From Candidatus Aenigmatarchaeota archaeon (lineage in GTDB: Archaea > Aenigmatarchaeota > Aenigmatarchaeia > QMZP01): a stretch of 64,000 bases of DNA. The DNA is taken from contig JBDRSV010000005.1 of the NCBI GenBank assembly GCA_043824495.1, forward strand, positions 64,001 through 128,000. Reading direction: 5' to 3'. The position numbers were made by a program, and so were the translations under genes. Under the pieces are notes generated by a model. The model was given only the letters and a program-made list of their open reading frames with translations, did no database searches and was not told the origin of the DNA. This document shows positions 1-64,000 of the stretch, one piece after another; the stretch's first letter is position 1; the number at the start of each line of letters is the position of its first letter.

Positions 1-1026
1 TCTATCCATACCTTCTTCATATTCCAGTTTAGATAATAAATGACCTGTAATGTCGTATCCGTGAGATCTCTGAAGCTCTCTGTCATATATAGTAGTATCA
101 TGATAATCATTTGCAACATAAGCTGCCCATTGATACCCTGAGAATCCGTTTTCTAAATATGTATCAGCTGTTTCTTGGTTAATTGCACCGGATATAGCAT
201 TAACATTATACATGTGATGTTCAGCAAAGCCTTCTGTCAACCATGATCTAGTGTATATTGGATATGGGTTAATAGAGTGAGACGCTTCATGGAGTGCCGT
301 ATTCATGTATGGCCACCAATCACCTAATTCACCAGTGTTGTTGTAATATGTGGTCCCATTCACGTAATATGGCTTATTACAACCAGTCTTATACATTGGA
401 TCAGAGAAAACAACATTAGAGTGTGTAGGAGAAGCATTTCCACCGTAACAGGCTGCAGGATGTCCGTAATTATATATCTCTAAAGGAACTCCAAACCATC
501 CTTTTGAACTCCAACCAGTTATATTCTTTAGAATTTCATACCTTGGTACGAAATTATCCCAGAAAGCGTCTAATGTTGCCTGGTTGTTCGAATAGAAAAC
601 ACTTTCGATGTAAATGTCAAGTGAAACATTTCCTTGATCATCAAAATATGGTTTATGCACAAAGGTTGATTCTGGAGAATTTATTTCAACGGGTGTTTTT
701 ATAATATTTTTAAGGGGCTTTTCTTTTGTTTTTTCTAAAGGCTGTCCTTCTGGATATTGAAGCTCATCAACAACAATTGGGGTTTCTACACCATCAAGAT
801 TAACAATACCCTTTGCAAAATCAATTTCAAGAATAGAACCCTCTCCTGTTACAACAGTCTTGACGTTTGAGCTATCTCCATTAAGCATCAAAAAGCTGTC
901 AGTTAAATCAATTGGTTCTACACTTCTTATTTGAGCAGCTGCTTGACCAAAGAAAAATAATGTTACTCCTGTCATTATAGAAAATATGATTAAACTCATT
1001 AAATATTTCTGAATCTTGTCATTCAT
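1..1026 (-). CDS. Secreted zinc metallopeptidase (gluzincin type), truncated by the window edge; not in the ORF track
   Basis: Hand translation from ATG 1026 stays open to base 1 (342 codons). N-terminal hydrophobic segment YLMSLIIFSIMTGVTLFFFGQAAA; TALHEASH (HExxH) followed by WLTEGFAE. Confidence 0.85.
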   Translation of the reverse strand, partial: MNDKIQKYLMSLIIFSIMTGVTLFFFGQAAAQIRSVEPIDLTDSFLMLNGDSSNVKTVVTGEGSILEIDFAKGIVNLDGVETPIVVDELQYPEGQPLEKTKEKPLKNIIKTPVEINSPESTFVHKPYFDDQGNVSLDIYIESVFYSNNQATLDAFWDNFVPRYEILKNITGWSSKGWFGVPLEIYNYGHPAACYGGNASPTHSNVVFSDPMYKTGCNKPYYVNGTTYYNNTGELGDWWPYMNTALHEASHSINPYPIYTRSWLTEGFAEHHMYNVNAISGAINQETADTYLENGFSGYQWAAYVANDYHDTTIYDRELQRSHGYDITGHLLSKLEYEEGMDR

Positions 1027-1042
1027 GATTAACATTAACAGA

Positions 1043-1064
1043 AAGATTTATATTGGTTTTAAGA
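1043..1064. repeat. 22-bp direct repeat, copy 1 (aagatttatattggttttaaga); also a TATA-like promoter for the 1026 ORF on the minus strand
   Basis: Matches 4715..4737 except for one extra T in the second copy. Confidence 0.6.
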
Positions 1065-1172
1065 CGCGTTTCTATTCATTGTTTTCTTATTAGAAAATCT
1101 TGAACATATATCCCTTTTATTTGACAATACAAAGGGGATGGTCCATCACTGTAGACCATTAATCCCCATAAG

Positions 1173-3257
1173 TCAGACTTTCATGACTTTGTCGCATTCA
1201 CGTCCGACGCGTCCACCTCGGCATACTTCGGATATCATGAAATGAGCAGAATGATCTGCTTGGCGAGATATGGAATCGTTCAAATTACATCCACACGCTT
1301 CTTGTATACAGTTCATGATAGCCTTTCTTGCAAATTCCGTGCTAGCATTGTCAGTGTCTGGCAGGTTAGTGATACTCAGTGGCACATCTGTCAGGCGGTC
1401 AGTCTTCAGATTTCTTTCCGTGAGACCATGATCACCGCCCGTAGCAACCTTCCATGCCATTTCAAGCGCACGTGTCATCGGAGCAGCGTGGTCGATCAGC
1501 CATCCCACAGCCTCGGATGCATCAATAGAATGTCCACTCAAGAGCATGTAGATGATTTTAGGCCAATCAGTTCTACGTGCCTTGCGAAATGGCCAGTGGC
1601 ATCCTTCCATGCCAGGGACAACCGGAAGCGTCACCTCTGGCATGCCGAGCTTTGCATCATTAACTGAAATCAGAAAGTGACAATGCATGAGAAGCTCAAG
1701 CATACCACCTAGACAGCGCTTGCCATTGACAAACCCAACGGATACCTTGAACTTATCATTGAGCCTTCTGGCTGTACGAGACCACTGCATGGATATTCTG
1801 TGTCCAGTATGTACATTCTCAAGCGCAGGATAGAACTCGCTTGTGTCCGCGCCGACTAGCTGAGTGGAGAGATGGAAGTCGCCGGAGACAATCACGCGTT
1901 CGATTCCTTCGGCTTTCAGCCAATCAATGGCTCGGTTGAGTTCAGCGTCGACATCGCTGTTGTAACTCTCGCGACTTATGGCGATGACACCAACTGTTCC
2001 ATCATGTTCTGCGTTGACGTACAACTGCTGCCATTCTGGTGTGTCCATATGACCAAAGACACTCGGACACCAGCAGACGCTCGCTGCTTCTGGATGTGAC
2101 AGGTGATAAGATTCCACGGTCCTGATCACATTATCCGGACCAAGTCCACGAATGACAGCGAGTATACCGTGATTGAACTGAGCACAGAGTTCACCGATGG
2201 CGTTGATGTGGGAGAGATGGCCGCGATTTTCATGAAGCATGAGACTGGTCATTTGGAACAGAGGACCGAGAATCCATGTTTTGAACTCGTCAACTCCGGC
2301 TGTATCCAAACTCCAGTTCACAAGAGGACGGAAGTGATCTGGTGGATACCAGTCTTGTCTACTTTCCTTATGTTCCATCAACTCAGGAGTTGGCGCGAAC
2401 AATTCAGCACCATAATGCTCATGTAAGTGGTGGAGACATGACCAGGTAAGGAAGTTCGCACCAGCCGCACCGATCGCGTCATGCGCTCGGAACGGGTTCG
2501 GACCAAGCAACTTGCGGATAAATTTGTCGATCTTCCAGTAGGGCATGTTGCTGGCCTGGTGATAACGCAATCCGGCGAGCGTCAGGCCGCAGAACAAGAC
2601 ATCGAGAACAAACGACCATTTGTCAGCAACAGGAATCGGGATCATACCCAAAGCCCAGAAGAGCTTATCGGTAGATGTGTCATCTCCCACAGTCTCCCAC
2701 ACTTTGCTGACCTCATGTGGGAATGCCGGATGTGCGATGCCAACTCCCAGTTCTGAACTTGGGAATCCCGAGGTTACGGATCTGATGTGGATACCCGGGA
2801 ATGCTGCTCTGAAGAGACCGTAGTGATCCTTCTTGACACTGAGAATCTCTGGAATTGCTTCCAACAGAAATTTCGGATTGAATTGGCCGAGTTCACCTGG
2901 AAGAGTAGTTCCGTCATAACTCATACGGATAATACTCCTCATGATCTCATCAGCCTTTGACCTACCAAAGGCGCGTACCAATCCTGGGTACTGTCTCCCA
3001 ATGCCATCAGGTGCACTGGGGAAATCTAGTCCGATGATACGAACACCGTGTGGTTGAAGCCGGGAACCGAGTTGCATTGTCTTGCCAGCACCAACAATTC
3101 CATTGGCGCCGGAGATGACAAGTGATCCTCGATTACTTGCTTTACCAAACACATTCGAAACTGCATCGGATGCAGTGACAGGTAATCCATTCTTGAAGAT
3201 CCCGAGAACAGTTCCGAGACCCAATGTTTGGATTGTTGAAGTTCTCATCATTTTCAT
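1173..3257 (-). CDS. 3-hydroxyacyl-CoA dehydrogenase / enoyl-CoA hydratase fusion (HAD N-terminal, crotonase C-terminal)
   Basis: GANGIVGAG nucleotide-binding loop, LLEAIPEILSVKK and SVTSG in the HAD part; CLGGMLEL and LGMPEVTLPVVPGMEG crotonase motifs; 4-bp overlap with the thiolase gene. Confidence 0.8.
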   Translation of the reverse strand: MKMMRTSTIQTLGLGTVLGIFKNGLPVTASDAVSNVFGKASNRGSLVISGANGIVGAGKTMQLGSRLQPHGVRIIGLDFPSAPDGIGRQYPGLVRAFGRSKADEIMRSIIRMSYDGTTLPGELGQFNPKFLLEAIPEILSVKKDHYGLFRAAFPGIHIRSVTSGFPSSELGVGIAHPAFPHEVSKVWETVGDDTSTDKLFWALGMIPIPVADKWSFVLDVLFCGLTLAGLRYHQASNMPYWKIDKFIRKLLGPNPFRAHDAIGAAGANFLTWSCLHHLHEHYGAELFAPTPELMEHKESRQDWYPPDHFRPLVNWSLDTAGVDEFKTWILGPLFQMTSLMLHENRGHLSHINAIGELCAQFNHGILAVIRGLGPDNVIRTVESYHLSHPEAASVCWCPSVFGHMDTPEWQQLYVNAEHDGTVGVIAISRESYNSDVDAELNRAIDWLKAEGIERVIVSGDFHLSTQLVGADTSEFYPALENVHTGHRISMQWSRTARRLNDKFKVSVGFVNGKRCLGGMLELLMHCHFLISVNDAKLGMPEVTLPVVPGMEGCHWPFRKARRTDWPKIIYMLLSGHSIDASEAVGWLIDHAAPMTRALEMAWKVATGGDHGLTERNLKTDRLTDVPLSITNLPDTDNASTEFARKAIMNCIQEACGCNLNDSISRQADHSAHFMISEVCRGGRVGRECDKVMKV

Positions 3258-4459
3258 TTGCCACTGCTCCCTTCATCAACCTTGAAGATCGCCGCTATAC
3301 CAACATCACCGGCAGCACAACCGAAGATGAGAACATATCCGCCACCGAGCGAGACCGCCTCTACAAAGGATTCAATCAGAACTCTCGTAAGAGTCGGTCC
3401 TTGCGGATGACCCCATACAAGCGGGCAGCCGGTTTTGTTCATGTTGTGCCAGTCGTAGTCCATGACCTTCGCGAAGATGGCGTCGTTGACTGCGAACGGA
3501 TTGTGGTTTTTCACCACGATCATATCAGCCATTGTCAGTCCGGTGCGGCGCAGAAGTTTTTGTACCGCCAACGCAGGTGCTTCGGGCATGAGACTCGGAT
3601 GCGCGCGTACTTCGGTTTTTGCGATAAAGGTAATATCGATCTCTGGTTGCGAACTGAAGTCTGAAACTCTCTCCTTGTTCACAACCAGTAGGCACGCCAT
3701 GCCGTCAGATGCATGTGTCTGTGTGCCGGTGGTCACGCAGGTATCGAGTTCGAAAAGGCGGTTCAATCCATCCATCGTCAGCTTGCGGACGCCGAAATCG
3801 TCGTCGATTGTTCCCATGGGCTTGCCCTGGAGATTGAGGATTTCGAGCGGGACAAGCACCTTGTCGAGAAAGCCAGATTCTTTGGCTTGAAAATACTGCT
3901 CATGCCGATGGAAGGCGATCTCGTCCACTTCTTTACGGTTGATCTTGTGCTTCCTTGCGGCCTCTCCTCCGCAAGCAATCATTGCTTTTCCGGTTGCCGG
4001 ATCGAAACCAAAGTTGTCCCATACATCGGCGAGTGCTTCTGTCCGACGATAACTGCGACGCTCTGGGAAGACACCAGCCGGAGAGTCACTTGTCCGGTCG
4101 AATGTCAGAACGCCGACGACATCGTGCGAACCACTGTTCACCTCTGCACCCGCAAGGAGCACTGCCTGTAGACCTGTAGCACATGCCTGTTCAACGTGGA
4201 ATCCTGGGATTCGAATTCCCATACAACTGGCCACCAACGGGGCATTCCAGAATTTCCAGTGCCACGGGATAGTTGATCCGATGACAAGGTACTCGAGCAG
4301 ACTCTTGGGCACTTTCCTTAACCCAAGAATCCTGTTCATTGCTTCCCCGGCGAACTGGCCTGGATTGACCTCCGCCAGGGGTGAAGTTTGCCAGGCAGGG
4401 AAATAACTACTCCCCCAAGTCCCGTATGGGATCCTGGCATTTGGGTACATCGGTTGCAT
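3254..4459 (-). CDS. Thiolase (acetyl-CoA C-acyltransferase)
   Basis: EQACATG active-site Cys, HNPFAVND, WGHPQGPT and C-terminal GCAAG; GGAAGGAG Shine-Dalgarno upstream. Confidence 0.9.
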   Translation of the reverse strand: MQPMYPNARIPYGTWGSSYFPAWQTSPLAEVNPGQFAGEAMNRILGLRKVPKSLLEYLVIGSTIPWHWKFWNAPLVASCMGIRIPGFHVEQACATGLQAVLLAGAEVNSGSHDVVGVLTFDRTSDSPAGVFPERRSYRRTEALADVWDNFGFDPATGKAMIACGGEAARKHKINRKEVDEIAFHRHEQYFQAKESGFLDKVLVPLEILNLQGKPMGTIDDDFGVRKLTMDGLNRLFELDTCVTTGTQTHASDGMACLLVVNKERVSDFSSQPEIDITFIAKTEVRAHPSLMPEAPALAVQKLLRRTGLTMADMIVVKNHNPFAVNDAIFAKVMDYDWHNMNKTGCPLVWGHPQGPTLTRVLIESFVEAVSLGGGYVLIFGCAAGDVGIAAIFKVDEGSSGK

Positions 4460-4714
4460 AAACCCTCTCCTTCCGTAGAAAAAGACCTAAACAAAACTAA
4501 CATCAATTTGTCTGTCGTTTACGTATGATGTCGATTCCTAAGATGCAGTACCAATTCCAGTATCGAACAGATGTCGACAATAGTCAGCGTCAGCTGATTG
4601 GCAATTATATTGTTTTGGGAAGCATGAATGCGAAGATATTACTTTCTATATAACTAAAATTTATAAAACCAAAAAACTCGCTATAACAATTTATAATTGA
4701 TAGAAAATTTTAAG

Positions 4715-4737
4715 AAGATTTATATTGGTTTTTAAGA
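4715..4737. repeat. Direct repeat, copy 2 (aagatttatattggtttttaaga)
   Basis: Same orientation as 1043..1064; the two copies bracket the GC-rich block. Confidence 0.6.
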
Positions 4738-4781
4738 TATGAAGAGTAGCCTATTTATTCTTTCATAAACAAATAAATTGC

Positions 4782-5072
4782 ATGGATAGATTAAGTGATG
4801 ATGTTAGAAAACTTATGAACATCATGGAAACTTCTATGACTACAGATGACATATTCTTTCATGCAACAAACCAGATAGCAAGACAATTACCTCGATTACA
4901 GAGATTGCGACAGGCTGAAGAGAGACCTGGTCAATTTAATGAAGAAGTTGCAGAAATGGCTATTCTAGTGGCTATGCTGAGAGATATTGGTGGAGTTCCT
5001 GATTTCATGATTTCTGACAAAATGAGTGAACTCATAAATGAGGCTAACAGTAATCATAGAAGAAATAGATGA
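4782..5072 (+). CDS. Hypothetical helical protein
   Basis: 96-aa ORF with host-like codon use; fills the gap before the next ORF. Confidence 0.55.
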   Translation: MDRLSDDVRKLMNIMETSMTTDDIFFHATNQIARQLPRLQRLRQAEERPGQFNEEVAEMAILVAMLRDIGGVPDFMISDKMSELINEANSNHRRNR

Positions 5073-5182
5073 TTTCACCTATAAATTATTTCATTTTAAG
5101 ACATAATGAATGACAGAGGATATACAAAACTACGTTGAGGAAGTCACTAGATACGGAACGAGTGTAGAAACTGGAGAGTTTA

Positions 5183-6280
5183 GTGAATGGAAAATCAGAT
5201 ACGTGCCGTCTAGAATGTCATCGTTTTCTAAGCGGTGATTTGAGAGATGAGAGGTCATCAAGAGAAGAGAGAGAAGATTTCAAATGTAGACAGAAAGCAT
5301 TTGAATATATACTCAGAGTGAATATGGGAAATATTCTAAATCGTCTTGTAAATCCAGACAAACTCGAAGAGTATGAAAGTCCTTCTCTCTACGGAGATGG
5401 TGTTATTTCATATGATATTGACATGGATCATGAGTTCGGTTTTCGTGAATTAACAAGAGCAGATAAAATAGCAAATAATCTTAAATTTACGAGGGAGTTT
5501 CAAAACGCTATAAGCGGGCTTTCTAGAAGTAAGGGAGTTAATGCAGTTGTAGATGATTATGTTAGAGTTCAAGAACTTCTAGTAGATCCAAATGGATTTG
5601 GTGATCTTGCTAAATGGTGCGAACCAGTTATTGATAGATGGACATATGATTTTAGTGTGGGTGGAGTGGATAGAGAAGATCAGCATCAAGAAGGTCTTTT
5701 AACACTGTGGGCAGCAGATCCTAAATACCAAGGAAGAAATTTTGCAAGATTTCATACTATGCTAAGAGCATCTCTACGTTTCAAGCTTCTCAACATGCTT
5801 AGATATTCTTACGCTGATAAGAGAAGAATAAATCGAGATACATTGGCTATGGGATCTGCAACAAATCCTGGAGATTCTTATTATGCTAGTCTACTTGACC
5901 AATTTTCACGTGATGCATGGAAACTTGAACAAACAGAGCAGAATCTAAATGACAATCCTGATCCATTTGCCACAACACCTTTAGTCGATATGATGAATGT
6001 TTCTAGAGAATTCAAGAAAGCAAGAGTTAGACAAGTTACCACAAGAAAAAAATCAACTTGGAGAAGAGACGAATATGGTGGTATAGAAGAAGTGTGGGGA
6101 GATGAAATAGATCAAGATAATTTCCCTTACTTAGATGAAGAAAAGTTGAGAATCATGTTAGAGCTCGATACAGATCCAGGGCATAGACCTATGGCAGTAA
6201 AATGGAATGGTCTTAGTGTTCCTGCTAAACATGAAAGAGTAGTGATTAGCAGGGAATCTATGTATGATAGATGGGAGTAG
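5183..6280 (+). CDS. Sigma-70 region 2-containing protein (SigH-like), no clear region 4
   Basis: FSVGGVDREDQHQEGLLTLW...FARFHTMLRASLRFKLLNMLR resembles sigma-H region 2 (GADREDIVQEGMIGLY). Confidence 0.65.
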   Translation: MNGKSDTCRLECHRFLSGDLRDERSSREEREDFKCRQKAFEYILRVNMGNILNRLVNPDKLEEYESPSLYGDGVISYDIDMDHEFGFRELTRADKIANNLKFTREFQNAISGLSRSKGVNAVVDDYVRVQELLVDPNGFGDLAKWCEPVIDRWTYDFSVGGVDREDQHQEGLLTLWAADPKYQGRNFARFHTMLRASLRFKLLNMLRYSYADKRRINRDTLAMGSATNPGDSYYASLLDQFSRDAWKLEQTEQNLNDNPDPFATTPLVDMMNVSREFKKARVRQVTTRKKSTWRRDEYGGIEEVWGDEIDQDNFPYLDEEKLRIMLELDTDPGHRPMAVKWNGLSVPAKHERVVISRESMYDRWE

Positions 6281-6281
6281 A

Positions 6282-7244
6282 TTACTCAGACATCTGTTTC
6301 AAGCCCGTTCTACCTTGATTGAGCCAGTATTCATTTTCTTCAGTATTATCACCTTCTCCGACTTTCTCATAATTAGCTCTTATTACATGCATTGCGTGAG
6401 CAAGTTTTATGTATGTAGGAAGAACTTCTAATTCTCTTGGTGTTAGTTCAATGGATTTTTGATATTCATCTAGAGCTGTATTGAGATTTGCTTGGCTTTT
6501 CTCTTTACTTTTTTCATCGAAAAGAATATTACAAGCCATTACAGATAGCTCTTGTATACGAGGATAATAGTTTGAGACTGCAAAATCAATGATCCAGATC
6601 TTGTTATTTTTGTCTTTCATTACATTTGTTGCAATGAAATCCCCATGAACAAAACAGTGAGGTAGCTCTTCTATATTCATGTTCTTGAATTCTTCTATTA
6701 GAGGTTCTATTGTTTGTTTATCTTCAGAAGAGAGGAAATCTCCTTTCTTTTCGTATTCTTTGAGTATGCTTGTGATAGCCCAGGAATCATATACAAATTC
6801 TGGATTGATAGTCATACTGTTTGTGAGAGCAGCTTGACGAGCTAGTTCTCTAATTTCTTCTTCTGCAGGCTTAGTTTTCAGATTGAAATAATCTTTACCA
6901 TCTATGAATCGCATGACTACAAGTCTGATTCTAGTGCTATGGACATCTGTTATGTGTAGATAGCCTTGGTCAGATTTGTATAATTTTGGGAAAGAAATAT
7001 CATTTTCTATTACTTTGAGCATGACATCAACATATCTCCGACAATCTTCATCCTTTCTGAAATTGGAGAATGTTTTGATGAAGTATTTGCCTTTTGTCGT
7101 TTCTATGATAAAGTTGAAATCTTCATATCCTAGTTCTATGAGCTTGTCTGATTTGAATTCTCCGAGATTGAAGTCCTTACAAATAGCTTTGGAAATATCA
7201 GATAGTTCTCCTTCATAACCTATTCTTGTGTAGAATTGTTTCAT
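6282..7244 (-). CDS. Aminoglycoside/homoserine kinase type II-like phosphotransferase
   Basis: GYEDFN, HGDFIATN and IIDFA kinase motifs. Start taken as MKQFY at 7244; the track starts it at 7271. Confidence 0.85.
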   Translation of the reverse strand: MKQFYTRIGYEGELSDISKAICKDFNLGEFKSDKLIELGYEDFNFIIETTKGKYFIKTFSNFRKDEDCRRYVDVMLKVIENDISFPKLYKSDQGYLHITDVHSTRIRLVVMRFIDGKDYFNLKTKPAEEEIRELARQAALTNSMTINPEFVYDSWAITSILKEYEKKGDFLSSEDKQTIEPLIEEFKNMNIEELPHCFVHGDFIATNVMKDKNNKIWIIDFAVSNYYPRIQELSVMACNILFDEKSKEKSQANLNTALDEYQKSIELTPRELEVLPTYIKLAHAMHVIRANYEKVGEGDNTEENEYWLNQGRTGLKQMSE

Positions 7245-7254
7245 AATATTCTTC

Positions 7255-8208
7255 TTATAAAGCCACCACATTGTCTGGGTTGCCTTTCAGATATGTTCTT
7301 ATATCATTTAGAGTTGTTTCTCTTAGTCTTTGTTGGGCTTCTTTTGTCATCCAGCCAAAGTGTGGCGTGAGATAAATGTTGTCTAGGGCTCCGAACTTAT
7401 CTCTTATGTCCTTTTCTTCTATTGCTTCAAACCAGGCAGTAAGTTTCTTCTCTTTACAAAGATTATATACAACATTCAGGTCAACAAGTTCTGATCTTCC
7501 TGGATCAAGTAAAACAGCACCTGGTTTCATGAGTTTTAATTTTGATTCAGTAAGAATTTTTTCTGTATCCTTGTTCAAGGAGCAGTTTAAGCTTACAACG
7601 TCACTCTCTCTTAATAAGTCGTCGAGTTTAGTATATTTCATGCCCTTTGTATCTAATTCAGGTTTTTTTGTACGAGAATAGTGCATTACATTCATCCCGA
7701 GACCCTGGGCAATCTCTGCAACTCTGGTTCCTATTCTTCCTATTCCAATAATTCCTAATGTTTTGCCTTTGAGTTCCCAGCCCATAAAATTTTCAAAACC
7801 CCAGTTACCTTGTTTGACAAAAGTCATTGCGTCGTGAGTTTGTCTTGAAATATTCAGGAGTGCTGAAATTGTTAGTTCTGCAACTGCCTCAGAAGAATAT
7901 CCAGGGACGTTTGCTAATATTATACCATTCTTTTTTAGCAGGTCTAGATTGAAGTTGGAATAATCAGTATGAGTTGTGACTACATATTTCAGCGTTCCCT
8001 GTGTGAACACACCATCTTCATAGAAATCAAGGAGTCGTGTTACTAAAGCATCTGCTCCTTTCATATGTTCTGGTTTCAGAGATCTTGTATATTCTTTTTC
8101 AGCAAAAACAATCTCTACTACATCAGCAAACTCTTTGAGTTTATTAACAAACTCTTTTTCAAGAGGTTCTACACTTAAATCATATAATATGAGTTTTTTG
8201 AATTTCAT
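7255..8208 (-). CDS. D-2-hydroxyacid dehydrogenase family protein
   Basis: NVPGYSSEAVAE, GIIGIGRIG, LLDPGR and TPHFGW. Confidence 0.9.
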   Translation of the reverse strand: MKFKKLILYDLSVEPLEKEFVNKLKEFADVVEIVFAEKEYTRSLKPEHMKGADALVTRLLDFYEDGVFTQGTLKYVVTTHTDYSNFNLDLLKKNGIILANVPGYSSEAVAELTISALLNISRQTHDAMTFVKQGNWGFENFMGWELKGKTLGIIGIGRIGTRVAEIAQGLGMNVMHYSRTKKPELDTKGMKYTKLDDLLRESDVVSLNCSLNKDTEKILTESKLKLMKPGAVLLDPGRSELVDLNVVYNLCKEKKLTAWFEAIEEKDIRDKFGALDNIYLTPHFGWMTKEAQQRLRETTLNDIRTYLKGNPDNVVAL

Positions 8209-8702
8209 TTTCTGAAAAACTCCTTTGTGATGTCTTTTCTGGTGTCTATGTAGTTTCCTTTGATATCACTTTCTGAAGTGACCCAGATTTTCTCTGGAGT
8301 GAATTTGAAAACTCTTCTAGGGAAAACGCCTAAAAATTCTTTGGTTGATCTTGGTTTTTTCTTTTTTCTTTGGTAGTGGAGTTTTAGAGCCTTAATAATT
8401 TCTATTATATCCTTTTTTTCTAACTGTTTTGCTTTCCCCTTCATGTAGATTCCATAACCCGTTCCTTCAGGAGCTGTTGTATCATAGATTACTGCGAAAA
8501 CTCTTCCATTTTCTATTATATTTTTTGAGTGTTGGTTCTTGTTCCAGGAAAGCCAATAGAAATTATAATTCTTATCAAAGGATGTGTAGACTGGTGAGTT
8601 CCAAGGTTCACCTTTGTTGCTTGATGTTGCAAGAGTTATGTAAATAATCTTGTCTATAACAGCTTTTGCTTGTTTTGTTAATTCTTTGATATTTTTTGTC
8701 AT
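8205..8702 (-). CDS. Pyridoxamine 5'-phosphate oxidase-like FMN-binding protein
   Basis: TLATSSNKGEPWNSPV, HSKNIIENGRV. Confidence 0.8.
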   Translation of the reverse strand: MTKNIKELTKQAKAVIDKIIYITLATSSNKGEPWNSPVYTSFDKNYNFYWLSWNKNQHSKNIIENGRVFAVIYDTTAPEGTGYGIYMKGKAKQLEKKDIIEIIKALKLHYQRKKKKPRSTKEFLGVFPRRVFKFTPEKIWVTSESDIKGNYIDTRKDITKEFFRK

Positions 8703-8752
8703 AATACTAAATTAAGAAAAATACTTAAAAGATTTTATGTTTCAGTGTGGGT

Positions 8753-10447
8753 CTATAAAGAATTAGTACATGCACTGTCTACACAAGTCTGATTTACTGT
8801 ACAATTAGCATCTTCTGTACACTCTGGAGGAGTTGTGTCTTCCACACAAATATTATCTATACATATTTGGCCATCTGCACAACCCGTAGCAATTGTACAC
8901 TCTACATCGGGTATATCTACACATACATTGTCTACACAAGTCTGATTTACTGTACAATTAGCATCTTCTGTGCATTCAGGAGGTTCTTGTTGTTGTGTGC
9001 ATATACCATTTGTGCACCCATATCCTTCTTCACAATCATCGTTTACTGTGCATTCATTCTCGGTTGCATTCACGTCTTTGCCTACAACTCCACTCTTTCC
9101 AATAACTGGTAGCAAATTGTATCTGTTTGTGTTTCCTCTTTTAACAACGTTTATGTCAAATACAAATTTTGTTGTTTCTCCTGCTACAATTCTGAAAGGT
9201 CTTACTATTTGTAATTTGTTGCTTGGAACCTGCACTTCAACTGTTTCACCGTCCACAACACCATCGACATCAGAAACATGGAGTTCAACTTTTGAGTATG
9301 ATCCCTCTTCTAAGTTGATGTTTAAAATTGAGATTGCTTGTTCTCCAATTACCTGAGTAAGATCAACCGATGTTCCATTCAAGTCAAATTCTTCAAAACC
9401 TTCGTTGAAAACTCTTGCTTTTGAGAAAGTAACTATAAGTGCATCAAAATCTCCTATATCAGCTTCTTTATCAGAGACGAATAGGTTGAAGTTTCCTCTT
9501 TCGGTTCCCATGCCTCTGATTATATCATCTACATTCTGTTTTACATCATCTGGGATGTTTTCTGGTATGTTGCCTAAGTTATCTGCTTGTTTCAATGTCT
9601 CAATTACCCTTTCCCTTTCTTGAGTAGAAATCTGCAATGCGTTTTGTATTGCATTCTTGGCTTGTTCTGGTATATTTTCATAACCATAAACCATGCTAAG
9701 AACTTCTGCATGTCTGGTAGTTGCCTGAGCTACAAGCTGATCAACTGTAGTTGTGTCTTTTCCAATTGTCTTTGCAATTTCTGATATTCTGTTTGTTTCT
9801 GTCAGTCTGTTGGTGTATTCATTAAGGTCGTCATCAACATCAAAATCGCCACCAACAGCTCTTATTCGAACTCTTTCTAATTTCTTGTCAGCTATTCTAA
9901 ATTGAATTTCAGCGGCTCTTTCTGGTCTTTCTCTCTCCAGGGCTGCTAAAGCTGCTGTATTCCCTGTTTCAGAAGCTTGTAAGGCTCTTTGTATTCCTGT
10001 TCTTGCCTGTTCCGGTACTTTTTCAAGAATACCCGCTAAAATATCATTATGTAATGATGTTGCAACTGCAACACGTTCTCTGACTTCTGTTGTGTCTCTT
10101 CCAGCTGCTTGGACCGTCTGAGCTATTTCATTTGCTTTCACTATGTTCTGTTCATATTCATCTACCAAATTATCTACAAATTCAGGTTTGTTTTGTTCAG
10201 CCATTGCTTTGGCTTCTGCTAATCTCATTTCTGCAGATCTTATGTGTTTTCCTGCTCTTGCTACGTCATCAAAAGTAAATGCAAAATCTACACTCTCAAA
10301 AAACCTTCCAAAACCATACATGAAAGAGTCTGGAGTATTACCAACCTCTGGTAAGCCTTCTTCAAATGCTGTTGGTAAATCTATTGCTGCTACTGATTGG
10401 ATTGATGCTAACATGACTATTGTCAAGAGAATAGCGTATACTTTCAT
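8753..10447 (-). CDS. Secreted protein: DUF5667-like helical domain, DUF4382-like beta domain, Cys-rich tail
   Basis: Signal peptide; PDSFMYGFGRFFE...AEMRLAEA; FNLFVSD...VDLT...YSKVELHV...VPSNKLQI; repeated CxxDxxCxxxQxCVD. Confidence 0.75.
   Translation of the reverse strand: MKVYAILLTIVMLASIQSVAAIDLPTAFEEGLPEVGNTPDSFMYGFGRFFESVDFAFTFDDVARAGKHIRSAEMRLAEAKAMAEQNKPEFVDNLVDEYEQNIVKANEIAQTVQAAGRDTTEVRERVAVATSLHNDILAGILEKVPEQARTGIQRALQASETGNTAALAALERERPERAAEIQFRIADKKLERVRIRAVGGDFDVDDDLNEYTNRLTETNRISEIAKTIGKDTTTVDQLVAQATTRHAEVLSMVYGYENIPEQAKNAIQNALQISTQERERVIETLKQADNLGNIPENIPDDVKQNVDDIIRGMGTERGNFNLFVSDKEADIGDFDALIVTFSKARVFNEGFEEFDLNGTSVDLTQVIGEQAISILNINLEEGSYSKVELHVSDVDGVVDGETVEVQVPSNKLQIVRPFRIVAGETTKFVFDINVVKRGNTNRYNLLPVIGKSGVVGKDVNATENECTVNDDCEEGYGCTNGICTQQQEPPECTEDANCTVNQTCVDNVCVDIPDVECTIATGCADGQICIDNICVEDTTPPECTEDANCTVNQTCVDSACTNSL
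8776..8971. repeat. Exact 43-bp intragenic duplication (8776..8818 and 8929..8971)
   Basis: tgtctacacaagtctgatttactgtacaattagcatcttctgt occurs twice and encodes TEDANCTVNQTCVD. Confidence 0.9.
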
Positions 10448-10479
10448 ATATAGTAATATTACTGTTATAGTATATAAGA

Positions 10480-11574
10480 CTATTTTGCAAGAGATTGTAC
10501 GCGTGCTAGGATTTCTGGTTGGATGTAGTGGTGTATTGTGACATTGTAACCTTCTTTCCAGGTTTGTTCTTTTTTGTCAAATCTTTTGTGTCCTAGATCA
10601 GCTGCTATACTTGTAAATAGTTCTCTTATTTCCTTTTTTGTGGCGGTTGTGTGTGTTGATAAGAATTGTTTCGCTTCTTTAGTTGCATAATAAGATCTTA
10701 CTATATGTGGATAGAATTCCTTTCCACAGTATTTCTTGAAAGCTTTCTTGAAGTGCTTGTCATCTAAAGGGTGACCTGTATGGCTTGTAAATACAAATGA
10801 TGATGATTCTAAAGGCTGAAGCATACTATATAGTCTTTCTATATATATCCCTGGGAATTCTCTTGTTATGTTTCTAGGAACCCCATCCTTTGCTTTATAT
10901 TTGAACGTGACTTCTTTCCCATCGATCTTGATGTCAGATTTCTTTAGTGTAGTAAGACCTTTATGACCATGAGCTTTGTAGTAAATTTCATTGCCTATTC
11001 TCATATGTGTTTTGAGTAGAGTGTACATGGGAACTGCTATGGCATCCTCTTTATCGCTTAAAGCTGCTAATACATTTTGCTCTAACTTAGAATAGTATTT
11101 ACCGAATTCTTCAACTGATTTGTATTTCTTTTTTGTGAATTCAGCTTTCTTTTCAAGGGTGTATACGTAAGAGTAAGTTCCTCCTGGGTTCCTGTATAAT
11201 ACATCCCAGTGGTCATTTGACTCTTCATCATGCACAGTGAGCTGTTCTGCGAAGAGAGAATAGGCCTTATCTAGCTTTCTACCATCAGGTAATATGTTTA
11301 TTCTAGCTCCTTGACATTTCCCTTCGGGTGATAGTTGTCCTTTTAGAAATGTTGGGTCCTTCTTATCTATTAGGAAGTCATAGCTGCTATGAAACATGAA
11401 TAGTTTTACAACTTCCATTGTTTCAGTAAATTCTCTATCTATTTTCTTCCATGTAGAAGCCGTTCTTATTACAGTATCTAAACCTCTAGCTTTAATTCTG
11501 ATTGTTCCAGCAAGAAGAGGCTTATATTTTTTTCGTTTTCTTGGTTTCTTAAATCCAGGCTTTTTCATAGCCAT
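10480..11574 (-). CDS. Type IB DNA topoisomerase, short (poxviral/bacterial-like) form
   Basis: Catalytic set MRIGNE (Arg), YKAKDG (Lys), HIVRSY (Arg), LGHK (His), HHYIQP (Tyr). Confidence 0.85.
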   Translation of the reverse strand: MAMKKPGFKKPRKRKKYKPLLAGTIRIKARGLDTVIRTASTWKKIDREFTETMEVVKLFMFHSSYDFLIDKKDPTFLKGQLSPEGKCQGARINILPDGRKLDKAYSLFAEQLTVHDEESNDHWDVLYRNPGGTYSYVYTLEKKAEFTKKKYKSVEEFGKYYSKLEQNVLAALSDKEDAIAVPMYTLLKTHMRIGNEIYYKAHGHKGLTTLKKSDIKIDGKEVTFKYKAKDGVPRNITREFPGIYIERLYSMLQPLESSSFVFTSHTGHPLDDKHFKKAFKKYCGKEFYPHIVRSYYATKEAKQFLSTHTTATKKEIRELFTSIAADLGHKRFDKKEQTWKEGYNVTIHHYIQPEILARVQSLAK

Positions 11575-11668
11575 AATTATAATTAGGTTTGATTATTTTA
11601 TAAGGAGATACTTCAACTAGAAGAGGTTTGTATGATTTTCGTTTTCTTGGCTTAGGTCTATTTCTCAT
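11549..11668 (-). CDS. 39-aa basic peptide duplicating the TopIB N-terminus; not in the ORF track
   Basis: MRNRPKPRKRKSYKPLLVEVSPYKIIKPNYNYGYEKAWI; KPRKRKxYKPLL is shared with TopIB. Confidence 0.45.
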   Translation of the reverse strand: MRNRPKPRKRKSYKPLLVEVSPYKIIKPNYNYGYEKAWI

Positions 11669-11713
11669 CTTTATAATTAGTTTTCAATTGTTATATAGTG
11701 AAATTGACTATAA

Positions 11714-12088
11714 TTACTTCTTTTCTTTGAATTTGAGAGCTGCAGAGTTTATGCAATACGTTTTTCCAGTTGGTTTGTCTTTATCTCTGAATAAATGACC
11801 AAGATGACCTTTACATTTACTACATAAGATCTCAGTTCTTGGTATTATCAATTTCAAGTCTAGCTTCTTCTCTATAGCGTCTTTCTTAGCGTCCCAGAAA
11901 CTTGGTCACCCGCTACCAGAGTCATATTTCTTATCTGAACTGAAGAGTTCTGCTCCACAACCAGCACACATGTATACGCCTTTCTTTTTGTGTTCATTGT
12001 ATTTGCCTGTGAATGCTCTCTCTGTTCCTTTCTCTCTAAGAATATGATATTGTTCAGGAGTAAGCTTCTTTTTCCATTCATCTGCCAT
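11714..12088 (-). pseudogene. msrB: Methionine-R-sulfoxide reductase MsrB interrupted by an in-frame TGA at the conserved Trp
   Basis: ...YDSGSG-TGA-PSFWDAKK...RTEILCSKCKGHLGHLF...YCINSAALKF continues in frame to TAA at 11714. Confidence 0.85.
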
Positions 12089-12152
12089 GTGTATAATTTA
12101 TTTTCTGGTTATATAATCGCTTAGAGCTATCAGATTTATGCAACTTGGATTA

Positions 12153-12395
12153 CTAATTAGATTCTTCCCAGAAAATTACTCTTCTTTCTATGGTGTCTAT
12201 GAGATAGAAAAATGCTATTCCTGCAAGTGATATCATAACTATGCCTGCGAATAGCAAGCTAGTCTCCAGATAGTAAGAGGATGTTACTATCAAATGACCT
12301 ATTCCTGCTGAGGCTCCTGTAAATTCAGTAATAGTAGCTCCTACCACAGATAGAGTAGTTGCAGAAACAAAATACGCATCAGAAGTACGTATCAT
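12153..12395 (-). pseudogene. C-terminal fragment of a NitT/TauT-type ABC permease
   Basis: VVGATITEFTGASAGIGHLI matches the permease C-terminus; no N-terminal half or ATPase/binding-protein partners nearby. Confidence 0.6.
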
Positions 12396-12502
12396 AGTTT
12401 ATGAGATGAAGAGACAGAATAATAGCTAACGCTGTAGCTGATAAAAATAAAAAATGTTAAAATTTAATAAATACTTAAATTCATAAGAATACGCTTTTAC
12501 TC

Positions 12503-12763
12503 TTACTTATCTTCTTCGGTTTCTTCTTCAACTTCTTCAGTTTCTTCTTCAGTTGATTCTGTTTCTGCGGAACCAGCCAATGTTACGTTTACTGCTTTTG
12601 GACCTTTGTCTCCTTGCTCAACGTCAAAGTTAACTTCATCGTTTTCTCTGATTGTGACGCCTTCTTTAAGACCAGTTATGTGAACGAAATATTCTTTGTC
12701 GTCTTCGCCTGCTATAAATCCAAATCCTTTACTATCGTTGAAAAATTTTACTTTTCCTTTCAT
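12503..12763 (-). CDS. cspA: Cold-shock domain protein with acidic tail
   Basis: MKGKVKFFNDSKGFGFI...YFVHITGL (RNP1/RNP2) and GDKGPKAVNV; Glu-rich C-terminus. Confidence 0.92.
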   Translation of the reverse strand: MKGKVKFFNDSKGFGFIAGEDDKEYFVHITGLKEGVTIRENDEVNFDVEQGDKGPKAVNVTLAGSAETESTEEETEEVEEETEEDK

Positions 12764-12858
12764 TTAATACCTCAAATTTTTATTATCAGAAATAATACAA
12801 AATACCTTTCCGATACTCAGTAGATGAATTCTTTCTTTATAAAGGCATAAATAGCTGT

Positions 12859-13134
12859 TTAGAGGCCAAATTCTTCAACAAAGCCCACGATGGACTGGTA
12901 TTTACGTAAGAAATCGAAGCCTTTGTCTGTGAGTGTGATGAATTTTCTTCCTTTCTTATCTGCCTCTTCTCTGATGAATTTCTTCTCTATGAGCTCTTCA
13001 TAATACTCTGCGAATCTTTGAGAAGACATATTAGAGAATCTAAGTAAAGGGGTAGGTTTTATAGAGTTATTGTGTTCCCTAATAATATCTAGAATATCAT
13101 AGATTATTTCCATTCTATTTCTTTTTTTTATCAT
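12859..13134 (-). CDS. Archaeal winged-helix DNA-binding protein
   Basis: KRNRMEIIYDIL...FITLTDKGFDFL. Confidence 0.8.
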   Translation of the reverse strand: MIKKRNRMEIIYDILDIIREHNNSIKPTPLLRFSNMSSQRFAEYYEELIEKKFIREEADKKGRKFITLTDKGFDFLRKYQSIVGFVEEFGL

Positions 13135-13798
13135 TGGAAATTAGCCTTTTCTTAACCTTCAAATAGATTGAAAGGAAGATGAGTGCAGATATGATGTAAA
13201 TTGATGCTTTAGCTTCGAATTGGATAAATCTGCTTGAAGCAAGTAAATTGATTATCCAAAAGACTAACAAAGAAGTTATTATTATTCTATTTTGTTTTGA
13301 AACATGACCTTTAGTAATGGCCTTCTTGGATGACATTAACATGACAGATCCTATAAGAATTGCTGTCTGTAATAGCACCAATATGTCTGCAGATCTTGTA
13401 GCTAGCGAGAAGACGGAGAGTATTATAGCTGCTATGTGCATGAAACTGCTCAGGTTATGCCTGCTGATGTCTATCTTCCTGGACATTATAGTCATAACAA
13501 CTGAGAATACAGCTAAAGTGCTAAAATAACCTACAAGTAGGAATGTCAAGTCTTGATATGATAGCAAGAATCTAAACATTGGCCCTCTCATAGGACCGTG
13601 GGAAAACACTACAAATATGAAGAGGAATCTGAATATGTATGAAATAGCAAAGTAAAGGAAAATGTTTCTGAAATGGAATATTCCGCTGTGTTTTGATAAA
13701 CTGTAGATTCTTTGTGTCTTGATATATGTAGCTAAACAAATCACTGCAATTGCAATAGAATATATTATCTCTAGTATTAACCAATCTAATGGTGTCAT
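13115..13798 (-). CDS. Multi-pass membrane protein overlapping the wHTH gene
   Basis: About 7 hydrophobic segments; 20-bp overlap with the next gene. Confidence 0.75.
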   Translation of the reverse strand: MTPLDWLILEIIYSIAIAVICLATYIKTQRIYSLSKHSGIFHFRNIFLYFAISYIFRFLFIFVVFSHGPMRGPMFRFLLSYQDLTFLLVGYFSTLAVFSVVMTIMSRKIDISRHNLSSFMHIAAIILSVFSLATRSADILVLLQTAILIGSVMLMSSKKAITKGHVSKQNRIIITSLLVFWIINLLASSRFIQFEAKASIYIISALIFLSIYLKVKKRLISNDKKKK

Positions 13799-13934
13799 GA
13801 TTCTAAGTTATCCTCTCGGTATAAAAAGAATTATGGACTTGAAATGCACATTTCTACTCCTATCACTTAAATATAGTCTTCTGTCCAATTCAAGTTTAGG
13901 TGAAAAAGACCTTAAAAATCCAGAGGTGGAGTGA

Positions 13935-14576
13935 ATGAACGTGATATATGCGATGCTTGCAATATTTGTTGTGAGCGTTGCTACAGTTTCGGGCGCATAT
14001 GCCTTGGGACCAAGCCTGTTGGGACCAGCAAATGAAGAAGTTAAAAACGCACTAGCTAACGGAGACTATAATGCCTTCGTCGCATTAATGCAAGACAGAA
14101 TTCCAGAAACAATAACAGAAGAGAGATTTAACATGCTAGCTGGCAGATTTGCTACACATGAGGCAATGATGACAGCAGTAGAAAATGAAGACTATGATGC
14201 ATGGACATCTGCAATCTCGGATGAATATCCAAGAAAGGCAACAAGCCTTACTCAGGATGACTTCCAACAAATGATTGACAGACACGCATCAATGGAAGAA
14301 ATTAGATTGGCTATAGAAAATCGAGACTATGATGCTTGGTTAGAAGCCCAATCCAATCTCCAATTCGGATCAAAGTTCACACAACTTATAACTGAAGATG
14401 AATTTGATACGTTTGTGGACATGCATAATGCCAAAATGAACGGTGATTTTGATACCGCTAAAGAGCTCGCAGAACAGCTCGATTTAGATGGTTTCAGAAA
14501 CGGCTTTAGTAAACATGGCAACCCCCATGGAAAAGTTGGTTTTATGCACGGTGAGTGTATGGGAGCGGGAGCTTAG
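13935..14576 (+). CDS. Secreted helical repeat protein
   Basis: Signal peptide; repeated NGDYNAF / ENEDYDAW / ENRDYDAW / NGDFDTA. Confidence 0.7.
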   Translation: MNVIYAMLAIFVVSVATVSGAYALGPSLLGPANEEVKNALANGDYNAFVALMQDRIPETITEERFNMLAGRFATHEAMMTAVENEDYDAWTSAISDEYPRKATSLTQDDFQQMIDRHASMEEIRLAIENRDYDAWLEAQSNLQFGSKFTQLITEDEFDTFVDMHNAKMNGDFDTAKELAEQLDLDGFRNGFSKHGNPHGKVGFMHGECMGAGA

Positions 14577-14646
14577 TCTCCCCTCCTCATTCTTTCTTAA
14601 ACAGCTAGATGCAAACCTTTATATAATTTAATATTGTTCTAGTCTT

Positions 14647-15036
14647 ATGCCAATACATGCATATGCTTGTGGAGAAGATGAATGTAATTTTACTAGTGAT
14701 TACCTTATTCGTAATGCGGCTGATATTCCAACTGTGTGTCCTTGGTGTGAAACTGTTGGTTCTTTAGCAAGAGATTACAAGAGCGAGGGATTTGCTGCTC
14801 ATACATCTAGAAGAGCAGGTTCTGGTCACATTGTAGATTTTAAAACACGTCCAGATTTAGATGCTCCTCCATTAACTGGAGTGCTTGGTTTTCCATTGCT
14901 GGATGGTAGTATTTTATCTGCGCCAGATGGAGATTATCATGTTATAGAAGATAGTGGCGATCTTAGAATTAGACATGTTTTTGCTTCGAGAAATGGACAA
15001 GCAGAATATGTCCTCAAAAGTGTTGAGAGAAAGTGA
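14647..15036 (+). CDS. FmdB-like zinc-ribbon protein
   Basis: MPIHAYAC...C...CPWC pattern. Confidence 0.55.
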   Translation: MPIHAYACGEDECNFTSDYLIRNAADIPTVCPWCETVGSLARDYKSEGFAAHTSRRAGSGHIVDFKTRPDLDAPPLTGVLGFPLLDGSILSAPDGDYHVIEDSGDLRIRHVFASRNGQAEYVLKSVERK

Positions 15037-15085
15037 TTACTTCTTGAAAAGAAAAAAGATTTAAGCAACTGAAGCTAATTTTTAA

Positions 15086-15454
15086 TTGATGATAGAACTC
15101 TCGTTGATTATAGTTGCAATTGCAGCTCTTGTAGTTATAATTGCTGTTGTAGGAGCAGTTGAGTGGAAAAAGAAAGAGAAGCATAAAGAACCAGATTACT
15201 ACATATTCTTTTTAATGGGTTTGATATGGGTAATTATAGGAATATTTTCATTGTTCATGTATGATGATTTTGAATTTAGTCCATTATTTACTTTAGGAAT
15301 AATATTTCTAGCTGTGGGATTAGCAAACAAGAGTAAATGGAAGAAACAGAAAACACCTTTAGCTCACTCACATAAAATGCTTGCTGTGATTAGTGTGTTA
15401 ATAGTAGTGTTTGTAATTGCGCTTGCTTTCTTATTAGCAAGAGGATTTATCTAA
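15086..15454 (+). CDS. Small membrane protein
   Basis: Four hydrophobic segments. Confidence 0.7.
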   Translation: MMIELSLIIVAIAALVVIIAVVGAVEWKKKEKHKEPDYYIFFLMGLIWVIIGIFSLFMYDDFEFSPLFTLGIIFLAVGLANKSKWKKQKTPLAHSHKMLAVISVLIVVFVIALAFLLARGFI

Positions 15455-15455
15455 T

Positions 15456-16100
15456 TCAACCACACAAGAATCTAATGAGTTCTGGTATTGATCTTCCACC
15501 TAATTTTGGGGTTTCTTCTGCTAATTCTGGCCAATTGAAATCATATACACTACCTATTACATTTCCAAGCTCAGCTGCTAAAATAGTATCTTCTGGACTA
15601 ACACATAAGAGACTCTTTCCCCATACTTCTATTGCTTTGCCTGCATCGATGGGTTTATCAGTTAAGTAAGCAACAGGTTCAAAATCATCTTGTGCCATCT
15701 CGCTTCCTACTGCTCTAAAAGAATCTGGATTTTCCCTACTTCTACTACCAAAAGAATAATAACCATCTACTAAAGGATCTATTCCCAGAGCTTTGTATGT
15801 TCTCTGAGACTCATCAACTGTTGCTCCTGCAGCTACAACAAAACCTAACCCTAAATCTCTTATAGCTGTGATGACGTCTGGAATAATAGGATGTATAAGC
15901 TCACGTGTTGGTTTATCAAGTCTCTGTGTCCTAATCGCAGCTGTTACAAGTTTGTATGCATATCTTCTTCTTTGACTTGATGGTTGTCTTTCTATGTCAT
16001 CCCATATTAATTGCCGTCCCAAATACGCCTTAATATGAGGAACTTCTAATAAACTTGGAGTTAGGGTATCATCTGTGTTAGTAGCTACTACGTATTTCAT
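15456..16100 (-). CDS. HAD-superfamily-like protein with degenerate motif I
   Basis: VVATNTDDTLT (N in place of the nucleophile Asp) and YLTDKPIDA. Confidence 0.5.
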   Translation of the reverse strand: MKYVVATNTDDTLTPSLLEVPHIKAYLGRQLIWDDIERQPSSQRRRYAYKLVTAAIRTQRLDKPTRELIHPIIPDVITAIRDLGLGFVVAAGATVDESQRTYKALGIDPLVDGYYSFGSRSRENPDSFRAVGSEMAQDDFEPVAYLTDKPIDAGKAIEVWGKSLLCVSPEDTILAAELGNVIGSVYDFNWPELAEETPKLGGRSIPELIRFLCG

Positions 16101-16287
16101 ATTTGATCACTAGAAGTAAAATTTAAAAGGGTTTTATGTCATCTTAATATCTCATAATCTCTTGCCAAATTTTTTGATTTCTTAAGTGTAAGGTCAACAT
16201 TTATACCATGCTCTTCCAAGACCTGCATCATCTCATCAAGTTTTCCTCACCTAAAATAATGTCCGTTGATGTCACTGATTCTTCCTG

Positions 16288-19200
16288 CTAGCAAGTAGGT
16301 TCAGGTGCACCTGCAAACAAGTGGTCAATCATAATTGCTAGATCAAGAGCTGTTGGGAAACCATCTCCGTCCAGATCAGCTATCCATGGAGGATCAGGTA
16401 ATGGGTGTCCAGCGAATAGAATGTCAATCATGATTGCAAGGTCAAGAGCTGTTAAGAAACCATCTTTGTCCAGGTCGCCGCAAATATCTAGAGTAGAGAT
16501 TTCAAGTTCTCTGAAATTTATGTCATAATTTCCATTTTGATCTGTAGCTGAAATCGCATACAAATACTCGTCTCCTATGGTACCTTCAACATTCCAGCTT
16601 ACAATAACTGAAGTGCCTGGATTGATTGATCCTAGAGGCTGTGAGATTGGATCTATTACAAAAAAATCATCACTTATATTCAAGGAAGCGACAGTGTTGA
16701 TGAGAGTATAATCTCCGAGATTTGTTATTTCAGCTGAGATTGTGGTTGTTTCACTTACTTCTGGAGATTCTGGAAAATGCATCATACCACTTACTTGAAT
16801 AACTGGAGGCGATAAGACATCTATTCCTTCTACTATTGTCTTGAATCCGGTGTCAGATGAATCTGCTGCTAAAACAAAGTTGTGTTCGCCTGAGTGTATT
16901 ATTTTCATAGGAATATTAGCTACATCTGTTTGTCCTGCTGACAGGCTTGATATGGCATATGTAACATCAGAAGTGGCATAGAACGGTGTTATTAGTCTCA
17001 CTTCTATATCATTAATTTGTGATCCTAGTAGATTTTCAACTGAAACAGTTGCAGTGAAAGTCTGATTCACATCTACTACTAAAGGGATTGTGAGTGTCAC
17101 ATCAAGACCTGGGTCAACTGTGAAGAAGGAGAGGTCAAAACAATCTTCGGTAGTTGTTGTTACTTCAAAATCTCCGTTATCAACATAATCTGTACTTGTG
17201 ATTATAAAGCTCTTGGAAACTGAGCTAGAAGGCGGTATGGTAAGACTATCAAAGTCATTTAAGATTAAAATTTCGCTTGGTATTGTGTGCTGTGGAGCAA
17301 ATTGGACAGTCTCTTCTATTAGAGGTGTTCTTACATTTATTTCTGAATTCACGTTTTGTGTAATTGCTCCATTGTTCTGGAATTCAATTGTCAAATTCAC
17401 ATCTTCTCCGAAAATATAATCTGATTTGTCTGTAGATGTTGTGATGGTAAGATCACAGGAGTTTAGGCTTGAGAATGATTTTGGAGGCATAGGAGGCGTG
17501 GGTTTTGATGTATTATATTCTTTTATAAGACTTGTCTTATTTCCTGTGTTAGGATCTTGAGTAACTGGAGCAGCTGTAGGTCTTCCAGTTCTTGGTCCAC
17601 CTTCACAAGAATGATCTCTCCAATAGTCCTCTTGTGTTACACCTGTGTCTTCGTAGCCACCAGTTGCATCTAGAATCAGCCACTGAGTTCCATTCCAGTA
17701 TTCTGCCCAGCAGTGATAGTTCCATAAGCTTGTAGCAGTTTTTCTAACCCATTGTCCTGTAACAGCCCTTGCTGGAATATTCTCTGCTCTGAGTTTACCA
17801 ACCAGAACCATACAGTTATCACTACATTCGCCATCTGCCCAGCCGCTTGGACCTGTTGATCCATTTGAGTGAGCTAATAAAGCATTTAGGTATGTTTTAA
17901 TGTTTGCATAACAACCGTTTCCGTAAGTTGTATGCTCAGTTACCCATTCTCTCTTTTTCTTTGCAGCATCATCCTCGTCTGTCGTTCCATTTTCAATCTC
18001 ATTTATTTCTCTAGTATACAGCGCATTATAAATATCAAGTTGTACTACTCTTCCAATCTCTCTAGCAGGGCTCCATCTTGTGTCATAAAGTGACTCGTTT
18101 GTTCCGTGTTTCCATTGCAACCACTCTGCATTTGACCAGCTTGCAGGTTTCGTCATACTGAAAATAACTGTAAAATCTCTTGTTATGTCTATTGTGTCTA
18201 TTCCATTGGTTATTGAAATTGTAGCGGTGTATTTACCAATTGGTCCAGCAGCAGATGTTGAGATCTTGAAAACTTCGTAATGAAATCCTTCTGGTGCAAT
18301 TAATTTTTTCTTGCTTAACACCTCGGTTGCATTCAGTTTGTTACCTAAAGAATCAACAACAGTTATGTTTTTAGCTGATAGGTTGTTTCTTTTCACAATA
18401 TAAATATAGACATCTTCTCCTCTCCTGTAAGTTGTAGCTTCATATCTCTTGTCATTGTTTGCAACTGTGACACTTATCTCGTTCAGTATCAAAGGTGTGA
18501 CAGCATTCACTCTAATGTCAAAGAAAATATTATCAAAGCCACCAAAATTATCATCCACCAAAACCTCAATAAAATAATCCCCAGCATCTCCAATACCTGT
18601 CTGCCAGAAAAAGTCTCCAGTAATAGGATCTATTACTGGACAATCCAAAACTCCACATTCAGCTTGTGTTAGTGAATAAGTGACAAGATCGTCTCCGCAT
18701 ATTTGCATGTCTAAGTCAACTGCATTGGCAGAAGTAAAAGCGAAATCTCCTTCGTTAATTGTAATGGTGGAAATTGGATCTAGTTCTGGAAGCCTGTTGA
18801 TATTAAGGACGTTTATAGAAACGTCTGAAGATCCTAGAGGAACATAACATTCTTGGCCTGCTTCAGAGGTAAATATATAATATTCAGACTGACAGTTATT
18901 AGGAGTCCAAGTAAATGTGCCTTGAACTTCTCCTGGAGCTGATACTGTTGGATAAGTTGCTCCTGGAGGTAAATTATTTGACCATGTGCAAATAGGTAGT
19001 GCTGGGTTTGGAGGATTCCATCCCCAAGTCATATAAAATTCAAGTAGCTCTCCTTCTTCTACATCACAAAAACATTCTCCAAAATTCACACATTCTGGCT
19101 CTTCAAAGTTACAATAATACTGAGCGTCTTTGTTTGATGAATCGGATGAAACCATGCTTTGTATAGAAGATGGTATAGGCTCAATTTGTAATGTATTTTG

Positions 19201-19353
19201 AGAACCTGAAGTTATTATTAGATTTTTTGTCTCTTCTGTAAAAGAAATTCGACCTGGTTTTTGAGTAAGCTCAATTGCATTTATGGTACCCATAGCTAGA
19301 ATTATTCCAAGAACCAAAGACACAACAATTGTAATTTTCGTTGCAGCTAGCAA
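16288..19353 (-). CDS. Secreted transglutaminase-like protein with Ig-like domains and a C-terminal dockerin-like domain
   Basis: GECSDNC...NIPARAVTG...YHCWAEYWNGTQWLILDAT (Cys-His-Asp triad); paired EF-hand-like DLDKDGFLTALDL / DLDGDGFPTALDL. Confidence 0.85.
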   Translation of the reverse strand: MLAATKITIVVSLVLGIILAMGTINAIELTQKPGRISFTEETKNLIITSGSQNTLQIEPIPSSIQSMVSSDSSNKDAQYYCNFEEPECVNFGECFCDVEEGELLEFYMTWGWNPPNPALPICTWSNNLPPGATYPTVSAPGEVQGTFTWTPNNCQSEYYIFTSEAGQECYVPLGSSDVSINVLNINRLPELDPISTITINEGDFAFTSANAVDLDMQICGDDLVTYSLTQAECGVLDCPVIDPITGDFFWQTGIGDAGDYFIEVLVDDNFGGFDNIFFDIRVNAVTPLILNEISVTVANNDKRYEATTYRRGEDVYIYIVKRNNLSAKNITVVDSLGNKLNATEVLSKKKLIAPEGFHYEVFKISTSAAGPIGKYTATISITNGIDTIDITRDFTVIFSMTKPASWSNAEWLQWKHGTNESLYDTRWSPAREIGRVVQLDIYNALYTREINEIENGTTDEDDAAKKKREWVTEHTTYGNGCYANIKTYLNALLAHSNGSTGPSGWADGECSDNCMVLVGKLRAENIPARAVTGQWVRKTATSLWNYHCWAEYWNGTQWLILDATGGYEDTGVTQEDYWRDHSCEGGPRTGRPTAAPVTQDPNTGNKTSLIKEYNTSKPTPPMPPKSFSSLNSCDLTITTSTDKSDYIFGEDVNLTIEFQNNGAITQNVNSEINVRTPLIEETVQFAPQHTIPSEILILNDFDSLTIPPSSSVSKSFIITSTDYVDNGDFEVTTTTEDCFDLSFFTVDPGLDVTLTIPLVVDVNQTFTATVSVENLLGSQINDIEVRLITPFYATSDVTYAISSLSAGQTDVANIPMKIIHSGEHNFVLAADSSDTGFKTIVEGIDVLSPPVIQVSGMMHFPESPEVSETTTISAEITNLGDYTLINTVASLNISDDFFVIDPISQPLGSINPGTSVIVSWNVEGTIGDEYLYAISATDQNGNYDINFRELEISTLDICGDLDKDGFLTALDLAIMIDILFAGHPLPDPPWIADLDGDGFPTALDLAIMIDHLFAGAPEPTC

Positions 19354-19479
19354 ATTATCACACCTTAATCTAAATGAAATTATACTCTTTTAAAAAAAGG
19401 ATGGATTGAAGTTTTATAAAACCATGTGGTGTTTAAGACAATCAGTAAGAATTAATATATTGTCCATACAAGCGGGTTG

Positions 19480-19746
19480 TTACCAACCACAAAGCATCTT
19501 CTTCTCAGCGTGACTTAGGGTTTTGATCTTCTCTTTGAGACTATGAGCTTCTTTTCTTGTTTTACACACATGAGACCATACTAAACGGACAATACTAGGT
19601 CCGCTCTTTTTATTCTCTTTTTTCTTGTAGTTTAGATTTTCTATATGAGAACTCATCTCAGTTAGGATATTTGATGTGTCTCCTACGTAGAAATTAGTGA
19701 ACTTTCTGTCTTTGTAGCATTTTAACATGTACACCCAGTAAGTCAT
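19480..19746 (-). CDS. Small GIY-YIG nuclease family protein
   Basis: YWVYMLKC...FYVGDT...EA...E..IK.L; the usual Arg is not evident. Confidence 0.7.
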   Translation of the reverse strand: MTYWVYMLKCYKDRKFTNFYVGDTSNILTEMSSHIENLNYKKKENKKSGPSIVRLVWSHVCKTRKEAHSLKEKIKTLSHAEKKMLCGW

Positions 19747-19789
19747 AAACTAGACTTGGAATTAGGGTTTAAAAAGATTTGTTAGGGTA

Positions 19790-19930
19790 TTATTCTAATT
19801 TTTTTATTATGTATTCAGCGTACCAAGCAGGCCAATTTTCATCTCTGTGTCCAAGCTGAGTTTCATATACTCCATGAGCTTTCTCAGCTTCTTTTAAGAG
19901 CTCTTCTAATTTTTCTTTTGTTAATATCAT
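19790..19930 (-). CDS. 46-aa conserved-looking microprotein; not in the ORF track
   Basis: MILTKEKLEELLKEAEKAHGVYETQLGHRDENWPAWYAEYIIKKLE. Confidence 0.65.
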   Translation of the reverse strand: MILTKEKLEELLKEAEKAHGVYETQLGHRDENWPAWYAEYIIKKLE

Positions 19931-19945
19931 TAATATCAAATATGA

Positions 19946-22900
19946 TTACATACATGTCCATGTGTTTGTGTACTTATCATATTCACAGTCAGTTCCTTGG
20001 TCACCGTTTCCAGTGCTTGGAGATTCATCTGGTGTTGCAGTTATATACTCCCAATTAGTTTCACATCCATATAATGCATTACATCCCCTTACAGCAAATT
20101 CATATGTATTGCTAGGGTTTAGACCATTGAATTCAACTTCATTTGGATAATCTTTATCAGGTAACGGTCCTGTTACACTCCAGGCGTCACCAACTTTTCT
20201 CATCTTAACCTCATAAATACTTGCTCCTCTACTACCCCAAGTAAGCTTTACTGACCAGATATCAGTTGTTGCAATTATGTTATTAACTGATGGTATGACT
20301 GATCCTTGGTTAAGTCCCTTTTTAATTGAAATATCATCTATGTAATTGAATGGTTGTGCATATCCTCCTCTGCTGTTTATATTTGTTTTTACTGTTCCTG
20401 GGACATCATCTGACAAGCTATTCCCACTATGGAAATCACATGAATATTCAGCCCAGTCGCTTGTTGGGTAGACTTCACATCGCATAAGATTTTTCCATGG
20501 ATTTGGAGATTCAGGTCTTCGTCTCTCTACCCAGAATAACTGAGTTGATCCATTTAAAGGATCTCCTTTCTTTGCCCAGAAAGAGAATGCATAATCTGTG
20601 TCTGCTTCAAGTACAATGTCGTGTTGCCATGGCTCCCAACTATTTACACTCTGCACGCAATAATCTCCTGTATGGCAGTCTGTATCTACACCATCTTCTG
20701 CTATGAATGCTGAATCATCTGCAGGTTCATTTACCCATCCCCAGTTCTCTACGTTATTACCATTTATTGTTTCAAATCCATGGTTCAATACATAATTCTG
20801 CTCAACAGTGAATGTTCCTGGAGTAGCAGCAGAACAATCGCCTTGTGAGTCACAAACAAATGCATAATACTGGTTAGTTCCAATATCATCTTCTGTTGTT
20901 GTGTAAATGCATGTGGAAGGACTTGTACCATCTAGAGATGATTCACACCAATCACCGCCTGTACAAAAAGCAGGTGCTCCAGGAGTGATAGCATTTGTTC
21001 TGCAAATATGAGCTCTTACCAAATCGGTTGGGTTATCGTCTGTCCAATCAGTAGTAAATGTAATAACTTCTCCTATGCTTACACTATTAGGATTTTCTGT
21101 AACGCCTACAATTGTAGGAACAATATTTAACTGTAAGAATTCATTCTCAACTATCATGTTACCCATTATATCATATACATAGTGATAGATAGCAACTATT
21201 TGTCCTGACGCCACATCTTCTACAGCCCTTCTAACTCTTAATCCGCTATAATCATAATCATAATACTCTTTTATGCCCTGTCCTGTTAAGTCTGCAGCTG
21301 CCATTCTATTTTCAGGATCATAAGTGAATACAGCTGATATACAATCAGGTTCTCCTGAACATACTTTTGTTTGTAGATTACCTCTCTCATCATACTGCAT
21401 GTTTATTACTGGAACACTTGCTGAAAGTACTTGTTTAAGTGCTTGACTGCTTCCACTAACCTCAAATGCATATTGGTATGTTTTTGTTGGTTCTCCTGCT
21501 CTTGTTTCATCTTGTCTGTTCCCTGCCTTATCATAATTATATGTCGCTTCACCAAATGGTGTATCTTCATAAACTAACCTATGTACATTATCATATCTGA
21601 ATTCTTTGTTTGGTTGTCCAGGTGATGTAATTGTCTCCACATTACCTACGTCATCATGTATGTATGACTCAGAAAAGTGTGTTGTTCCTAGTTTTGTTGT
21701 AACTACATCTGTGACCCAATCTCTACTTGGATGATAACTATAATCTGTTTGAACCGTGTTACCAAATGTTACCAAGTCCATTGTTCCTGTTGGGTTGTAT
21801 ATGATAGACGCAGAAAATGTTCCGTCCTCAATTCCTTCAACTTGACCAAATGCATTGTAAATATAACTAACTGTTACACCGCCTTCAGGATAAGTAATTG
21901 TTCTTATGGAATCTGATTCAGTGTATGTATATGTTGTTGTATATGTTCCTTCATTCATGATGTTTTTTGTTATTGAATCTAGTCTACCAAAACTATCATA
22001 ACCTAGTGTAGTTATTATTACATTGCTTCCAGATCCTTCTGTTATTGTGCAAAGTTTTCCAGAATGACATACATCATAAACAAAAGTCACATCCCTCCAA
22101 GGAGAAGGGTAATTTATTGTTTTTAATCTATCTAATTCATCATAAGTATATGTCATTGTAACGGTTCCGTGTGTTTTTGTTCTAGTGTTTCCATGATCAT
22201 CGTATGTGTAACCAATTGATCCAATATCTGGATTGGCAAATGCACTTAGTCTGTGTAGGCTGTCATAACCATAATCTGTTAAATGATTTTCAGCATCTGT
22301 GATGGTATCTATGTTATCAACTGCTGTATATAAAAAATCATTTTCATAATCGTAATTATTTCCATCTGTTGAGTTCTCTTTTAGAGTTACTATGTTTCCC
22401 CAACCATCAAAAGAAGACATTTTCCATTTATTTTCTTCATCCATTACCTTTGTGTATTCTTTTCCAGAACTATCTATACCATGATTTGTCTGAATCGTTG
22501 TAGAATCAGGGTTTGTTATTGTTGTTATTCTGCTTAAAGGGTCTCCAGCAATATATGAAAATACTGTACCTGCACCTGCAGTTTCTCCTGTTGCAGTTCT
22601 ATGAGTAGTTTGTATTCTTCCAGAAGTATCATAATCTGTTTGTGTGTTTATCTTTTTTGTTGCGTCTCCTGCATCTTGTATGACAGTTTTAAAATTTCTT
22701 CCATGTGCATCATAATATGATGTAGTAGTTGCATCCTTACCAGCAATAGAATCAATTATAGAAGTTGCTGTTACTGTTTCAGGTCCACTTTTTGATATGT
22801 CATATGTGTAAAGTATGTCCGGATTTTCACTAGTTCCCTCTTGTATAGCTTTCCACAATCTTCCATAGTTATCATATTCATATGTTGTTGTTGCGCCACC

Positions 22901-23752
22901 AAATGGTGTTATTGTTTTTGGTTTTCTCAATTCATTATCCCATGTATAACTTGCTGAATAACTGCCGGGTCCTGTTTCTGATTGGAGTAATCCATCTGTA
23001 GTGTAACCATATGTAACTGTTTGACTCATTGCATCCTCTCCTGTGCCGCCTTCTGTTGCAAGTATTTTTGGTGGGATAGTCATACTCAATGGCTGGCTAA
23101 AACTGTTATATTCCCCATAAGTTGTGGTAATCCATCTAATATCATCTGCATAATAATCCTGCGTTGTTTCAGGAACTACTCTTTCAAGATCATATAAATT
23201 ACAATTCCTTGTTTCGTCTGGCTTATCAAATGTGGTTCCACAAGTATCTGGATCTACATCAGTGCAGGTTCTTGTTTGTTGACCTAATGTGCATGCTCCC
23301 CAATTTGTACATTGCCAATCTTCAGGGCAAGGACAGTTGTCATCTAATGGATTTCCAGGAGGATATTTATCTTGGCATGCACCCCATGTAGTTATACTAA
23401 AACCCAAAAAATTTCCTGGAATACATTGCATTTGACCATTACATATCTGATCATTTGCCTCATAACTACAATCAGCAGTTGCTCCTGGACTAGCACATTC
23501 ACAGTTAAATGCTGGAACTCCTATTCCTTGAAAATTACTAGGACATGTTTGAGGTGTCCATCCACCGGAAGCACATGTTTGTGTTCCATAACATTTTACT
23601 GCAGCACCAAGACATGTGGGCGTTATATCACCATTTACGTCATAGCATGTGGTGCATGTATCTGTACTACCTATCTGACAAAAAGCGTCTGATGTATTGG
23701 TTAACATAGCTAAAACAAATACTGTAACTAATATTGTATATATTATTTTCAT
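19946..23752 (-). CDS. Secreted YD-repeat (RHS middle) protein with Cys-rich leader and C-terminal Ig, CBM-like and FN3 domains; lacks the RHS core
   Basis: Signal peptide; many YD units (YEYDNYGRL, YGYDSLHRL, YTYDELDRL, FTYDPENRM); YD run ends at YDIMGNMIVENEF; VLNHGFE...YIDDISI; GLNPSNTYEFAVR. Confidence 0.9.
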   Translation of the reverse strand: MKIIYTILVTVFVLAMLTNTSDAFCQIGSTDTCTTCYDVNGDITPTCLGAAVKCYGTQTCASGGWTPQTCPSNFQGIGVPAFNCECASPGATADCSYEANDQICNGQMQCIPGNFLGFSITTWGACQDKYPPGNPLDDNCPCPEDWQCTNWGACTLGQQTRTCTDVDPDTCGTTFDKPDETRNCNLYDLERVVPETTQDYYADDIRWITTTYGEYNSFSQPLSMTIPPKILATEGGTGEDAMSQTVTYGYTTDGLLQSETGPGSYSASYTWDNELRKPKTITPFGGATTTYEYDNYGRLWKAIQEGTSENPDILYTYDISKSGPETVTATSIIDSIAGKDATTTSYYDAHGRNFKTVIQDAGDATKKINTQTDYDTSGRIQTTHRTATGETAGAGTVFSYIAGDPLSRITTITNPDSTTIQTNHGIDSSGKEYTKVMDEENKWKMSSFDGWGNIVTLKENSTDGNNYDYENDFLYTAVDNIDTITDAENHLTDYGYDSLHRLSAFANPDIGSIGYTYDDHGNTRTKTHGTVTMTYTYDELDRLKTINYPSPWRDVTFVYDVCHSGKLCTITEGSGSNVIITTLGYDSFGRLDSITKNIMNEGTYTTTYTYTESDSIRTITYPEGGVTVSYIYNAFGQVEGIEDGTFSASIIYNPTGTMDLVTFGNTVQTDYSYHPSRDWVTDVVTTKLGTTHFSESYIHDDVGNVETITSPGQPNKEFRYDNVHRLVYEDTPFGEATYNYDKAGNRQDETRAGEPTKTYQYAFEVSGSSQALKQVLSASVPVINMQYDERGNLQTKVCSGEPDCISAVFTYDPENRMAAADLTGQGIKEYYDYDYSGLRVRRAVEDVASGQIVAIYHYVYDIMGNMIVENEFLQLNIVPTIVGVTENPNSVSIGEVITFTTDWTDDNPTDLVRAHICRTNAITPGAPAFCTGGDWCESSLDGTSPSTCIYTTTEDDIGTNQYYAFVCDSQGDCSAATPGTFTVEQNYVLNHGFETINGNNVENWGWVNEPADDSAFIAEDGVDTDCHTGDYCVQSVNSWEPWQHDIVLEADTDYAFSFWAKKGDPLNGSTQLFWVERRRPESPNPWKNLMRCEVYPTSDWAEYSCDFHSGNSLSDDVPGTVKTNINSRGGYAQPFNYIDDISIKKGLNQGSVIPSVNNIIATTDIWSVKLTWGSRGASIYEVKMRKVGDAWSVTGPLPDKDYPNEVEFNGLNPSNTYEFAVRGCNALYGCETNWEYITATPDESPSTGNGDQGTDCEYDKYTNTWTCM

Positions 23753-26700
23753 TATTCATACACCTTATATTCTGTTTTTGTTAAAAGTCCACCTGGGCTA
23801 TTTATTTGTGAAGGTAGTGTGAGCATGAATTTATTGGATAGTCTATCTTTAACATTTGTATCTGGATCAGAGGCGAATGCGTATGAGATTGATGTAGTTT
23901 TTGCTGCTCCGCTTGAAGGTGTTAGAGTTGTGCCTGTAGACAATATGATTGTTTCATGTGGTAATTGGCCTGTTCTTGCGAAAGAGGCATAAGAGTAAGA
24001 TATTGAAGATATTGATGTATAAGATGGGTTCGTCCAATCGTATAATTTTGTAGTTGTGGAATCTGGTAAATCAATTGTTTTCCAGAAAAGTGCTGTTCTT
24101 GTGTGATCGTAAGCCGGATCTTCTACAGTTATTGGACCAGTTTCAAATTCATTATTAGAATAACTACCTCTAGCTACTGATACTTCTTTAACCAATCCGA
24201 GTGTTGTGTCTCCAGTAAAACTACCAGTAGATTTGTAATATCTTACAAGTTCTGGATATCCCATGAAACCATCATTCTTATCTGGGATTAATGTGGCTGA
24301 TTGTTTTCCTGGGATATTCTCACACCAACGTCTGGAATTATGATAAAAACACAAAAAACTCCCACTGAAAACAGTTGATTGCTTACCACTTGATTCAAAT
24401 TGATCAGTAGAGTAATATGTTATTATGTGTCCTATCCCACCTGGTAAGGTTAGTTTAGTTTTTGGATAATAGACAAATTCACCTACATCATCAAATGAAC
24501 TTGGAAGGAAGTAATAATCACCAGTAGCAGACAGTCTTTCTTGTACAAATTTATCTGGTATTCTATTTATATTACCTGCGTCTCCTATTCCTGATTCAGC
24601 TAAGTAGTCTTGTGTATATACATATGAATCCCCTGAAGGATCCTCAACCGTTGTTGAGATGAGCCTTGCCCCGCCCATTCTGTATATATATTGACCATCA
24701 TTGTCTTGGAATACTGTATTACCTCTAGTATCTACAATATTGAATTGTTGATTGATTTTATGTGTTTCGTAATTATATGTGACTTTCAGTCCTGTTGGAT
24801 AGCTTATTTTATACAGACTCCAAACCTCTGCATCTGCTAGATCTACACCTGCGAATGCCCCTTCTGAATCTAAATTCATCCCATCTGGATTTGATGTGTA
24901 ATATCCAAATAAGTCTCTATAATCATATAAACTTGTCCTACTACATCCTGGTAATAATGCTGGTCCAGGATTATATGCAAACTCATAAGGTTCCAGAGTA
25001 TCAATAGCAGTCTTGCCCTGGACGTTTATTTGTGTGAGCATTAATTTGCTTTGATGAGTTCCATCCGGTATTGTGTTTCCAGCATCATTATCTATACATA
25101 CAGTAGGACTGTATTCATTTATTCCACTAGCTAGATTATTATTCTGGTTATAGACGAAACTAATAACATTTAATGTTGAACTTTTTGATAGTGTGATTGA
25201 GTTAAGATGTTTGGTTGCCTCTTTACTACCTCCATCACTATTATAATCTATCTCATATTCTGATAACAAATAATTAGCTGGTGTTGCAACACCATCACCT
25301 ACAAAAGTAAATGTTGCAGTGTGACCACTGGATGTTGTTACTGTATTTGGATATGCAATCTCTCTATATATAACTCTACTATCAGGACCAGTTCCATCAA
25401 AATCATAATGATAATCAACTACATCATAATTAATTGCTATCCAACTGCCTGCATTGTTTCCATCTGTTGGATCAAGTACATTCCCTGCACTATCCCTGTA
25501 GCCAGGAGAGAGAATTGCTGTTAATTTCCATTCCATAGCTCCTTTAGGAGAAGCTGGTAATCTTGATACATCTCCATTGTCATAGGCATCTACATAGGAC
25601 TCTTTTACTGGTTGATTGTAAACAAATTTTGTTCCATCTGCTGTGATTAGGACAAATCCATCATAATCATATCCATACTGGACTGTTTTTGTTGTTCCCA
25701 ATATGTTTAATCTGTATGGTGTATTAGCACTTTTTGGTTCGAATTCTGGATTCTCTACTGTTCCAAAATTAAAGAATTTATCTCCCCCGCTTGGGAATGT
25801 AACATACATTGCATCTCCTACAACATCAGCTCTTGTATGAGAATATGTGGTTGGTTCAATTGTATCTTCTCTACAATCATTTGGACAAGCAGATGTTGAA
25901 CCCATCAGATCATTAGCACCATCATAACTCTCTCCAAATTCACATCTCCCATTATTATTACAGGAGCCAACCGCTACTGCAGCACAATCGCTTGGAGCAC
26001 AATAATAATTCTCTCCTCCACCTACTGTTGTCTGACATGTTCCATCAGAAGTGCTTGGAGTTTGACTCCAACAATCTAAATTACAATTAAACCATGTTTC
26101 ACCAATGTCACATACTCCATTACCACAACCTTGTGTACAAGTTGAATCAATAAAACAAGGTGCGGATTGAGAACATTTAGTAAGATCGACATTTCCAGAT
26201 GCACAGTATATTGCCTCACAATCATTCCCATCATAACATTCACTGGAAAAACAAACTTCTTCATTATTGACACCATATGTACTTACACTACAAGATCCCC
26301 AATAATCTGGTGTCCAGCAACTTCCGGCCTGGTCTTTGCATGGATATTCACCATCATCTTCATCACCGGGACCACCAAAATAACAATCAGTATCATCTTG
26401 TAGTTGTGGACAAACTTGATCTTGGCCAACAGTTATTTTTGGCCAACACCATCCATAATTAGTATTAGGATTAAAACAAGGGCGATCTATATTAGGGCAA
26501 GCATCTGAATCATCAGACGTGCCCCCTGTACACTGTTCTGCTTCACAATTGTGATTCCAATTGGTACAATCTAAACCGCCTGGATTTATGTTTGGCGGAT
26601 CGCATGCAGGAACACCGCCTTGTAACCCACCTGGATGTGTTTGATATTCACCACATTCACAAATATTATCACTTGCAGATGTTGTTCCAGTACAATCTTT

Positions 26701-27096
26701 TGGACATGTATTATGAGTTTCAGGACCGTTACAAATCTGATCTCCACAAGATGTTGAACCTCCTTTTGCTGTGTCGTGGTAATCTACCAAATTCATTGGG
26801 ATTCTTCTTATTGAGCCTAGATCTAAGTTCCACCCTAAACCTATAATAGAATGAAGCTGATCCACTTTGATACCTGATTCATAATGAGCAACTATTGGTA
26901 ATGATAAACCGCCAGTAGAAGGAACATCCATCAAAGGAAGATCAAGATTCAAATCACCTGTAAAAGATGATCCGCCTCTTTCATAAGGAGTGATTTTAGT
27001 GGGTTGGGGAGGAGTTACTGTAGAAGCAGCCGGACTCACTAATAGAAACATACACAAAAAAACTACAATTATAATTGTCGTAATTTTATTTAACAT
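23752..27096 (-). CDS. Secreted SpvB/TcB-like RHS N-terminal module with a large Cys-rich insertion
   Basis: Signal peptide; SSFTGDLNLDLPLMDVP...GLSLPIVAHYESG...IGLGWNLDLGSIRR; SLYKISYPTG, MGGARL; 1-bp overlap with the next gene. Confidence 0.8.
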   Translation of the reverse strand: MLNKITTIIIVVFLCMFLLVSPAASTVTPPQPTKITPYERGGSSFTGDLNLDLPLMDVPSTGGLSLPIVAHYESGIKVDQLHSIIGLGWNLDLGSIRRIPMNLVDYHDTAKGGSTSCGDQICNGPETHNTCPKDCTGTTSASDNICECGEYQTHPGGLQGGVPACDPPNINPGGLDCTNWNHNCEAEQCTGGTSDDSDACPNIDRPCFNPNTNYGWCWPKITVGQDQVCPQLQDDTDCYFGGPGDEDDGEYPCKDQAGSCWTPDYWGSCSVSTYGVNNEEVCFSSECYDGNDCEAIYCASGNVDLTKCSQSAPCFIDSTCTQGCGNGVCDIGETWFNCNLDCWSQTPSTSDGTCQTTVGGGENYYCAPSDCAAVAVGSCNNNGRCEFGESYDGANDLMGSTSACPNDCREDTIEPTTYSHTRADVVGDAMYVTFPSGGDKFFNFGTVENPEFEPKSANTPYRLNILGTTKTVQYGYDYDGFVLITADGTKFVYNQPVKESYVDAYDNGDVSRLPASPKGAMEWKLTAILSPGYRDSAGNVLDPTDGNNAGSWIAINYDVVDYHYDFDGTGPDSRVIYREIAYPNTVTTSSGHTATFTFVGDGVATPANYLLSEYEIDYNSDGGSKEATKHLNSITLSKSSTLNVISFVYNQNNNLASGINEYSPTVCIDNDAGNTIPDGTHQSKLMLTQINVQGKTAIDTLEPYEFAYNPGPALLPGCSRTSLYDYRDLFGYYTSNPDGMNLDSEGAFAGVDLADAEVWSLYKISYPTGLKVTYNYETHKINQQFNIVDTRGNTVFQDNDGQYIYRMGGARLISTTVEDPSGDSYVYTQDYLAESGIGDAGNINRIPDKFVQERLSATGDYYFLPSSFDDVGEFVYYPKTKLTLPGGIGHIITYYSTDQFESSGKQSTVFSGSFLCFYHNSRRWCENIPGKQSATLIPDKNDGFMGYPELVRYYKSTGSFTGDTTLGLVKEVSVARGSYSNNEFETGPITVEDPAYDHTRTALFWKTIDLPDSTTTKLYDWTNPSYTSISSISYSYASFARTGQLPHETIILSTGTTLTPSSGAAKTTSISYAFASDPDTNVKDRLSNKFMLTLPSQINSPGGLLTKTEYKVYE

Positions 27097-27295
27097 CAGT
27101 AACCTCTAAGCCATATATAATCACTCACCGTAAGCTTTATATTCGTTTAGTATTCACTGATCACGATATCTTTATTGAATTGTCAATTTCCTCTCATTTT
27201 TCCAGAAAACCAGTATACAAGAAGGAAGGAGAGAAATAGTTATTTAAATCTTTCCCCCAACTTTTAAAAAGCAATAACAGCATCAGGAGAATCGT

Positions 27296-28564
27296 TTGAC
27301 CAGATCTCTTACATTAAATTTTGGGGATAGGAAAAAATTGTTAGCTGTAATTATAATTGCTTTTTTTGTTCTTTTCGTTTCCTTCAGTTCAGGATACGCA
27401 AGAGATTCCAACTTGATAAAATCAGTTGAAAAAATAAAACCTGTAAAACCAATAGATTCAAGGTTACAACTAGAAACTACTACGTCAACAGCAGTTAATA
27501 TACCTGGTTTTGAAAAAACTAATACTGTTTTTTTCTATACGGGTATCAAGAAAATAGCAGAAAAAACTAATGGTGTATTAAGCTATGCTCACGATGATAA
27601 CGTAGGGAATCTAATTTTGAAAACTGACTCTTTAGGAAATGAGCAACCAGGTTCAAGAGTTTCATACGATGCGTTTGGTTCAGCTGACTCAGATGACGCT
27701 AGTTACACTGGACATCTACTTGACAATGGAATCGGGATGTATTACATGAAATCAAGGTATTATGATCCTGATATTGGACGATTTATTAGTGCTGATTCTG
27801 TACCAGGTGACATAACAGATCCACAGTCATTAAATAGATATATTTACGTCACCAATAGACCAACAATTAACATAGATCCAAATGGAAAGCAACAATTCCC
27901 TAGTAATATTATAATTACTGGAGCAGACTCAGTTGAACAAGTTATGATTAGGGGCTCTTTGTATAGTGTACCCGATAGCTTCTTTAGCCCAACATCTCCT
28001 ACACCTGATACTATATATTTACATGTATCAGACTCGCTGGGTGGTGGTGCAACATTTACCACAGCTGGAAGCTACGGTCAGTTTACAGATAGTGCTAGTA
28101 TTCTACGTGATTTTTTGTTTAATGAAATAATTGATACTAGTGTAGTAATTCCACTTAGCGTGCCTTATGTCATAGATACAACTAAAGAAGTAGGTGCAGA
28201 AGGCGAAAGATTTTTAGTGCATGAATTGTATGCCCATTTTGGAGATAAGCCTTCAACTGACACTCTTCACACAGAAGTTAAATCTGCAATGGCATACATA
28301 GATGCTAATAATTTTATCTCTTCAGATTCATTGGCAAGAGATTCTTTAAGACAAGCAATATTAGTAATCTATGACGATTTACATACTGATGAAGCTAAAG
28401 CATATGATAAAGAACGCAACTTCGCAATTTATCAATTTAACCAAGGAAGAATAGATTCTACTACTTTATCTAGGGTATTACGAGAAACGGCATTTGATAG
28501 TGCAGCTACTGTTAACAGAGCAGATAGTCTAGGAAATTATTGGTTCAATCAAATTCCATATTAG
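27296..28564 (+). CDS. Secreted RHS-associated core protein with a putative metallopeptidase toxin tip
   Basis: AGGAG plus TTG start; signal peptide; YDAFG...YTGH...MYYMKSRYYDPDIGRFISAD...LNRYIYVTNRPTINIDPNG; tip contains HELYAH. Confidence 0.9.
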   Translation: MTRSLTLNFGDRKKLLAVIIIAFFVLFVSFSSGYARDSNLIKSVEKIKPVKPIDSRLQLETTTSTAVNIPGFEKTNTVFFYTGIKKIAEKTNGVLSYAHDDNVGNLILKTDSLGNEQPGSRVSYDAFGSADSDDASYTGHLLDNGIGMYYMKSRYYDPDIGRFISADSVPGDITDPQSLNRYIYVTNRPTINIDPNGKQQFPSNIIITGADSVEQVMIRGSLYSVPDSFFSPTSPTPDTIYLHVSDSLGGGATFTTAGSYGQFTDSASILRDFLFNEIIDTSVVIPLSVPYVIDTTKEVGAEGERFLVHELYAHFGDKPSTDTLHTEVKSAMAYIDANNFISSDSLARDSLRQAILVIYDDLHTDEAKAYDKERNFAIYQFNQGRIDSTTLSRVLRETAFDSAATVNRADSLGNYWFNQIPY

Positions 28565-28566
28565 AA

Positions 28567-29055
28567 CTATAGACTTTCGTCGTCGTCATCGAGACTCATT
28601 TTAAATATGCCAATTAAATATTCATCTACTGCAACTATGATTCTATTACCATCAACATCAACTCTTTCTACGTATCCTCCAGATAGCTCTGGTGGGTAAA
28701 AAAGAGTGTATGTAGCAGTAGGATCTGATAAGAAGCTTGTTAAAGAGTCAATTGTTTTTGTTGGGTCAATATTAGGTTGTTTTATTACTTTACCATCCTG
28801 TGTCACTAAAGAATCTATAATATTTATGTTTGTTCTTGAATAAAGATCATTTGCGCGTTTTGCATAAAGGTTTAAATCTTCTGTAACAGCACCTGGATCA
28901 AGAGGAGCAGAATTGGTAGTCTTACCGTATTGGGAATTTATGCTATCATTTGTATTTGGGTCTGAATTTACATCTTGACATGCAGGCGTAACTACCAGAG
29001 CTCCAGCTATTGTAGTTGCAATTAGTTTATCAATCATCCTATTTCTATATCTCAT
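28567..29055 (-). CDS. Putative lipoprotein convergent with the RHS core gene (candidate immunity protein)
   Basis: Hydrophobic leader ending VTPAC; stop codons 2 bp apart. Confidence 0.5.
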   Translation of the reverse strand: MRYRNRMIDKLIATTIAGALVVTPACQDVNSDPNTNDSINSQYGKTTNSAPLDPGAVTEDLNLYAKRANDLYSRTNINIIDSLVTQDGKVIKQPNIDPTKTIDSLTSFLSDPTATYTLFYPPELSGGYVERVDVDGNRIIVAVDEYLIGIFKMSLDDDDESL

Positions 29056-29170
29056 AATAAAATCTTAAAGGGGAGGGTTTAAATAGATTTTTTACGCTTT
29101 ATACTGTGGTCTTTCCTTATGAAATCATATACTCTGAGAATAAATGTTCAATTGAACTAATACAATAGAT

Positions 29171-29854
29171 TCAATTAAGTTGACAAGCCGGTTGTATAAT
29201 TGCTGAGTCACATACTTCATTGGTTTCTTTTTGTTCTCCGTTTTTTGTGTAAGTTAGTTTACAACAAACACTGACAGTATTGGTTTGTATTGGGTTTACT
29301 GGTATATAATTTCCAGTTATATCAGTTTCACTACAACTTCTGACTACAACTTTTTGATAGACATTTCCATTAGTAGTTGCTGTACAATATAATTCCCCAT
29401 AACCTTCTGGGATATCACAGTTGAAATAAAGGTTTTGGACTTCTGTATCACAGCTGAATAAGTTAGGGTTGCTCATGCAGTTTCTGCATCCTATTTGGTG
29501 ATCCAAAATCCACTTAAATCTATCTGTATCTATTCTAACAGAATTAGCTTCTAGAATAACCAATTCAGATGGGGCTATCACATTGTCATTTGTCATTGGT
29601 TCAATGGCATCGCAGACCCCATTAGAGTTATCGTCTAGACAACAGCTAATACCATCAGCTATGTACGGTGGGTTGCATATAGTTGGTTTCTCTGTTTGTG
29701 TATCAGTTGGTTGTCCAGAAAAAATAATAATTATAACAACTATTAGAACCAATAAAGAGATGAAGTAGTAATGTCTGTTTGCTTGTTTCTTAGTTACCCT
29801 AGGTTTTGAAACTTTCTTTGTGATCTTTCTTTTTGTTTTCTTAGCTTTCGCCAT
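29171..29854 (-). CDS. Membrane-anchored Cys-containing surface protein
   Basis: Basic N-terminus, one TM segment, CNPPYIADGISCCLDDNSNGVCD motif. Confidence 0.7.
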   Translation of the reverse strand: MAKAKKTKRKITKKVSKPRVTKKQANRHYYFISLLVLIVVIIIIFSGQPTDTQTEKPTICNPPYIADGISCCLDDNSNGVCDAIEPMTNDNVIAPSELVILEANSVRIDTDRFKWILDHQIGCRNCMSNPNLFSCDTEVQNLYFNCDIPEGYGELYCTATTNGNVYQKVVVRSCSETDITGNYIPVNPIQTNTVSVCCKLTYTKNGEQKETNEVCDSAIIQPACQLN

Positions 29855-29913
29855 TAATTAAAAATTGGTTGCGCCTGCTTAAATCTTTTAAATCTTATTG
29901 CTAATTATTATTT

Positions 29914-30438
29914 ATGCACAGAAATCCAAGAAAGGGTGCTGTAGGCATAATAATAATAGTGATTCTTCTAATAGGTGCAGCAGTTGTCGTCTACACGTTA
30001 CCCGATGATACATTTAATGACCCTAATACTAATCCTAATCCTGAACAGTTCTATTACGAGGACTGTGGTTACATAGGTTCATCTCCTTGCGTGGATGATA
30101 TTGGTCCATATTGTATTGAAGGAAATCTTGATTATAATGGAGAAAAGTGCGTAACAGCTGATTATAACAACAACCAAGAATACAATGACCCATATTATGA
30201 TAATCCAAATAATGGTAATACAGGTTCTAATGGATATGATTCTGGTCAGAACACAGGCTCCAACACAGGAGCTGAAAATTGTGGCTATCTGAATGAACCA
30301 TGCTGTGAGGGAGAGTTCACAATAGACGAGTTCGGCATGCCAAGAGTTCCTCAATGGTGCTATGATGACCTTGAGTGTAGAGCAGAGATCTGTGTAGAAG
30401 GTCCTGGATACACATCTACCCCAAGACCAAATTATTAG
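29914..30438 (+). CDS. Membrane-anchored Cys/Asn-rich protein
   Basis: Pilin-like RKGAVGIII leader; two CGYxxxPC modules. Confidence 0.65.
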   Translation: MHRNPRKGAVGIIIIVILLIGAAVVVYTLPDDTFNDPNTNPNPEQFYYEDCGYIGSSPCVDDIGPYCIEGNLDYNGEKCVTADYNNNQEYNDPYYDNPNNGNTGSNGYDSGQNTGSNTGAENCGYLNEPCCEGEFTIDEFGMPRVPQWCYDDLECRAEICVEGPGYTSTPRPNY

Positions 30439-30476
30439 GGGAAACACTTATATCGGGATCAAACCAACTATTTAAT

Positions 30477-30743
30477 ATGCTGGAAATATTCCTAGCAGGT
30501 TTCCTTGGTGGTGTAATAAGAGGACTTGTTGGAATATCCAAAGAAATTCGTTCTTCTCCAACTAAAAAGAAAAAACTCAGATTGGATTATTTTGTTGTAA
30601 CTCTATTAGCTTCTGGAGGATTGGGTTTATTGGTTGGTGTTTTCATAGCAGATGATATACGTTTCGCTTTACTTGCTGGATATGCAGGAACAGATTTCTT
30701 AGAGAACCTATACAAGATTAAGATGAAGAAAAGGAATTGGTGA
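30477..30743 (+). CDS. Small membrane protein
   Basis: Gly-rich TM helices (AGFLGGVIRGLVG, AGYAGTDFLE). Confidence 0.7.
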   Translation: MLEIFLAGFLGGVIRGLVGISKEIRSSPTKKKKLRLDYFVVTLLASGGLGLLVGVFIADDIRFALLAGYAGTDFLENLYKIKMKKRNW

Positions 30744-30744
30744 T

Positions 30745-31239
30745 ATGAGACTAAGCTTACTCATATTAATTGTTTCACTTCTTATTTTACCTTCTGTAAA
30801 TGCCCATATAGAACAGTTATCTTCTACAATAGAAGGTGATTGCAGAGAATATAATGTAACTGTTGTTCCACATGGTTTTACTGAAAATTGTTACGATGTA
30901 AAAATAGATGTGACTAGCACGAGAGGTAGGGTTGGGGAGATATTTGATTCTAGAGAAGGATGGAAATCCTCTTTCTTTTATGTAAGTAATGATTTGTGTA
31001 TATCAGATTCTGAAGTGTTTGAGAAGACGTATCAAGTAAGAGCAGATGACTCAGAAATACTGAATTTCAAAACAACAATTAGATTTGGAGAGAAATTGTG
31101 GTCAACTGAGTATTATGAGATAACACAGGGTTGCCCTGAATTAGTTGAAGGAGACGATAAAGAATTCTGGATATCCACAGGAATTGTTTTGATTGTTTTA
31201 CTGGCGTCAATAGTTTATTATGTGAAATTAAGTGAATAG
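30745..31239 (+). CDS. Secreted protein with C-terminal TM anchor
   Basis: Signal peptide and terminal TM segment. Confidence 0.7.
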   Translation: MRLSLLILIVSLLILPSVNAHIEQLSSTIEGDCREYNVTVVPHGFTENCYDVKIDVTSTRGRVGEIFDSREGWKSSFFYVSNDLCISDSEVFEKTYQVRADDSEILNFKTTIRFGEKLWSTEYYEITQGCPELVEGDDKEFWISTGIVLIVLLASIVYYVKLSE

Positions 31240-31293
31240 AGTATGTTGAGTAATAAAAAAATAGTGAATTATCTGTAGAGCAGTATAAGGATT

Positions 31294-31500
31294 ATGATGA
31301 AAAATAAAAAATCAGTGAAGTTCGCATGGCTTATAATTGGTATAGCAATGATATTCTTAGGTGGAATTTTAACCGGAATGATTTATTATCATTTCTCTGT
31401 TCTAGGGTCTAAACTAGGAAGTCCATTGGAACAATATTTTATAAGCTTAGGAATGACATTGATAGGATTAGTATTCGTTGCGCATAGTGTTGATAATTAG
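31294..31500 (+). CDS. Two-TM small protein
   Basis: 68 aa with two hydrophobic segments. Confidence 0.55.
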   Translation: MMKNKKSVKFAWLIIGIAMIFLGGILTGMIYYHFSVLGSKLGSPLEQYFISLGMTLIGLVFVAHSVDN

Positions 31501-32343
31501 TTATTCACCAAAATCTTCGTTCATTGTTTCTGGATTCCAACATACACGGAAGTTCTCGTCCATAGAATTTAGTTTTTTCATATCTTCTTCTGATATTTCA
31601 AAATCGAAGACGTTTGAGTTCTCTTGTATTCTTTCTTCATGGGTTGATTTTGGTAATACAATGATCTCTTTTTGTAGTGCCCATCTAACAAGGATTTGAG
31701 CGGGAGTTTTAGAATACTTTGAAGAAATCTCAATGAGTAATGGATCATTTAGTTTTTTGCCTCTTGTGAGAGGGCTATATGCTTCAATATAAATTTCTTT
31801 TGAACGGCAGAACTTTAAAAGAGTTTTTTGATTCAGGTATGGACTAAATTCAACTTGATTTACTGCAGGTATTATTGATGAATTTTCTATTAATTCTTCA
31901 AGATGTTTAATAGTGAAATTACTTACACCAATTGCTTTGCATCTACCTGATTTTAGAATTTCTTCTAGAGCTCTCCATGAATCAAGTTTTAGTTTTTGGA
32001 CAGGCCAGTGAATTAAATATAAATCAATATAATCAAGACCAAGGTTCTCAAAACTTTTATCAAAAGCTTTCAAAGCCTTTTCATAACCGTGATCATCATT
32101 TTTTAATTTTGTTGTAACAAATATCTTTTCTCTTGAGATTCCACTCTCTCTTATAGCTTCGCCTACACTTTGTTCATTTCCATAATAAGCAGCAGTATCT
32201 ATATGAATATAACCAGCTTTCAAAGCCCATAAAACAGATTGTTTGGTTTCATCACCTTGAGGAATCTGATATGTTCCAAAACCAAGTTGTGGTATTTCTA
32301 CCCCGTTATTCAACTTAATTTTTGATGTTATTTCTAGAGTCAT
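31501..32343 (-). CDS. Aldo/keto reductase (2,5-diketo-D-gluconate reductase-like)
   Basis: GFGTYQ, IDTAAYYGNE, DLYLIHWP, IGVSNF, NQVEFSP, LPKS. Confidence 0.95.
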   Translation of the reverse strand: MTLEITSKIKLNNGVEIPQLGFGTYQIPQGDETKQSVLWALKAGYIHIDTAAYYGNEQSVGEAIRESGISREKIFVTTKLKNDDHGYEKALKAFDKSFENLGLDYIDLYLIHWPVQKLKLDSWRALEEILKSGRCKAIGVSNFTIKHLEELIENSSIIPAVNQVEFSPYLNQKTLLKFCRSKEIYIEAYSPLTRGKKLNDPLLIEISSKYSKTPAQILVRWALQKEIIVLPKSTHEERIQENSNVFDFEISEEDMKKLNSMDENFRVCWNPETMNEDFGE

Positions 32344-32467
32344 AATTGAATTATAACACTATGAAATAAAAAGTTTTAAGACCCTGAAACAATCAATAAA
32401 CATGGTTGAAACTCCTTAAATATTCTCAGGTACGAAGAAAAATTGGAAGTCTGTAATCAAATTTTTA

Positions 32468-33100
32468 GTGTTCTCTTTTATTTTCTTATTCTTGGAGTTT
32501 GCCTATCAATTTTATTTCCTAATACCAGGACAAATGCAATTGGCTATGATCAGAAGTTTTGCATTTTCAGGAGCAACATTCTTTGCTTTGGCTTTGTTGT
32601 TAAGCGTTGTATTCAAGTTCAAATCCAGATTAGCTAAGCACTGGCCTACGAGAAGAAATTTGGGTGTACTAGGTTTCCTTTTCATAGTTATTCATGTTTT
32701 TAGTGTGATACAAACAAATTTCCAAGGAGATGTTTCAGGAACTTTCTATAATCTAAATCCCTTAGTAAATCCTCTAATATTTGGTTGGTTAGCTTATCCA
32801 ATATTCTTTTTACTATTCATTACATCAAGTGATTGGGCTGTAGCTAAGCTAAGGACAAAGTGGAAAGTTGTCCAGAGATTGATGTACTTCGGTTACCTGG
32901 GAGCTGTTCTACACTTCCTAACAATCAATCCATCAGCTCTTTGGAACATCGCTGGTTATTTGTTGATATTTGTAACTATACTGGCTATGGCTGGTGGATT
33001 ATTCTGGTTCATTAAATTAGTTGCGTCAGGAAGATCATCTAGAAGGGGAATCATAATCATACTGTTATGGATTCTTGGATTATATCTAATCTTCTTTTGA
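32468..33100 (+). CDS. MsrQ/YedZ-like ferric reductase-family membrane protein; natural start may be ATG 32402, blocked by TAA 32417
   Basis: RRNLGVLGF...HV, ITSSDWAV..L...WK.VQRLMY....VLHF. Confidence 0.8.
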   Translation: MFSFIFLFLEFAYQFYFLIPGQMQLAMIRSFAFSGATFFALALLLSVVFKFKSRLAKHWPTRRNLGVLGFLFIVIHVFSVIQTNFQGDVSGTFYNLNPLVNPLIFGWLAYPIFFLLFITSSDWAVAKLRTKWKVVQRLMYFGYLGAVLHFLTINPSALWNIAGYLLIFVTILAMAGGLFWFIKLVASGRSSRRGIIIILLWILGLYLIFF

Positions 33101-33133
33101 TGAGTTTTTATTTCCTAGATCCAATTACTTTCT

Positions 33134-33829
33134 ATGTTCGAACAAGTCAAGAGAGACTTAGAAAAATTATCAAATCCAGACAAAGCCGGTCTTTATCAAA
33201 AATTCTTCAAAATTGGCAAAGGACAATATGAAGAAGGTGATGTATTCATTGGATTATCTGTTCCAGAACAGAGAAGCATAGCAAAAAAATATATAGATAT
33301 TTCTTTTGATGATGTGAAGAAACTAATTAAAAGTGAGATTCATGAACATCGTTTGACAGGATTCTTGATTCTTGTTCAAAAATTCGAGAAAGCAAACAAA
33401 GCAGAGAAAAGAGAGATAGTGCACTTCTATTTAACTCATACTAAGCATGTGAACAACTGGGATCTAGTTGATCTATCTGCAAGTAGAATTCTAGGCACTT
33501 ACTTACTCGACAAAGATAGAAGAGTGTTGTATGGTCTAGCAAAATCAGATAACTTATGGGAGAGAAGAATCTCCATAGTCTCTACATATGCTTTCATAAT
33601 AAATCACCAGTTTGATGACACTATTAAGATTTCTAGACTCCTTCTTCGCGATAGTCATGATCTAATACACAAAGCTGTTGGTTGGATGCTTAGAGAAGTT
33701 GGAAAGAAGGATCTAGCTAAAGAAGAAGAATTCTTAAAAAAGCATTATAAAGAGATGCCTAGAACTATGCTTAGATATGCAATAGAAAAATTCCCAGAAA
33801 GAAAAAGAAAACACTATATGAGAAAGTAA
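33134..33829 (+). CDS. alkD: AlkD-family DNA alkylation repair enzyme
   Basis: NNWDLVDLSA, LWERRISIV, DLIHKAVGWMLRE, MPRTMLRYAIEKF. Confidence 0.9.
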   Translation: MFEQVKRDLEKLSNPDKAGLYQKFFKIGKGQYEEGDVFIGLSVPEQRSIAKKYIDISFDDVKKLIKSEIHEHRLTGFLILVQKFEKANKAEKREIVHFYLTHTKHVNNWDLVDLSASRILGTYLLDKDRRVLYGLAKSDNLWERRISIVSTYAFIINHQFDDTIKISRLLLRDSHDLIHKAVGWMLREVGKKDLAKEEEFLKKHYKEMPRTMLRYAIEKFPERKRKHYMRK

Positions 33830-34420
33830 TCAGTATGGTGTACCTTTGTCTCTCTCGTTCTTGAATGCGTTTAGATACCAATCAAACTCATCTAAGAATT
33901 TGCCTACTCTTCTGTCATATGCCTCATTTGTAGCTTTTCCGTTCTCATCAAAAGAGTCTTGAACTGCTGATATTGGGAAAGCTGAGGGTATAGAAGGCAT
34001 TCCTAATTCAGCTAATATGTCTCTTAGATGAACAGCTACTCTTATTCCACCAAAAGGTCCTGCTGAATATGTTACTATAGCAGAAGGTTTGAAATGATAT
34101 TCCTTTTGGAAATGATCTAGCATATTCTTCAGTGCTGGAGGAGTTGCATGATTGTATTCTCCACTGACTACAACAAAACCATCAGCTTCTGAGAGCATTT
34201 GAGCTATTTTCTCCATTTCTTTAGGGGCTTTTCCCTTCTCATACTCCTTGTACATCTTGTCCAGAAATGGGAGTTTGTGCTCCATGGCATCGACTAAATA
34301 TGATTCGTGGCCTCTTTCTTTGAGCTTATTCACCATAAATTTAGCTGCCTTTATTCCTTGTCTTTCAGATCTTGTAGATCCGTATAAAACTGCAATTTTC
34401 ATAATTATCACCTGTTTCAA
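33830..34420 (-). CDS. NADPH-dependent FMN reductase
   Basis: GSTRSERQG, GEYNHATPPALKN.LD, GPFGGIR. Confidence 0.92.
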   Translation of the reverse strand: MKQVIIMKIAVLYGSTRSERQGIKAAKFMVNKLKERGHESYLVDAMEHKLPFLDKMYKEYEKGKAPKEMEKIAQMLSEADGFVVVSGEYNHATPPALKNMLDHFQKEYHFKPSAIVTYSAGPFGGIRVAVHLRDILAELGMPSIPSAFPISAVQDSFDENGKATNEAYDRRVGKFLDEFDWYLNAFKNERDKGTPY

Positions 34421-34469
34421 TGCTATTTGTTAGTGATATAAAGACGTGGCTTTATAATTAAAAACAGTT

Positions 34470-35687
34470 TTAATCATTCTCTTTATTATTCAGATCTATA
34501 TTCTCTATACCCAGGAAATCTGATATGATCTTATTATTCATTTGGTTTGGTTTCCCTTTAGGAATAATTTGTAGATGAGGATATGCTATTTCTACTGTTG
34601 GTTCTCTCTTAACGAAATCGAGAAATTCCGAGTTTATCATAGTTTTCGTTGTTCTTAGCATGTCATATGGAGCCATGAAAAAAGTAGTTAATACTATAGA
34701 AGAGTCTGCCATTTCAACATGTATTTTTGGCTTGAGCTGATCAGGTATCTCTTCAAATGTCCCTTTAATATCTTCTTTTTCTTTCTCGAGGATTTCTATT
34801 TGTTCTTTTATTTTTTCTCCACGTTCCTTATTTCTGGATATTTCAATTCTCTTGGATAATTTCTCTATGTTGCTATCTATGAAAGATATTCTCTTTGTCA
34901 ACCTGCTTTTAAACATATGAACGTTCTTTTTTGTTGTATTGTTTACTATAGACTCAAATGCTTTCTTGGCCTTTCTCCAGTCACTTTCATATGTTATTGA
35001 AATATTGAGCTCTGTCTTCAAAAAATTATTATCTTTGGTAAAATTTTCAACAGGCTGAACAAGAACCAGTTCATTTGGAATCGATACAAGTTTACCGCTG
35101 TGTTCATCTGTGCCTGTAAGAAGACTTTTAAGAATAGTATGCATTGCCTTTATCTCAACGACGTCTCCAGCAATATCTCCGATTTTTATTCTGTCGCCTA
35201 CATCAAAACTTTTATGTGCGTTTATGCTAGCCCATCCTACAAGATTGAGTATCGGTTTCTGTAGAGCGAATGTTACACCAAAACCTATTAAACCAAGAGA
35301 TGTCAATAGAGCCCCCACATCACCAAAAATAATGTGGGCGCTGAGGGCAAAGAATACAATCCACAATCCGTATCTAATGTATGTTGTTATACCAATAGAT
35401 TTCTGCTGAGAATCTTCAGGTTTTGTTTTTGTTATTATCTTTAGAGATGATGTAACAAGTTTCACCAGAACAAACATGAATATTATAGCTAAGACTTTAG
35501 GTGCTGATGCTATGACAGATGGTTCAAGAGCAGTAGATAGCCCACAATCTCCATAAACACACATCCCAGAAAGAAATACACCTATTGCCAACAGTACAAC
35601 AATTCTTGTGAAGCTATTAGCATTAAGAAGTTTAGACATAATTATAATATATCTCAGGTTAAATAAATCCTTGAAATATGGCTGCAT
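34470..35687 (-). CDS. mscS: Small-conductance mechanosensitive channel
   Basis: GLIGFGVTFALQ, FDVGDRIKIG..AGDV.EI, SIPNE, IAYPH. Confidence 0.9.
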   Translation of the reverse strand: MQPYFKDLFNLRYIIIMSKLLNANSFTRIVVLLAIGVFLSGMCVYGDCGLSTALEPSVIASAPKVLAIIFMFVLVKLVTSSLKIITKTKPEDSQQKSIGITTYIRYGLWIVFFALSAHIIFGDVGALLTSLGLIGFGVTFALQKPILNLVGWASINAHKSFDVGDRIKIGDIAGDVVEIKAMHTILKSLLTGTDEHSGKLVSIPNELVLVQPVENFTKDNNFLKTELNISITYESDWRKAKKAFESIVNNTTKKNVHMFKSRLTKRISFIDSNIEKLSKRIEISRNKERGEKIKEQIEILEKEKEDIKGTFEEIPDQLKPKIHVEMADSSIVLTTFFMAPYDMLRTTKTMINSEFLDFVKREPTVEIAYPHLQIIPKGKPNQMNNKIISDFLGIENIDLNNKEND

Positions 35688-35755
35688 GGTTTTTATTTCG
35701 GTGAAATCCGAACAAAAACGAAAGACTTACTATATAGTAGATCCAATAATAATCT

Positions 35756-36793
35756 ATGAAGAAATTAATTGCTGTTTTAGTTCCTTTAATAATAATCATG
35801 TTAGTTACAATAACTTCTGGATGCACAAATATGGAGTTACCTTTACATGACACAGTTACTGACTTTCAAAGCTGTTTAGACGCTGGAAACCCTGCCATGG
35901 AAAGTCATCCAAGACAGTGTATGCATGAGGGAGTAACTTATATTGAACAACTTGGACCAGAACAATTTATCAATCTAATGCAAGCTGAAGTGGTATCTAC
36001 AAACGGACAACCAATAGAAGGATTCGAACCTATCATGTTTTTGCAAACATTTCCTGGATTAATGAAAAGTGACTTTGCGAATGTAGAAGCTCAACAAGGA
36101 GTGTATGTATTTGCAAACAATGAAGTTAATTTTGAAGCTGCTTCAGATGCAGGTCTCCTACATTCAGCAGGACAGTCAATTACAGATCAAGGAATGCTAA
36201 CACTATTGAATAATGTGGCTAATCGAATGTATGTGAAAGCGGAAACAAATGAAGAAATAGCTACGATAGTTGAATTATTGTTATGGGGAATTGACGAGCA
36301 AGCTGGTATAGCTAATCCTGCAGCAGTTTTCTGTGAAGAACAAGGCGGTTTCACTGTAGATGTAATAGAACCAGCAGGATCTCATGGATATTGCTCTCTA
36401 CCTGATGGAAGAATATGTGATCAATGGCCTTTCTTCAATTCCGGTGGGGATGAGTGTATAGAACTTGTTGAAGAACTCCCTGAACCCGTTGAAGTTTCAG
36501 AAGAAGATAGTATGAGAATAGGATTCTTGAAAGTTCTGAGCTCTCCTACATACACATTTGATGGATCTAATCTAGAACATACAGGAACAGAACAATTACA
36601 ATGCTCTTATTGCTGGGCTTTCACTTACACATTTGAATCTAGTCATTCTGGATACGGGGACAGAACAGATGAAGTGCTAGCACAAGTAATTACTCCTCAT
36701 GAAGCAGTTGTGATAGTTACCCAAGGTAAAGTCACAGGTGCAGATCTAGACGGTCAGTGGAATATGATTCGTCAAGAAAGAATAACAAGATAA
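35756..36793 (+). CDS. Lipoprotein with DUF333-like Cys domain
   Basis: ITSGC lipobox; IANPAAVFCEEQGG...GYCSLPDGRICDQW. Confidence 0.75.
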   Translation: MKKLIAVLVPLIIIMLVTITSGCTNMELPLHDTVTDFQSCLDAGNPAMESHPRQCMHEGVTYIEQLGPEQFINLMQAEVVSTNGQPIEGFEPIMFLQTFPGLMKSDFANVEAQQGVYVFANNEVNFEAASDAGLLHSAGQSITDQGMLTLLNNVANRMYVKAETNEEIATIVELLLWGIDEQAGIANPAAVFCEEQGGFTVDVIEPAGSHGYCSLPDGRICDQWPFFNSGGDECIELVEELPEPVEVSEEDSMRIGFLKVLSSPTYTFDGSNLEHTGTEQLQCSYCWAFTYTFESSHSGYGDRTDEVLAQVITPHEAVVIVTQGKVTGADLDGQWNMIRQERITR

Positions 36794-36820
36794 ATAAAAA
36801 ATTAGAGAGGAATTGCCTCT

Positions 36821-37054
36821 CTATTTATTTTCTTTTGGTGAAAGTAGCTTTGCTAATATGATTGTTACGATAACAACAACTATAGTTACTACAAGTGCGG
36901 CTATTGTTAATCCAATTTCACCGTTTGCGTCTTCATAAAGCGGCTTCAGCCATGCTGTTATTGCATCTTTCCATACGAGAGCTGCAACAAAACCTAGAGC
37001 TGCTGTTATTAAGACTAGTGTTTGTTTTTTAATTTCTTCTAGAACAGGTTTCAT
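36821..37054 (-). CDS. DUF5654-like two-TM protein
   Basis: LITAALGFVAALVWKDAI motif. Confidence 0.75.
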   Translation of the reverse strand: MKPVLEEIKKQTLVLITAALGFVAALVWKDAITAWLKPLYEDANGEIGLTIAALVVTIVVVIVTIILAKLLSPKENK

Positions 37055-37134
37055 TTAATCCCTCCTTGTTAGGGTATTGGTTTTTGGTGATATAAATCTA
37101 ATAGTATTTAAGTTTCCGCGTAGAATATTAAAAT

Positions 37135-37797
37135 ATGCCTACTATTGATTACTTACTTGATCCAGGTGAGAAAGTAATCTGGAGAGGAAAACCTAAATTC
37201 TGGCCTTTTGTATGGCCTTCTCTAATAATAATACCATTTGGTGTAATTTTCATGGCAATTCCTATAGCCATGGCATTTCTAGCTGGATTTGGTGTATATC
37301 TTTTTATCATCCCACACTTCTGGATAGGGGTGATAATGGTTGTTGGAGCTCCTTTATATTCAATGCTTGTGCATAAACACGTAGAATATGCAATAACAGA
37401 TAAGAGAGTGATGGTACAGAAAGGATTGATAGGAAGAGATTTCAATACAATAGATTATGAAAAAATACAAGATGTAAGTGTGAATGTTGGAATTATTGAT
37501 AAAATTTTCAACTGTGGAACAATTATTTCCACATCAGCTGGATATTTAAGGAATTATCAAGGAGGTGCTCATGGAAACACATTTTCAGTCCCAGGGAATC
37601 TATTCAAATCAATACCAGAGCCATATGAAGTTTACAAGCTTCTGAAGAAAGTTGTATTAGACGTGAAAACAGATATAAATTATCCTAATAAATACAGGCC
37701 TGATACAAACCCAGGATACGGGACAAAATACAGGGGAAAAGAATCACGGCGTTCTAGAGATGACATGTCAGCACCAAGACGTCCAAGACGCTATTAA
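37135..37797 (+). CDS. Bacterial-PH-domain membrane protein
   Basis: LDPGEKVIWRGKP, YAITDKRV, KIQDVSV...FNCGTI. Confidence 0.85.
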   Translation: MPTIDYLLDPGEKVIWRGKPKFWPFVWPSLIIIPFGVIFMAIPIAMAFLAGFGVYLFIIPHFWIGVIMVVGAPLYSMLVHKHVEYAITDKRVMVQKGLIGRDFNTIDYEKIQDVSVNVGIIDKIFNCGTIISTSAGYLRNYQGGAHGNTFSVPGNLFKSIPEPYEVYKLLKKVVLDVKTDINYPNKYRPDTNPGYGTKYRGKESRRSRDDMSAPRRPRRY

Positions 37798-37802
37798 ACT
37801 TC

Positions 37803-38582
37803 TTGATTCTTATAAACCCAAAGCAAGAGATTAATATGGCTGTAGCAAAAAACTTCTGGAAGATTGTAGATAAAGTGATAAATAGCGCAGATGTGATACT
37901 AGAAATTGTAGATGCTTCTCATCCAGATGAAACAAGAAATAAAGAAATAGAAGAAAAAGTAAAGAAAAGAGATAAAATTCTGATTACAGTTGTAAATAAA
38001 ATTGATTTAACAAAAAAAGCCAAATTCAAAGGTTTAATAAGACCTATTCTAATCTCAACTAAATCTCATATAGGAATTGGAAGATTGAGAAGTAAAATAA
38101 TGGCGGAAGCTGCTAGAGCTGGAGTTAAAAGTCCTTTAGTGGGAGTGGTTGGCTATCCAAATGTAGGTAAAAGTTCTGTGATTAATTCTTTGAAAGGAAG
38201 AAGATCAGCTAGAACTTCTAGTAGTTCTGGATTCACTAAAGGTTTACAAAATATAAGAGGTGGAGCAAATCTAATGCTTATAGATTCTCCTGGTGTGATA
38301 CCATACGGAGAACATGATGATATAAAACACATAAAAGCTCAAATAAAGAATCCAGAGAGCATCAAAGATCCTATTGGAGTTGTCTTACAAATAATAAAAG
38401 AAAATCCAGGGAAATTACAAAAACACTATGGAGTGAGCAATAGTAGAGCCGAAGATAAAGAGGAGATAATAGAAAGAATAGCTCAAAAGAAACATATTCT
38501 CAAAAAGGGCGGAGTACCAGACACAGATAGGATGGCCCTATTCATTCTAAAAGACGTATACAAAGGCAAGATCAAGATTTAG
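37803..38582 (+). CDS. Circularly permuted GTPase, RbgA/YlqF family
   Basis: Motif order NKID, GYPNVGKSS, DSPG. Confidence 0.92.
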   Translation: MILINPKQEINMAVAKNFWKIVDKVINSADVILEIVDASHPDETRNKEIEEKVKKRDKILITVVNKIDLTKKAKFKGLIRPILISTKSHIGIGRLRSKIMAEAARAGVKSPLVGVVGYPNVGKSSVINSLKGRRSARTSSSSGFTKGLQNIRGGANLMLIDSPGVIPYGEHDDIKHIKAQIKNPESIKDPIGVVLQIIKENPGKLQKHYGVSNSRAEDKEEIIERIAQKKHILKKGGVPDTDRMALFILKDVYKGKIKI

Positions 38583-38623
38583 TTAAACATGGGATATTTA
38601 AACAGAATTTCTAATATAGAAAG

Positions 38624-38971
38624 ATGGAAATTAGAGGAATTGTGGTTTCTGGTGCTAGAGAAGGAGAAATCTACGTGCCTAGATACAATAAAATTTTCTT
38701 AGAGAAACTTGGATTTGAAGCTTTTCCCGGAACCCTAAATATAAGAGTAGAAGAGAAACCTGTTCTAGAGAATGAAATTAAAATAATTCCAGATAAAGGA
38801 TTCAAACTTAAATGTTTCAATATTAGTATACATGATAACAAAGGCGCTATTATAGTGCCTGAAGAAACCAAACACAGCGAAAACATTCTAGAAATTGTCT
38901 CTCCCATAAATTTGAGAGAGAAACTAAATCTAAAAGACGGAGATGAAGTTATATGCCAAAAATTGGATTAG
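38624..38971 (+). CDS. ribK: CTP-dependent archaeal riboflavin kinase
   Basis: GIVVSGAREG, LGFEAFPGTLN, LEIVSPINLREKLNLKDGDEV. Confidence 0.92.
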   Translation: MEIRGIVVSGAREGEIYVPRYNKIFLEKLGFEAFPGTLNIRVEEKPVLENEIKIIPDKGFKLKCFNISIHDNKGAIIVPEETKHSENILEIVSPINLREKLNLKDGDEVICQKLD

Positions 38972-39423
38972 CAGATACTATGTTTGCAAAGGTTGACATG
39001 GCCTCGTTTGCAATTAAAACAATAGAAGAAAATGTAGAGAAAATTGATATTGAGAGATACACAGTTCCAGGTTTCAAGGATTTGCCTGTTGCATGTAAAA
39101 TTTTGTTTGAGAAATATAATTGTGATATTGTTCTAGCATTTGGTTGGGTAGGTGGAGAACCTGTTGATGAAGTATGCGCCCATGAAGCTAACCAGGGAAT
39201 AATTCAGGTCCAACTAATAACAACAAAACATATTCTTAGTTGCTTTGTTCATACAAGTGAGTCAAGAGACGATGAGAAAAAGCTCTACGAGATAGCAAAG
39301 GATAGAGCAATTAAACACACAGAGAACGCAATAGCTCTACTTAAAGGAAAGACAGAACTCACGAAATATGCCGGTCATGGAAAGAGACAAGGATATGATG
39401 ACGAGGGTTCTATAGAAGGATAA
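38953..39423 (+). CDS. ribC: Archaeal riboflavin synthase
   Basis: IGLADTMFAKVDM, YTVPGFKDLPVACK, FVHTSE, GKRQG. Confidence 0.92.
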   Translation: MPKIGLADTMFAKVDMASFAIKTIEENVEKIDIERYTVPGFKDLPVACKILFEKYNCDIVLAFGWVGGEPVDEVCAHEANQGIIQVQLITTKHILSCFVHTSESRDDEKKLYEIAKDRAIKHTENAIALLKGKTELTKYAGHGKRQGYDDEGSIEG

Positions 39424-39426
39424 ATC

Positions 39427-40383
39427 ATGACACAAATACCCATAGAAAAAGAAGTAGAAGTAATAACAGAAGATGTCAAAAGTCCTACTATCAAAGACGA
39501 AGAAACAGACTATATGGTGCAGCTAAAAATAGCTCAAGCATATTATAAATTCAAAGGATATGAAGTCTTGTTAGGACATGATTTTGAAGAGAATTTAATT
39601 ACTTTTGTATCACCTGAAGATTCAACTGATAGAATGCTTCTTGATGAATATACAAAAATCAAGTTATGGAAAAAGAAGAAAACACCAGAGATTGTGGAGT
39701 ATTCACAGAGAATAATTGATGTTATAGGAGAAGAAAAAACAAAACAAATACTATTCATCTGTAGGTTATGCAGCTTCTTGGGAGGACCAGGATTCCCCGA
39801 AATCATTCTAATCAAAGACAATAAAATGGAACTGAGATTCATCAAAATAGATGATCTGTTAAAAGAGCAGAAATTCTTCAGTTTCTTTGTAAAGGACCTA
39901 CTTCAAGTATGTGATATCAAAGTTAGTGAAGTGATACCAAACACTCTAATAAGAGAAGAAAAGAAAGCTTCCTGTACAATAAAAGAGTTGCTAGAAGAAG
40001 GTAAATCAGGCGACAGAGCCGACATGTATCTCAAAGAATTAGACGAGCTTATAAAAAAAGAAGATAATGAAGATGAGAAAAAATACCTACAAGATCAGAG
40101 ATATAATATTCCATTTTTTATGTTTGTCAAATGGTCTAATGATGGAAAAGTTGATTCAAAAGATATAGAAGAGCATTTCAAAAAAATAAATGAAATTGCA
40201 GAAAATAAAAGAAAAGATTTCATAAGATTTCATTCAGAAATAATAAAGGACGAAGAGTATATGAATTTGGGACCGATGAGAGACAATAATACAATGAAAA
40301 AGAAAAAAGAGTATATTGAAAAGAAATTCAATCTAGGAGATACCAGAGCAAAGAATTTCTTGAAATTCATAACTTCGTTGTGA
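39427..40383 (+). CDS. Hypothetical protein
   Basis: Long host-like ORF coupled to both neighbours; GPGFPEII is weakly nuclease-like. Confidence 0.6.
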   Translation: MTQIPIEKEVEVITEDVKSPTIKDEETDYMVQLKIAQAYYKFKGYEVLLGHDFEENLITFVSPEDSTDRMLLDEYTKIKLWKKKKTPEIVEYSQRIIDVIGEEKTKQILFICRLCSFLGGPGFPEIILIKDNKMELRFIKIDDLLKEQKFFSFFVKDLLQVCDIKVSEVIPNTLIREEKKASCTIKELLEEGKSGDRADMYLKELDELIKKEDNEDEKKYLQDQRYNIPFFMFVKWSNDGKVDSKDIEEHFKKINEIAENKRKDFIRFHSEIIKDEEYMNLGPMRDNNTMKKKKEYIEKKFNLGDTRAKNFLKFITSL

Positions 40384-41096
40384 TGTATATGATACCTATT
40401 ATTACTAAAGAACAGATGACAAAAATTGATGAATTGGCTGTGAAACATTTCGGCATAGAAATAATGCAGATGATGGAAATTGCTGGAAAAAACACAGCTG
40501 AAATGGCTAGAAAGATGCTCAAGAGAGTAAAAGGAAAAGAAATTGTTTGTCTTGCGGGAAAAGGAAATAATGGTGGAGATGCTTTAGTAGCTGCTAAATA
40601 CTTAACCAATTGGGGTGCAAAAGTAACTGTGATAAATGTGAATCATCCAGATGAGATGAATCAATTAACCAAAGAACAAAATGGAATTCTAAGATCAATG
40701 CATGTCAGCTTGCTTTACACAACAAATGTTATGGCTTTTGAGAAAATATTCAAAACAACTGATCTAATCATAGACGGCTTGTTAGGTTACAGTGTGAATG
40801 GAAATCCAAGAGGATTCTACGGAAAAGTAATAGAAATGGCTAATCATGTAAACAAGAAAATTTTGTCCATAGACATTCCTTCTGGTTTAGATCCAAACAC
40901 GGGAGAAGCTTATGAACCTTGTATAAAAGCTAGCGTCACGCTATGCCTCACACTGCCTAAGAAAGGTTGTGTGGAAAACAAGAAATTTGCAGGCGATATC
41001 TACGTAGCTGACATGGGAATACCGAATGAAGTTTATGAACTCATGGGATTACATGTGGGTCCAATATTCCAAGAAAAGGATATAATTAAACTGTAG
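40380..41096 (+). CDS. nnrE: NAD(P)H-hydrate epimerase
   Basis: AGKGNNGGDALV, IIDGLLG, SIDIPSGLD, VADMGIP. Confidence 0.93.
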   Translation: MMYMIPIITKEQMTKIDELAVKHFGIEIMQMMEIAGKNTAEMARKMLKRVKGKEIVCLAGKGNNGGDALVAAKYLTNWGAKVTVINVNHPDEMNQLTKEQNGILRSMHVSLLYTTNVMAFEKIFKTTDLIIDGLLGYSVNGNPRGFYGKVIEMANHVNKKILSIDIPSGLDPNTGEAYEPCIKASVTLCLTLPKKGCVENKKFAGDIYVADMGIPNEVYELMGLHVGPIFQEKDIIKL

Positions 41097-41728
41097 AAAA
41101 ATCTGGTATTAAATCCCCTGAAGATTCGACTCCATAATTTTTTTTTAATATTTTTCTCATTTTTTTTCCGTGCTTCACTTAAGTGAGCTCTGTAAGTACT
41201 TGGATGAAGTTCCATTATTTTAGCAGCTGTGTACCCATCATGACCCTCTACGTAAGAAAGTATAACTGTCGTCCTTTGCAATGTTGTCAATTGATCTAAT
41301 GCCTGATCAAGAATACTCCCAGCTCTCGATATTGCATGAATTAATTCAGGATTGCCACTGAAATCCGCCACGTCAATTAATACTTCTTCTCCGTTACTAC
41401 ATCTTATATAAGGATCATTTCCTATTGTTCTTCTTGTTACCGAATTGTTCTTTCTTAGCTGGTCTATGGCTGGGTTAACTACTACTCTATGAAACCAGCC
41501 CGAAAAACTTCTAGAGGGATCATATCCACCAGATATAGCAGCATCATAAAGATGAGTTAAACCATTTGCAACAGCGTCTTCTATATCAAAAGATACGAGA
41601 CCAATTCTACTTCCAATACCTGCCATGTATGGTCTAACAGATCTCTCAAAATCTAACCAATCTGAGTTAATCCCTGTGCTAGCAAATGTTAAGTATAATT
41701 CTCTTTGGTGTTTAAGGTCTGTAGCCAT
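41033..41728 (-). CDS. ECF-type sigma-70 factor B; 3' end probably shifted at a homopolymer
   Basis: DIEDAVANGLTHLY, SFSGWFHRVVVNPAIDQLRK, ALDQLTTLQRTTVILSYVEG...AAKIMELHPSTYRAHLSEARKK. Confidence 0.85.
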   Translation of the reverse strand: MATDLKHQRELYLTFASTGINSDWLDFERSVRPYMAGIGSRIGLVSFDIEDAVANGLTHLYDAAISGGYDPSRSFSGWFHRVVVNPAIDQLRKNNSVTRRTIGNDPYIRCSNGEEVLIDVADFSGNPELIHAISRAGSILDQALDQLTTLQRTTVILSYVEGHDGYTAAKIMELHPSTYRAHLSEARKKNEKNIKKKLWSRIFRGFNTRFFYSLIISFSWNIGPTCNPMSS

Positions 41729-41749
41729 AGTGGTCTTTTACGTTAATAG

Positions 41750-41757
41750 TATTTAAA
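41750..41757 (-). promoter_or_regulatory. Archaeal TATA box TTTAAATA for ECF gene B
   Basis: Lies 22-29 nt upstream of ATG 41728, like other host genes such as 10447. Confidence 0.55.
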
Positions 41758-41822
41758 TGACTACTAAAAGATCACATAAACAAACAAAAATAGCATAGGT
41801 CCTTCAAGCTTATTGCCTGTGT

Positions 41823-42458
41823 TTAAATCCATGTCTTCCTCTGAACAAAATCTGCACGGGATCGCATTTCTGTTTCATATTTCTTAAGACCTCTTTTCAT
41901 TAGTTCTCTAGCTCTAAATATTCTAGCCTTTACTGTTCCAATTGGATCACCAAGTATATCTGCTATATCTTCATAAGAAAACCCTTCAACATCACGTAAT
42001 ACAGTTACTCGTTTGTGAGTGGGTTTCATACTAGCGATAGTTGTTTCTAACTCGTATCTTAATTTAGATCTTAAGAAATCTGCTCCAGGGTCATTTGAAG
42101 TATCCGGTATCTGAAAACCCACATTTCCATCTGCTGTTGGAATTGGTTTGTCTATTTGGAAAGCATGATCTTCTATTCTCTTTTTTCTTAAATAATCTAT
42201 AGCTATATTTGATGCTACTTTGTACATCCATGTACCGAAACTGGTTGTATTACCATCATCAAGCTCGGCTTTATAATCTGATTCTCTTCCAGTGACTCTC
42301 CACGCTCTCATGTATACGTCTTGAACAAGCTCTTCTACTACGCTTGGATTTCTAATAACCTTGAAAATGGAACGATAAATTTTTTGCCTGCCCTTCCTAC
42401 CAAAATCTATTAAAAGTTGTTCTTTTCCTTCAGGAGTACCGTCGTAATCTATATCCAT
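41823..42458 (-). CDS. ECF-type sigma-70 factor A (RpoE/SigW-like)
   Basis: VVEELVQDVYMRAW, SFGTWMYKVASNIAIDYLRK, LRDVEGFSYEDIADILGDPIGTVKARIFRARELM. Confidence 0.95.
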   Translation of the reverse strand: MDIDYDGTPEGKEQLLIDFGRKGRQKIYRSIFKVIRNPSVVEELVQDVYMRAWRVTGRESDYKAELDDGNTTSFGTWMYKVASNIAIDYLRKKRIEDHAFQIDKPIPTADGNVGFQIPDTSNDPGADFLRSKLRYELETTIASMKPTHKRVTVLRDVEGFSYEDIADILGDPIGTVKARIFRARELMKRGLKKYETEMRSRADFVQRKTWI

Positions 42459-42478
42459 GCAACGTACTTACTACTAAG

Positions 42479-42487
42479 AATTAAATA
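42479..42487 (-). promoter_or_regulatory. TATA-like element TATTTAATT for ECF gene A
   Basis: Lies 21-29 nt upstream of ATG 42458. Confidence 0.45.
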
Positions 42488-42492
42488 CTTCT

Positions 42493-42804
42493 CTACATAA
42501 ACAAACAAGCGTAGTCTAGGTCTTTTAGTGCGTCCATTAGATTCATTGGATCAGCTGGACCATATGCACTGCTTTCTCCGTGGAATTTGAGTGTCTTCTC
42601 CTCTTTGTTGACTGTACAGTAGCCTCCACTTACTTGGAGATCGCCTTTGCTAAGTTTAGATTTCTCAATGAATTTATCCAGAATATCATTATGATATCCG
42701 TCCTTAGAACCAAATCTTACGTATAGCTGTCCTTCTACATATACCAAAATAAATTTATATTCACCGTTTTCTTCAGGGAGAATTACTTTATCCATCTTCT
42801 TCAA
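42493..42804 (-). CDS. PHPT1/Janus/Ocnus-like phosphohistidine phosphatase homologue
   Basis: GEYKFILVYV, YVRFG...YHNDILDK, SGGY, LKFHGESSAYGPAD parallel PHPT1 GVFKYVLIRV, IVRG...YHADIYDK, GGGR, IHVYGYSMAYGPA. Confidence 0.7.
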   Translation of the reverse strand: MKKMDKVILPEENGEYKFILVYVEGQLYVRFGSKDGYHNDILDKFIEKSKLSKGDLQVSGGYCTVNKEEKTLKFHGESSAYGPADPMNLMDALKDLDYACLFM

Positions 42805-43111
42805 CTAATTCAAATCCTCTATAATCAACAGAAGCTACTATGGGATAGTCTGACATGGTGTCTATTATCTGACTACTGGTATTGTCTACGTCATCTCTGA
42901 AAGATCTACGATTGATAGTGACATTATAACTGTGTAATGAAGCTGGTGCCCGCATCAAAGTAAAGCCTACTCTTTCATTCCCGTAGTTTTCAGTAAGAGC
43001 TTTTCTCAGTGGTATTCTTGCACCAAGAGGAACTACTACAATGTCTGGATTAATAATTATCTTTAATCTGAATTTGTATAAGTTACTTTCTGGTCCACCT
43101 GTATCTCCCAT
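42788..43111 (-). CDS. Hypothetical protein
   Basis: 107-aa ORF with GGTGAT Shine-Dalgarno; overlaps the next gene. Confidence 0.6.
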   Translation of the reverse strand: MGDTGGPESNLYKFRLKIIINPDIVVVPLGARIPLRKALTENYGNERVGFTLMRAPASLHSYNVTINRRSFRDDVDNTSSQIIDTMSDYPIVASVDYRGFELVEEDG

Positions 43112-43200
43112 AATATCACCTTGTATAGTCTTGATTGAAAAATATAAATATCTCTAGTCAGTTAAAAAATGAGAAAAAGGATAAAGGGGTGAAGACCCGT

Positions 43201-44469
43201 CTAAGCCTTCACCAAATCTATGATTATTCCAGCTGCTACTGTCTTACCCATGTCTCTTATAGCAAACTTTGCTAATTGTGGGAAGTCAGCCTGCTTTTCA
43301 ACTGATACTGGTTGTGTTGGAACAACTCTGATAACAGCTGCGTCACCAGATCTCAATGTGTCTGGATTCTCTGCGATTGTTTCTCCAGTTTTAGGGTCTA
43401 TTTTCTTTATAATTTCTACGATTTTACATGCAACATGTGCTGTATGCATGTGGAATACAGGTGTGTATCCTTTTGTGACCACAGTTGGGTGCTCCAAGAC
43501 AATTATTTGTCCTGTGAATTCTTTTGCGATTGTTGGAGGGTTTGTTGTATGTCCTACTACGTCACCCTTCTTGATGTCTTTCTTTCCTGCACCTCTGACA
43601 TTGAATCCGATGTTATCACCAGGTCCTGCTTTAGCAAGCTGCTTGTGATGCATTTCAATTGATTTAATTTCAGCTAGCGTTCCGCTTGGGTTAAATATAA
43701 CCTTATCTCCTGGTTTCATCACTCCTGTCTCAATTCTACCTACTGGAACTGCACCAACACCTGTGATGTTGTACACATCCTGAATAGGCATTCTTAGTGG
43801 CTTATCTACTGGTTTTTCTGGAGCCACGATTGTTGCGTCAAGAGTTGCTACTAAAGTATCACCTTTGTACCAAGCCATCTTGTCAGATTTTTTGACTACG
43901 TTGTCTCCTATCCATGCTGAAACTGGCACGAAAGGAATCTTGCTTACGTCATAACCGACACTTTGTAGAAGCTTTGTTACTTCTTCTTTTACTTTGTTGA
44001 ATTTAGCTTCTTCGTATCCTATAGCATCCATCTTGTTAATAGCAACTACGATTTGCTTAATTCCAAGAACCTTTGATAGGTATACGTGTTCTTTTGTTTG
44101 CTCTTGAATGCTGTCTTTTACAGATACAATCAAGATAGCCGCATCTGCTTGTGATGCGCCAGTAATCATATTCTTAATAAAGTCCTTGTGACCAGGCACA
44201 TCGATAATTGTATAATAATTCTTGTTTGTTTCGAATCCCTTATACATAAGATCTATTGTAAGACCTCTTTCTCTTTCTTCCTTTAGATTATCCATCACGA
44301 AAGCGAATTCGAATGTCTCTTTTTTCAATTCTTTTGCCTTTTCTTTTAATTTTCTTAATTCTTGTTCTGTGAGTACTCCAGAATCAAAGAACAATCTACC
44401 AATAAGTGTAGATTTTCCGTGGTCTACGTGACCTGAAGTTATCAAGTTTATATGTGGTTTTTCAGCCAT
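43201..44469 (-). CDS. tuf: Archaeal translation elongation factor EF-1alpha
   Basis: [65 protein letters not shown]. Confidence 0.99.
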
Positions 44470-44618
44470 ATCCTAATCCTCCGAGTTTTATCATCTTAAA
44501 TGAGCATGAGCTCAAGATGTTTATCTATGTAATTATTGATTTAAATACTTTACACTGTGTATTATGCTATATAACCAGTCTTTATAAAGGTTATGTATGT
44601 CTCTATCAATCGGTTTTA

Positions 44619-45602
44619 TCATTTATCAAGCTCTTTTTTGAACTGTTCTACAATTTCAACTTCTGTTGGGTCTATACCGTATTCAAGAGCTAAATAATAA
44701 GAAACCCATGCTCCTAAGTTTAATCCCCATAGGAGTCTTTCGAGTAAATTATCACCTTCCAATTTGATATCAGTCACTCCAACGTTCTTTGATTCAACCA
44801 CTTTCTTGAAGATGTCAAACCTCTTTTTGTTTCTTGGGTGATCTTCAGAATCTCTGATAAGAATAACATGATAATTTCCAATTAAGTTTACGTAGCTGTT
44901 TATCTCATTATGATTTGATTCAGGGAATACATTATAGAAAGCTGATGTTTTAGAATTCTCGTTTATATCTATTTTCCATTTCTCAGCTACGCAGAATATT
45001 TCTTCAGATGAGTAAATGAGAGGTGTTTTATCTTTTAGTTCATTTGATATTTCTTTAGCTCTCTCTCTTATTTTTTTATTTTTTAGTTTCTCTGCTACTT
45101 TCTTGAGATTAGAATCCTGATTTTCAATCATATTTAGTTTACTTATGATTTTGAGTAATGGGACAAACAAATATGGTGTGGACATTCTTGGTGGTAATCC
45201 AGAAGGTACTTTGATGTGAAATGTGTTATTCTCTTTTGCTAATTCCTCTAACTTTCCACCACATGAGATAGTGACTATTTTTGCGTGTCTCTTAAGACCC
45301 TCTTTATAAGAATCAATGGCTTCTTCAGTATTTCCTGAATAAGATATTGAGAATAATAAAGTGCTTTCGTTTACTATTCTAGGTAGAGTGTACTTCTTAT
45401 TTACAAATACTTGGGTTTCTGAATCTCCCATAAAAGATTTAAGTAAATCTCCTGGGAAAGCACTACCACCCATACCAGAAATAACTACATTGTTTACATT
45501 TCCTATAATCTCAATCTCGTTTCCAAGATTCATAGCGTCTTTTATCATATCTGGAACTCTATCTAAAAGTAGTCCCATATTTGATTTATCTACTTCATTC
45601 AT
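44619..45602 (-). CDS. Bifunctional phosphoglucose/phosphomannose isomerase (SIS type)
   Basis: GMGGSAFPGD, SYSGNTEE, PPRMS, ENSK, PESNHNEI. Confidence 0.93.
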   Translation of the reverse strand: MNEVDKSNMGLLLDRVPDMIKDAMNLGNEIEIIGNVNNVVISGMGGSAFPGDLLKSFMGDSETQVFVNKKYTLPRIVNESTLLFSISYSGNTEEAIDSYKEGLKRHAKIVTISCGGKLEELAKENNTFHIKVPSGLPPRMSTPYLFVPLLKIISKLNMIENQDSNLKKVAEKLKNKKIRERAKEISNELKDKTPLIYSSEEIFCVAEKWKIDINENSKTSAFYNVFPESNHNEINSYVNLIGNYHVILIRDSEDHPRNKKRFDIFKKVVESKNVGVTDIKLEGDNLLERLLWGLNLGAWVSYYLALEYGIDPTEVEIVEQFKKELDK

Positions 45603-45617
45603 TAAGTCACCAAGTAA

Positions 45618-46331
45618 TTATTGTCCAAGTCTTCTTTCTCTTTTACTATAATTATTTATTGCTTGGAAAAATTGTTTCTTTGTTAAATCAGGCCATAGAG
45701 TGTCTATAAATGCAAATTCTGAATAAGCAGTTTGCCATAACAAAAATCCACTTAGCCTCTGTTCACTTGTTCTTATGATTAAATCAGGATCAGCATAACC
45801 ATTTGTGTACAAATTTCTCTTTATTACAGATTCATTTATTTCACTTGCTTTCAATTTGCCTTTCTCAACTTCTTTGGCAATATTTCTGCATGCATCTAGA
45901 ATTTCTTGTCTGCCACCATAAGCAACAGCCACATTGATTACATAATCAGGATAATTTTCTGTTTGTTTCATCAAAGTCTTCATTTCTTTTTGCAAGTCTT
46001 TTGGTAATACTTCTAGCTTACCAAAGAATGTCATTTTGACTTTGTCTTTGTGTATGAAATGGTTTTTATTTTTTATTGCGTCCTTTATCTCTTTTCTGGC
46101 TAAACTTAGTAAATAATTAACTTCTCTTTTTGGCCTCTTATCAAAATTCTCAATAGAAAGAGCATATACAGTCATGATTTTGATATCTAATTCTTTGCAC
46201 CAATTGAAAACTTTTTTGATTTGTTCCAATCCCCACTCGTGTCCTTTCCATGGTCTTTTGAGTAATCTTTTCGCAAATCTTCTATTTCCATCTGGTATAA
46301 GTGCAACGTGTTGAGGGACATTCTTATTAAT
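45618..46331 (-). CDS. uppS: cis-prenyltransferase (UppS family); apparent non-canonical ATT start at 46331
   Basis: PQHVALIPDGNRR lies upstream of the track's TTG start; YALSIENF, AYGGRQEI, DPDLIIRT, RLSGFLLWQ. Confidence 0.9.
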   Translation of the reverse strand: MNKNVPQHVALIPDGNRRFAKRLLKRPWKGHEWGLEQIKKVFNWCKELDIKIMTVYALSIENFDKRPKREVNYLLSLARKEIKDAIKNKNHFIHKDKVKMTFFGKLEVLPKDLQKEMKTLMKQTENYPDYVINVAVAYGGRQEILDACRNIAKEVEKGKLKASEINESVIKRNLYTNGYADPDLIIRTSEQRLSGFLLWQTAYSEFAFIDTLWPDLTKKQFFQAINNYSKRERRLGQ

Positions 46332-46444
46332 AAGATCACCTACTCTAGGATTGCTTGAGATGTTTAAAAACCTTTACCCAAATCCTTCTTTATCTTGTGT
46401 CGTTCCTTATAAAATATTTATCGATCTGAGACGTATTATTAAAC

Positions 46445-47281
46445 ATGTTTAGAGCTTATGGCATCATAGGTTTATTAATGCTAGCTTTTGCTCAATTAAA
46501 TTTCATATTCCAAATACATCCATATGCTCAATGGTATTTTCCAATAATATGGTTTGGTTATATTTTGTTTGTAGATGCTTTAGTTTACAGAATGTATGGA
46601 AAATCTTTGATTTACAATAGACCTAAAATGTTTATTGTTCTCCTCATATTGTCTGCTGTAATTTGGTGGATGTTTGAAGGAATTGGATTTATACTACAGA
46701 ACTGGTATTACACTGGACTTGAAGGATTCGGAACAAGATTTGAGAAATTTTTATTTGGAACGCTGTCTTTTTCAACTGTGATACCTGCTGTTTTCGAGAC
46801 TTATCACTTGCTCAGATCAGTTCATTTATTTGATCATACTCATCTAAAGAAAAAACATAAAATATCAAAAACTTTGTTACATACTTTGACAGTACTAGGA
46901 ATACTCTTCCTAATATTGCCTTTAGCTGCTCCAATGTATTTCTATCCAATTATATGGATTGCATTCTTTTTCCTACTTGATCCATTCAATTACCTACATG
47001 GGAGACCAAGTATAATTGGTCATCTAAAGGATAGGAATTTGGTTATTCCAGTTTCTCTTTTCGTAGCAGGAGTTATTTGTGGTTTCTTATGGGAATTCTG
47101 GAATTTCTGGGCAATTCCTCAGTGGCATTATAATATTCCATTTGTAGATTTCTTCAGAATATTTGAAATGCCCGCTCTAGGTTATCTTGGTTATGGGCCT
47201 TTCGCATGGGAATTATTTGCAATGTATCATTTCATAATTGGTTTGAAAAAACACAAGAAAGGATTCAAATTAATGAAATAA
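46445..47281 (+). CDS. Conserved multi-pass membrane protein of unknown function
   Basis: About 8 TM segments; GFLWEFWN, FEMPALGYLGYGPFAWE. Confidence 0.8.
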   Translation: MFRAYGIIGLLMLAFAQLNFIFQIHPYAQWYFPIIWFGYILFVDALVYRMYGKSLIYNRPKMFIVLLILSAVIWWMFEGIGFILQNWYYTGLEGFGTRFEKFLFGTLSFSTVIPAVFETYHLLRSVHLFDHTHLKKKHKISKTLLHTLTVLGILFLILPLAAPMYFYPIIWIAFFFLLDPFNYLHGRPSIIGHLKDRNLVIPVSLFVAGVICGFLWEFWNFWAIPQWHYNIPFVDFFRIFEMPALGYLGYGPFAWELFAMYHFIIGLKKHKKGFKLMK

Positions 47282-47365
47282 TGCGGGAGGCAGGATTCGA
47301 ACCTGCGAAGGCACTAAGCCACACGGTCCTTAGCCGTGCTCCTTTGACCGCTCGGAAACTCCCGC
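47282..47365 (-). tRNA. tRNA-Leu, anticodon AAG
   Basis: GCGGGAG/CTCCCGC acceptor, A73, long variable arm, GCAGG-TTCGAAT-CCTGC T arm; anticodon arm CACGG-CTAAGGA-CCGTG. Confidence 0.93.
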
Positions 47366-47639
47366 TTTGATGTGAATTATTTCTCAATAGAATATATTAA
47401 TGCAATTACAGTGATAACCATTTTAAACTTTTCTGTTACTATTTAATCATAACAGTTTATGTTCTACCAATTCACAAAAAACATTCGCGGATCATATCAA
47501 AAGATTTGAATCCACATCATTCCTCATGGACACTTGCAACATCTTTAGCATGATTTCGTGCTCAAAGATTTGGTTAGTGGTATTTCTATTTCTTGAAAAG
47601 ATTCGTGACTAATTTTCAGAAGAGACGTGTGTCTTTCTG

Positions 47640-48107
47640 ATGTCTTTTGTGTCTAGAGATGAATCACACTTGGGGGGTCCCATGAATTTTGAAGACGTGA
47701 ATTTCGTGAGCAAGATTGGATTCGTATGTCTGCTCGTGGCGCTTGTTCAGGTTACGATGCTGAATCCGAATCATGTAGAAGCTTTGAGCTTCTTGATTAT
47801 AGGAGTAATTCTTCTCCTATCGATGTTACCTTGGCACATCAAGAACGGCTTCTTACATGCCGTGTTCTTCTGGGCATCTGAAATCAATTTCAGGAATGTC
47901 GCGGTGGTTCTCCTAGTTCTTGGAGGATCCATGTTAGGGATGGGATTCCTGCCGTCACCGAATCTCCCACCAGGCACTACTGAATGGCAAGCAACTGTGT
48001 TCAGAAATGTTGGTGGTGCGCTTGTGATAGTGCTTGGTGTCATTCCCGCAATCCTGCTGGGAGTTGTTCGAGGAATCGATCGAATGTGCGGCGTCAAATC
48101 TGAGTGA
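47640..48107 (+). CDS. Four-TM membrane protein (GC-elevated block)
   Basis: Hydrophobic segments in two similar halves. Confidence 0.6.
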   Translation: MSFVSRDESHLGGPMNFEDVNFVSKIGFVCLLVALVQVTMLNPNHVEALSFLIIGVILLLSMLPWHIKNGFLHAVFFWASEINFRNVAVVLLVLGGSMLGMGFLPSPNLPPGTTEWQATVFRNVGGALVIVLGVIPAILLGVVRGIDRMCGVKSE

Positions 48108-48122
48108 TGATTAGAGACTTAT

Positions 48123-48195
48123 GGCGCCGTGGCTGAGTGGTTAAGGCACATGGTTCGGGACCATGTTTTCAGGGGTTCGAATCCCTTCGGCGCCA
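48123..48195 (+). tRNA. tRNA with anticodon CGG (Pro), atypical body
   Basis: GGCGCCG/CGGCGCC acceptor, CATGG-TTCGGGA-CCATG, AGGGG-TTCGAAT-CCCTT. Confidence 0.85.
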
Positions 48196-48217
48196 CGAAG
48201 TTGTGAAAAGATCTTCG

Positions 48218-48293
48218 TAAGCGGATAGCATACGACGGCAGTGCACGGGCTCGATAACCCGAATGGTCGGAGGTTCAAGTCCTCCTCGCTTAC
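48218..48293 (+). tRNA. Initiator-tRNA-like gene or pseudo-tRNA with an 8-nt anticodon loop
   Basis: TAAGCGG/TCGCTTA acceptor, GCAT/GTGC D stem, CGGG-CTCGATAA-CCCG, GGAGG-TTCAAGT-CCTCC. Confidence 0.65.
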
Positions 48294-48300
48294 TGGAGAG

Positions 48301-48359
48301 GAAGATCCTGGTGAGTTATCTGTGAGGGAATTACTCTTTGCCTTCGGGACAGGATCTTC
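48301..48359 (+). other. Stem-loop closed by a perfect 10-bp inverted repeat
   Basis: gaagatcctg ... caggatcttc directly downstream of the tRNA pair. Confidence 0.6.
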
Positions 48360-48390
48360 TTTAATGTTTGAATATGAAAGGCGGACATCC

Positions 48391-48651
48391 ATGAAAAATC
48401 ATCGTACATTAAAGAGGTTGAGTGTGTGTATAATTGCATTCCTTCTACTCGCACCTCAAGTTCTTGCTACAACTGGTGGGGGAGCTGAAAGTGCATGGGA
48501 TCCCTGGGATCACGGAGATACGCTGATACTGATAGGGCTTATCATAGCCATTGGTGGAATTTGGTTTACCCCGAAGAAATGGGGTGTGGGATTGCCGATT
48601 ACTGGACTTGTTGTCGGTATAATTTTAGTGGTATTGGGTCTTGCAATCTAA
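48391..48651 (+). CDS. Small protein with signal peptide and two TM segments
   Basis: Start taken at MKNHRT (48391); the track's longer ORF runs across the tRNA-like gene. Confidence 0.6.
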   Translation: MKNHRTLKRLSVCIIAFLLLAPQVLATTGGGAESAWDPWDHGDTLILIGLIIAIGGIWFTPKKWGVGLPITGLVVGIILVVLGLAI

Positions 48652-48862
48652 CCTCGACCATGGGAGAGTCGTAATGTGTATTGATACACCGAACGGCGGC
48701 AAAGATGATCTCGGTTTCTGGGAAAGCCTCCCACTCTTGCCTCTGGTCCTCTTCGCGATATTGTGGGGAAATTTCAGGAGGAGGTGGTATTTCTGGATTC
48801 CTGGATTAGGGGTGATCGCATTTGCGATCTGGTGGTTTCTGCTAAGGGGGAGACATGTCTAA
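48641..48862 (+). CDS. Small two-TM protein
   Basis: Hydrophobic, Trp-rich; the real start may be internal. Confidence 0.5.
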   Translation: MQSNLDHGRVVMCIDTPNGGKDDLGFWESLPLLPLVLFAILWGNFRRRWYFWIPGLGVIAFAIWWFLLRGRHV

Positions 48863-48927
48863 ACGTAACGAGAATCCTCCCTTTGAAACACTCAGGTTCG
48901 TTTTCGTTGTTCTTTTCCTGGCTATAG

Positions 48928-48956
48928 AAGGCCACCTAAGGAAGTGGTGGCCTCTC
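48928..48956 (+). terminator. GC-rich hairpin (aggccacc...ggtggcct)
   Basis: 8-bp inverted repeat downstream of the small ORFs. Confidence 0.5.
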
Positions 48957-49104
48957 TGGATATTTGGAGGGTTCGTTTTGACATTGGTCACTTGGAGATT
49001 GCGGAGGAGGAAGCGCCGTGCCTAAGCAAACTGTGACGATAACCATAAACCTCGAAGAATCAGATTAAGGGTAAAGTGGGTGGGAGAAAACATGGAGGTG
49101 TGGG

Positions 49105-49407
49105 ATGAATCCGTTCTTGATTGTAGTTGGTTTCCTGTTGGTAATTGTCGCGGGAATCTGCGCACGCAGAAAAGACGACCATTTTTGCATTTACGTCTAC
49201 GTGATGAGCCTTGCTGGAGTTGCGATTGCTGTTACCGGCATGGTCATTATGGAGATGCAATCTCCTGGTACAATTGAAGTCAGCATGAATTTCATAGGTC
49301 CTTTCCTATTCCCAAGTACAATCTCAATCCGCCACTTCTGGGTTGATTCCTGGAGACGACGGCAGCAAAGTATGAGCAGGGTACGATGGTTAAAAAGGAA
49401 AGAATGA
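49105..49407 (+). CDS. Small membrane protein
   Basis: GGAGG Shine-Dalgarno upstream; 2-3 TM segments. Confidence 0.5.
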   Translation: MNPFLIVVGFLLVIVAGICARRKDDHFCIYVYVMSLAGVAIAVTGMVIMEMQSPGTIEVSMNFIGPFLFPSTISIRHFWVDSWRRRQQSMSRVRWLKRKE

Positions 49408-49508
49408 CAGAGGCTAAGTTTCAGGCTTCTGTTTATATTGTCTAATTAAAGGGATATAGAAGAGCAAGAAAAAAATCTGAAGAATCATAAAAACAAAAAA
49501 GAAGGGAT

Positions 49509-49937
49509 TTATTCTCCGATTAAATCTTCTTCTACTTTGCCTAAATCCCTTTCAAGTCTACCGATATCTTTCTTCATTGCGTCTAAGTGTGCAAGAATTC
49601 TATTCTTTTCCTTTCCAAAGTTCTCAAGATCTTCGTAAATTCTTGTTCCTTCCTTGAACTCATTCAAGTTCATGACTACATAAGGGAACTTGTTCATCTC
49701 TTTTGCAACATTAGTGCACATTCTCTCGAGCCACTTATTCATTGCAACCTTGACTTCCTTTCTGATCATTTTTTCTTTATCTAATCTCTTCTTCATGACC
49801 CTTACAATTGCCGCTGTAGGAAACGCAAGCTTCTCTTTTGCATCAAGATCTTCATCATCTTCTTCGACTTCTAGTACTTTTGCTTCTATTTCTTCAGTTT
49901 CTTCTTTTACTTCTGCCTTTATTTCTTCCTTTGTCAT
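49509..49937 (-). CDS. Histone-fold protein (NF-YB/HAP3-like) with acidic N-tail and coiled-coil C-terminus
   Basis: LAFPTAAIVRVMKKRLDKEKMIRKEVKVAMNKWL resembles histone-fold helix 1-loop 1-helix 2. Confidence 0.7.
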   Translation of the reverse strand: MTKEEIKAEVKEETEEIEAKVLEVEEDDEDLDAKEKLAFPTAAIVRVMKKRLDKEKMIRKEVKVAMNKWLERMCTNVAKEMNKFPYVVMNLNEFKEGTRIYEDLENFGKEKNRILAHLDAMKKDIGRLERDLGKVEEDLIGE

Positions 49938-50021
49938 AATAACTCTCCTTTAAATTGGTTTTATAATCTTAGTATAGTTTTTTAAGTTAAATATTTAACG
50001 GTTGGAGTGTAATAGAGTGTT

Positions 50022-51224
50022 ATGATACCGTTGGATTACGAAACACTGAATATAGTTTCTATTGTTGCCTTCATAGTTATAGTCGCTTTACTTGTGTTAA
50101 AGGACAGGAAAAAATTCCAAAGAGACGCAGTGCTTCTTGTTAGAAGAACACAGAGAGGAAAGGAATTGATAATAAGACTAGGAAGAAGTCATCCTACATT
50201 CTTTAGACGCCTAGGAAACATAGGAGTAGTTATAGGTTTCATAGCTTCCATTATTACAATTATACTGCTAATACAAAATCTAGCCATGATAGCAACATCA
50301 ACAGCTGATATACCAGGAGCAGCTTTAGTTTTACCTACTATATCAACTCAAGCAAGTATAGGTCCTGGATATTTTGCAGTGCCGTTCTGGTATTGGATAA
50401 TATCAATTGCATTACTGATTTTAGTTCATGAAGGGTTCCATGGTGTATTTTTCGCGCGTGAGAAGTTGCGTATCAAGTCCATGGGAGTTGGATTACTTGT
50501 AATTCTACCTCTAGCTTTCGTAGAAGAAGATAGAAAAGAATTCGAAAAATTAAAGCCAATGCAGAGATTGAGAATCTTAGCAGCTGGGTCCTTTGCTAAT
50601 TTCATGTTGGCTGGTTTGGCTTTCTTGGTTCTTAGCGTTGCTTTCGCTGGAGCATTTGTTTCGTCTGGCGTTTCTTACAGTGGTTTAATTGAAGGATACC
50701 CGGCACATGACATGAACTTAACAGGTGTGATAGTTCAAATAGATCATTTTGAAATAAGAACATCAGCTGATCTAAGCGCAGCTTTAGAACAGCTAGGCGT
50801 TGGACAGACAATTGATATTTACACAGAAGTCAGAAACAGTTATGGCATAGAAGAAAAGACATATTCACTTACTACAGTGCAGTCGCCTTTTGTTGACACA
50901 CCTGGGGTTAACCCAGATAAAGGATTCATAGGAATAATTGGAATTGGAGAAACGGAATCTATCGCTCCTGGATTAGAAGATTACGAGGCTGCAATTTTCT
51001 TCACTAGAGGTCTGGTAATATTCATATTCTTGCTAAACTTGTTCGTAGGTATGTTCAATGTATTGCCTCTTCCTATATTGGATGGAGGACAGATGTGGAA
51101 CATCTTGTTCAAGAAGATTGCCCCTAAGGGATACAAATTAATCACAAAAACAGTTTACTGGATTATATTCCTTCTAATAGTAGCATTGTTTGTATTGCCA
51201 ATATTGAAGCCATTCCTACTTTAA
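50022..51224 (+). CDS. Site-2 protease (M50)
   Basis: LVHEGFHG, ILAAGSFAN, FNVLPLPILDGG. Confidence 0.93.
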   Translation: MIPLDYETLNIVSIVAFIVIVALLVLKDRKKFQRDAVLLVRRTQRGKELIIRLGRSHPTFFRRLGNIGVVIGFIASIITIILLIQNLAMIATSTADIPGAALVLPTISTQASIGPGYFAVPFWYWIISIALLILVHEGFHGVFFAREKLRIKSMGVGLLVILPLAFVEEDRKEFEKLKPMQRLRILAAGSFANFMLAGLAFLVLSVAFAGAFVSSGVSYSGLIEGYPAHDMNLTGVIVQIDHFEIRTSADLSAALEQLGVGQTIDIYTEVRNSYGIEEKTYSLTTVQSPFVDTPGVNPDKGFIGIIGIGETESIAPGLEDYEAAIFFTRGLVIFIFLLNLFVGMFNVLPLPILDGGQMWNILFKKIAPKGYKLITKTVYWIIFLLIVALFVLPILKPFLL

Positions 51225-51242
51225 TAGGTAAAAATACCAAAT

Positions 51243-52370
51243 ATGATTATGCGAAAGAGGAGGGGTATTACACCCATTATAGCTATAATTATTCTATTAC
51301 TGATCACAGTTGCTTTAGGCGGAACAGCATGGACATACATGTCTGGTATGGTTGATATATACACACAGAATTCAATAGAAATATCACAATCCAATGCATT
51401 TTGTAATAATAATGTAGTTAATGTTCTAGTAAGAAATATGGGAACAGCTCCCGTACAGCTAACAACAACCCCTGTCCCATTCCAAGAATATGCTCCAGAT
51501 GATAATACAGTATTACTTTATCATTTCAATGAGAATGCAGGAACAAGTACTGTAGATTCTTCAACAAGTGGAAATGACGGAATTCTTGAAGGCACAACAT
51601 TACCTGCGTGGTCTCCTGGTGTCTTTGGTAGCTCACTTCGATTTCCAGGTCACCCTACCCAAAGTGATGTTCGTAATGGTAGCTTTGCTGATGGTGCAAC
51701 AAATGTGCCTTCAGGGGATAACCCAATAACTTATGAGGCTTGGGTGTTTTTGTATGAATATCAAACGGACATAATTTCTATACCTGGAGCTACTGTTGTA
51801 GGATATGATTATTTTCAGCCAACAGCATTAACAATAGAAAATGATAAGCTTCTTTTTGTCACATATGATGGTGGTTTAAATTTAATTAATTATTCGCATT
51901 CAAGACCACTAGAATTAGAAAAGTGGTATCATGTAGCTGGGAGTTATGTTCCTGGAGCAACACCTGTAGTTAGGTTGTACGTGAACGGAGAAATGGAAGA
52001 GTTTACTGCAATTAACATCCCTATTGCTCCAAATTATCATATAGTATCTGTTGGAAGTTTACTTGCTACTGGATCACCAGTTTATACTATTAATGCAACC
52101 ATAGATGAAGTCAGAATATCCAATATAACAAGAACATTCTCAGGTTCTGAGTTTGTTGCGGCATGCGATTATTTAGGTTCTGCATTTGATTGTGGTGGGT
52201 TGAAAATAGAAAGAGTAAAAGGAACTCATGTTTATCCATTCCCATATCTTGATAGCAATGTATTGGACACTGGAGATTCTGTCAGGATAAGAGATAATTG
52301 TCAAGGTAAGTGCGAATACGTAGTTACATCTGGTGGAGTAGCAAAGGAAATTAATTTGGATTGTTTCTAG
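51243..52370 (+). CDS. Archaeal type IV pilin-like protein with LamG domain
   Basis: RRG/ITPIIAIIILLLITVA class III signal; LLYHFNENAG, ITYEAWV, WYHVAGSY, RLYVNG, IDEVRISN. Confidence 0.88.
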   Translation: MIMRKRRGITPIIAIIILLLITVALGGTAWTYMSGMVDIYTQNSIEISQSNAFCNNNVVNVLVRNMGTAPVQLTTTPVPFQEYAPDDNTVLLYHFNENAGTSTVDSSTSGNDGILEGTTLPAWSPGVFGSSLRFPGHPTQSDVRNGSFADGATNVPSGDNPITYEAWVFLYEYQTDIISIPGATVVGYDYFQPTALTIENDKLLFVTYDGGLNLINYSHSRPLELEKWYHVAGSYVPGATPVVRLYVNGEMEEFTAINIPIAPNYHIVSVGSLLATGSPVYTINATIDEVRISNITRTFSGSEFVAACDYLGSAFDCGGLKIERVKGTHVYPFPYLDSNVLDTGDSVRIRDNCQGKCEYVVTSGGVAKEINLDCF

Positions 52371-52487
52371 ACTAGGCGTGCTGAAGTGAGAGTTAAACTC
52401 GGACTTTTATAGAAACCTTTTTAAATACCCTAGATACTATATTAATTCAACCCGGCCGTTAGTGTCGAATAGAACTGGGAGTTAGTT

Positions 52488-53093
52488 ATGGCAAATTTCA
52501 AAATCGTGATATCAGATCCAAAGAGCAAAAAAGCTTATCAGAAAGAAGTAGATCAAACACAATCTGGTTTTGTAGGAAAGAAAATTGGCGAAAAAATATC
52601 TGGAAATTTTGTTGGACTTACTGGATATACTCTTGAAATAAGAGGTGGTTCTGACTCAGAAGGTTTTCCAATGAGAACTGATGTAGAAGGAACAGCAAGA
52701 AAGAAAATTTTGATTGCTTTACCACCTGGTTTTCACCCAAAAATAAAGGGAGTTAGAAAGAGAAAATCAATAAGAGGAAACACAATCTCTACAGGAATTT
52801 CCCAAATAAATGTGAAAGTTGTTGAAAAAGGACCAAAGAGTATAGAAGAACTTCTCGGAGTAAAAGCTGAAAAGAAGGAAGAAAAAAAGAAAGAAGAAAC
52901 ACCTTCAGAAAAGCCAGCTGAGAAGAAAGAAGAGAAGCCAGTAGAAAAGCCTGCAGAAAAGAAAGAAGAAGTAAAGCCAACATCAACAGAAGAAAAGAAA
53001 CCAGAAACACAAGAAAAAGCTGAATCAAAAATGGGCGTAAAATCACTTGAAGAAGTAGAAGAAAAAGCTGAAAAGAAAGAAGAAAAGAAGTGA
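52488..53093 (+). CDS. rps6e: 30S ribosomal protein S6e with a long Lys/Glu-rich tail
   Basis: FKIVISDPK, LEIRGGSDSEGFPMR, RKRKSIRGN, QINVKV. Confidence 0.97.
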   Translation: MANFKIVISDPKSKKAYQKEVDQTQSGFVGKKIGEKISGNFVGLTGYTLEIRGGSDSEGFPMRTDVEGTARKKILIALPPGFHPKIKGVRKRKSIRGNTISTGISQINVKVVEKGPKSIEELLGVKAEKKEEKKKEETPSEKPAEKKEEKPVEKPAEKKEEVKPTSTEEKKPETQEKAESKMGVKSLEEVEEKAEKKEEKK

Positions 53094-53147
53094 TTTTAAA
53101 ATCTTCTATAAAAAACGTTTGTTGTAGATCTATCTATATTTCTTAAT

Positions 53148-54215
53148 TCATAATCTAGCTACTGCAGAAGATGGGACACTCGGGATCGTTATAGTTTCAA
53201 TAGAAGTGGCATTTAGTCTATCGTCTCCGAGTTCAGTGGCTAGCCGATTTAGTTGAGATGATAAATCTCCAATTGTTTTGTATCTGATAGCATCAATAGT
53301 TTGAACAAGTTCTGCCATGGGGTATTGTAAGGTATTTACTGGATCTCGTTTTACTCTATATTCGGATATATCTACTCTTTCTGGTTCCCTTTTTTGTTTA
53401 AGTTCTTCTCTAAGTGATGCTATTTGTCTTAACTCTTCTCTAAGTTCAGTTATTCTTGCTGCATCATCTGAAGGAGCTGAAACTGCTGGTGTAATAATTT
53501 CTGTGGGCTTTACTACAGGTTTTGCTATAGTTTTTTGAATTGTAGGTTGTGGTACTACTATAGGTGTGGGTTTTCTTAATTTTCGTTTTCCAGGATCATA
53601 CCCATGATGTATCACAAGTTCAGTGTTTTTACCGGATCTATTAATAGTAACGTATCGGTATCTAATTCTTGACATGAGTTCACGTGTGTCGTCTGTTGGT
53701 GTAATTTTAACTAATTTAGGATGTCTAATTATACCCAACTCGCTATCCAGTTCTTTCATTATATATGCTCTGGTACTCATTCTCCTATAATCACTCGTGC
53801 TGGTAAGCTGAGTTCTTGATTCACGTGGATTAATATCTGCTGTAGCTCCTATAGGTGTCTCAATACGATCGTCATAATCACCAATTTTTGGCCCAGTATA
53901 TCCTTCACGACGTTGCATATAATTACGATGTGTTGGGACAGATCTCATCATACTCCTTAAATGCAGCAACATTTCATATCTACTCAGCGGCACTACGTTC
54001 TCTCCAGGTAAAGGATTGCAATCTAAAAATTTCTGTATGTGTTCATCAACATCAACTAGACTAGCTTCCACCGCTTCTGCTGATAATTCCCATAATTTAG
54101 GATAACGGTCAGAACTTGATCCTCTGTCTATAGCTGTAACCTGGATAGTGCTATCTGGTAAGAATTTAATTGAATAATCATGCATTGGAAGGGTATTTAT
54201 AGGTGCTCTTTTCAT
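53148..54215 (-). CDS. Hypothetical protein with C-terminal coiled coil
   Basis: 355-aa open frame; no family recognised. Confidence 0.65.
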   Translation of the reverse strand: MKRAPINTLPMHDYSIKFLPDSTIQVTAIDRGSSSDRYPKLWELSAEAVEASLVDVDEHIQKFLDCNPLPGENVVPLSRYEMLLHLRSMMRSVPTHRNYMQRREGYTGPKIGDYDDRIETPIGATADINPRESRTQLTSTSDYRRMSTRAYIMKELDSELGIIRHPKLVKITPTDDTRELMSRIRYRYVTINRSGKNTELVIHHGYDPGKRKLRKPTPIVVPQPTIQKTIAKPVVKPTEIITPAVSAPSDDAARITELREELRQIASLREELKQKREPERVDISEYRVKRDPVNTLQYPMAELVQTIDAIRYKTIGDLSSQLNRLATELGDDRLNATSIETITIPSVPSSAVARL

Positions 54216-54371
54216 GTTTTTCCTTATCTTATATTATTAGGTAATAACATTTTTATTAGTTTTTGAAAAATTATTTTTTTAGATTTATCAAAATTAGATT
54301 AAGTCAACTAAATTTTATAAAAGTAATTAGTTCTCTATGCAATATAATATATACTTTACGAAACTAAAAAA

Positions 54372-54515
54372 TTATTCCCAGCAGAGACTCCACCAGCTAC
54401 ATTTATGTCCTTTGAATTTAGAAATACAGCACGATTTGCAGATTCTTGCGAGGCGTGGATTATGTGTCTCACATTTTTTTAGAGTTTTATCTTCAGTACA
54501 ATCATGACAAGCCAT
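54372..54515 (-). CDS. 47-aa Cys/His-rich microprotein; not in the ORF track
   Basis: MACHDCTEDKTLKKCETHNPRLARICKSCCISKFKGHKCSWWSLCWE (8 Cys, 3 His). Confidence 0.6.
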   Translation of the reverse strand: MACHDCTEDKTLKKCETHNPRLARICKSCCISKFKGHKCSWWSLCWE

Positions 54516-54979
54516 ATAATCGTTCCTTTAGCATGTATTACTCAACCTCGTTTATAAGGAACTCCTAAAGAATAATTTTTATAAAAATATTTTTTTATTT
54601 GTCTCATGCTGGTTTTTGTCTAAATATTTTGAAAAATAGAGGTTTGTTAAGGTATTTATTTTTAACTATTATCAAATAGTTATAACATTTCATTGAATCA
54701 TACTCTCTACCAAATAAATAAAATTTACATATAACTCCAATTCAAGCACAGCTTGTTTTTGGTAACATCCTCATGGAGTCATGTGTGATATACACTTGCT
54801 AAATTGTCTCATATAAGCGAGAAAAAGCATGATGTACAGTGGTAGAGGAACGAACGTTGAAGTCTTTTTCTGAGCACCGCTTTTAAGTCTTGGGTAGTCT
54901 TAAAATCAAGACTTTTGTTATAAACAGCTGACTTTCGAAATCTAACATAGTTTGTAAACAGGAAGCGAGGGTCTGAGTC

Positions 54980-56899
54980 ATGAGCGTTTTAGAACAGCTC
55001 CTCTTACTCATGCCAAGGGGGGAAGGGGTCTTAGAAGCAAACGCACTGGATGCTCTTTTAAACTGTCCTAAAGCATGGGCAATTTTTACCAGTGCTAAGA
55101 AGGCAGGAAGCCTTGGGGGTGAACAGCTAACTGAAATTGTAGTTGCAGTCGCGGAAAAACATAGGATTTCACCCGGTGTTCTGGAAGGAGCTTTGGATGA
55201 TCTTCTTGGAATCCGTGCCTGTCTACTACACACATCAAAGCATCCGACTCTAGGGTATGTATTACCAACGGATGCTGCACTAGTAGAAGATGCTGGAGAG
55301 ACAACTGGATCACTGGTTGGTGTAGATGGGTCCGACGACGAAACATTACCTATCGACTTGTTTGATGGAGTGTATAAGACTCTCCTCGCCCAGTTCGATT
55401 CGGCAGGACATCTGAAGCAATGGCTCGATGGAATCTTCAAACGAGGAGAGCACGACTATGGAAGAGTGGTCACGGTTATGCTTGATGAGTACGGGGTCCA
55501 ACTCATGGAAGCCATCAAGCAACTCGGTCACACTCTTTCAACTCGTCATGATCATTCCCTGGAGGACAATGATCCCTTGTGGGCCGGTGCTGTGGAATAT
55601 TGGCTCACGAGCGATAAATATCTCGAGGGTGTTCCGCTTCCTGACGATGAAGCAGGACAGCTCAAACCTACTGTTGGATTCAAGGGGAGTAAGATCAGAC
55701 AGTTCTGCGCTCTTGATCGGTTCCCAACCAATTCTGCGGCCAAGGAGGAGTTCCTCAGACTCTTGGCCGCGTGTGGGGGAAGCCTTGAGAAGTTACGTAA
55801 GCAGCTACCCTCAGAAGTTCCTGAAGTCTTCTCTGGTGTTCCAGCATGGACAACTGTGGATGGTATGAAGAGGGGATTCGAGAACAAGAGTGACTTCCCA
55901 GATGACGGCTCAAACGGCGGTATCGGCGGCGCAGGTAACAATCCTGGTGGAGCAGATCCTGGCGGCGATCCGGATTACGATGCGATGTATACATCCTTCT
56001 TGACATGCTTTGCATCAGCATCTCACGCCAAGAAATCGGTGATGGATCTCCTACGGGACGAATGCGGTGGCGATGACTTTGCAAGACTCGCTACCATACT
56101 CTACGAACGATTTACAAATTCAAGAAAGAAACCGTTCGGAGATAGTCTTCTACCACCAGATGTCATGCAGGACTGGGTGGAGAACAAGGAGAAGCTCGCC
56201 GGCGTTGAAGATCTCGATGACGACGGAGCTGGCGACAAGAAGAACGGTGGTGATTCTGCTGATGAACTCTCGGATGAGGATGTGTTCCCACCTCACGATC
56301 CTGAGACATTCGACCGTGACGAACTTACTTATCCCGAGAAAGCTATGTGGAGATTCATATGCCACTGTGGCGGACCTAAGAGAGCGCATCATATTCTCTT
56401 TGACTTAGTTTCCGAACATGGTGGAAATTGGGACTCTGTTTTGAAAGCTCTCAGGGAGTCTAGACCGAGTGTCTTCAGGGCGCTACGTAACCAAGGAAGC
56501 ACAATTACTGGACAACATCTTATAGTCTGGGATCAGAAAATACAGAATAATAATCCAGATGAGATGCCACCAGAGTACCACAATCTATCCGACATACATC
56601 AGCTACTGTCTACAGTGACTGTGAATAAGTTGGATGATATTCTCAATACAGAAGACATCGATGGTGTTCAGTTCTTGAGAAAACTCACTGACGAAATCAC
56701 ATCAATTGAAGTTCAACTGGAGGACGATTTTCAGAACGTTTCAGATGCCTTCGATTTCCTCGAAGGTCCTGAGGAAGATGGTGCCGAAAAACAACCAGAT
56801 GAAGCTGCTGCGGAGAAACTTGGTGTAAAACTTCGGATGTATCTGGAATGTAAGAAGATTATCATCAGTGAATCAAAACCATTGGATCATGTTGTATAA
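54980..56899 (+). CDS. Acidic orphan protein with repeated helical modules (GC-elevated block)
   Basis: 639-aa ORF; N-terminal domain paralogous to 57813..58490. Confidence 0.75.
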   Translation: MSVLEQLLLLMPRGEGVLEANALDALLNCPKAWAIFTSAKKAGSLGGEQLTEIVVAVAEKHRISPGVLEGALDDLLGIRACLLHTSKHPTLGYVLPTDAALVEDAGETTGSLVGVDGSDDETLPIDLFDGVYKTLLAQFDSAGHLKQWLDGIFKRGEHDYGRVVTVMLDEYGVQLMEAIKQLGHTLSTRHDHSLEDNDPLWAGAVEYWLTSDKYLEGVPLPDDEAGQLKPTVGFKGSKIRQFCALDRFPTNSAAKEEFLRLLAACGGSLEKLRKQLPSEVPEVFSGVPAWTTVDGMKRGFENKSDFPDDGSNGGIGGAGNNPGGADPGGDPDYDAMYTSFLTCFASASHAKKSVMDLLRDECGGDDFARLATILYERFTNSRKKPFGDSLLPPDVMQDWVENKEKLAGVEDLDDDGAGDKKNGGDSADELSDEDVFPPHDPETFDRDELTYPEKAMWRFICHCGGPKRAHHILFDLVSEHGGNWDSVLKALRESRPSVFRALRNQGSTITGQHLIVWDQKIQNNNPDEMPPEYHNLSDIHQLLSTVTVNKLDDILNTEDIDGVQFLRKLTDEITSIEVQLEDDFQNVSDAFDFLEGPEEDGAEKQPDEAAAEKLGVKLRMYLECKKIIISESKPLDHVV

Positions 56900-56944
56900 C
56901 ATTCACAGTCTTTCTTCAAAGGAAGACAAGAAGAGGAGGAGAGC

Positions 56945-57700
56945 ATGCCTACGATGCTCGAATTTTCAACCGTCGCGCATGTGATTAGTGCCCTTGTGAC
57001 AAGTCCGCATGTGTCACCCATGGGAGCTGATCAAACACTCGAATGTGCATTTGAACTCGACAACGAAGGAGAAGTCTACACATTTCTCAAAACTCTGCAA
57101 GGTCTGCAGGACGGTGACATCACCGAAGAATCACTCGGTGACGGTGCCGTCGAAACACTGATGAGCATCACCACTCAGGGTACCTGCGAAAAATGCGGAG
57201 ATTGCGAGTGTACGATTGGCCTGGAGCCGAATAACCTCATGGCCATGGTCCGGCTCATCCGGGGCTTCTGCCAGCGGCACAATATCAAGTTCAACGGTCG
57301 CGAGGTTCCGCGCTGGTCAGGCACCGAGATTTCGGAAGAGATGCCGGCAGCAACTGCCGTAGACATGACCGATGACACGCCGACCGACGGCGGCATTCCG
57401 GAAACACCACCGGAGGAATTCACGTCGCTCTTCAGATTCCGTTCCGACAGTCCCCTGGGACCCTATAACACCGCACTCGAAAACGAAGGCGGAGTTGTGT
57501 GGTGGCTCTACAAGCTTTCCAGGACGCCCGGATGGACCGAGCTGGATTGGATGGACGTCGCGAAGAAGCTGAAGGAGAAGACCGCTCTCACAACATTGAG
57601 TCTCAAGGACCTGGCCGTCGCACTGGAAAAGAAGTGGTCCATCGGCAACTCGTCGGCGAAAGTGAAACTCGCAAGCACCCGCTTCGAGTGGAATGCATAG
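56945..57700 (+). CDS. Orphan protein (most GC-rich part of the block)
   Basis: GAGGAG Shine-Dalgarno; CEKCGDCEC cluster. Confidence 0.65.
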   Translation: MPTMLEFSTVAHVISALVTSPHVSPMGADQTLECAFELDNEGEVYTFLKTLQGLQDGDITEESLGDGAVETLMSITTQGTCEKCGDCECTIGLEPNNLMAMVRLIRGFCQRHNIKFNGREVPRWSGTEISEEMPAATAVDMTDDTPTDGGIPETPPEEFTSLFRFRSDSPLGPYNTALENEGGVVWWLYKLSRTPGWTELDWMDVAKKLKEKTALTTLSLKDLAVALEKKWSIGNSSAKVKLASTRFEWNA

Positions 57701-57755
57701 TCGACGCCTGAAGTACTAGACAACTTGCGCTGACAAAGATGGTTGTTCGTTCACT

Positions 57756-57785
57756 CAGAGGCGGGTGTATATCCGCCCGCCTCTG
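57756..57785 (+). terminator. Strong GC hairpin
   Basis: cagaggcggg ... cccgcctctg, perfect 10-bp stem. Confidence 0.65.
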
Positions 57786-57812
57786 CATATTACTAACCCT
57801 TAAGGAGGGTAT

Positions 57813-58490
57813 ATGAGAGCTATAGAAAAATTGCTTGCCCTTCTTGCGGGCTTGTACACAAACAGAACTGAAGGCGCCGGAGATTTTTTTTTGGACAATC
57901 TCTGGATCGGTGAGCTTCTCACTAAAGCCAAAAAATCTGGAGAACTGATCCCTGATGATCTGAAGGAAATCTTTTTGAGGGCTTCGAAGGAGAGAGGTAT
58001 AGCTCCTGAAGTTCTTGAAGAAGCGTTCGCAGATCTTATTGGGATCCTACAGTGTTTACTTCATCTTTCTGAACACGAGACATACGGATTTGTCTTGGAG
58101 ACTCTCGAAGAAGAGCCTCTTTTTCTTCTTGTTCCTGCGACTCTGACAGATGATGAAAGAAAAGAAGAGCCGGTTTTTATTGCTGTTCCTCTGCCTCCAG
58201 CATCGAAGACCAAAAAGAAGCGACCAAAACCACAGACAGAAGCAGAAGTAAAGGCAGTCTTCGTTGAAATACATGAGATTGATGGTTCTGGTGGAGTTGA
58301 AAGAGCTTTACGTGCCATGACAAGGACCATATCAATCTCCAACGACGGAAATAGTGGTAAGATCAGTTGGTCGAAGGTTGTTACTCTGCTCATGAAATTT
58401 TATCCTGACATCTTCTGGCAAGAACCTAGCGAAGAATTTATCAAAGCAATGATAGTCGACTTCTTGGATAGGTGGAAAGAACTGGTATAG
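57813..58490 (+). CDS. Orphan protein, paralogue of the 54980 N-terminal domain
   Basis: AAGGAGG Shine-Dalgarno; shared AKKxGxL...VLExAxxDLxGIxxCLLHxSxHxTxGxVL. Confidence 0.75.
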   Translation: MRAIEKLLALLAGLYTNRTEGAGDFFLDNLWIGELLTKAKKSGELIPDDLKEIFLRASKERGIAPEVLEEAFADLIGILQCLLHLSEHETYGFVLETLEEEPLFLLVPATLTDDERKEEPVFIAVPLPPASKTKKKRPKPQTEAEVKAVFVEIHEIDGSGGVERALRAMTRTISISNDGNSGKISWSKVVTLLMKFYPDIFWQEPSEEFIKAMIVDFLDRWKELV

Positions 58491-58520
58491 GCAATCGGGG
58501 GGAAAGTTCTCGATTGCTTT
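58491..58520 (+). terminator. Intrinsic-terminator-like hairpin followed by T residues
   Basis: gcaatcggg...ctcgattgc-ttt immediately after the stop; marks the island's right edge. Confidence 0.6.
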
Positions 58521-58587
58521 ATAATGTCTAATTAAAGGGATATAAAGGACCAGAAAACCATTTAAGTTTTCTCTACATATATGTACT

Positions 58588-59211
58588 ATGGCAATGGAGA
58601 GAGTTACCACAAGAAAAACAAGAATTGCTGATATTACAGCAGGTCAGTGGGTTAAGAAAGAGGGATTTGAGCCTAGTTTCATAATAACAAAAGAAGGTCA
58701 TAAGATATCAAGAGCTAGGATACTTGCAACTATAGTTTCTAAATTTACAGCAGAAGATGGAAACTTTGGTTCTATTACTTTGGATGATACTACTGATACC
58801 ATTAGGGCAAAGACGTTCAAGACTGTCAAGCCTCTGGAGGGCTTAGATATAGGCACATTAGTTGATGTTATAGGAAAGATAAAGGAATACAATGGCGAAA
58901 TCTACGTCATACCTGAGATTATCAGGAAGATAGATGACCCCAACTTCCTGACACTGAGAATTCTAGAAACCAAATCAAATAGATCTGAATCTACAGAAGA
59001 AAAAGAAGAATCAGTTGTTGATCCAGAAGAAAAGAACGATCTAAGAATGGACATTATTAAGATAATAGAAAATTCTAAAGATGGGGCTACATTCAAAGAT
59101 ATAATAAAGAATGTGAAAGCAGAAGAGTCTCAAATAGAATCTGTAATAAATGAGCTTCTCTCAGAAGGTGTTTGTTACGAACCTACACCAGGTAAGATAA
59201 AGAAGATTTAA
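58588..59211 (+). CDS. RPA32-like OB-fold single-stranded DNA-binding protein with C-terminal winged helix
   Basis: ISRARILATIV, ITLDDTTDTIRAKTF, VDVIGKIKEYNGEIYVIPE, EGVCYEPTPGKIK. Confidence 0.88.
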   Translation: MAMERVTTRKTRIADITAGQWVKKEGFEPSFIITKEGHKISRARILATIVSKFTAEDGNFGSITLDDTTDTIRAKTFKTVKPLEGLDIGTLVDVIGKIKEYNGEIYVIPEIIRKIDDPNFLTLRILETKSNRSESTEEKEESVVDPEEKNDLRMDIIKIIENSKDGATFKDIIKNVKAEESQIESVINELLSEGVCYEPTPGKIKKI

Positions 59212-59222
59212 TTTTAAATTGA

Positions 59223-62200
59223 TTAAATTGGAAACAAGTTACCTTCACATATCCAACCGCCACCAAAGTAACCTGAATCAGCTTGATATTGGAATTCATA
59301 GAACCAACATTCTTGACCACCATAGTGTCCCAGAACAGGTCCGCCAGTTATATCTACTCTTCTGCTTGTACTGGCGAATGAATTAGCAGAATCTCCTTGT
59401 GGTGGGTTTTTGAATAGAGGTGCTGTTGAAGTTGTTTTTGCTTTATTCTTTAATGGATCATCAGCGTTAAATCTTGTTGATTCTACTTGTGCATATGAAT
59501 AAACCTTAATTGATTGGGTTGATGTATTATACCAACTTCCATCATCTACTATTAATTTCAATGTGTATTGATTTGGTCCGGGATTTGTTTCTCCTGATAA
59601 TCCAGTGTAATCAGGTTCGCCATATGCATGAGATATTGTATGTATTTGTCCACTTGATAGTCCACTACTTCTACTTACAGTATCAGCGCTGTTATCTCCC
59701 CAAACAACTCTGTACCATATATTCTTGCTTTCAGGATCTTTTATTCTAGCTTTCCATGTTGCAGATACAAGGTTAGTTCTAGGATTAACAACTTCTCCAT
59801 TAAGAGGACTTTCTACCCATTCAATTGTAGGTGGGGTAATACTTGCTGGATTGTATAAATCCTTCTCATCTTTTTGTCCTTTAGTGTCTTCTATAACTAG
59901 ATGAGGATTCCAGTTTCCTACTTCCTGATAAGTATGACTTGGTATCCAAATTACATCAGCTTGTCCTTGAGTGTATATTGTGTTTGCTGTTCCATCATTC
60001 CAACTTACTGTGAATTTCAAAGGACCAGGTGCTCCACCTGTAGCTTTTACATACCATTCAGTTGGCTTTTCATCTATTACTCTATGAACCCTGAAGTCTA
60101 TGATCCTCAATTGTTCATAAAGAGAATTTATCCCAAGTCTCTTTTCTGCTGTTTCTCCTAATTCATTTGTTGCTGTAAGCGTGATTTCTTTTATACCATC
60201 AGTATCATAGGTGTGTTCTACTGCCTTCTCTAAGTGGCAGAAAGTATCATCAGCTATTGTTTCTGATTGGGTGCCTGCTTCCCATGTAATTTTGTATGTG
60301 ATAGTACCTCCATCATATGAGAGACATTCTGGAACATTTGTTTGAATAGACCATGTATATGGTTTACCTACGTAAACACTCGTAGGATTTAGTAAACTTT
60401 CTGGATGTATAGCTAAAGGTGGTTGTTTAGGTGCTGTTTCCAGTGCTAAAGGACTCTCATGAACCCATCCATCTATACCGTCGTCAAAGTTGACATTCCA
60501 CAACCATCCTGGTGATAATGTGGTTATACTTCTTGGGAAGTATAATGGATCTCCTGTTATTACACCTCTATCATTTCTTACATGACTACCAACTTTAACT
60601 GGATCTGATCCGTCTGATGGAATACTGTTGAATACACCAGCAGTATCGCTATCGATTGTAATTCTAACATCTTTAGCGAACGATGCATCCCACTTAGGGA
60701 GAATTGTGAATTTATTGCTTTCCCCTTTGTATGTTGAACTAGATGATGTTATTTTAATCTGGTTTCCACCGCCAGAAACTAGCCAATTGAAATTGCCTCC
60801 ACCATAACTTGGATGACCTTCGCTTAATAAATTGCTACTAGTTACTACATTATCAGAATTTTTACTAATCAAGCGGATCCAAATCTTGTCAACTTCTGTA
60901 GGGGCTGTCCACTGAATTGAGAAAAGATCTCCTATATATAATACTTCGCCTCCTTCAGGTTTTATGACTTGTATATCTGCCGATGGTTCAGGATCGTCTG
61001 GCTGGTTTGGCATTGTCAGAGTAACTTGTGTGTGTCTACCTAAACTAACAGATTCTTTACCGTCTGTGACTGTTAACACGACATTGCGATCATTTATACT
61101 CTCTGGGCTGTAGAAACCATACTCATGTTGGACTGTTTTAGGTACATTACTCTGAACAAAATAAAATACTTCAGGATCTTTACTTGGTTCATCCCAATCT
61201 ATTGATGCTGTTAAATCTTCGTTATCTTCATCGCTTACAATAAAGGTCCATGTACCTTTACCAGAATCTATGTAGGCATCTACAGTTGCAGGGCCGGTGA
61301 AACTAACTATCTTAGGTGCATTGTTTGCATTTGGGTCTGGTATATTACATGTAGGAGCAGATGTTCTACCGTAAAAGTAATCAATTAGGATGTATAGATC
61401 ATCAAATGTTATGGCATCGTCTCCATTCAAATCACCAACAGCTTTATCTATGACTCCTGTGTTCTCGATTAGTTTTGATGTCAAAAATCCTATATCAATC
61501 ATATCAATTTTTGTGTTCTTGTTTATGTTACCACATGTAAATTGATCTACATTTTTTGTTGTTGAACCACATGATAATGTTTGACATATACCACCTGTGC
61601 ATGTTGGAGCAGCGCCGCCATTGACGCTGATTATCAAAGGCTTTAGATCAAATGGTGTTACAAAACCATCACCATCTGCATCTCCATTACCTTCTAATGT
61701 TCCAGCAGAAAATAAATAATTATTCAAGTCTCTGAGATCTTTCACATTTACTTGGCCATCACCATTTGCATCACCACAGCTTACAACTATAGGTGGTTCG
61801 CATGTTGGTGCGTTTCCACTACCATAAACATAATCAATTAAAACAGCTAAATCCAGAGCATCTATTACATTGTCATCGTTTAGATCACCATTAGCAGTGT
61901 CTGGTGTAGCCTGATTCTGGAAATGTGTAGTCGTGTCAGAGAATGCTGCTGCAGGAGGACCTGTCCCTGGAATTTCAAGGCTACCACCAAAGAATACTGC
62001 ATTACCTAATACAAAAACATCAAGATTGTCTATATCTAAATCTGCGTCCATGTTACCACATGCATTCTTTTCAGCTGTGTGATTCTTTTCACATTCACCA
62101 TTTTCACATATTTCAGTACCTTCGGTACATGTTGGTGCATACCCTTCAGTATATGTATTGTAAATAAGGACACTAAGATCCAGTAATGTGACTTCCCCAT

Positions 62201-63392
62201 CTCCATCCAAATCAATTATTGCACCTCCTGATGCTTCATCCTTGAAAATAATTCCAGCCAACATATCTACATCGTCTTTGTCTCTCTTGTTATCTTCATT
62301 TACATCACCACAACTAACTGTTGGATCTGCTGGTTCATCACCACAATATATAGGATAATCATCAGGATTTCCTAGATGACCAGAAAGAAGATTTCCGTCG
62401 TCGTTGTTAAGTAAACTATCTCCATTAATATCAGTGATATCTGTTGGAGGCTGGTTTAGACGAATTAGTTGCCATAAACTTGTTATGTCGCTTACATCTA
62501 TATTTCCATTACCATTCAAATCACCACACATTGCTTCTGAACAAGCAGAATTTGTGGTGCAAGCATCATCATCACAATCAACTAAAGAATCACAATCATT
62601 ATCTTTATCGTCGTTACAAACTTCTGCAACGGGTTTAACTGTATTTTCTGTGTCTTCACACTCTCCCCATTCACCATCAACACAGAATTTGATTCCTGGT
62701 TTACATAGTCCTACATTGGATCCACATGGCGAGTTGGCACCCTCGGAGCATAAGAACCCCTCGTCTACTTCTCCATCACAATCATTATCTTCTCCGTCAT
62801 TGTAAATAGGATCAGATAATTCATCTTCTGTTTCAGGTCCTACATAACCTGTACAATCGCTCCATACACCATCTTCACATAATTGTTCTCCAAATTCGCA
62901 GACTCCTTCTTCAGTTGGACCGCATGGGATTGGAGCAGAACCTTCTGTACACTCAGATCCAGGAAGTTCTGTTACTGAGACACTAGCATCTATTATAAAT
63001 GGTCTGCATAAAACATCACTCTTAACTAGTGTATGTAATGGTACTTTCTTAACTGTCCATGCGACAAGATTTTCAGTAGCTCCTTCAGCTTTTACTACAA
63101 ACTTATATGCTGAATCAACGTCTATACTAGAATTTTCACAATCATTTCTTATCTTATCTAATATGCCGTTTGCTAGATTTAATTGATTATAAATTGTGAG
63201 ATTAATAATAGAATTTGGATAAGTATTAATGTAAAGCCTGAACTCAGGGCTTGCTTCTTTTAATGAATCTATAACAAGATCCCCTACTTGTGAAATCGGT
63301 ATTTCAGAACTAGGTGAATCACTGGTACATCCAGAAACAAGTATTACGAATATAGGAAGTATTATTATCAATTTTGCTAGCCCAGTGCTCAT
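59223..63392 (-). CDS. Large surface lipoprotein: Cys metal-binding motifs, five dockerin-like domains, PKD-like repeats, SH3-like insert
   Basis: LVSGC lipobox; DGEDNDCDGEVDE and EVCNDDKDNDCDSLVD; five CGD/N-initiated paired Ca-binding loops; TVSWNDG / VVWGDNS PKD motifs. Confidence 0.88.
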   Translation of the reverse strand: MSTGLAKLIIILPIFVILVSGCTSDSPSSEIPISQVGDLVIDSLKEASPEFRLYINTYPNSIINLTIYNQLNLANGILDKIRNDCENSSIDVDSAYKFVVKAEGATENLVAWTVKKVPLHTLVKSDVLCRPFIIDASVSVTELPGSECTEGSAPIPCGPTEEGVCEFGEQLCEDGVWSDCTGYVGPETEDELSDPIYNDGEDNDCDGEVDEGFLCSEGANSPCGSNVGLCKPGIKFCVDGEWGECEDTENTVKPVAEVCNDDKDNDCDSLVDCDDDACTTNSACSEAMCGDLNGNGNIDVSDITSLWQLIRLNQPPTDITDINGDSLLNNDDGNLLSGHLGNPDDYPIYCGDEPADPTVSCGDVNEDNKRDKDDVDMLAGIIFKDEASGGAIIDLDGDGEVTLLDLSVLIYNTYTEGYAPTCTEGTEICENGECEKNHTAEKNACGNMDADLDIDNLDVFVLGNAVFFGGSLEIPGTGPPAAAFSDTTTHFQNQATPDTANGDLNDDNVIDALDLAVLIDYVYGSGNAPTCEPPIVVSCGDANGDGQVNVKDLRDLNNYLFSAGTLEGNGDADGDGFVTPFDLKPLIISVNGGAAPTCTGGICQTLSCGSTTKNVDQFTCGNINKNTKIDMIDIGFLTSKLIENTGVIDKAVGDLNGDDAITFDDLYILIDYFYGRTSAPTCNIPDPNANNAPKIVSFTGPATVDAYIDSGKGTWTFIVSDEDNEDLTASIDWDEPSKDPEVFYFVQSNVPKTVQHEYGFYSPESINDRNVVLTVTDGKESVSLGRHTQVTLTMPNQPDDPEPSADIQVIKPEGGEVLYIGDLFSIQWTAPTEVDKIWIRLISKNSDNVVTSSNLLSEGHPSYGGGNFNWLVSGGGNQIKITSSSSTYKGESNKFTILPKWDASFAKDVRITIDSDTAGVFNSIPSDGSDPVKVGSHVRNDRGVITGDPLYFPRSITTLSPGWLWNVNFDDGIDGWVHESPLALETAPKQPPLAIHPESLLNPTSVYVGKPYTWSIQTNVPECLSYDGGTITYKITWEAGTQSETIADDTFCHLEKAVEHTYDTDGIKEITLTATNELGETAEKRLGINSLYEQLRIIDFRVHRVIDEKPTEWYVKATGGAPGPLKFTVSWNDGTANTIYTQGQADVIWIPSHTYQEVGNWNPHLVIEDTKGQKDEKDLYNPASITPPTIEWVESPLNGEVVNPRTNLVSATWKARIKDPESKNIWYRVVWGDNSADTVSRSSGLSSGQIHTISHAYGEPDYTGLSGETNPGPNQYTLKLIVDDGSWYNTSTQSIKVYSYAQVESTRFNADDPLKNKAKTTSTAPLFKNPPQGDSANSFASTSRRVDITGGPVLGHYGGQECWFYEFQYQADSGYFGGGWICEGNLFPI

Positions 63393-63440
63393 ATAATAAT
63401 ATAGTATTTAACAATATTTATAGTTGTTTTTAATTTAATA

Positions 63441-63800
63441 TTAAACTTCTAATGTTTTTTCTTTAACACAAAGAAAACTACTTATAGAAGGATCAATCCA
63501 GCCAACTAAATAATCTTTTGTTTCTTCGGCTTTTACTGTGACCCTATACAATTTTTTAACTTCTATGTTTGGATTATTACAGTCGGTTCTAACATCTTCT
63601 ATTAAGTCTGACATTTGTTCTTCTGTGAATAGTTTCAAAGAAATTTCAGCTGTCGGGTGATCTGTTAAATAACTATTAATTTCTGTGTTCAAAGTAAGTA
63701 AGTCTTGAGGATTTAGATCTAAATCTTCTATGTTTGTGCATCCAGAAATTAAGATAATTAGTAAAGGTAGTAGAATGATAGATTTTATCAACTTTGTCAT
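63441..63800 (-). CDS. Small lipoprotein paralogous to the N-terminal domain of the 1389-aa protein
   Basis: ISGC lipobox; DVRTDCNNPNIEVKKLYRVTVKAE vs KIRNDCENSSIDVDSAYKFVVKAE. Confidence 0.75.
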   Translation of the reverse strand: MTKLIKSIILLPLLIILISGCTNIEDLDLNPQDLLTLNTEINSYLTDHPTAEISLKLFTEEQMSDLIEDVRTDCNNPNIEVKKLYRVTVKAEETKDYLVGWIDPSISSFLCVKEKTLEV

Positions 63801-64000
63801 ATTATTATATACACGCTGAATATATTAGTCTTTTTTGGACAATTTGGGGGTACCATTAAGTATTTAAATTATAGTATTATTATGTAACTATCTAATAGTG
63901 ACAATACAATATATCACCTATCATTTTCCACGTTCAACAAATTCAAATTTCCTAATTCGGTTTTCAGAATTGAATTAGAGAATCTTAATAGATGCACAGG

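Follow-up and report, generated by a model that had tools for sequence, protein, structure and literature searches.

Three separate open reading frames in the window (the 64,000-nucleotide stretch of archaeal DNA analyzed here) encode a form of the Tc BC or RHS cocoon: chain A, at 23752-27096 on the reverse strand; chain B, at 19946-23752 on the same strand; and chain C, at 27296-28564 on the forward strand. The first-pass annotation had read this locus as an RHS shell divided among three genes, and all three frames and their coordinates prove to be real. On balance, the locus probably specifies a Tc-BC/RHS-type encapsulation cage made as three Sec-targeted polypeptides, accompanied by an immunity gene. 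Signal peptides were called by sequence alone (positive n-region; hydrophobic core; small residues at -3 and -1).

Chain A (P0001, 1114 aa) is an SpvB/TcB-like first shell half with four segments: a Sec-type leader (residues 1-25); an SpvB-like N-terminal segment (25-110); an insert of 310 aa, 36 of them Cys (111-420; window 25837-26766); and the first half of the β-cocoon (421-1114). The protein has no match in Pfam or NCBIfam, a PDB sequence search was also empty, and its placement came only through an exhaustive representative search and a structure model. Residues 25-110 match many proteins, among them P0088 and P0091, which themselves match SpvB (PF03534); it is through these homologues and the model that the SpvB start of a B subunit is recognized in P0001, which itself lies below Pfam detection. 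The AF2 model has YenB and TcdB2 as its best matches (Foldseek E 7e-11, prob 1.0). Model residues 42-1114 superpose on TcdB2 30-1092 with VIA Z 12-14 (about 500 residues aligned of about 1,030); the SpvB N-domain 6p0x is matched with Z 12.4 over 234 residues; and the body of the predicted model gives VIA Z 12-17. Pfam yields no FG-GAP, VCBS, or TcdB_mid match to indicate a β-propeller in P0001, and the Cys-rich insert is modeled at pLDDT below 35. Used as a query against 371 genomes of the same phylum, P0001 finds almost no match past its N-terminal segment, and its close relatives come from other assemblies. The SpvB/TcB-like start first proposed for this chain is thus borne out by YenB/TcdB2 and 6p0x, but not the arbitrary end in mid-repeat: the closest homologues, P0084 and P0085, terminate at the same point.

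Chain B (P0002, 1268 aa) is a second shell half of YD repeats. A leader (residues 1-23) is followed by a leader domain with 20 Cys (24-189); the second cocoon half (residues 190-871, window 21140-23185), which ends '...YDIMGNMIVENEF'; and a decoration tail (872-1268), in which a CBM_4_9-like segment lies at about 20420-20800, an FN3-like segment at about 20075-20245, and a Cys loop at the very end. The repeats are detected as RHS_repeat (PF05593, E 1.3e-11) and YD_repeat_2x (TIGR01643, E 1.7e-8), and an Rhs core is absent by both Pfam and NCBIfam. The shell model (about residues 190-900) has a pLDDT of 84, with its last strand running to residue ~871, and matches Rhs (T6SS), teneurin, and Tc shells at VIA Z 15-21, T6SS Rhs and teneurin-like shells standing at 19-21. 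Both P0001 and P0002 have the β-cocoon fold in their predicted models. The chain B start overlaps the chain A stop (TAATG), with GGTG 8 nt 5' of the ATG. Across loci, the shell part of B chains ends at "YDxxGNxIxEN[ED]F", after which the decorations differ (dockerin, LamG, or CBM). In the window, the tail gives sub-threshold Pfam matches only (CBM_4_9, 24.5 bits against a cut-off of 25.9; fn3, 19.9 against 25). Thus the YD repeats, leader, Cys-rich domain, and missing core of the first-pass annotation all stand, whereas its Ig/CBM/FN3 cap is weakly supported and its talk of adhesive domains was overstated.

Chain C (P0003, 422 aa) is the core-tip protein. Its leader or anchor (residues 1-35) and a linker precede the last YD hairpins and, as an aspartyl autoprotease, the Rhs core (together about 75-198; window 27518-27889), with D167 and the DPNG motif at 194-197; the remainder is an orphan tip of 224 aa (window 27890-28561) that contains HELYAH. 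Residues 124-197 match the Rhs_assc_core family (TIGR03696, E 9e-18), a PDB phmmer search aligns residues 89-199 with the end of TccC3, and D167, N187, P189, D194, and G197 are invariant among 38 sequences. Leader, last YD hairpins, core, DPNG, and tip are all present as originally described. Translation starts at a TTG, with GGAG 6 nt 5' and TTTAAAT further upstream; the promoter and RBS elements for chain A as well as chain C lie in the divergent intergenic region (27097-27295). The tip has no Pfam match at E up to 1, and in the Atlas it finds weak zincin-like leads only, all below 0.9 / TM 0.5. Its motif is HExxxH, not the canonical HExxH. (Homology to the HExxH tips of two related loci, L019 and L020, was considered and rejected, at an hhalign probability of 0.1.)

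The three chains tile a single TcdB2-TccC3 chain (6h6e_F): chain A covers 30-1056; chain B, 1115-2065 (model Z 14.9, 641 residues, rmsd 2.8, VIA); and chain C, 2039-2153 (phmmer E 5.6e-5, from the PDB sequence search), where the overlap of B and C on TccC3 may be shifted in register by about one hairpin. On the single-chain RHS proteins P0275, P0336, P0310, P0246, P0266, and P0322, P0002 residue ~869 and P0003 residue ~77 map 0-10 residues apart. Moreover, the motif that opens chain C is precisely the one that follows 'YDxxGxLxxExD' in the full-length RHS consensus. This structural tiling, together with the abutting alignments on single-chain RHS proteins, supports the view that chains A, B, and C correspond to consecutive parts of one TcB-TcC-type cocoon. 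The core and its DPxG motif are not C-terminal on the shell polypeptide; an intact core sits instead on a separate 422-aa protein. The first-pass annotation had allowed that the core gene might pair with a different shell elsewhere. In the source genome (80% complete), however, P0003 is the sole Rhs core, RHS repeats occur in P0002 only, and the two are adjacent.

The same three-gene layout is kept, at 32-45% identity, at no fewer than five further loci of Micrarchaeota/Diapherotrites; those that share it are L019, L051-53, the ERZ1292638 contig, and L021-23. A further locus, L020, contains a natural fusion of A and B (P0089), still without a core, followed by a secreted core-tip gene. Break points held at this level of divergence, and a fusion that nonetheless lacks the core, agree with the original opinion that the breaks are not assembly errors; judged from these comparisons, the split of the shell is genuine and no artefact. 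Tips differ among the syntenic loci, as would befit the swappable cargo first proposed and the expectation that the layout would recur with variable tips in DPANN MAGs. The relatives belong to Ca. Micrarchaeota, Norongarragalinales, and Diapherotrites, and carry archaeal ribosomal-protein operons; the source organism is accordingly a DPANN archaeon of Micrarchaeota type, in accord with the archaeal host initially named. Core-tip frames with a leader number about 17 in this archaeal class, against 3 of 79 among short core proteins generally. The literature searched, a set that lacks Makarova 2019 (mBio) on archaeal polymorphic toxins, yielded no account of split RHS proteins from DPANN archaea.

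Convergent to chain C, and ending 2 nt from its stop, is a 162-aa frame (28567-29055, reverse strand) with a lipoprotein-like N-terminus (…VVTPAC) and no Pfam match at E up to 1. A small membrane-anchored frame occupies the equivalent position in L019, L020, L051, and the ERZ1292638 contig. The frames of L019 and L020 are homologous (L019_162 and L020_178, E 3e-5), and these two loci also have the sole homologous pair of tips. Homologous convergent frames beside the one homologous tip pair would fit immunity genes, and the 162-aa frame is a candidate immunity protein for the chain C tip. (The pair formed by chain C and this frame is inverted here with respect to L019 and L051. An inversion switch is unsupported: the sole inverted repeat, I2, at 27234-27256 and 29070-29092, is 23 nt long with 74% identity and coincides with the two TTTAAAT promoter boxes, one belonging to chain C and the other to the 162-aa frame.)

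These features suggest a model for how such a cage might operate. Chain A would supply the SpvB-like N-terminal closure along with the first half of the β-cocoon; chain B, translationally coupled to A, would supply the second half, with surface-binding decorations at the position normally taken by the core; and chain C would contribute the last β-hairpins, the polymorphic toxin tip, and, as plug, the Rhs core that bears the two catalytic aspartates. After export, the hairpins of chain C would prolong the free edge of the chain B sheet. The core would then act as a plug that seals the tip within the cage, and a cut after DPNG would release the tip. At the surface of the archaeon, the decorated cage would be deployed in contact with another cell, either a host or a competitor, while the convergent membrane-anchored small protein would shield the producer. 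We infer the assembly in trans and its location, the encapsulation, the cleavage of the tip and leaders, the toxicity, the target, and the release mechanism. (A toxin enclosed in a cage of three separately exported, unfolded chains is without experimental precedent; TcB-TcC assembles in the cytoplasm.) A broader proposition is put forward more tentatively: that DPANN archaea export shell halves and interchangeable plug-toxin chains through Sec, and build and fill the cage beyond the cytoplasm, on their own surface, for contact-dependent attack on, or manipulation of, a host.

The strongest competing explanation, though a rather unlikely one, separates chain C from the shell. Chain C would be a stand-alone pro-toxin, exported or membrane-anchored, with its core serving as a self-cleaving release module; chains A and B would form a cargo-less, teneurin-like surface adhesin that never binds it. 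Leader-bearing core-tip genes do lie amid housekeeping genes, far from any shell, at L030, L035, L036, L037, and L040; one genome (G210) has six core-tip genes, thus more cargo genes than shells, of which three or four are unlinked to its two shells; and in two other genomes, G052 (94% complete) and G208 (65% complete), core-tip genes with leaders are present while two queries found no RHS shell in either. Repeat-rich contigs are often lost from MAGs, however, so that a missing shell is weak evidence. Set against this separation are the exact complementarity of chain C, at its start, to the end of the core-less shell, and an adjacency conserved in at least six divergent loci. Moreover, solved structures show the Rhs core as a plug within the shell, and the roughly 50 residues of shell hairpins in chain C would be left without a partner.

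DPANN archaea are episymbionts, and with this lifestyle in view the locus might instead encode a host-attachment or surface-remodeling device, in which the cage presents or frees a zincin-like protease on the host envelope and the small frame encodes an inhibitor or chaperone. The CBM, dockerin, or LamG decorations of the B chains would suit such a role, as would the HExx(x)H motifs in the tips of the window, L019, and L020 and the zincin-like Atlas leads. Yet the syntenic tips are polymorphic (those of L021 and L051 have no HExxH), a hallmark of conflict systems and not of a conserved enzyme for host interaction, and the chain C tip has no significant family match; this explanation is improbable. 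Finally, single-chain, core-bearing relatives of 1,400-2,000 aa exist in the same phylum and in bacteria, but the idea that the pieces are non-functional remnants of one such SpvB-RHS gene, horizontally acquired from bacteria and broken by mutation or mis-assembly, is close to refuted: no piece lacks an RBS, a start codon, or a leader of its own; the break points are conserved among loci of only 32-45% identity, with every frame intact; the A/B break is precisely where the P0002 leader and Cys domain have been inserted; and chain C lies on the opposite strand.

On the current view, an RHS or Tc cocoon folds around the toxin at its own C-terminus, as one chain or as two that are synthesized jointly in the cytoplasm. 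That picture would change with a conserved archaeal form whose shell is split and whose core plug and toxin are exported separately; if the three-chain reading holds, separate chains could close and load a cage in trans, perhaps extracellularly. This would then be the first RHS/Tc-type cage with cargo supplied in trans after secretion. Such a cage would arm genome-reduced DPANN episymbionts with a modular weapon or host-interaction device. How DPANN archaea engage their hosts is little understood, and the locus offers a concrete, testable candidate.

Several known systems share features with the locus. Classical rhs orphan cassettes, which lie downstream of a core-bearing main rhs gene, are short frames that combine a partial core with a variable tip next to an immunity gene; chain C resembles them in this, and orphan core-tip arrays do occur in the same phylum (G207:C6). 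Orphan cassettes have no leader of their own, usually lack a proper start, and are thought to recombine into the main gene. Chain C, by contrast, is encoded upstream of the shell genes on the other strand, is read from a TTG served by its own RBS (GGAG), and begins with a leader; nor does the main shell beside it contain a core that could be replaced. Assignment as a classical rhs orphan cassette was rejected on these grounds. WapA-type Rhs toxins of Gram-positive bacteria are Sec-exported to the cell surface and have an immunity gene; WapA is a single polypeptide with its core in cis.

The TcdB/TcaC-type RHS toxins (PMC3482391) share the signal peptide, the SpvB start, the RHS shell, the polymorphic C-terminal toxin, and the immunity gene, the last two being putative in the window. 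Single-chain relatives of chains A and B (P0091, P0106, P0250, and P0267) are of this type. Unlike them, the locus comprises three genes, and putative binding domains of the shell protein replace the core and toxin. Sec signals on an RHS protein had initially been considered unusual; the leaders stand on sequence grounds but the unusualness does not, because a known class already combines signal peptide, SpvB, β-propeller, RHS, and toxin in one chain, and includes a few Euryarchaeota (Zhang et al. 2012, PMC3482391).

The Tc BC complexes (TcdB2-TccC3, 4O9X and 6H6E; YenB-YenC1/2/3, 4IGL) likewise have an SpvB-like N-terminus, a large, multi-chain RHS β-cocoon, two catalytic Asp and DPxG in a C-terminal core, and cargo tips that vary between loci. 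Here there are three chains rather than two, with breaks near TcdB2 1060-1110 and TccC 560-600 instead of at the TcB/TcC junction: chain B runs from TcdB2 ~1110 to TccC ~590, which leaves chain C with only about 50 aa of shell where TcC has about 600. Also distinct from Tc BC are the Sec-type leader on every chain, the Cys-rich inserts, the adhesion-type decorations, the convergent immunity-like gene, and the archaeal host. A translocator, whether a TcA partner (PF18276, PF03538) or one of another kind, was not found in the source genome, at its 80% completeness, and control genomes were equally silent. The YenB shell, for its part, loads the separately encoded C subunits YenC1-3, and thereby provides a precedent for cargo drawn from other loci (PMC11067744).

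The three open reading frames of the split RHS shell lie exactly where the first-pass annotation placed them, as ORF calls and translations confirm: chain A (P0001; 23752-27096(-), 1114 aa), the SpvB/TcB-like first shell half; chain B (P0002; 19946-23752(-), 1268 aa), the YD-repeat second half with a decoration tail; and chain C (P0003; 27296-28564(+), 422 aa), comprising a leader, the last YD hairpins, the Rhs core, and a 224-aa tip. Laid onto the TcdB2-TccC3 chain (6h6e_F), chain A covers residues 30-1056 and chain B residues 1115-2065 in structure-model alignments, and chain C covers residues 2039-2153 by PDB sequence match. Together, the three chains would tile one cocoon. From this coverage, the breaks fall away from the natural TcB/TcC junction, which is spanned by chain B.

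Chain A found no match in Pfam, NCBIfam, or PDB sequence searches. An exhaustive representative search recovered 531 relatives: residues 25-110 resemble the start of many proteins between 800 and 2,500 aa long, the longer relatives go on into DUF6443 and RHS repeats, and two of those scanned (P0088 and P0091) contain PF03534 SpvB. The AF2 model is good at residues 40-110 and 423-1100, and leaves unmodelled a 36-Cys insert (residues 111-422). Foldseek ranks YenB and TcdB2 highest (E 7e-11 to 1e-9, probability 1.0). VIA-align places model residues 42-1114 on TcdB2 30-1056/1092 (Z 12-14, about 500 residues, rmsd 3.9), and gives Z 12.4 against the SpvB N-domain, 6p0x. The closest relatives, P0084 (848 aa) and P0085 (843 aa), at 43-45% identity, are without the Cys insert and share the C-terminal end point of chain A.

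Chain B contains RHS/YD repeats (PF05593, E 1.3e-11; TIGR01643, E 1.7e-8); Pfam and NCBIfam searches find no Rhs core in it. The model of residues 190-900 (pLDDT 84, pTM 0.78) superposes on 6h6e_F 1115-2065 with Z 14.9 over 641 residues (rmsd 2.8), and also on T6SS Rhs shells over their full length (Z about 20). Its shell ends in '...YHYVYDIMGNMIVENEF'. The chain B shells of the window, of the related locus L051, and of the homolog P0233 all finish '...Y[VI]YDxxGNxIxEN[ED]F' and diverge beyond. A similar terminal Cys loop closes chain B in the window (19946-19990(-), CEYDKYTNTWTCM) and in L051 (16600-16645, CGFDKRTGMMACK), and is kept despite the 400-aa decoration placed before it in the window protein; it may serve as a conserved C-terminal motif for sorting or disulfide bonding.

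Chain C, after its leader and linker, opens with 'TVFFYTGIKKIAEK...SYAHDDNVGN'. The Rhs-associated core TIGR03696 lies at residues 124-197 (E 9e-18); residues 89-199 correspond in alignment to the final shell strands and aspartyl-protease core of TccC3, and D167, N187, P189, D194, and G197 are invariant among 38 aligned core-tip proteins. The protein contains no cysteine; chain A has 41 and chain B 38. The consensus drawn from single-chain RHS proteins has the motif that ends the chain B shell directly followed by the one that opens chain C. Moreover, phmmer maps chain B residue ~869 and chain C residue ~77 only 0-10 residues apart on P0275, P0336, P0310, P0246, P0266, and P0322, with repeat-register shifts on other full-length RHS targets. 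This motif order and abutment bear out the earlier description of chain C as exactly the missing piece.

The chain A stop codon and the chain B ATG share one base (TAATG), with GGTG 8 nt upstream of the ATG; because of this arrangement, A and B are a predicted translationally coupled pair. Chain C starts at TTG, preceded by GGAG at 6 nt and by a TTTAAAT box at about 45 nt. All three N-termini combine a positively charged n-region with a hydrophobic core of 14-16 residues, carry small residues at -3/-1 (AAS|T, SDA|F, and GYA|R), and are read from sequence as Sec signals; that of chain C might instead be a signal anchor. An imperfect 23-nt inverted repeat (27234-27256 / 29070-29092) brackets chain C and the convergent 162-aa ORF (28567-29055(-)), coinciding with the TTTAAAT promoter boxes of both.

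The three-gene layout with variable tips, sought in relatives, recurs, and the gene layouts indicate that the split is conserved. In L019, an NCBI MAG locus beside an archaeal ribosomal-protein operon, a 437-aa leader-core-tip gene (44% identical to chain C, over 62-205 only) and an opposing 162-aa ORF precede an 843-aa chain A and a leader-bearing, Cys-rich chain B that runs off the contig end. L051-53 (Ca. Norongarragalinales) have a 577-aa core-tip gene, an opposing 268-aa ORF, a 1124-aa chain A with Cys insert, and a 1089-aa chain B; the Ca. Micrarchaeota contig ERZ1292638 has 472, 159 (opposing), 848, and 1561 aa. L021-23 (JGI and ENA metagenome contigs) encode chains A (881 aa) and B (1127 aa), a 206-aa leader and YD piece, a 396-aa leader-core-tip protein, and a convergent 406-aa ORF. 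In L020 (Ca. Diapherotrites), a natural A+B fusion, P0089, precedes a 380-aa leader-core-tip gene and convergent small ORFs; chain B 206-871 maps to its residues 865-1524 (34% identity), the core is still absent, and the shell end point is unchanged, with a dockerin next.

In L021, a fourth piece (6205-6825(+)), the protein with a leader and a few YD repeats, is encoded after chain B and before the core-tip gene; the number of pieces varies among lineages. In the L051 core-tip protein (7205-8938(+)), a Pro/Ser-rich linker of about 100 aa and a small Cys-rich module separate the N-terminal hydrophobic segment from the YD hairpins, an arrangement more in keeping with a membrane tether than with a cleaved signal peptide. 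Compared with L019 and L051, the window has its core-tip/small-ORF pair in the opposite orientation; a search around it found no recombination site.

Tips vary from locus to locus. The window tip contains HELYAH; it has no family match, weak zincin-like leads in Atlas, and no detectable relationship to the HExxH tip common to L019 and L020 (31% identical over full length). The L021 and L051 tips differ again from these. The convergent small ORFs have membrane-anchored or lipoprotein-like sequences; those of L019 and L020 are homologous (E 3e-5), and the remainder are unrelated. This one match would fit toxin and immunity proteins that work as pairs outside the cytoplasm.

An Rhs core is present in 28 of 371 genomes of the phylum, mostly in short ORFs, with about a dozen in 1,400-2,000-aa single-chain proteins. 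Among the short phylum ORFs retrieved, about 17 bear a leader-like N-terminus; among 79 short core proteins taken from the general database, just 3 do. The leader-bearing ORFs of the phylum include tandem pairs that follow a core-less shell (G110:C19); in genome G210, leader-bearing core genes flank two core-less SpvB-RHS-LamG proteins (2,487 and 2,869 aa). Elsewhere, two genomes (G052, 94% complete, and G208) carry leader-bearing core-tip genes, and two different queries recovered no RHS shell in either; several such genes sit among housekeeping genes. For these reasons, the idea that chain C is a stand-alone pro-toxin, although unlikely, keeps an appreciable probability beside the three-chain cocoon. 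L026 (G207:C6:1-5761), from a genome of the same class, lies on a very AT-rich contig and holds a classical leaderless Rhs orphan array, in which small ORFs alternate with four core-tip ORFs; therefore, either classical and split Rhs forms both occur in the phylum, or L026 is mis-binned.

Just downstream of the RHS operon, 16288-19353(-) encodes a secreted protein of 1021 aa that carries Transglut_core (E 7e-11), CARDB, and, C-terminally, a type I dockerin; dockerin-like modules also occur on the chain B relatives P0089 and P0233. These dockerins hint at a cohesin-dockerin surface scaffold. The transglutaminase gene is separated from chain B by a stand-alone 88-aa GIY-YIG ORF (19480-19746(-), E 1.5e-7). 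A further dockerin-tagged surface protein (59223-63392(-), 1389 aa) combines a dockerin (E 1.4e-15) with EF-hand-like and PKD domains. Two more predicted surface proteins (51243-52370(+) and 8753-10447(-)) carry, one, Laminin_G_3, and one, DUF5667, DUF4382, and a Cys-rich Dickkopf-like module. Predicted exported Cys-rich proteins are abundant in the window.

A literature search of incomplete coverage found no published description of a split RHS cocoon in DPANN, and a genome search that had no positive control found no TcA-like partner. Among known systems, the Tc BC subcomplex comes nearest, also in that one B shell can accept C subunits encoded elsewhere (PMC11067744). In architecture, the best match is the TcdB/TcaC-type RHS polymorphic toxin, which has a signal peptide and SpvB (PMC3482391). 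Four features set the present locus apart: three chains, cut at other positions; a minimal cargo chain bearing its own leader; putative binding domains where the core would be; and DPANN archaea as hosts.

Follow-up and report, generated by a model that had tools for sequence, protein, structure and literature searches.

Sigma factors typify transcription initiation in bacteria; archaea rely on TBP, TFB and TFE instead. Sigma-70 genes have been reported in DPANN archaea as protein family fam00359, in a study that stressed the Woesearchaeota, ruled out mis-binning and remarked on the lack of anti-sigma factors (Castelle et al. 2021, Front Microbiol 12:660052, PMC8204110). The two genes described here, which we call sigA and sigB, are an Aenigmatarchaeota case rather than a woesearchaeal one. 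A preliminary description set them against the archaeal TBP/TFB/TFE system; the phenomenon is not a novel one, sigma-70 genes in DPANN having already been published. Like the fam00359 cases, they lie on a contig with archaeal marker genes, have no anti-sigma gene and coexist with TBP/TFB-type machinery; the likeness is judged from the common Pfam domains and from the published description of that family. What our locus adds is a tandem pair with a duplication relic, a TATA-type promoter replacing the bacterial ECF promoter, a Zixibacteria-like sister clade, and a further sigma gene that this genome has recently imported.

The RpoE/AlgU/SigW-type ECF sigma factors (PDB 1OR7, 6IN7, 5WUQ, 6JBQ) share with sigA and sigB the sigma2-linker-sigma4 arrangement and the motifs of regions 2 and 4, and the likeness extends to a sigma4 recognition helix almost identical to that of sigmaE. 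Unlike these proteins, our pair resides in the genome of an archaeon without a bacterial core RNAP, an anti-sigma factor or an AAC/CGT-type autoregulated promoter. In addition, sigA carries sigma2 insertions and a C-terminal extension, and sigB has changed conserved core-facing residues. PhyR-type sigma-like domains provide a precedent for reuse of the ECF sigma fold as a protein-binding module that is not a sigma factor. The PhyR model PF22233 matched sigA and sigB only weakly (17 and 14 bits; cut-off 27), and, unlike PhyR, neither has a receiver domain, nor was a NepR-like partner found.

The window, i.e. the whole 64,000-nucleotide stretch that was analysed, comes from a tiny groundwater archaeon of the Aenigmatarchaeota (DPANN), with a genome of 1.01 Mb (completeness 80%, estimated contamination 0.2%). 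The genes of the locus and one hairpin are as follows:

40380..41096, + strand, YjeF_N / NAD(P)H-hydrate epimerase gene (nnrE; PF03853, 156 bits), convergent with sigB and overlapped by it
41033..41728, - strand, sigB, a divergent orphan ECF-type sigma gene, 231 aa; Pfam and TIGR02937 scores above cut-offs
41823..42458, - strand, sigA (211 aa), a sigma-70 family gene of the ECF type, above the Pfam and NCBIfam cut-offs
42493..42804, - strand, PHPT1/Janus-Ocnus-like gene, 103 aa (PF05005, 40.8 bits), immediately upstream of sigA
42788..43111, - strand, 107-aa ORF flanked by EF-1alpha and the PHPT1-like gene; without Pfam match, listed for context
43188..43213, - strand, terminator-like hairpin across the stop codon of EF-1alpha (43201-43203), with a T-rich tract behind it
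43201..44469, - strand, archaeal EF-1alpha (Pfam; 85% identity to Aenigmatarchaeota MAG record JBDRNB010000058); context and lineage marker

The preliminary description had claimed two adjacent, co-oriented ECF sigma genes, and both reading frames, 94 nt apart, were recovered exactly where it placed them, with the motifs it quoted. At the local base composition, the chance of open frames of 211 and 231 codons is ~6e-7 and ~2e-7, respectively. In the HMM check that had been proposed, both proteins exceeded the curated cut-offs of Sigma70_r2 (24 bits), Sigma70_r4_2 (25.7 bits) and TIGR02937 (sigma70-ECF; 42.9 bits): the scores were 37.5, 45.2 and 70.9 bits for sigA, and 26.4 (a narrow pass), 38.9 and 52.3 bits for sigB. 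Pfam matched neither Sigma70_r3 nor region 1 domains in either protein, which gives both the ECF architecture.

The sigA protein consists of sigma2 (residues ~38-96), a linker (97-134), sigma4 (135-192) and a 15-aa C-terminal extension (197-211), and its PDB sequence matches were sigmaE, AlgU and SigW (E about 1e-15). The region 2.2 and 2.4 consensus is retained (the Gln, W-x-x-x-x-x-x-N and D-x-x-R motifs), and the sigma4 recognition helix is nearly unchanged relative to both E. coli sigmaE and the bacterial sister clade described below. A 9-residue insertion occupies the sigma2 loop ahead of the FGTW motif. Several residues with 76-91% conservation among ECF sigmas have been lost from sigB, the region-2.2 Gln among them. 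Its single-sequence AF2 model was unusable (pLDDT 38.6), and a model made with an ECF alignment was used in its place (pLDDT 82.3); the top Foldseek matches of that model were ECF sigmas, and the tail (residues 205-231) was modelled with low confidence. The word "complete" in the preliminary description overstates the case for sigB, with its lost residues, and sigA has replaced 44 of the 98 positions whose conservation in the bacterial sister clade is 90% or more.

The remaining particulars of that description agreed with our measurements. The pair was said to be as AT-rich as its neighbours: GC and GC3 were 0.362 and 0.231 for sigA and 0.365 and 0.250 for sigB, in line with the genes of the genome as a whole (GC 0.362 +/- 0.043, GC3 0.289 +/- 0.084). 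This fully host-like composition points to long residence. The distance from the EF-1alpha stop to the sigA start, put at about 750 bp, is 743 nt, and the reported overlap with the 3' end of nnrE amounts to 64 nt, corresponding to the last 21 codons of sigB. As had been noted, no recognised anti-sigma gene lies next to the pair, whose neighbours are the PHPT1-like gene, the 107-aa ORF and nnrE; the cognate, usually co-transcribed anti-sigma of the ECF family is missing. Neither zf-HC2 nor DUF4097 was found anywhere in the 80%-complete genome. The reported lack of signal peptides was likewise borne out, no hydrophobic N-terminus or segment of transmembrane length being present in either protein (maximum KD19 0.59 and 0.85).

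The chromosome is archaeal, as had been stated. The closest relatives of the EF-1alpha on the contig are Candidatus Aenigmatarchaeota MAGs, and the sole Rpb1-type gene found in the genome, an archaeal Rpo1N, lies on the same 153-kb contig as sigA and sigB. Read mapping from EF-1alpha to nnrE had been suggested as a check for chimerism; positions 39500-45500 are covered by a single 38,369-nt contig assembled from the reads with a second assembler, at a uniform depth of 39.3 and with 0 differences. As in the published DPANN cases, archaeal marker genes on the contig are thus combined with the exclusion of mis-binning. The only polymerase and initiation genes seen in the genome are those of archaeal RNAP and TBP. 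TFB was found in 39 of the 41 genomes searched (G000 included), the sister species among them, so that a normal archaeal initiation system is in place.

Taken together, sigA and sigB are true members of the ECF type (group 4) of the sigma-70 family, bacterial in origin and housed in an archaeal chromosome. A phylogeny had been called for to look for an archaeal clade. It placed sigA as the sister of an ECF clade from Zixibacteria and Acidobacteriota (SH-aLRT 94, branch 1.5); sigB joined another long branch, and its placement is unreliable. Identity between sigA and the Zixibacteria/Acidobacteriota ECFs was 46-49%, and no bacterial sequence exceeded 49%. Members of this clade (e.g. GCA_040752075.1 and GCA_040752595.1) are the closest relatives of sigA and share its linker and sigma4 signatures, with 8 of 14 conserved linker positions kept in sigA. 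In contrast, sigA falls outside the clade on a long branch, and in its N-terminal segment 10 of 11 clade-invariant residues have been replaced. The clade also differs in its surroundings: a DUF4097 gene (encoding a 305-362-aa protein) lies downstream of the sigma gene in five of the seven members looked up, and GAAAC-N16/17-CGTA lies upstream in all five loci read, whereas sigA has neither. On sequence grounds, sigA is of the same stock as the Zixibacteria/Acidobacteriota clade and arrived without the downstream DUF4097 partner gene. The best non-self match of sigB among 1.84 billion representatives had 29% identity (E 3e-9).

No ortholog of sigA or sigB that would allow a dN/dS estimate was found in 90 genomes of the same order, nor of sigA in 5.8 billion clustered proteins, nor of sigB in the 1.84 billion representatives. 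Sigma genes as such occur in 30 of 61 genomes within the order and are patchy within the phylum (37 of 274 genomes). The ECF sigmas of related genera group by archaeal family in the tree, consistent with vertical inheritance, and orthologs from congeneric relatives in the same order gave dN/dS of 0.19-0.31. The genus has one other species, whose corresponding locus carries EF-1alpha, a HAD gene, a gene of the Ocnus type (36% identity) and, after it, an ECF sigma gene; this sigma occupies the matching position, with an identity of only about 29%. It is the single instance of a sigma gene downstream of EF-1alpha among 80 EF-1alpha loci. Synteny breaks off downstream of EF-1alpha, each relative having other genes there, and linkage of Ocnus-like and sigma genes was not found outside the genus. 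The genome also contains a third sigma gene, GC-rich and FliA-type, which is a recent import from Zixibacteria; the acquisition of bacterial genes, this one included, is still going on.

The region upstream of each sigma gene has the following elements:

41753..41758, - strand, TATA-like hexamer of sigB, starting 30 nt before the sigB ATG
41772..41822, - strand, relic of the 3' end of the PHPT1/Janus-like gene, 16 codons plus stop, continuing in the frame of sigA right behind its TAA
41774..41801, - strand, box copy B, the same 28-nt element as copy A, between sigA and sigB and ahead of the sigB TATA box
42481..42486, - strand, TATA-like hexamer of sigA, starting 28 nt before the sigA ATG
42495..42522, - strand, box copy A, 28 nt (repeat family D15), just upstream of the sigA TATA box

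Across 561 genes of the genome, TATA-like hexamers are most frequent at positions -32 to -27 relative to the ATG, so both spacings are the genome-typical leaderless ones. No AAC-type -35 or CGT-type -10 element of an autoregulated ECF promoter was present upstream of sigA or sigB, where the TATA-like boxes are found instead. Genome-wide, GAAAC-N16/17-CGTA occurred at 8 sites, against roughly 2-5 expected, and at none in the sigA/sigB locus. In two metatranscriptome runs from the same study, the only matches were 31-mers on the A-rich low-complexity tract 41137-41168 and scraps of conserved EF-1alpha.

Box copy A comprises the last 8 codons, part of the ninth and two stop-codon bases of the PHPT1/Janus-like gene. 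The pattern matched only copies A and B in the 1.01-Mb genome (control, 0). Of the last 12 residues encoded by the relic, 9 agree with the C-terminus of the PHPT1-like protein, and the stop codons coincide. As judged from the sequence, this relic in front of sigB shows that the sigB promoter module arose by local tandem duplication. The sigB gene itself probably has the same origin; its identity to sigA (26%) does not exceed that to unrelated ECFs (29%), and a duplicated coding part is therefore unproven. Conservation of the box may be due solely to the duplication relic or to gene conversion. A reading of the box as a -35 element was set aside, the match covering 4-5 of 7 positions and having been noticed post hoc. 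Membership of the pair in a GC-rich cassette was also rejected, since no cassette boundary box lies in or beside the EF-1alpha-nnrE interval.

The preliminary description had offered three possible roles: a stand-alone regulator, a partner of archaeal RNAP, and an effector against a bacterial RNAP. The best explanation overall, which we consider probable on balance, is that an ECF pair of bacterial origin has become resident, is expressed and under selection, and now serves as predicted DNA-binding regulators rather than classical sigma factors. Under this explanation, the archaeal machinery would express both genes and selection would keep them intact. The proteins would no longer act as classical sigma factors, because the genome offers only archaeal RNAP and TBP, sigA has the replacements and the 9-residue insertion described above, and sigB has lost the region-2.2 Gln. 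Their most likely role would be sequence-specific regulation at archaeal promoters through the sigma4 helix-turn-helix, and the common 28-nt box, a candidate operator, may let the two proteins regulate their own promoters.

Alternatively, the genes could be bacterial pick-ups that are still intact, have no role in the archaeon and are drifting to loss. We regard this as rather unlikely. Both genes are species-specific, sigA has given up many clade-invariant residues, including nearly all of those in its N-terminal segment, and sigB has lost conserved positions and gained a low-confidence tail running into nnrE; the patchiness of sigma genes across the phylum, the breakpoint downstream of EF-1alpha and the continuing import of bacterial genes, the FliA-type sigma included, fit the same picture. 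However, two frames whose openness is so improbable by chance have survived long enough to take on host composition, each is preceded by a TATA-like box at the genome-typical distance, the recognition helix of sigA is nearly unchanged, and the ECF sigmas of related genera are vertically inherited with low dN/dS.

A direct role as initiation or specificity factors of the archaeal polymerase appears improbable. In bacteria, sigma2 docks on the clamp helices of beta-prime, and the clamp coiled-coil of Rpo1N is their structural counterpart; sigma2 would bind there and redirect transcription to particular promoters. The retained region 2.2 and 2.4 consensus and linker positions of sigA are compatible with this, as are the recurrence of sigma genes in about half of the genomes of the order and the fact that the archaeal polymerase is the only possible partner in the genome. 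On the other hand, normal initiation factors are in place, the ancestral ECF promoter motif is absent from the locus and not clearly enriched elsewhere, many clade-invariant residues of sigA have changed, sigB lacks the region-2.2 Gln, and we know of no precedent for a sigma factor working with archaeal RNAP. When sigA residues 1-100 and the first 420 residues of Rpo1N, both as alignments, were submitted to complex prediction, the score was 0.00, which weighs on neither side. The more specific proposal that sigA, alone or with sigB, was recruited as a promoter-specificity factor that docks on the Rpo1N clamp and reads DNA through sigma4, in a hybrid bacterial/archaeal initiation, is very improbable.

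We consider it highly improbable that the proteins are effectors, delivered without an anti-sigma factor into a bacterial partner such as a Zixibacterium to switch on its ECF regulon. The donor lineage of both sigA and the FliA-type sigma is Zixibacteria-like, the recognition helix of sigA matches that of the Zixibacteria/Acidobacteriota clade, and an anti-sigma is indeed absent; yet the proteins have no signal peptide or hydrophobic segment, sigA has changed nearly half of the clade-invariant positions, including those of its N-terminal segment, region 2.2 of sigB is degenerate, and cultured DPANN are known to live with archaeal hosts. Finally, a misjoining of bacterial DNA to the archaeal contig has a negligible probability: the proteins are of bacterial type, and the single run containing the stretch is probably the source sample itself and hence no independent sample, but the second assembler's contig spans the locus without a difference, the genes share the host's base composition and codon usage and are preceded by promoters of archaeal type, an ECF sigma occupies the corresponding place behind EF-1alpha and an Ocnus-like gene in the sister species, all bacterial sequences are at or below 49% identity, and estimated contamination is low.

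Intact, long-resident genes for a bacterial hallmark in archaea whose sole polymerase is archaeal pose a real functional question, on record since 2021. The present locus offers experimental handles on it: a nameable bacterial sister clade with a readable promoter motif, the loss of the bacterial promoter and the anti-sigma partner with an archaeal TATA promoter present, a box common to both promoters as candidate operator, and an old ECF pair beside a fresh FliA-type import in one genome. If sigA and sigB bind DNA or archaeal RNAP, they would be a clean case of reuse of a basal bacterial factor in another domain; if they bind neither, they would record how long useless imports persist in reduced genomes.

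As a minor observation on the neighbourhood, the archaeal EF1_GNE family ranked first (TM 0.65/0.75) among the structural neighbours of the 107-aa ORF (42788..43111) in its Atlas model. As a lead only, the predicted fold suggests that this ORF possibly encodes a divergent aEF-1beta.

Both genes that the preliminary description assigned to the sigma family were located as open reading frames between the EF-1alpha gene and nnrE (NAD(P)H-hydrate epimerase), in the following arrangement:

41033-41728, minus strand: sigB, an ORF of 231 aa
41823-42458, minus strand: sigA, an ORF of 211 aa
42493-42804, minus strand: PHPT1/Janus-Ocnus-like gene (PF05005, 40.8 bits), directly upstream of sigA
42788-43111, minus strand: ORF of 107 aa without a Pfam match, directly after EF-1alpha
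43201-44469, minus strand: EF-1alpha, whose closest named relatives are Candidatus Aenigmatarchaeota MAGs (at most 85% identity)

The reported distance to EF-1alpha and the overlap of sigB with nnrE held on rechecking. Profile searches with Sigma70_r2, Sigma70_r4_2, and the ECF superfamily model TIGR02937 gave 37.5, 45.2, and 70.9 bits for sigA and 26.4, 38.9, and 52.3 bits for sigB, all above the curated cut-offs (24, 25.7, and 42.9 bits, respectively), so that each gene does carry regions 2 and 4, as had been proposed. Region 3 was found in neither. sigA matched the sequences of solved sigmaE, AlgU, SigW, and SigH (E ~1e-15). Predicted from its single sequence, sigB gave no usable fold (pLDDT 38.6); when 80 aligned ECF sigmas were supplied as input, the pLDDT rose to 82.3, sigma2 (residues 1-98) and sigma4 (127-200) were both predicted confidently, and the top structural matches of the model were ECF sigmas. 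Being alignment-dependent, this model confirms compatibility with an ECF fold and is no independent proof. Judged by sequence, both genes pass as ECF sigma factors.

The host is an archaeon. Its genome (1.01 Mb, 80% complete, 0.2% contaminated) has two TBP genes and a single Rpb1-type gene, an archaeal Rpo1N encoded on the 153-kb contig that also carries the sigma pair. A search of the 80%-complete assembly for TFB (TFIIB, PF00382) gave no match; an assembly gap is the likely cause, because TFB was present in 39 of the 41 genomes searched (this one counted among them), including the only other species in the genus (hereafter the sister species). The sole public run containing the stretch is a groundwater metagenome, probably its source sample. 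In the Logan assembly of that run, one contig of 38,369 nt (depth 39.3) spans 39500-45500 with 0 differences; this represents a second assembler on the same sample, not a second sample. The join of the pair to the archaeal contig is real. The host-like composition noted earlier was also confirmed: GC and codon adaptation were 0.362 and 0.712 for sigA and 0.365 and 0.710 for sigB, near the genome means of 0.362 and 0.717, with GC3 at 0.231 and 0.250 vs 0.289.

Among 5.8 billion clustered proteins, the best non-self matches of sigA were bacterial ECF sigmas, those with names belonging to Zixibacteria or Acidobacteriota (38-49% identity by BLASTP). This bacterial clade was sister to sigA in the tree (SH-aLRT 94), with a sigA branch of 1.5 substitutions per site vs 0.01-0.5 for the bacterial tips. 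In the clade, a DUF4097 protein (305-362 aa) lies downstream of the sigma gene in five of seven members looked up, and GAAAC-N16/17-CGTA, a classical ECF promoter, precedes it in all five loci with readable DNA, whereas the sigA locus has neither. The promoter motif was absent near sigA and sigB, and DUF4097 and zf-HC2 had no profile match in the 80%-complete genome; as noted earlier, no recognised anti-sigma gene is adjacent. An ECF system comprises an anti-sigma, an autoregulated promoter, and a bacterial core, and the pair fails those of these features that could be tested.

Of 98 alignment columns at least 90% conserved among 41 clade members, sigA retains 54, distributed as 1/11 in the N-terminal segment, 21/35 in sigma2, 8/14 in the linker, and 24/38 in sigma4. 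Two insertions, of 3 and 6 residues, sit in the loop preceding the FGTW motif of sigA; a third insertion of 2 residues and a C-terminal extension of 15 residues are further additions. The sigma4 recognition helix is near-identical to that of the bacterial clade and E. coli sigmaE, and no other functional element of sigA is as well preserved as this DNA-reading helix. For sigB, an orphan, the best match among 1.84 billion representatives had 29% identity (E 3e-9); no match was found in 90 genomes of the order, and the identity to sigA is 26%. sigB lacks several residues whose conservation among ECFs is 76-91%, among them the region-2.2 Gln, a residue facing the beta-prime clamp helices in sigma-70 factors. 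An A-rich run in its 3' part (41137-41168), with two homopolymers of 8-9 A, draws unrelated 31-mers from RNA libraries and would be a natural frameshift hotspot.

Over the 561 genes of the genome that are preceded by free DNA, TATA-like hexamers peaked between -32 and -27 relative to the ATG, a position that marks leaderless archaeal promoters, and sigA and sigB have such hexamers at -28 and -30. Their upstream regions are homologous and have in common a 28-nt box, GACCTAnnCTAnnnTTGTTTGTTTATGT, found nowhere else in the genome. Before sigA, the box is the 3' end of the PHPT1-like gene, ending KDLDYACLFM-stop; before sigB, it reads KDLCYFCLFM-stop, in frame immediately after the sigA stop codon. 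The segment from the last PHPT1-like codons through the promoter has therefore undergone tandem duplication. The relic is identical at 25 of 31 nt vs only 26% identity between the sigma proteins, which fits a box under constraint, e.g. as an operator, gene conversion that homogenised both promoters, or duplication of the promoter module alone with sigB of other origin.

Of 61 genomes sampled from the order, 30 carried Sigma70_r2; across the phylum, counting genomes at least 80% complete, it was present in 37 of 274, most of these being members of the order. ECF-type sigmas from other families of the order clustered by archaeal family, and congeneric pairs there had dN/dS of 0.19-0.31 with near-saturated dS, which together indicate vertical descent under purifying selection in those families. 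Orthologs of sigA and sigB were absent from the genomes of the order searched. A sigma gene in the same position occurred only in the sister species (EF-1alpha, a HAD gene, an Ocnus-like gene, and an ECF sigma that is cut by the contig end and ~29% identical to sigA). The genes 3' of EF-1alpha differ in every other relative, and the pair therefore lies in a fast-changing, genus-specific slot.

In other genomes of the order, genes with sigma region 2 are clustered in twos or threes (G011:C20:14768-20369, G015:C76:450-2243, and G039:C1:122676-122873); the open frames around some of these matches are very long (300-840 aa), suggestive of sigma-like proteins that have been fused. PF05005 is rare in the order (robust matches in 3 of 91 genomes), yet both species of the genus have a PHPT1/Ocnus-like gene next to an ECF sigma. 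The two PHPT1/Ocnus-like genes are 36% identical; the Cys-Leu-Phe-Met C-terminus in the window, a CaaX-like tail, is absent in the sister species. The Atlas model of the 107-aa ORF had the archaeal EF-1beta (EF1_GNE) family as nearest structural neighbour (TM 0.65/0.75), and the protein may be a divergent nucleotide-exchange factor.

Full compositional adaptation and improbable open frames (chance ~6e-7 for sigA and ~2e-7 for sigB) suggest that selection has kept both genes, and the many changes at clade-invariant positions, together with the lack of a bacterial polymerase, suggest that neither acts as a classical sigma. The preserved sigma4 helix favours a putative role as DNA-binding regulators at archaeal promoters, with the 28-nt box common to both promoters as a candidate target. 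Taken as a whole, this account seems to us slightly on the probable side. The main rival, that the pair are dispensable imports on the way to loss, has the signs of selection against it and is less likely, but deserves to be kept in view; it ranks above the remaining readings. A true sigma-like role with the archaeal RNA polymerase is improbable, with the altered residues of both proteins standing against it, and action as effectors against a bacterial partner is more doubtful still. An artefact is hardly credible with an independent assembler crossing the locus. Sigma-70 genes have been reported in DPANN archaea, especially Woesearchaeota, with mis-binning ruled out, anti-sigmas missing, and the mechanism unknown (Castelle et al. 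2021, PMC8204110). The pair adds useful local detail to a published phenomenon and no new principle.

The genome also encodes a third sigma factor, and a ~20-nt TGTCTAATTAAAGGGATATA-like box marks the ends of its GC-rich blocks:

C5:21477-22307 (L005:1366-2196; outside the window): FliA/WhiG-type sigma, 276 aa, with regions 2, 3, and 4
1107-1127, minus strand: TGTCTAATTAAAGGGATATA-like box in the window, at the edge of a GC-rich block
49438-49458, plus strand: a further copy, likewise
58524-58544, plus strand: a further copy, likewise

The FliA-type gene has a GC of 0.496 vs the genome mean of 0.36, is 68-71% identical to Zixibacteria FliA/WhiG, and is followed ~320 nt downstream by a copy of the box (C5:22630-22649); this gene was apparently imported recently and by itself. 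The box has 19 copies in the genome at up to 3 mismatches (chance expectation in the window, 0.01), none of them next to the ECF pair. The genome thus holds one fresh and one old, compositionally adapted sigma import, both with Zixibacteria-like relatives. ARAGORN also predicted a tRNA-like gene whose anticodon has four bases (cgat; 48217-48294, plus strand), adjoining tRNA-Pro(CGG) within a GC-rich patch, and a tRNA-Leu with anticodon AAG (47282-47365, minus strand).
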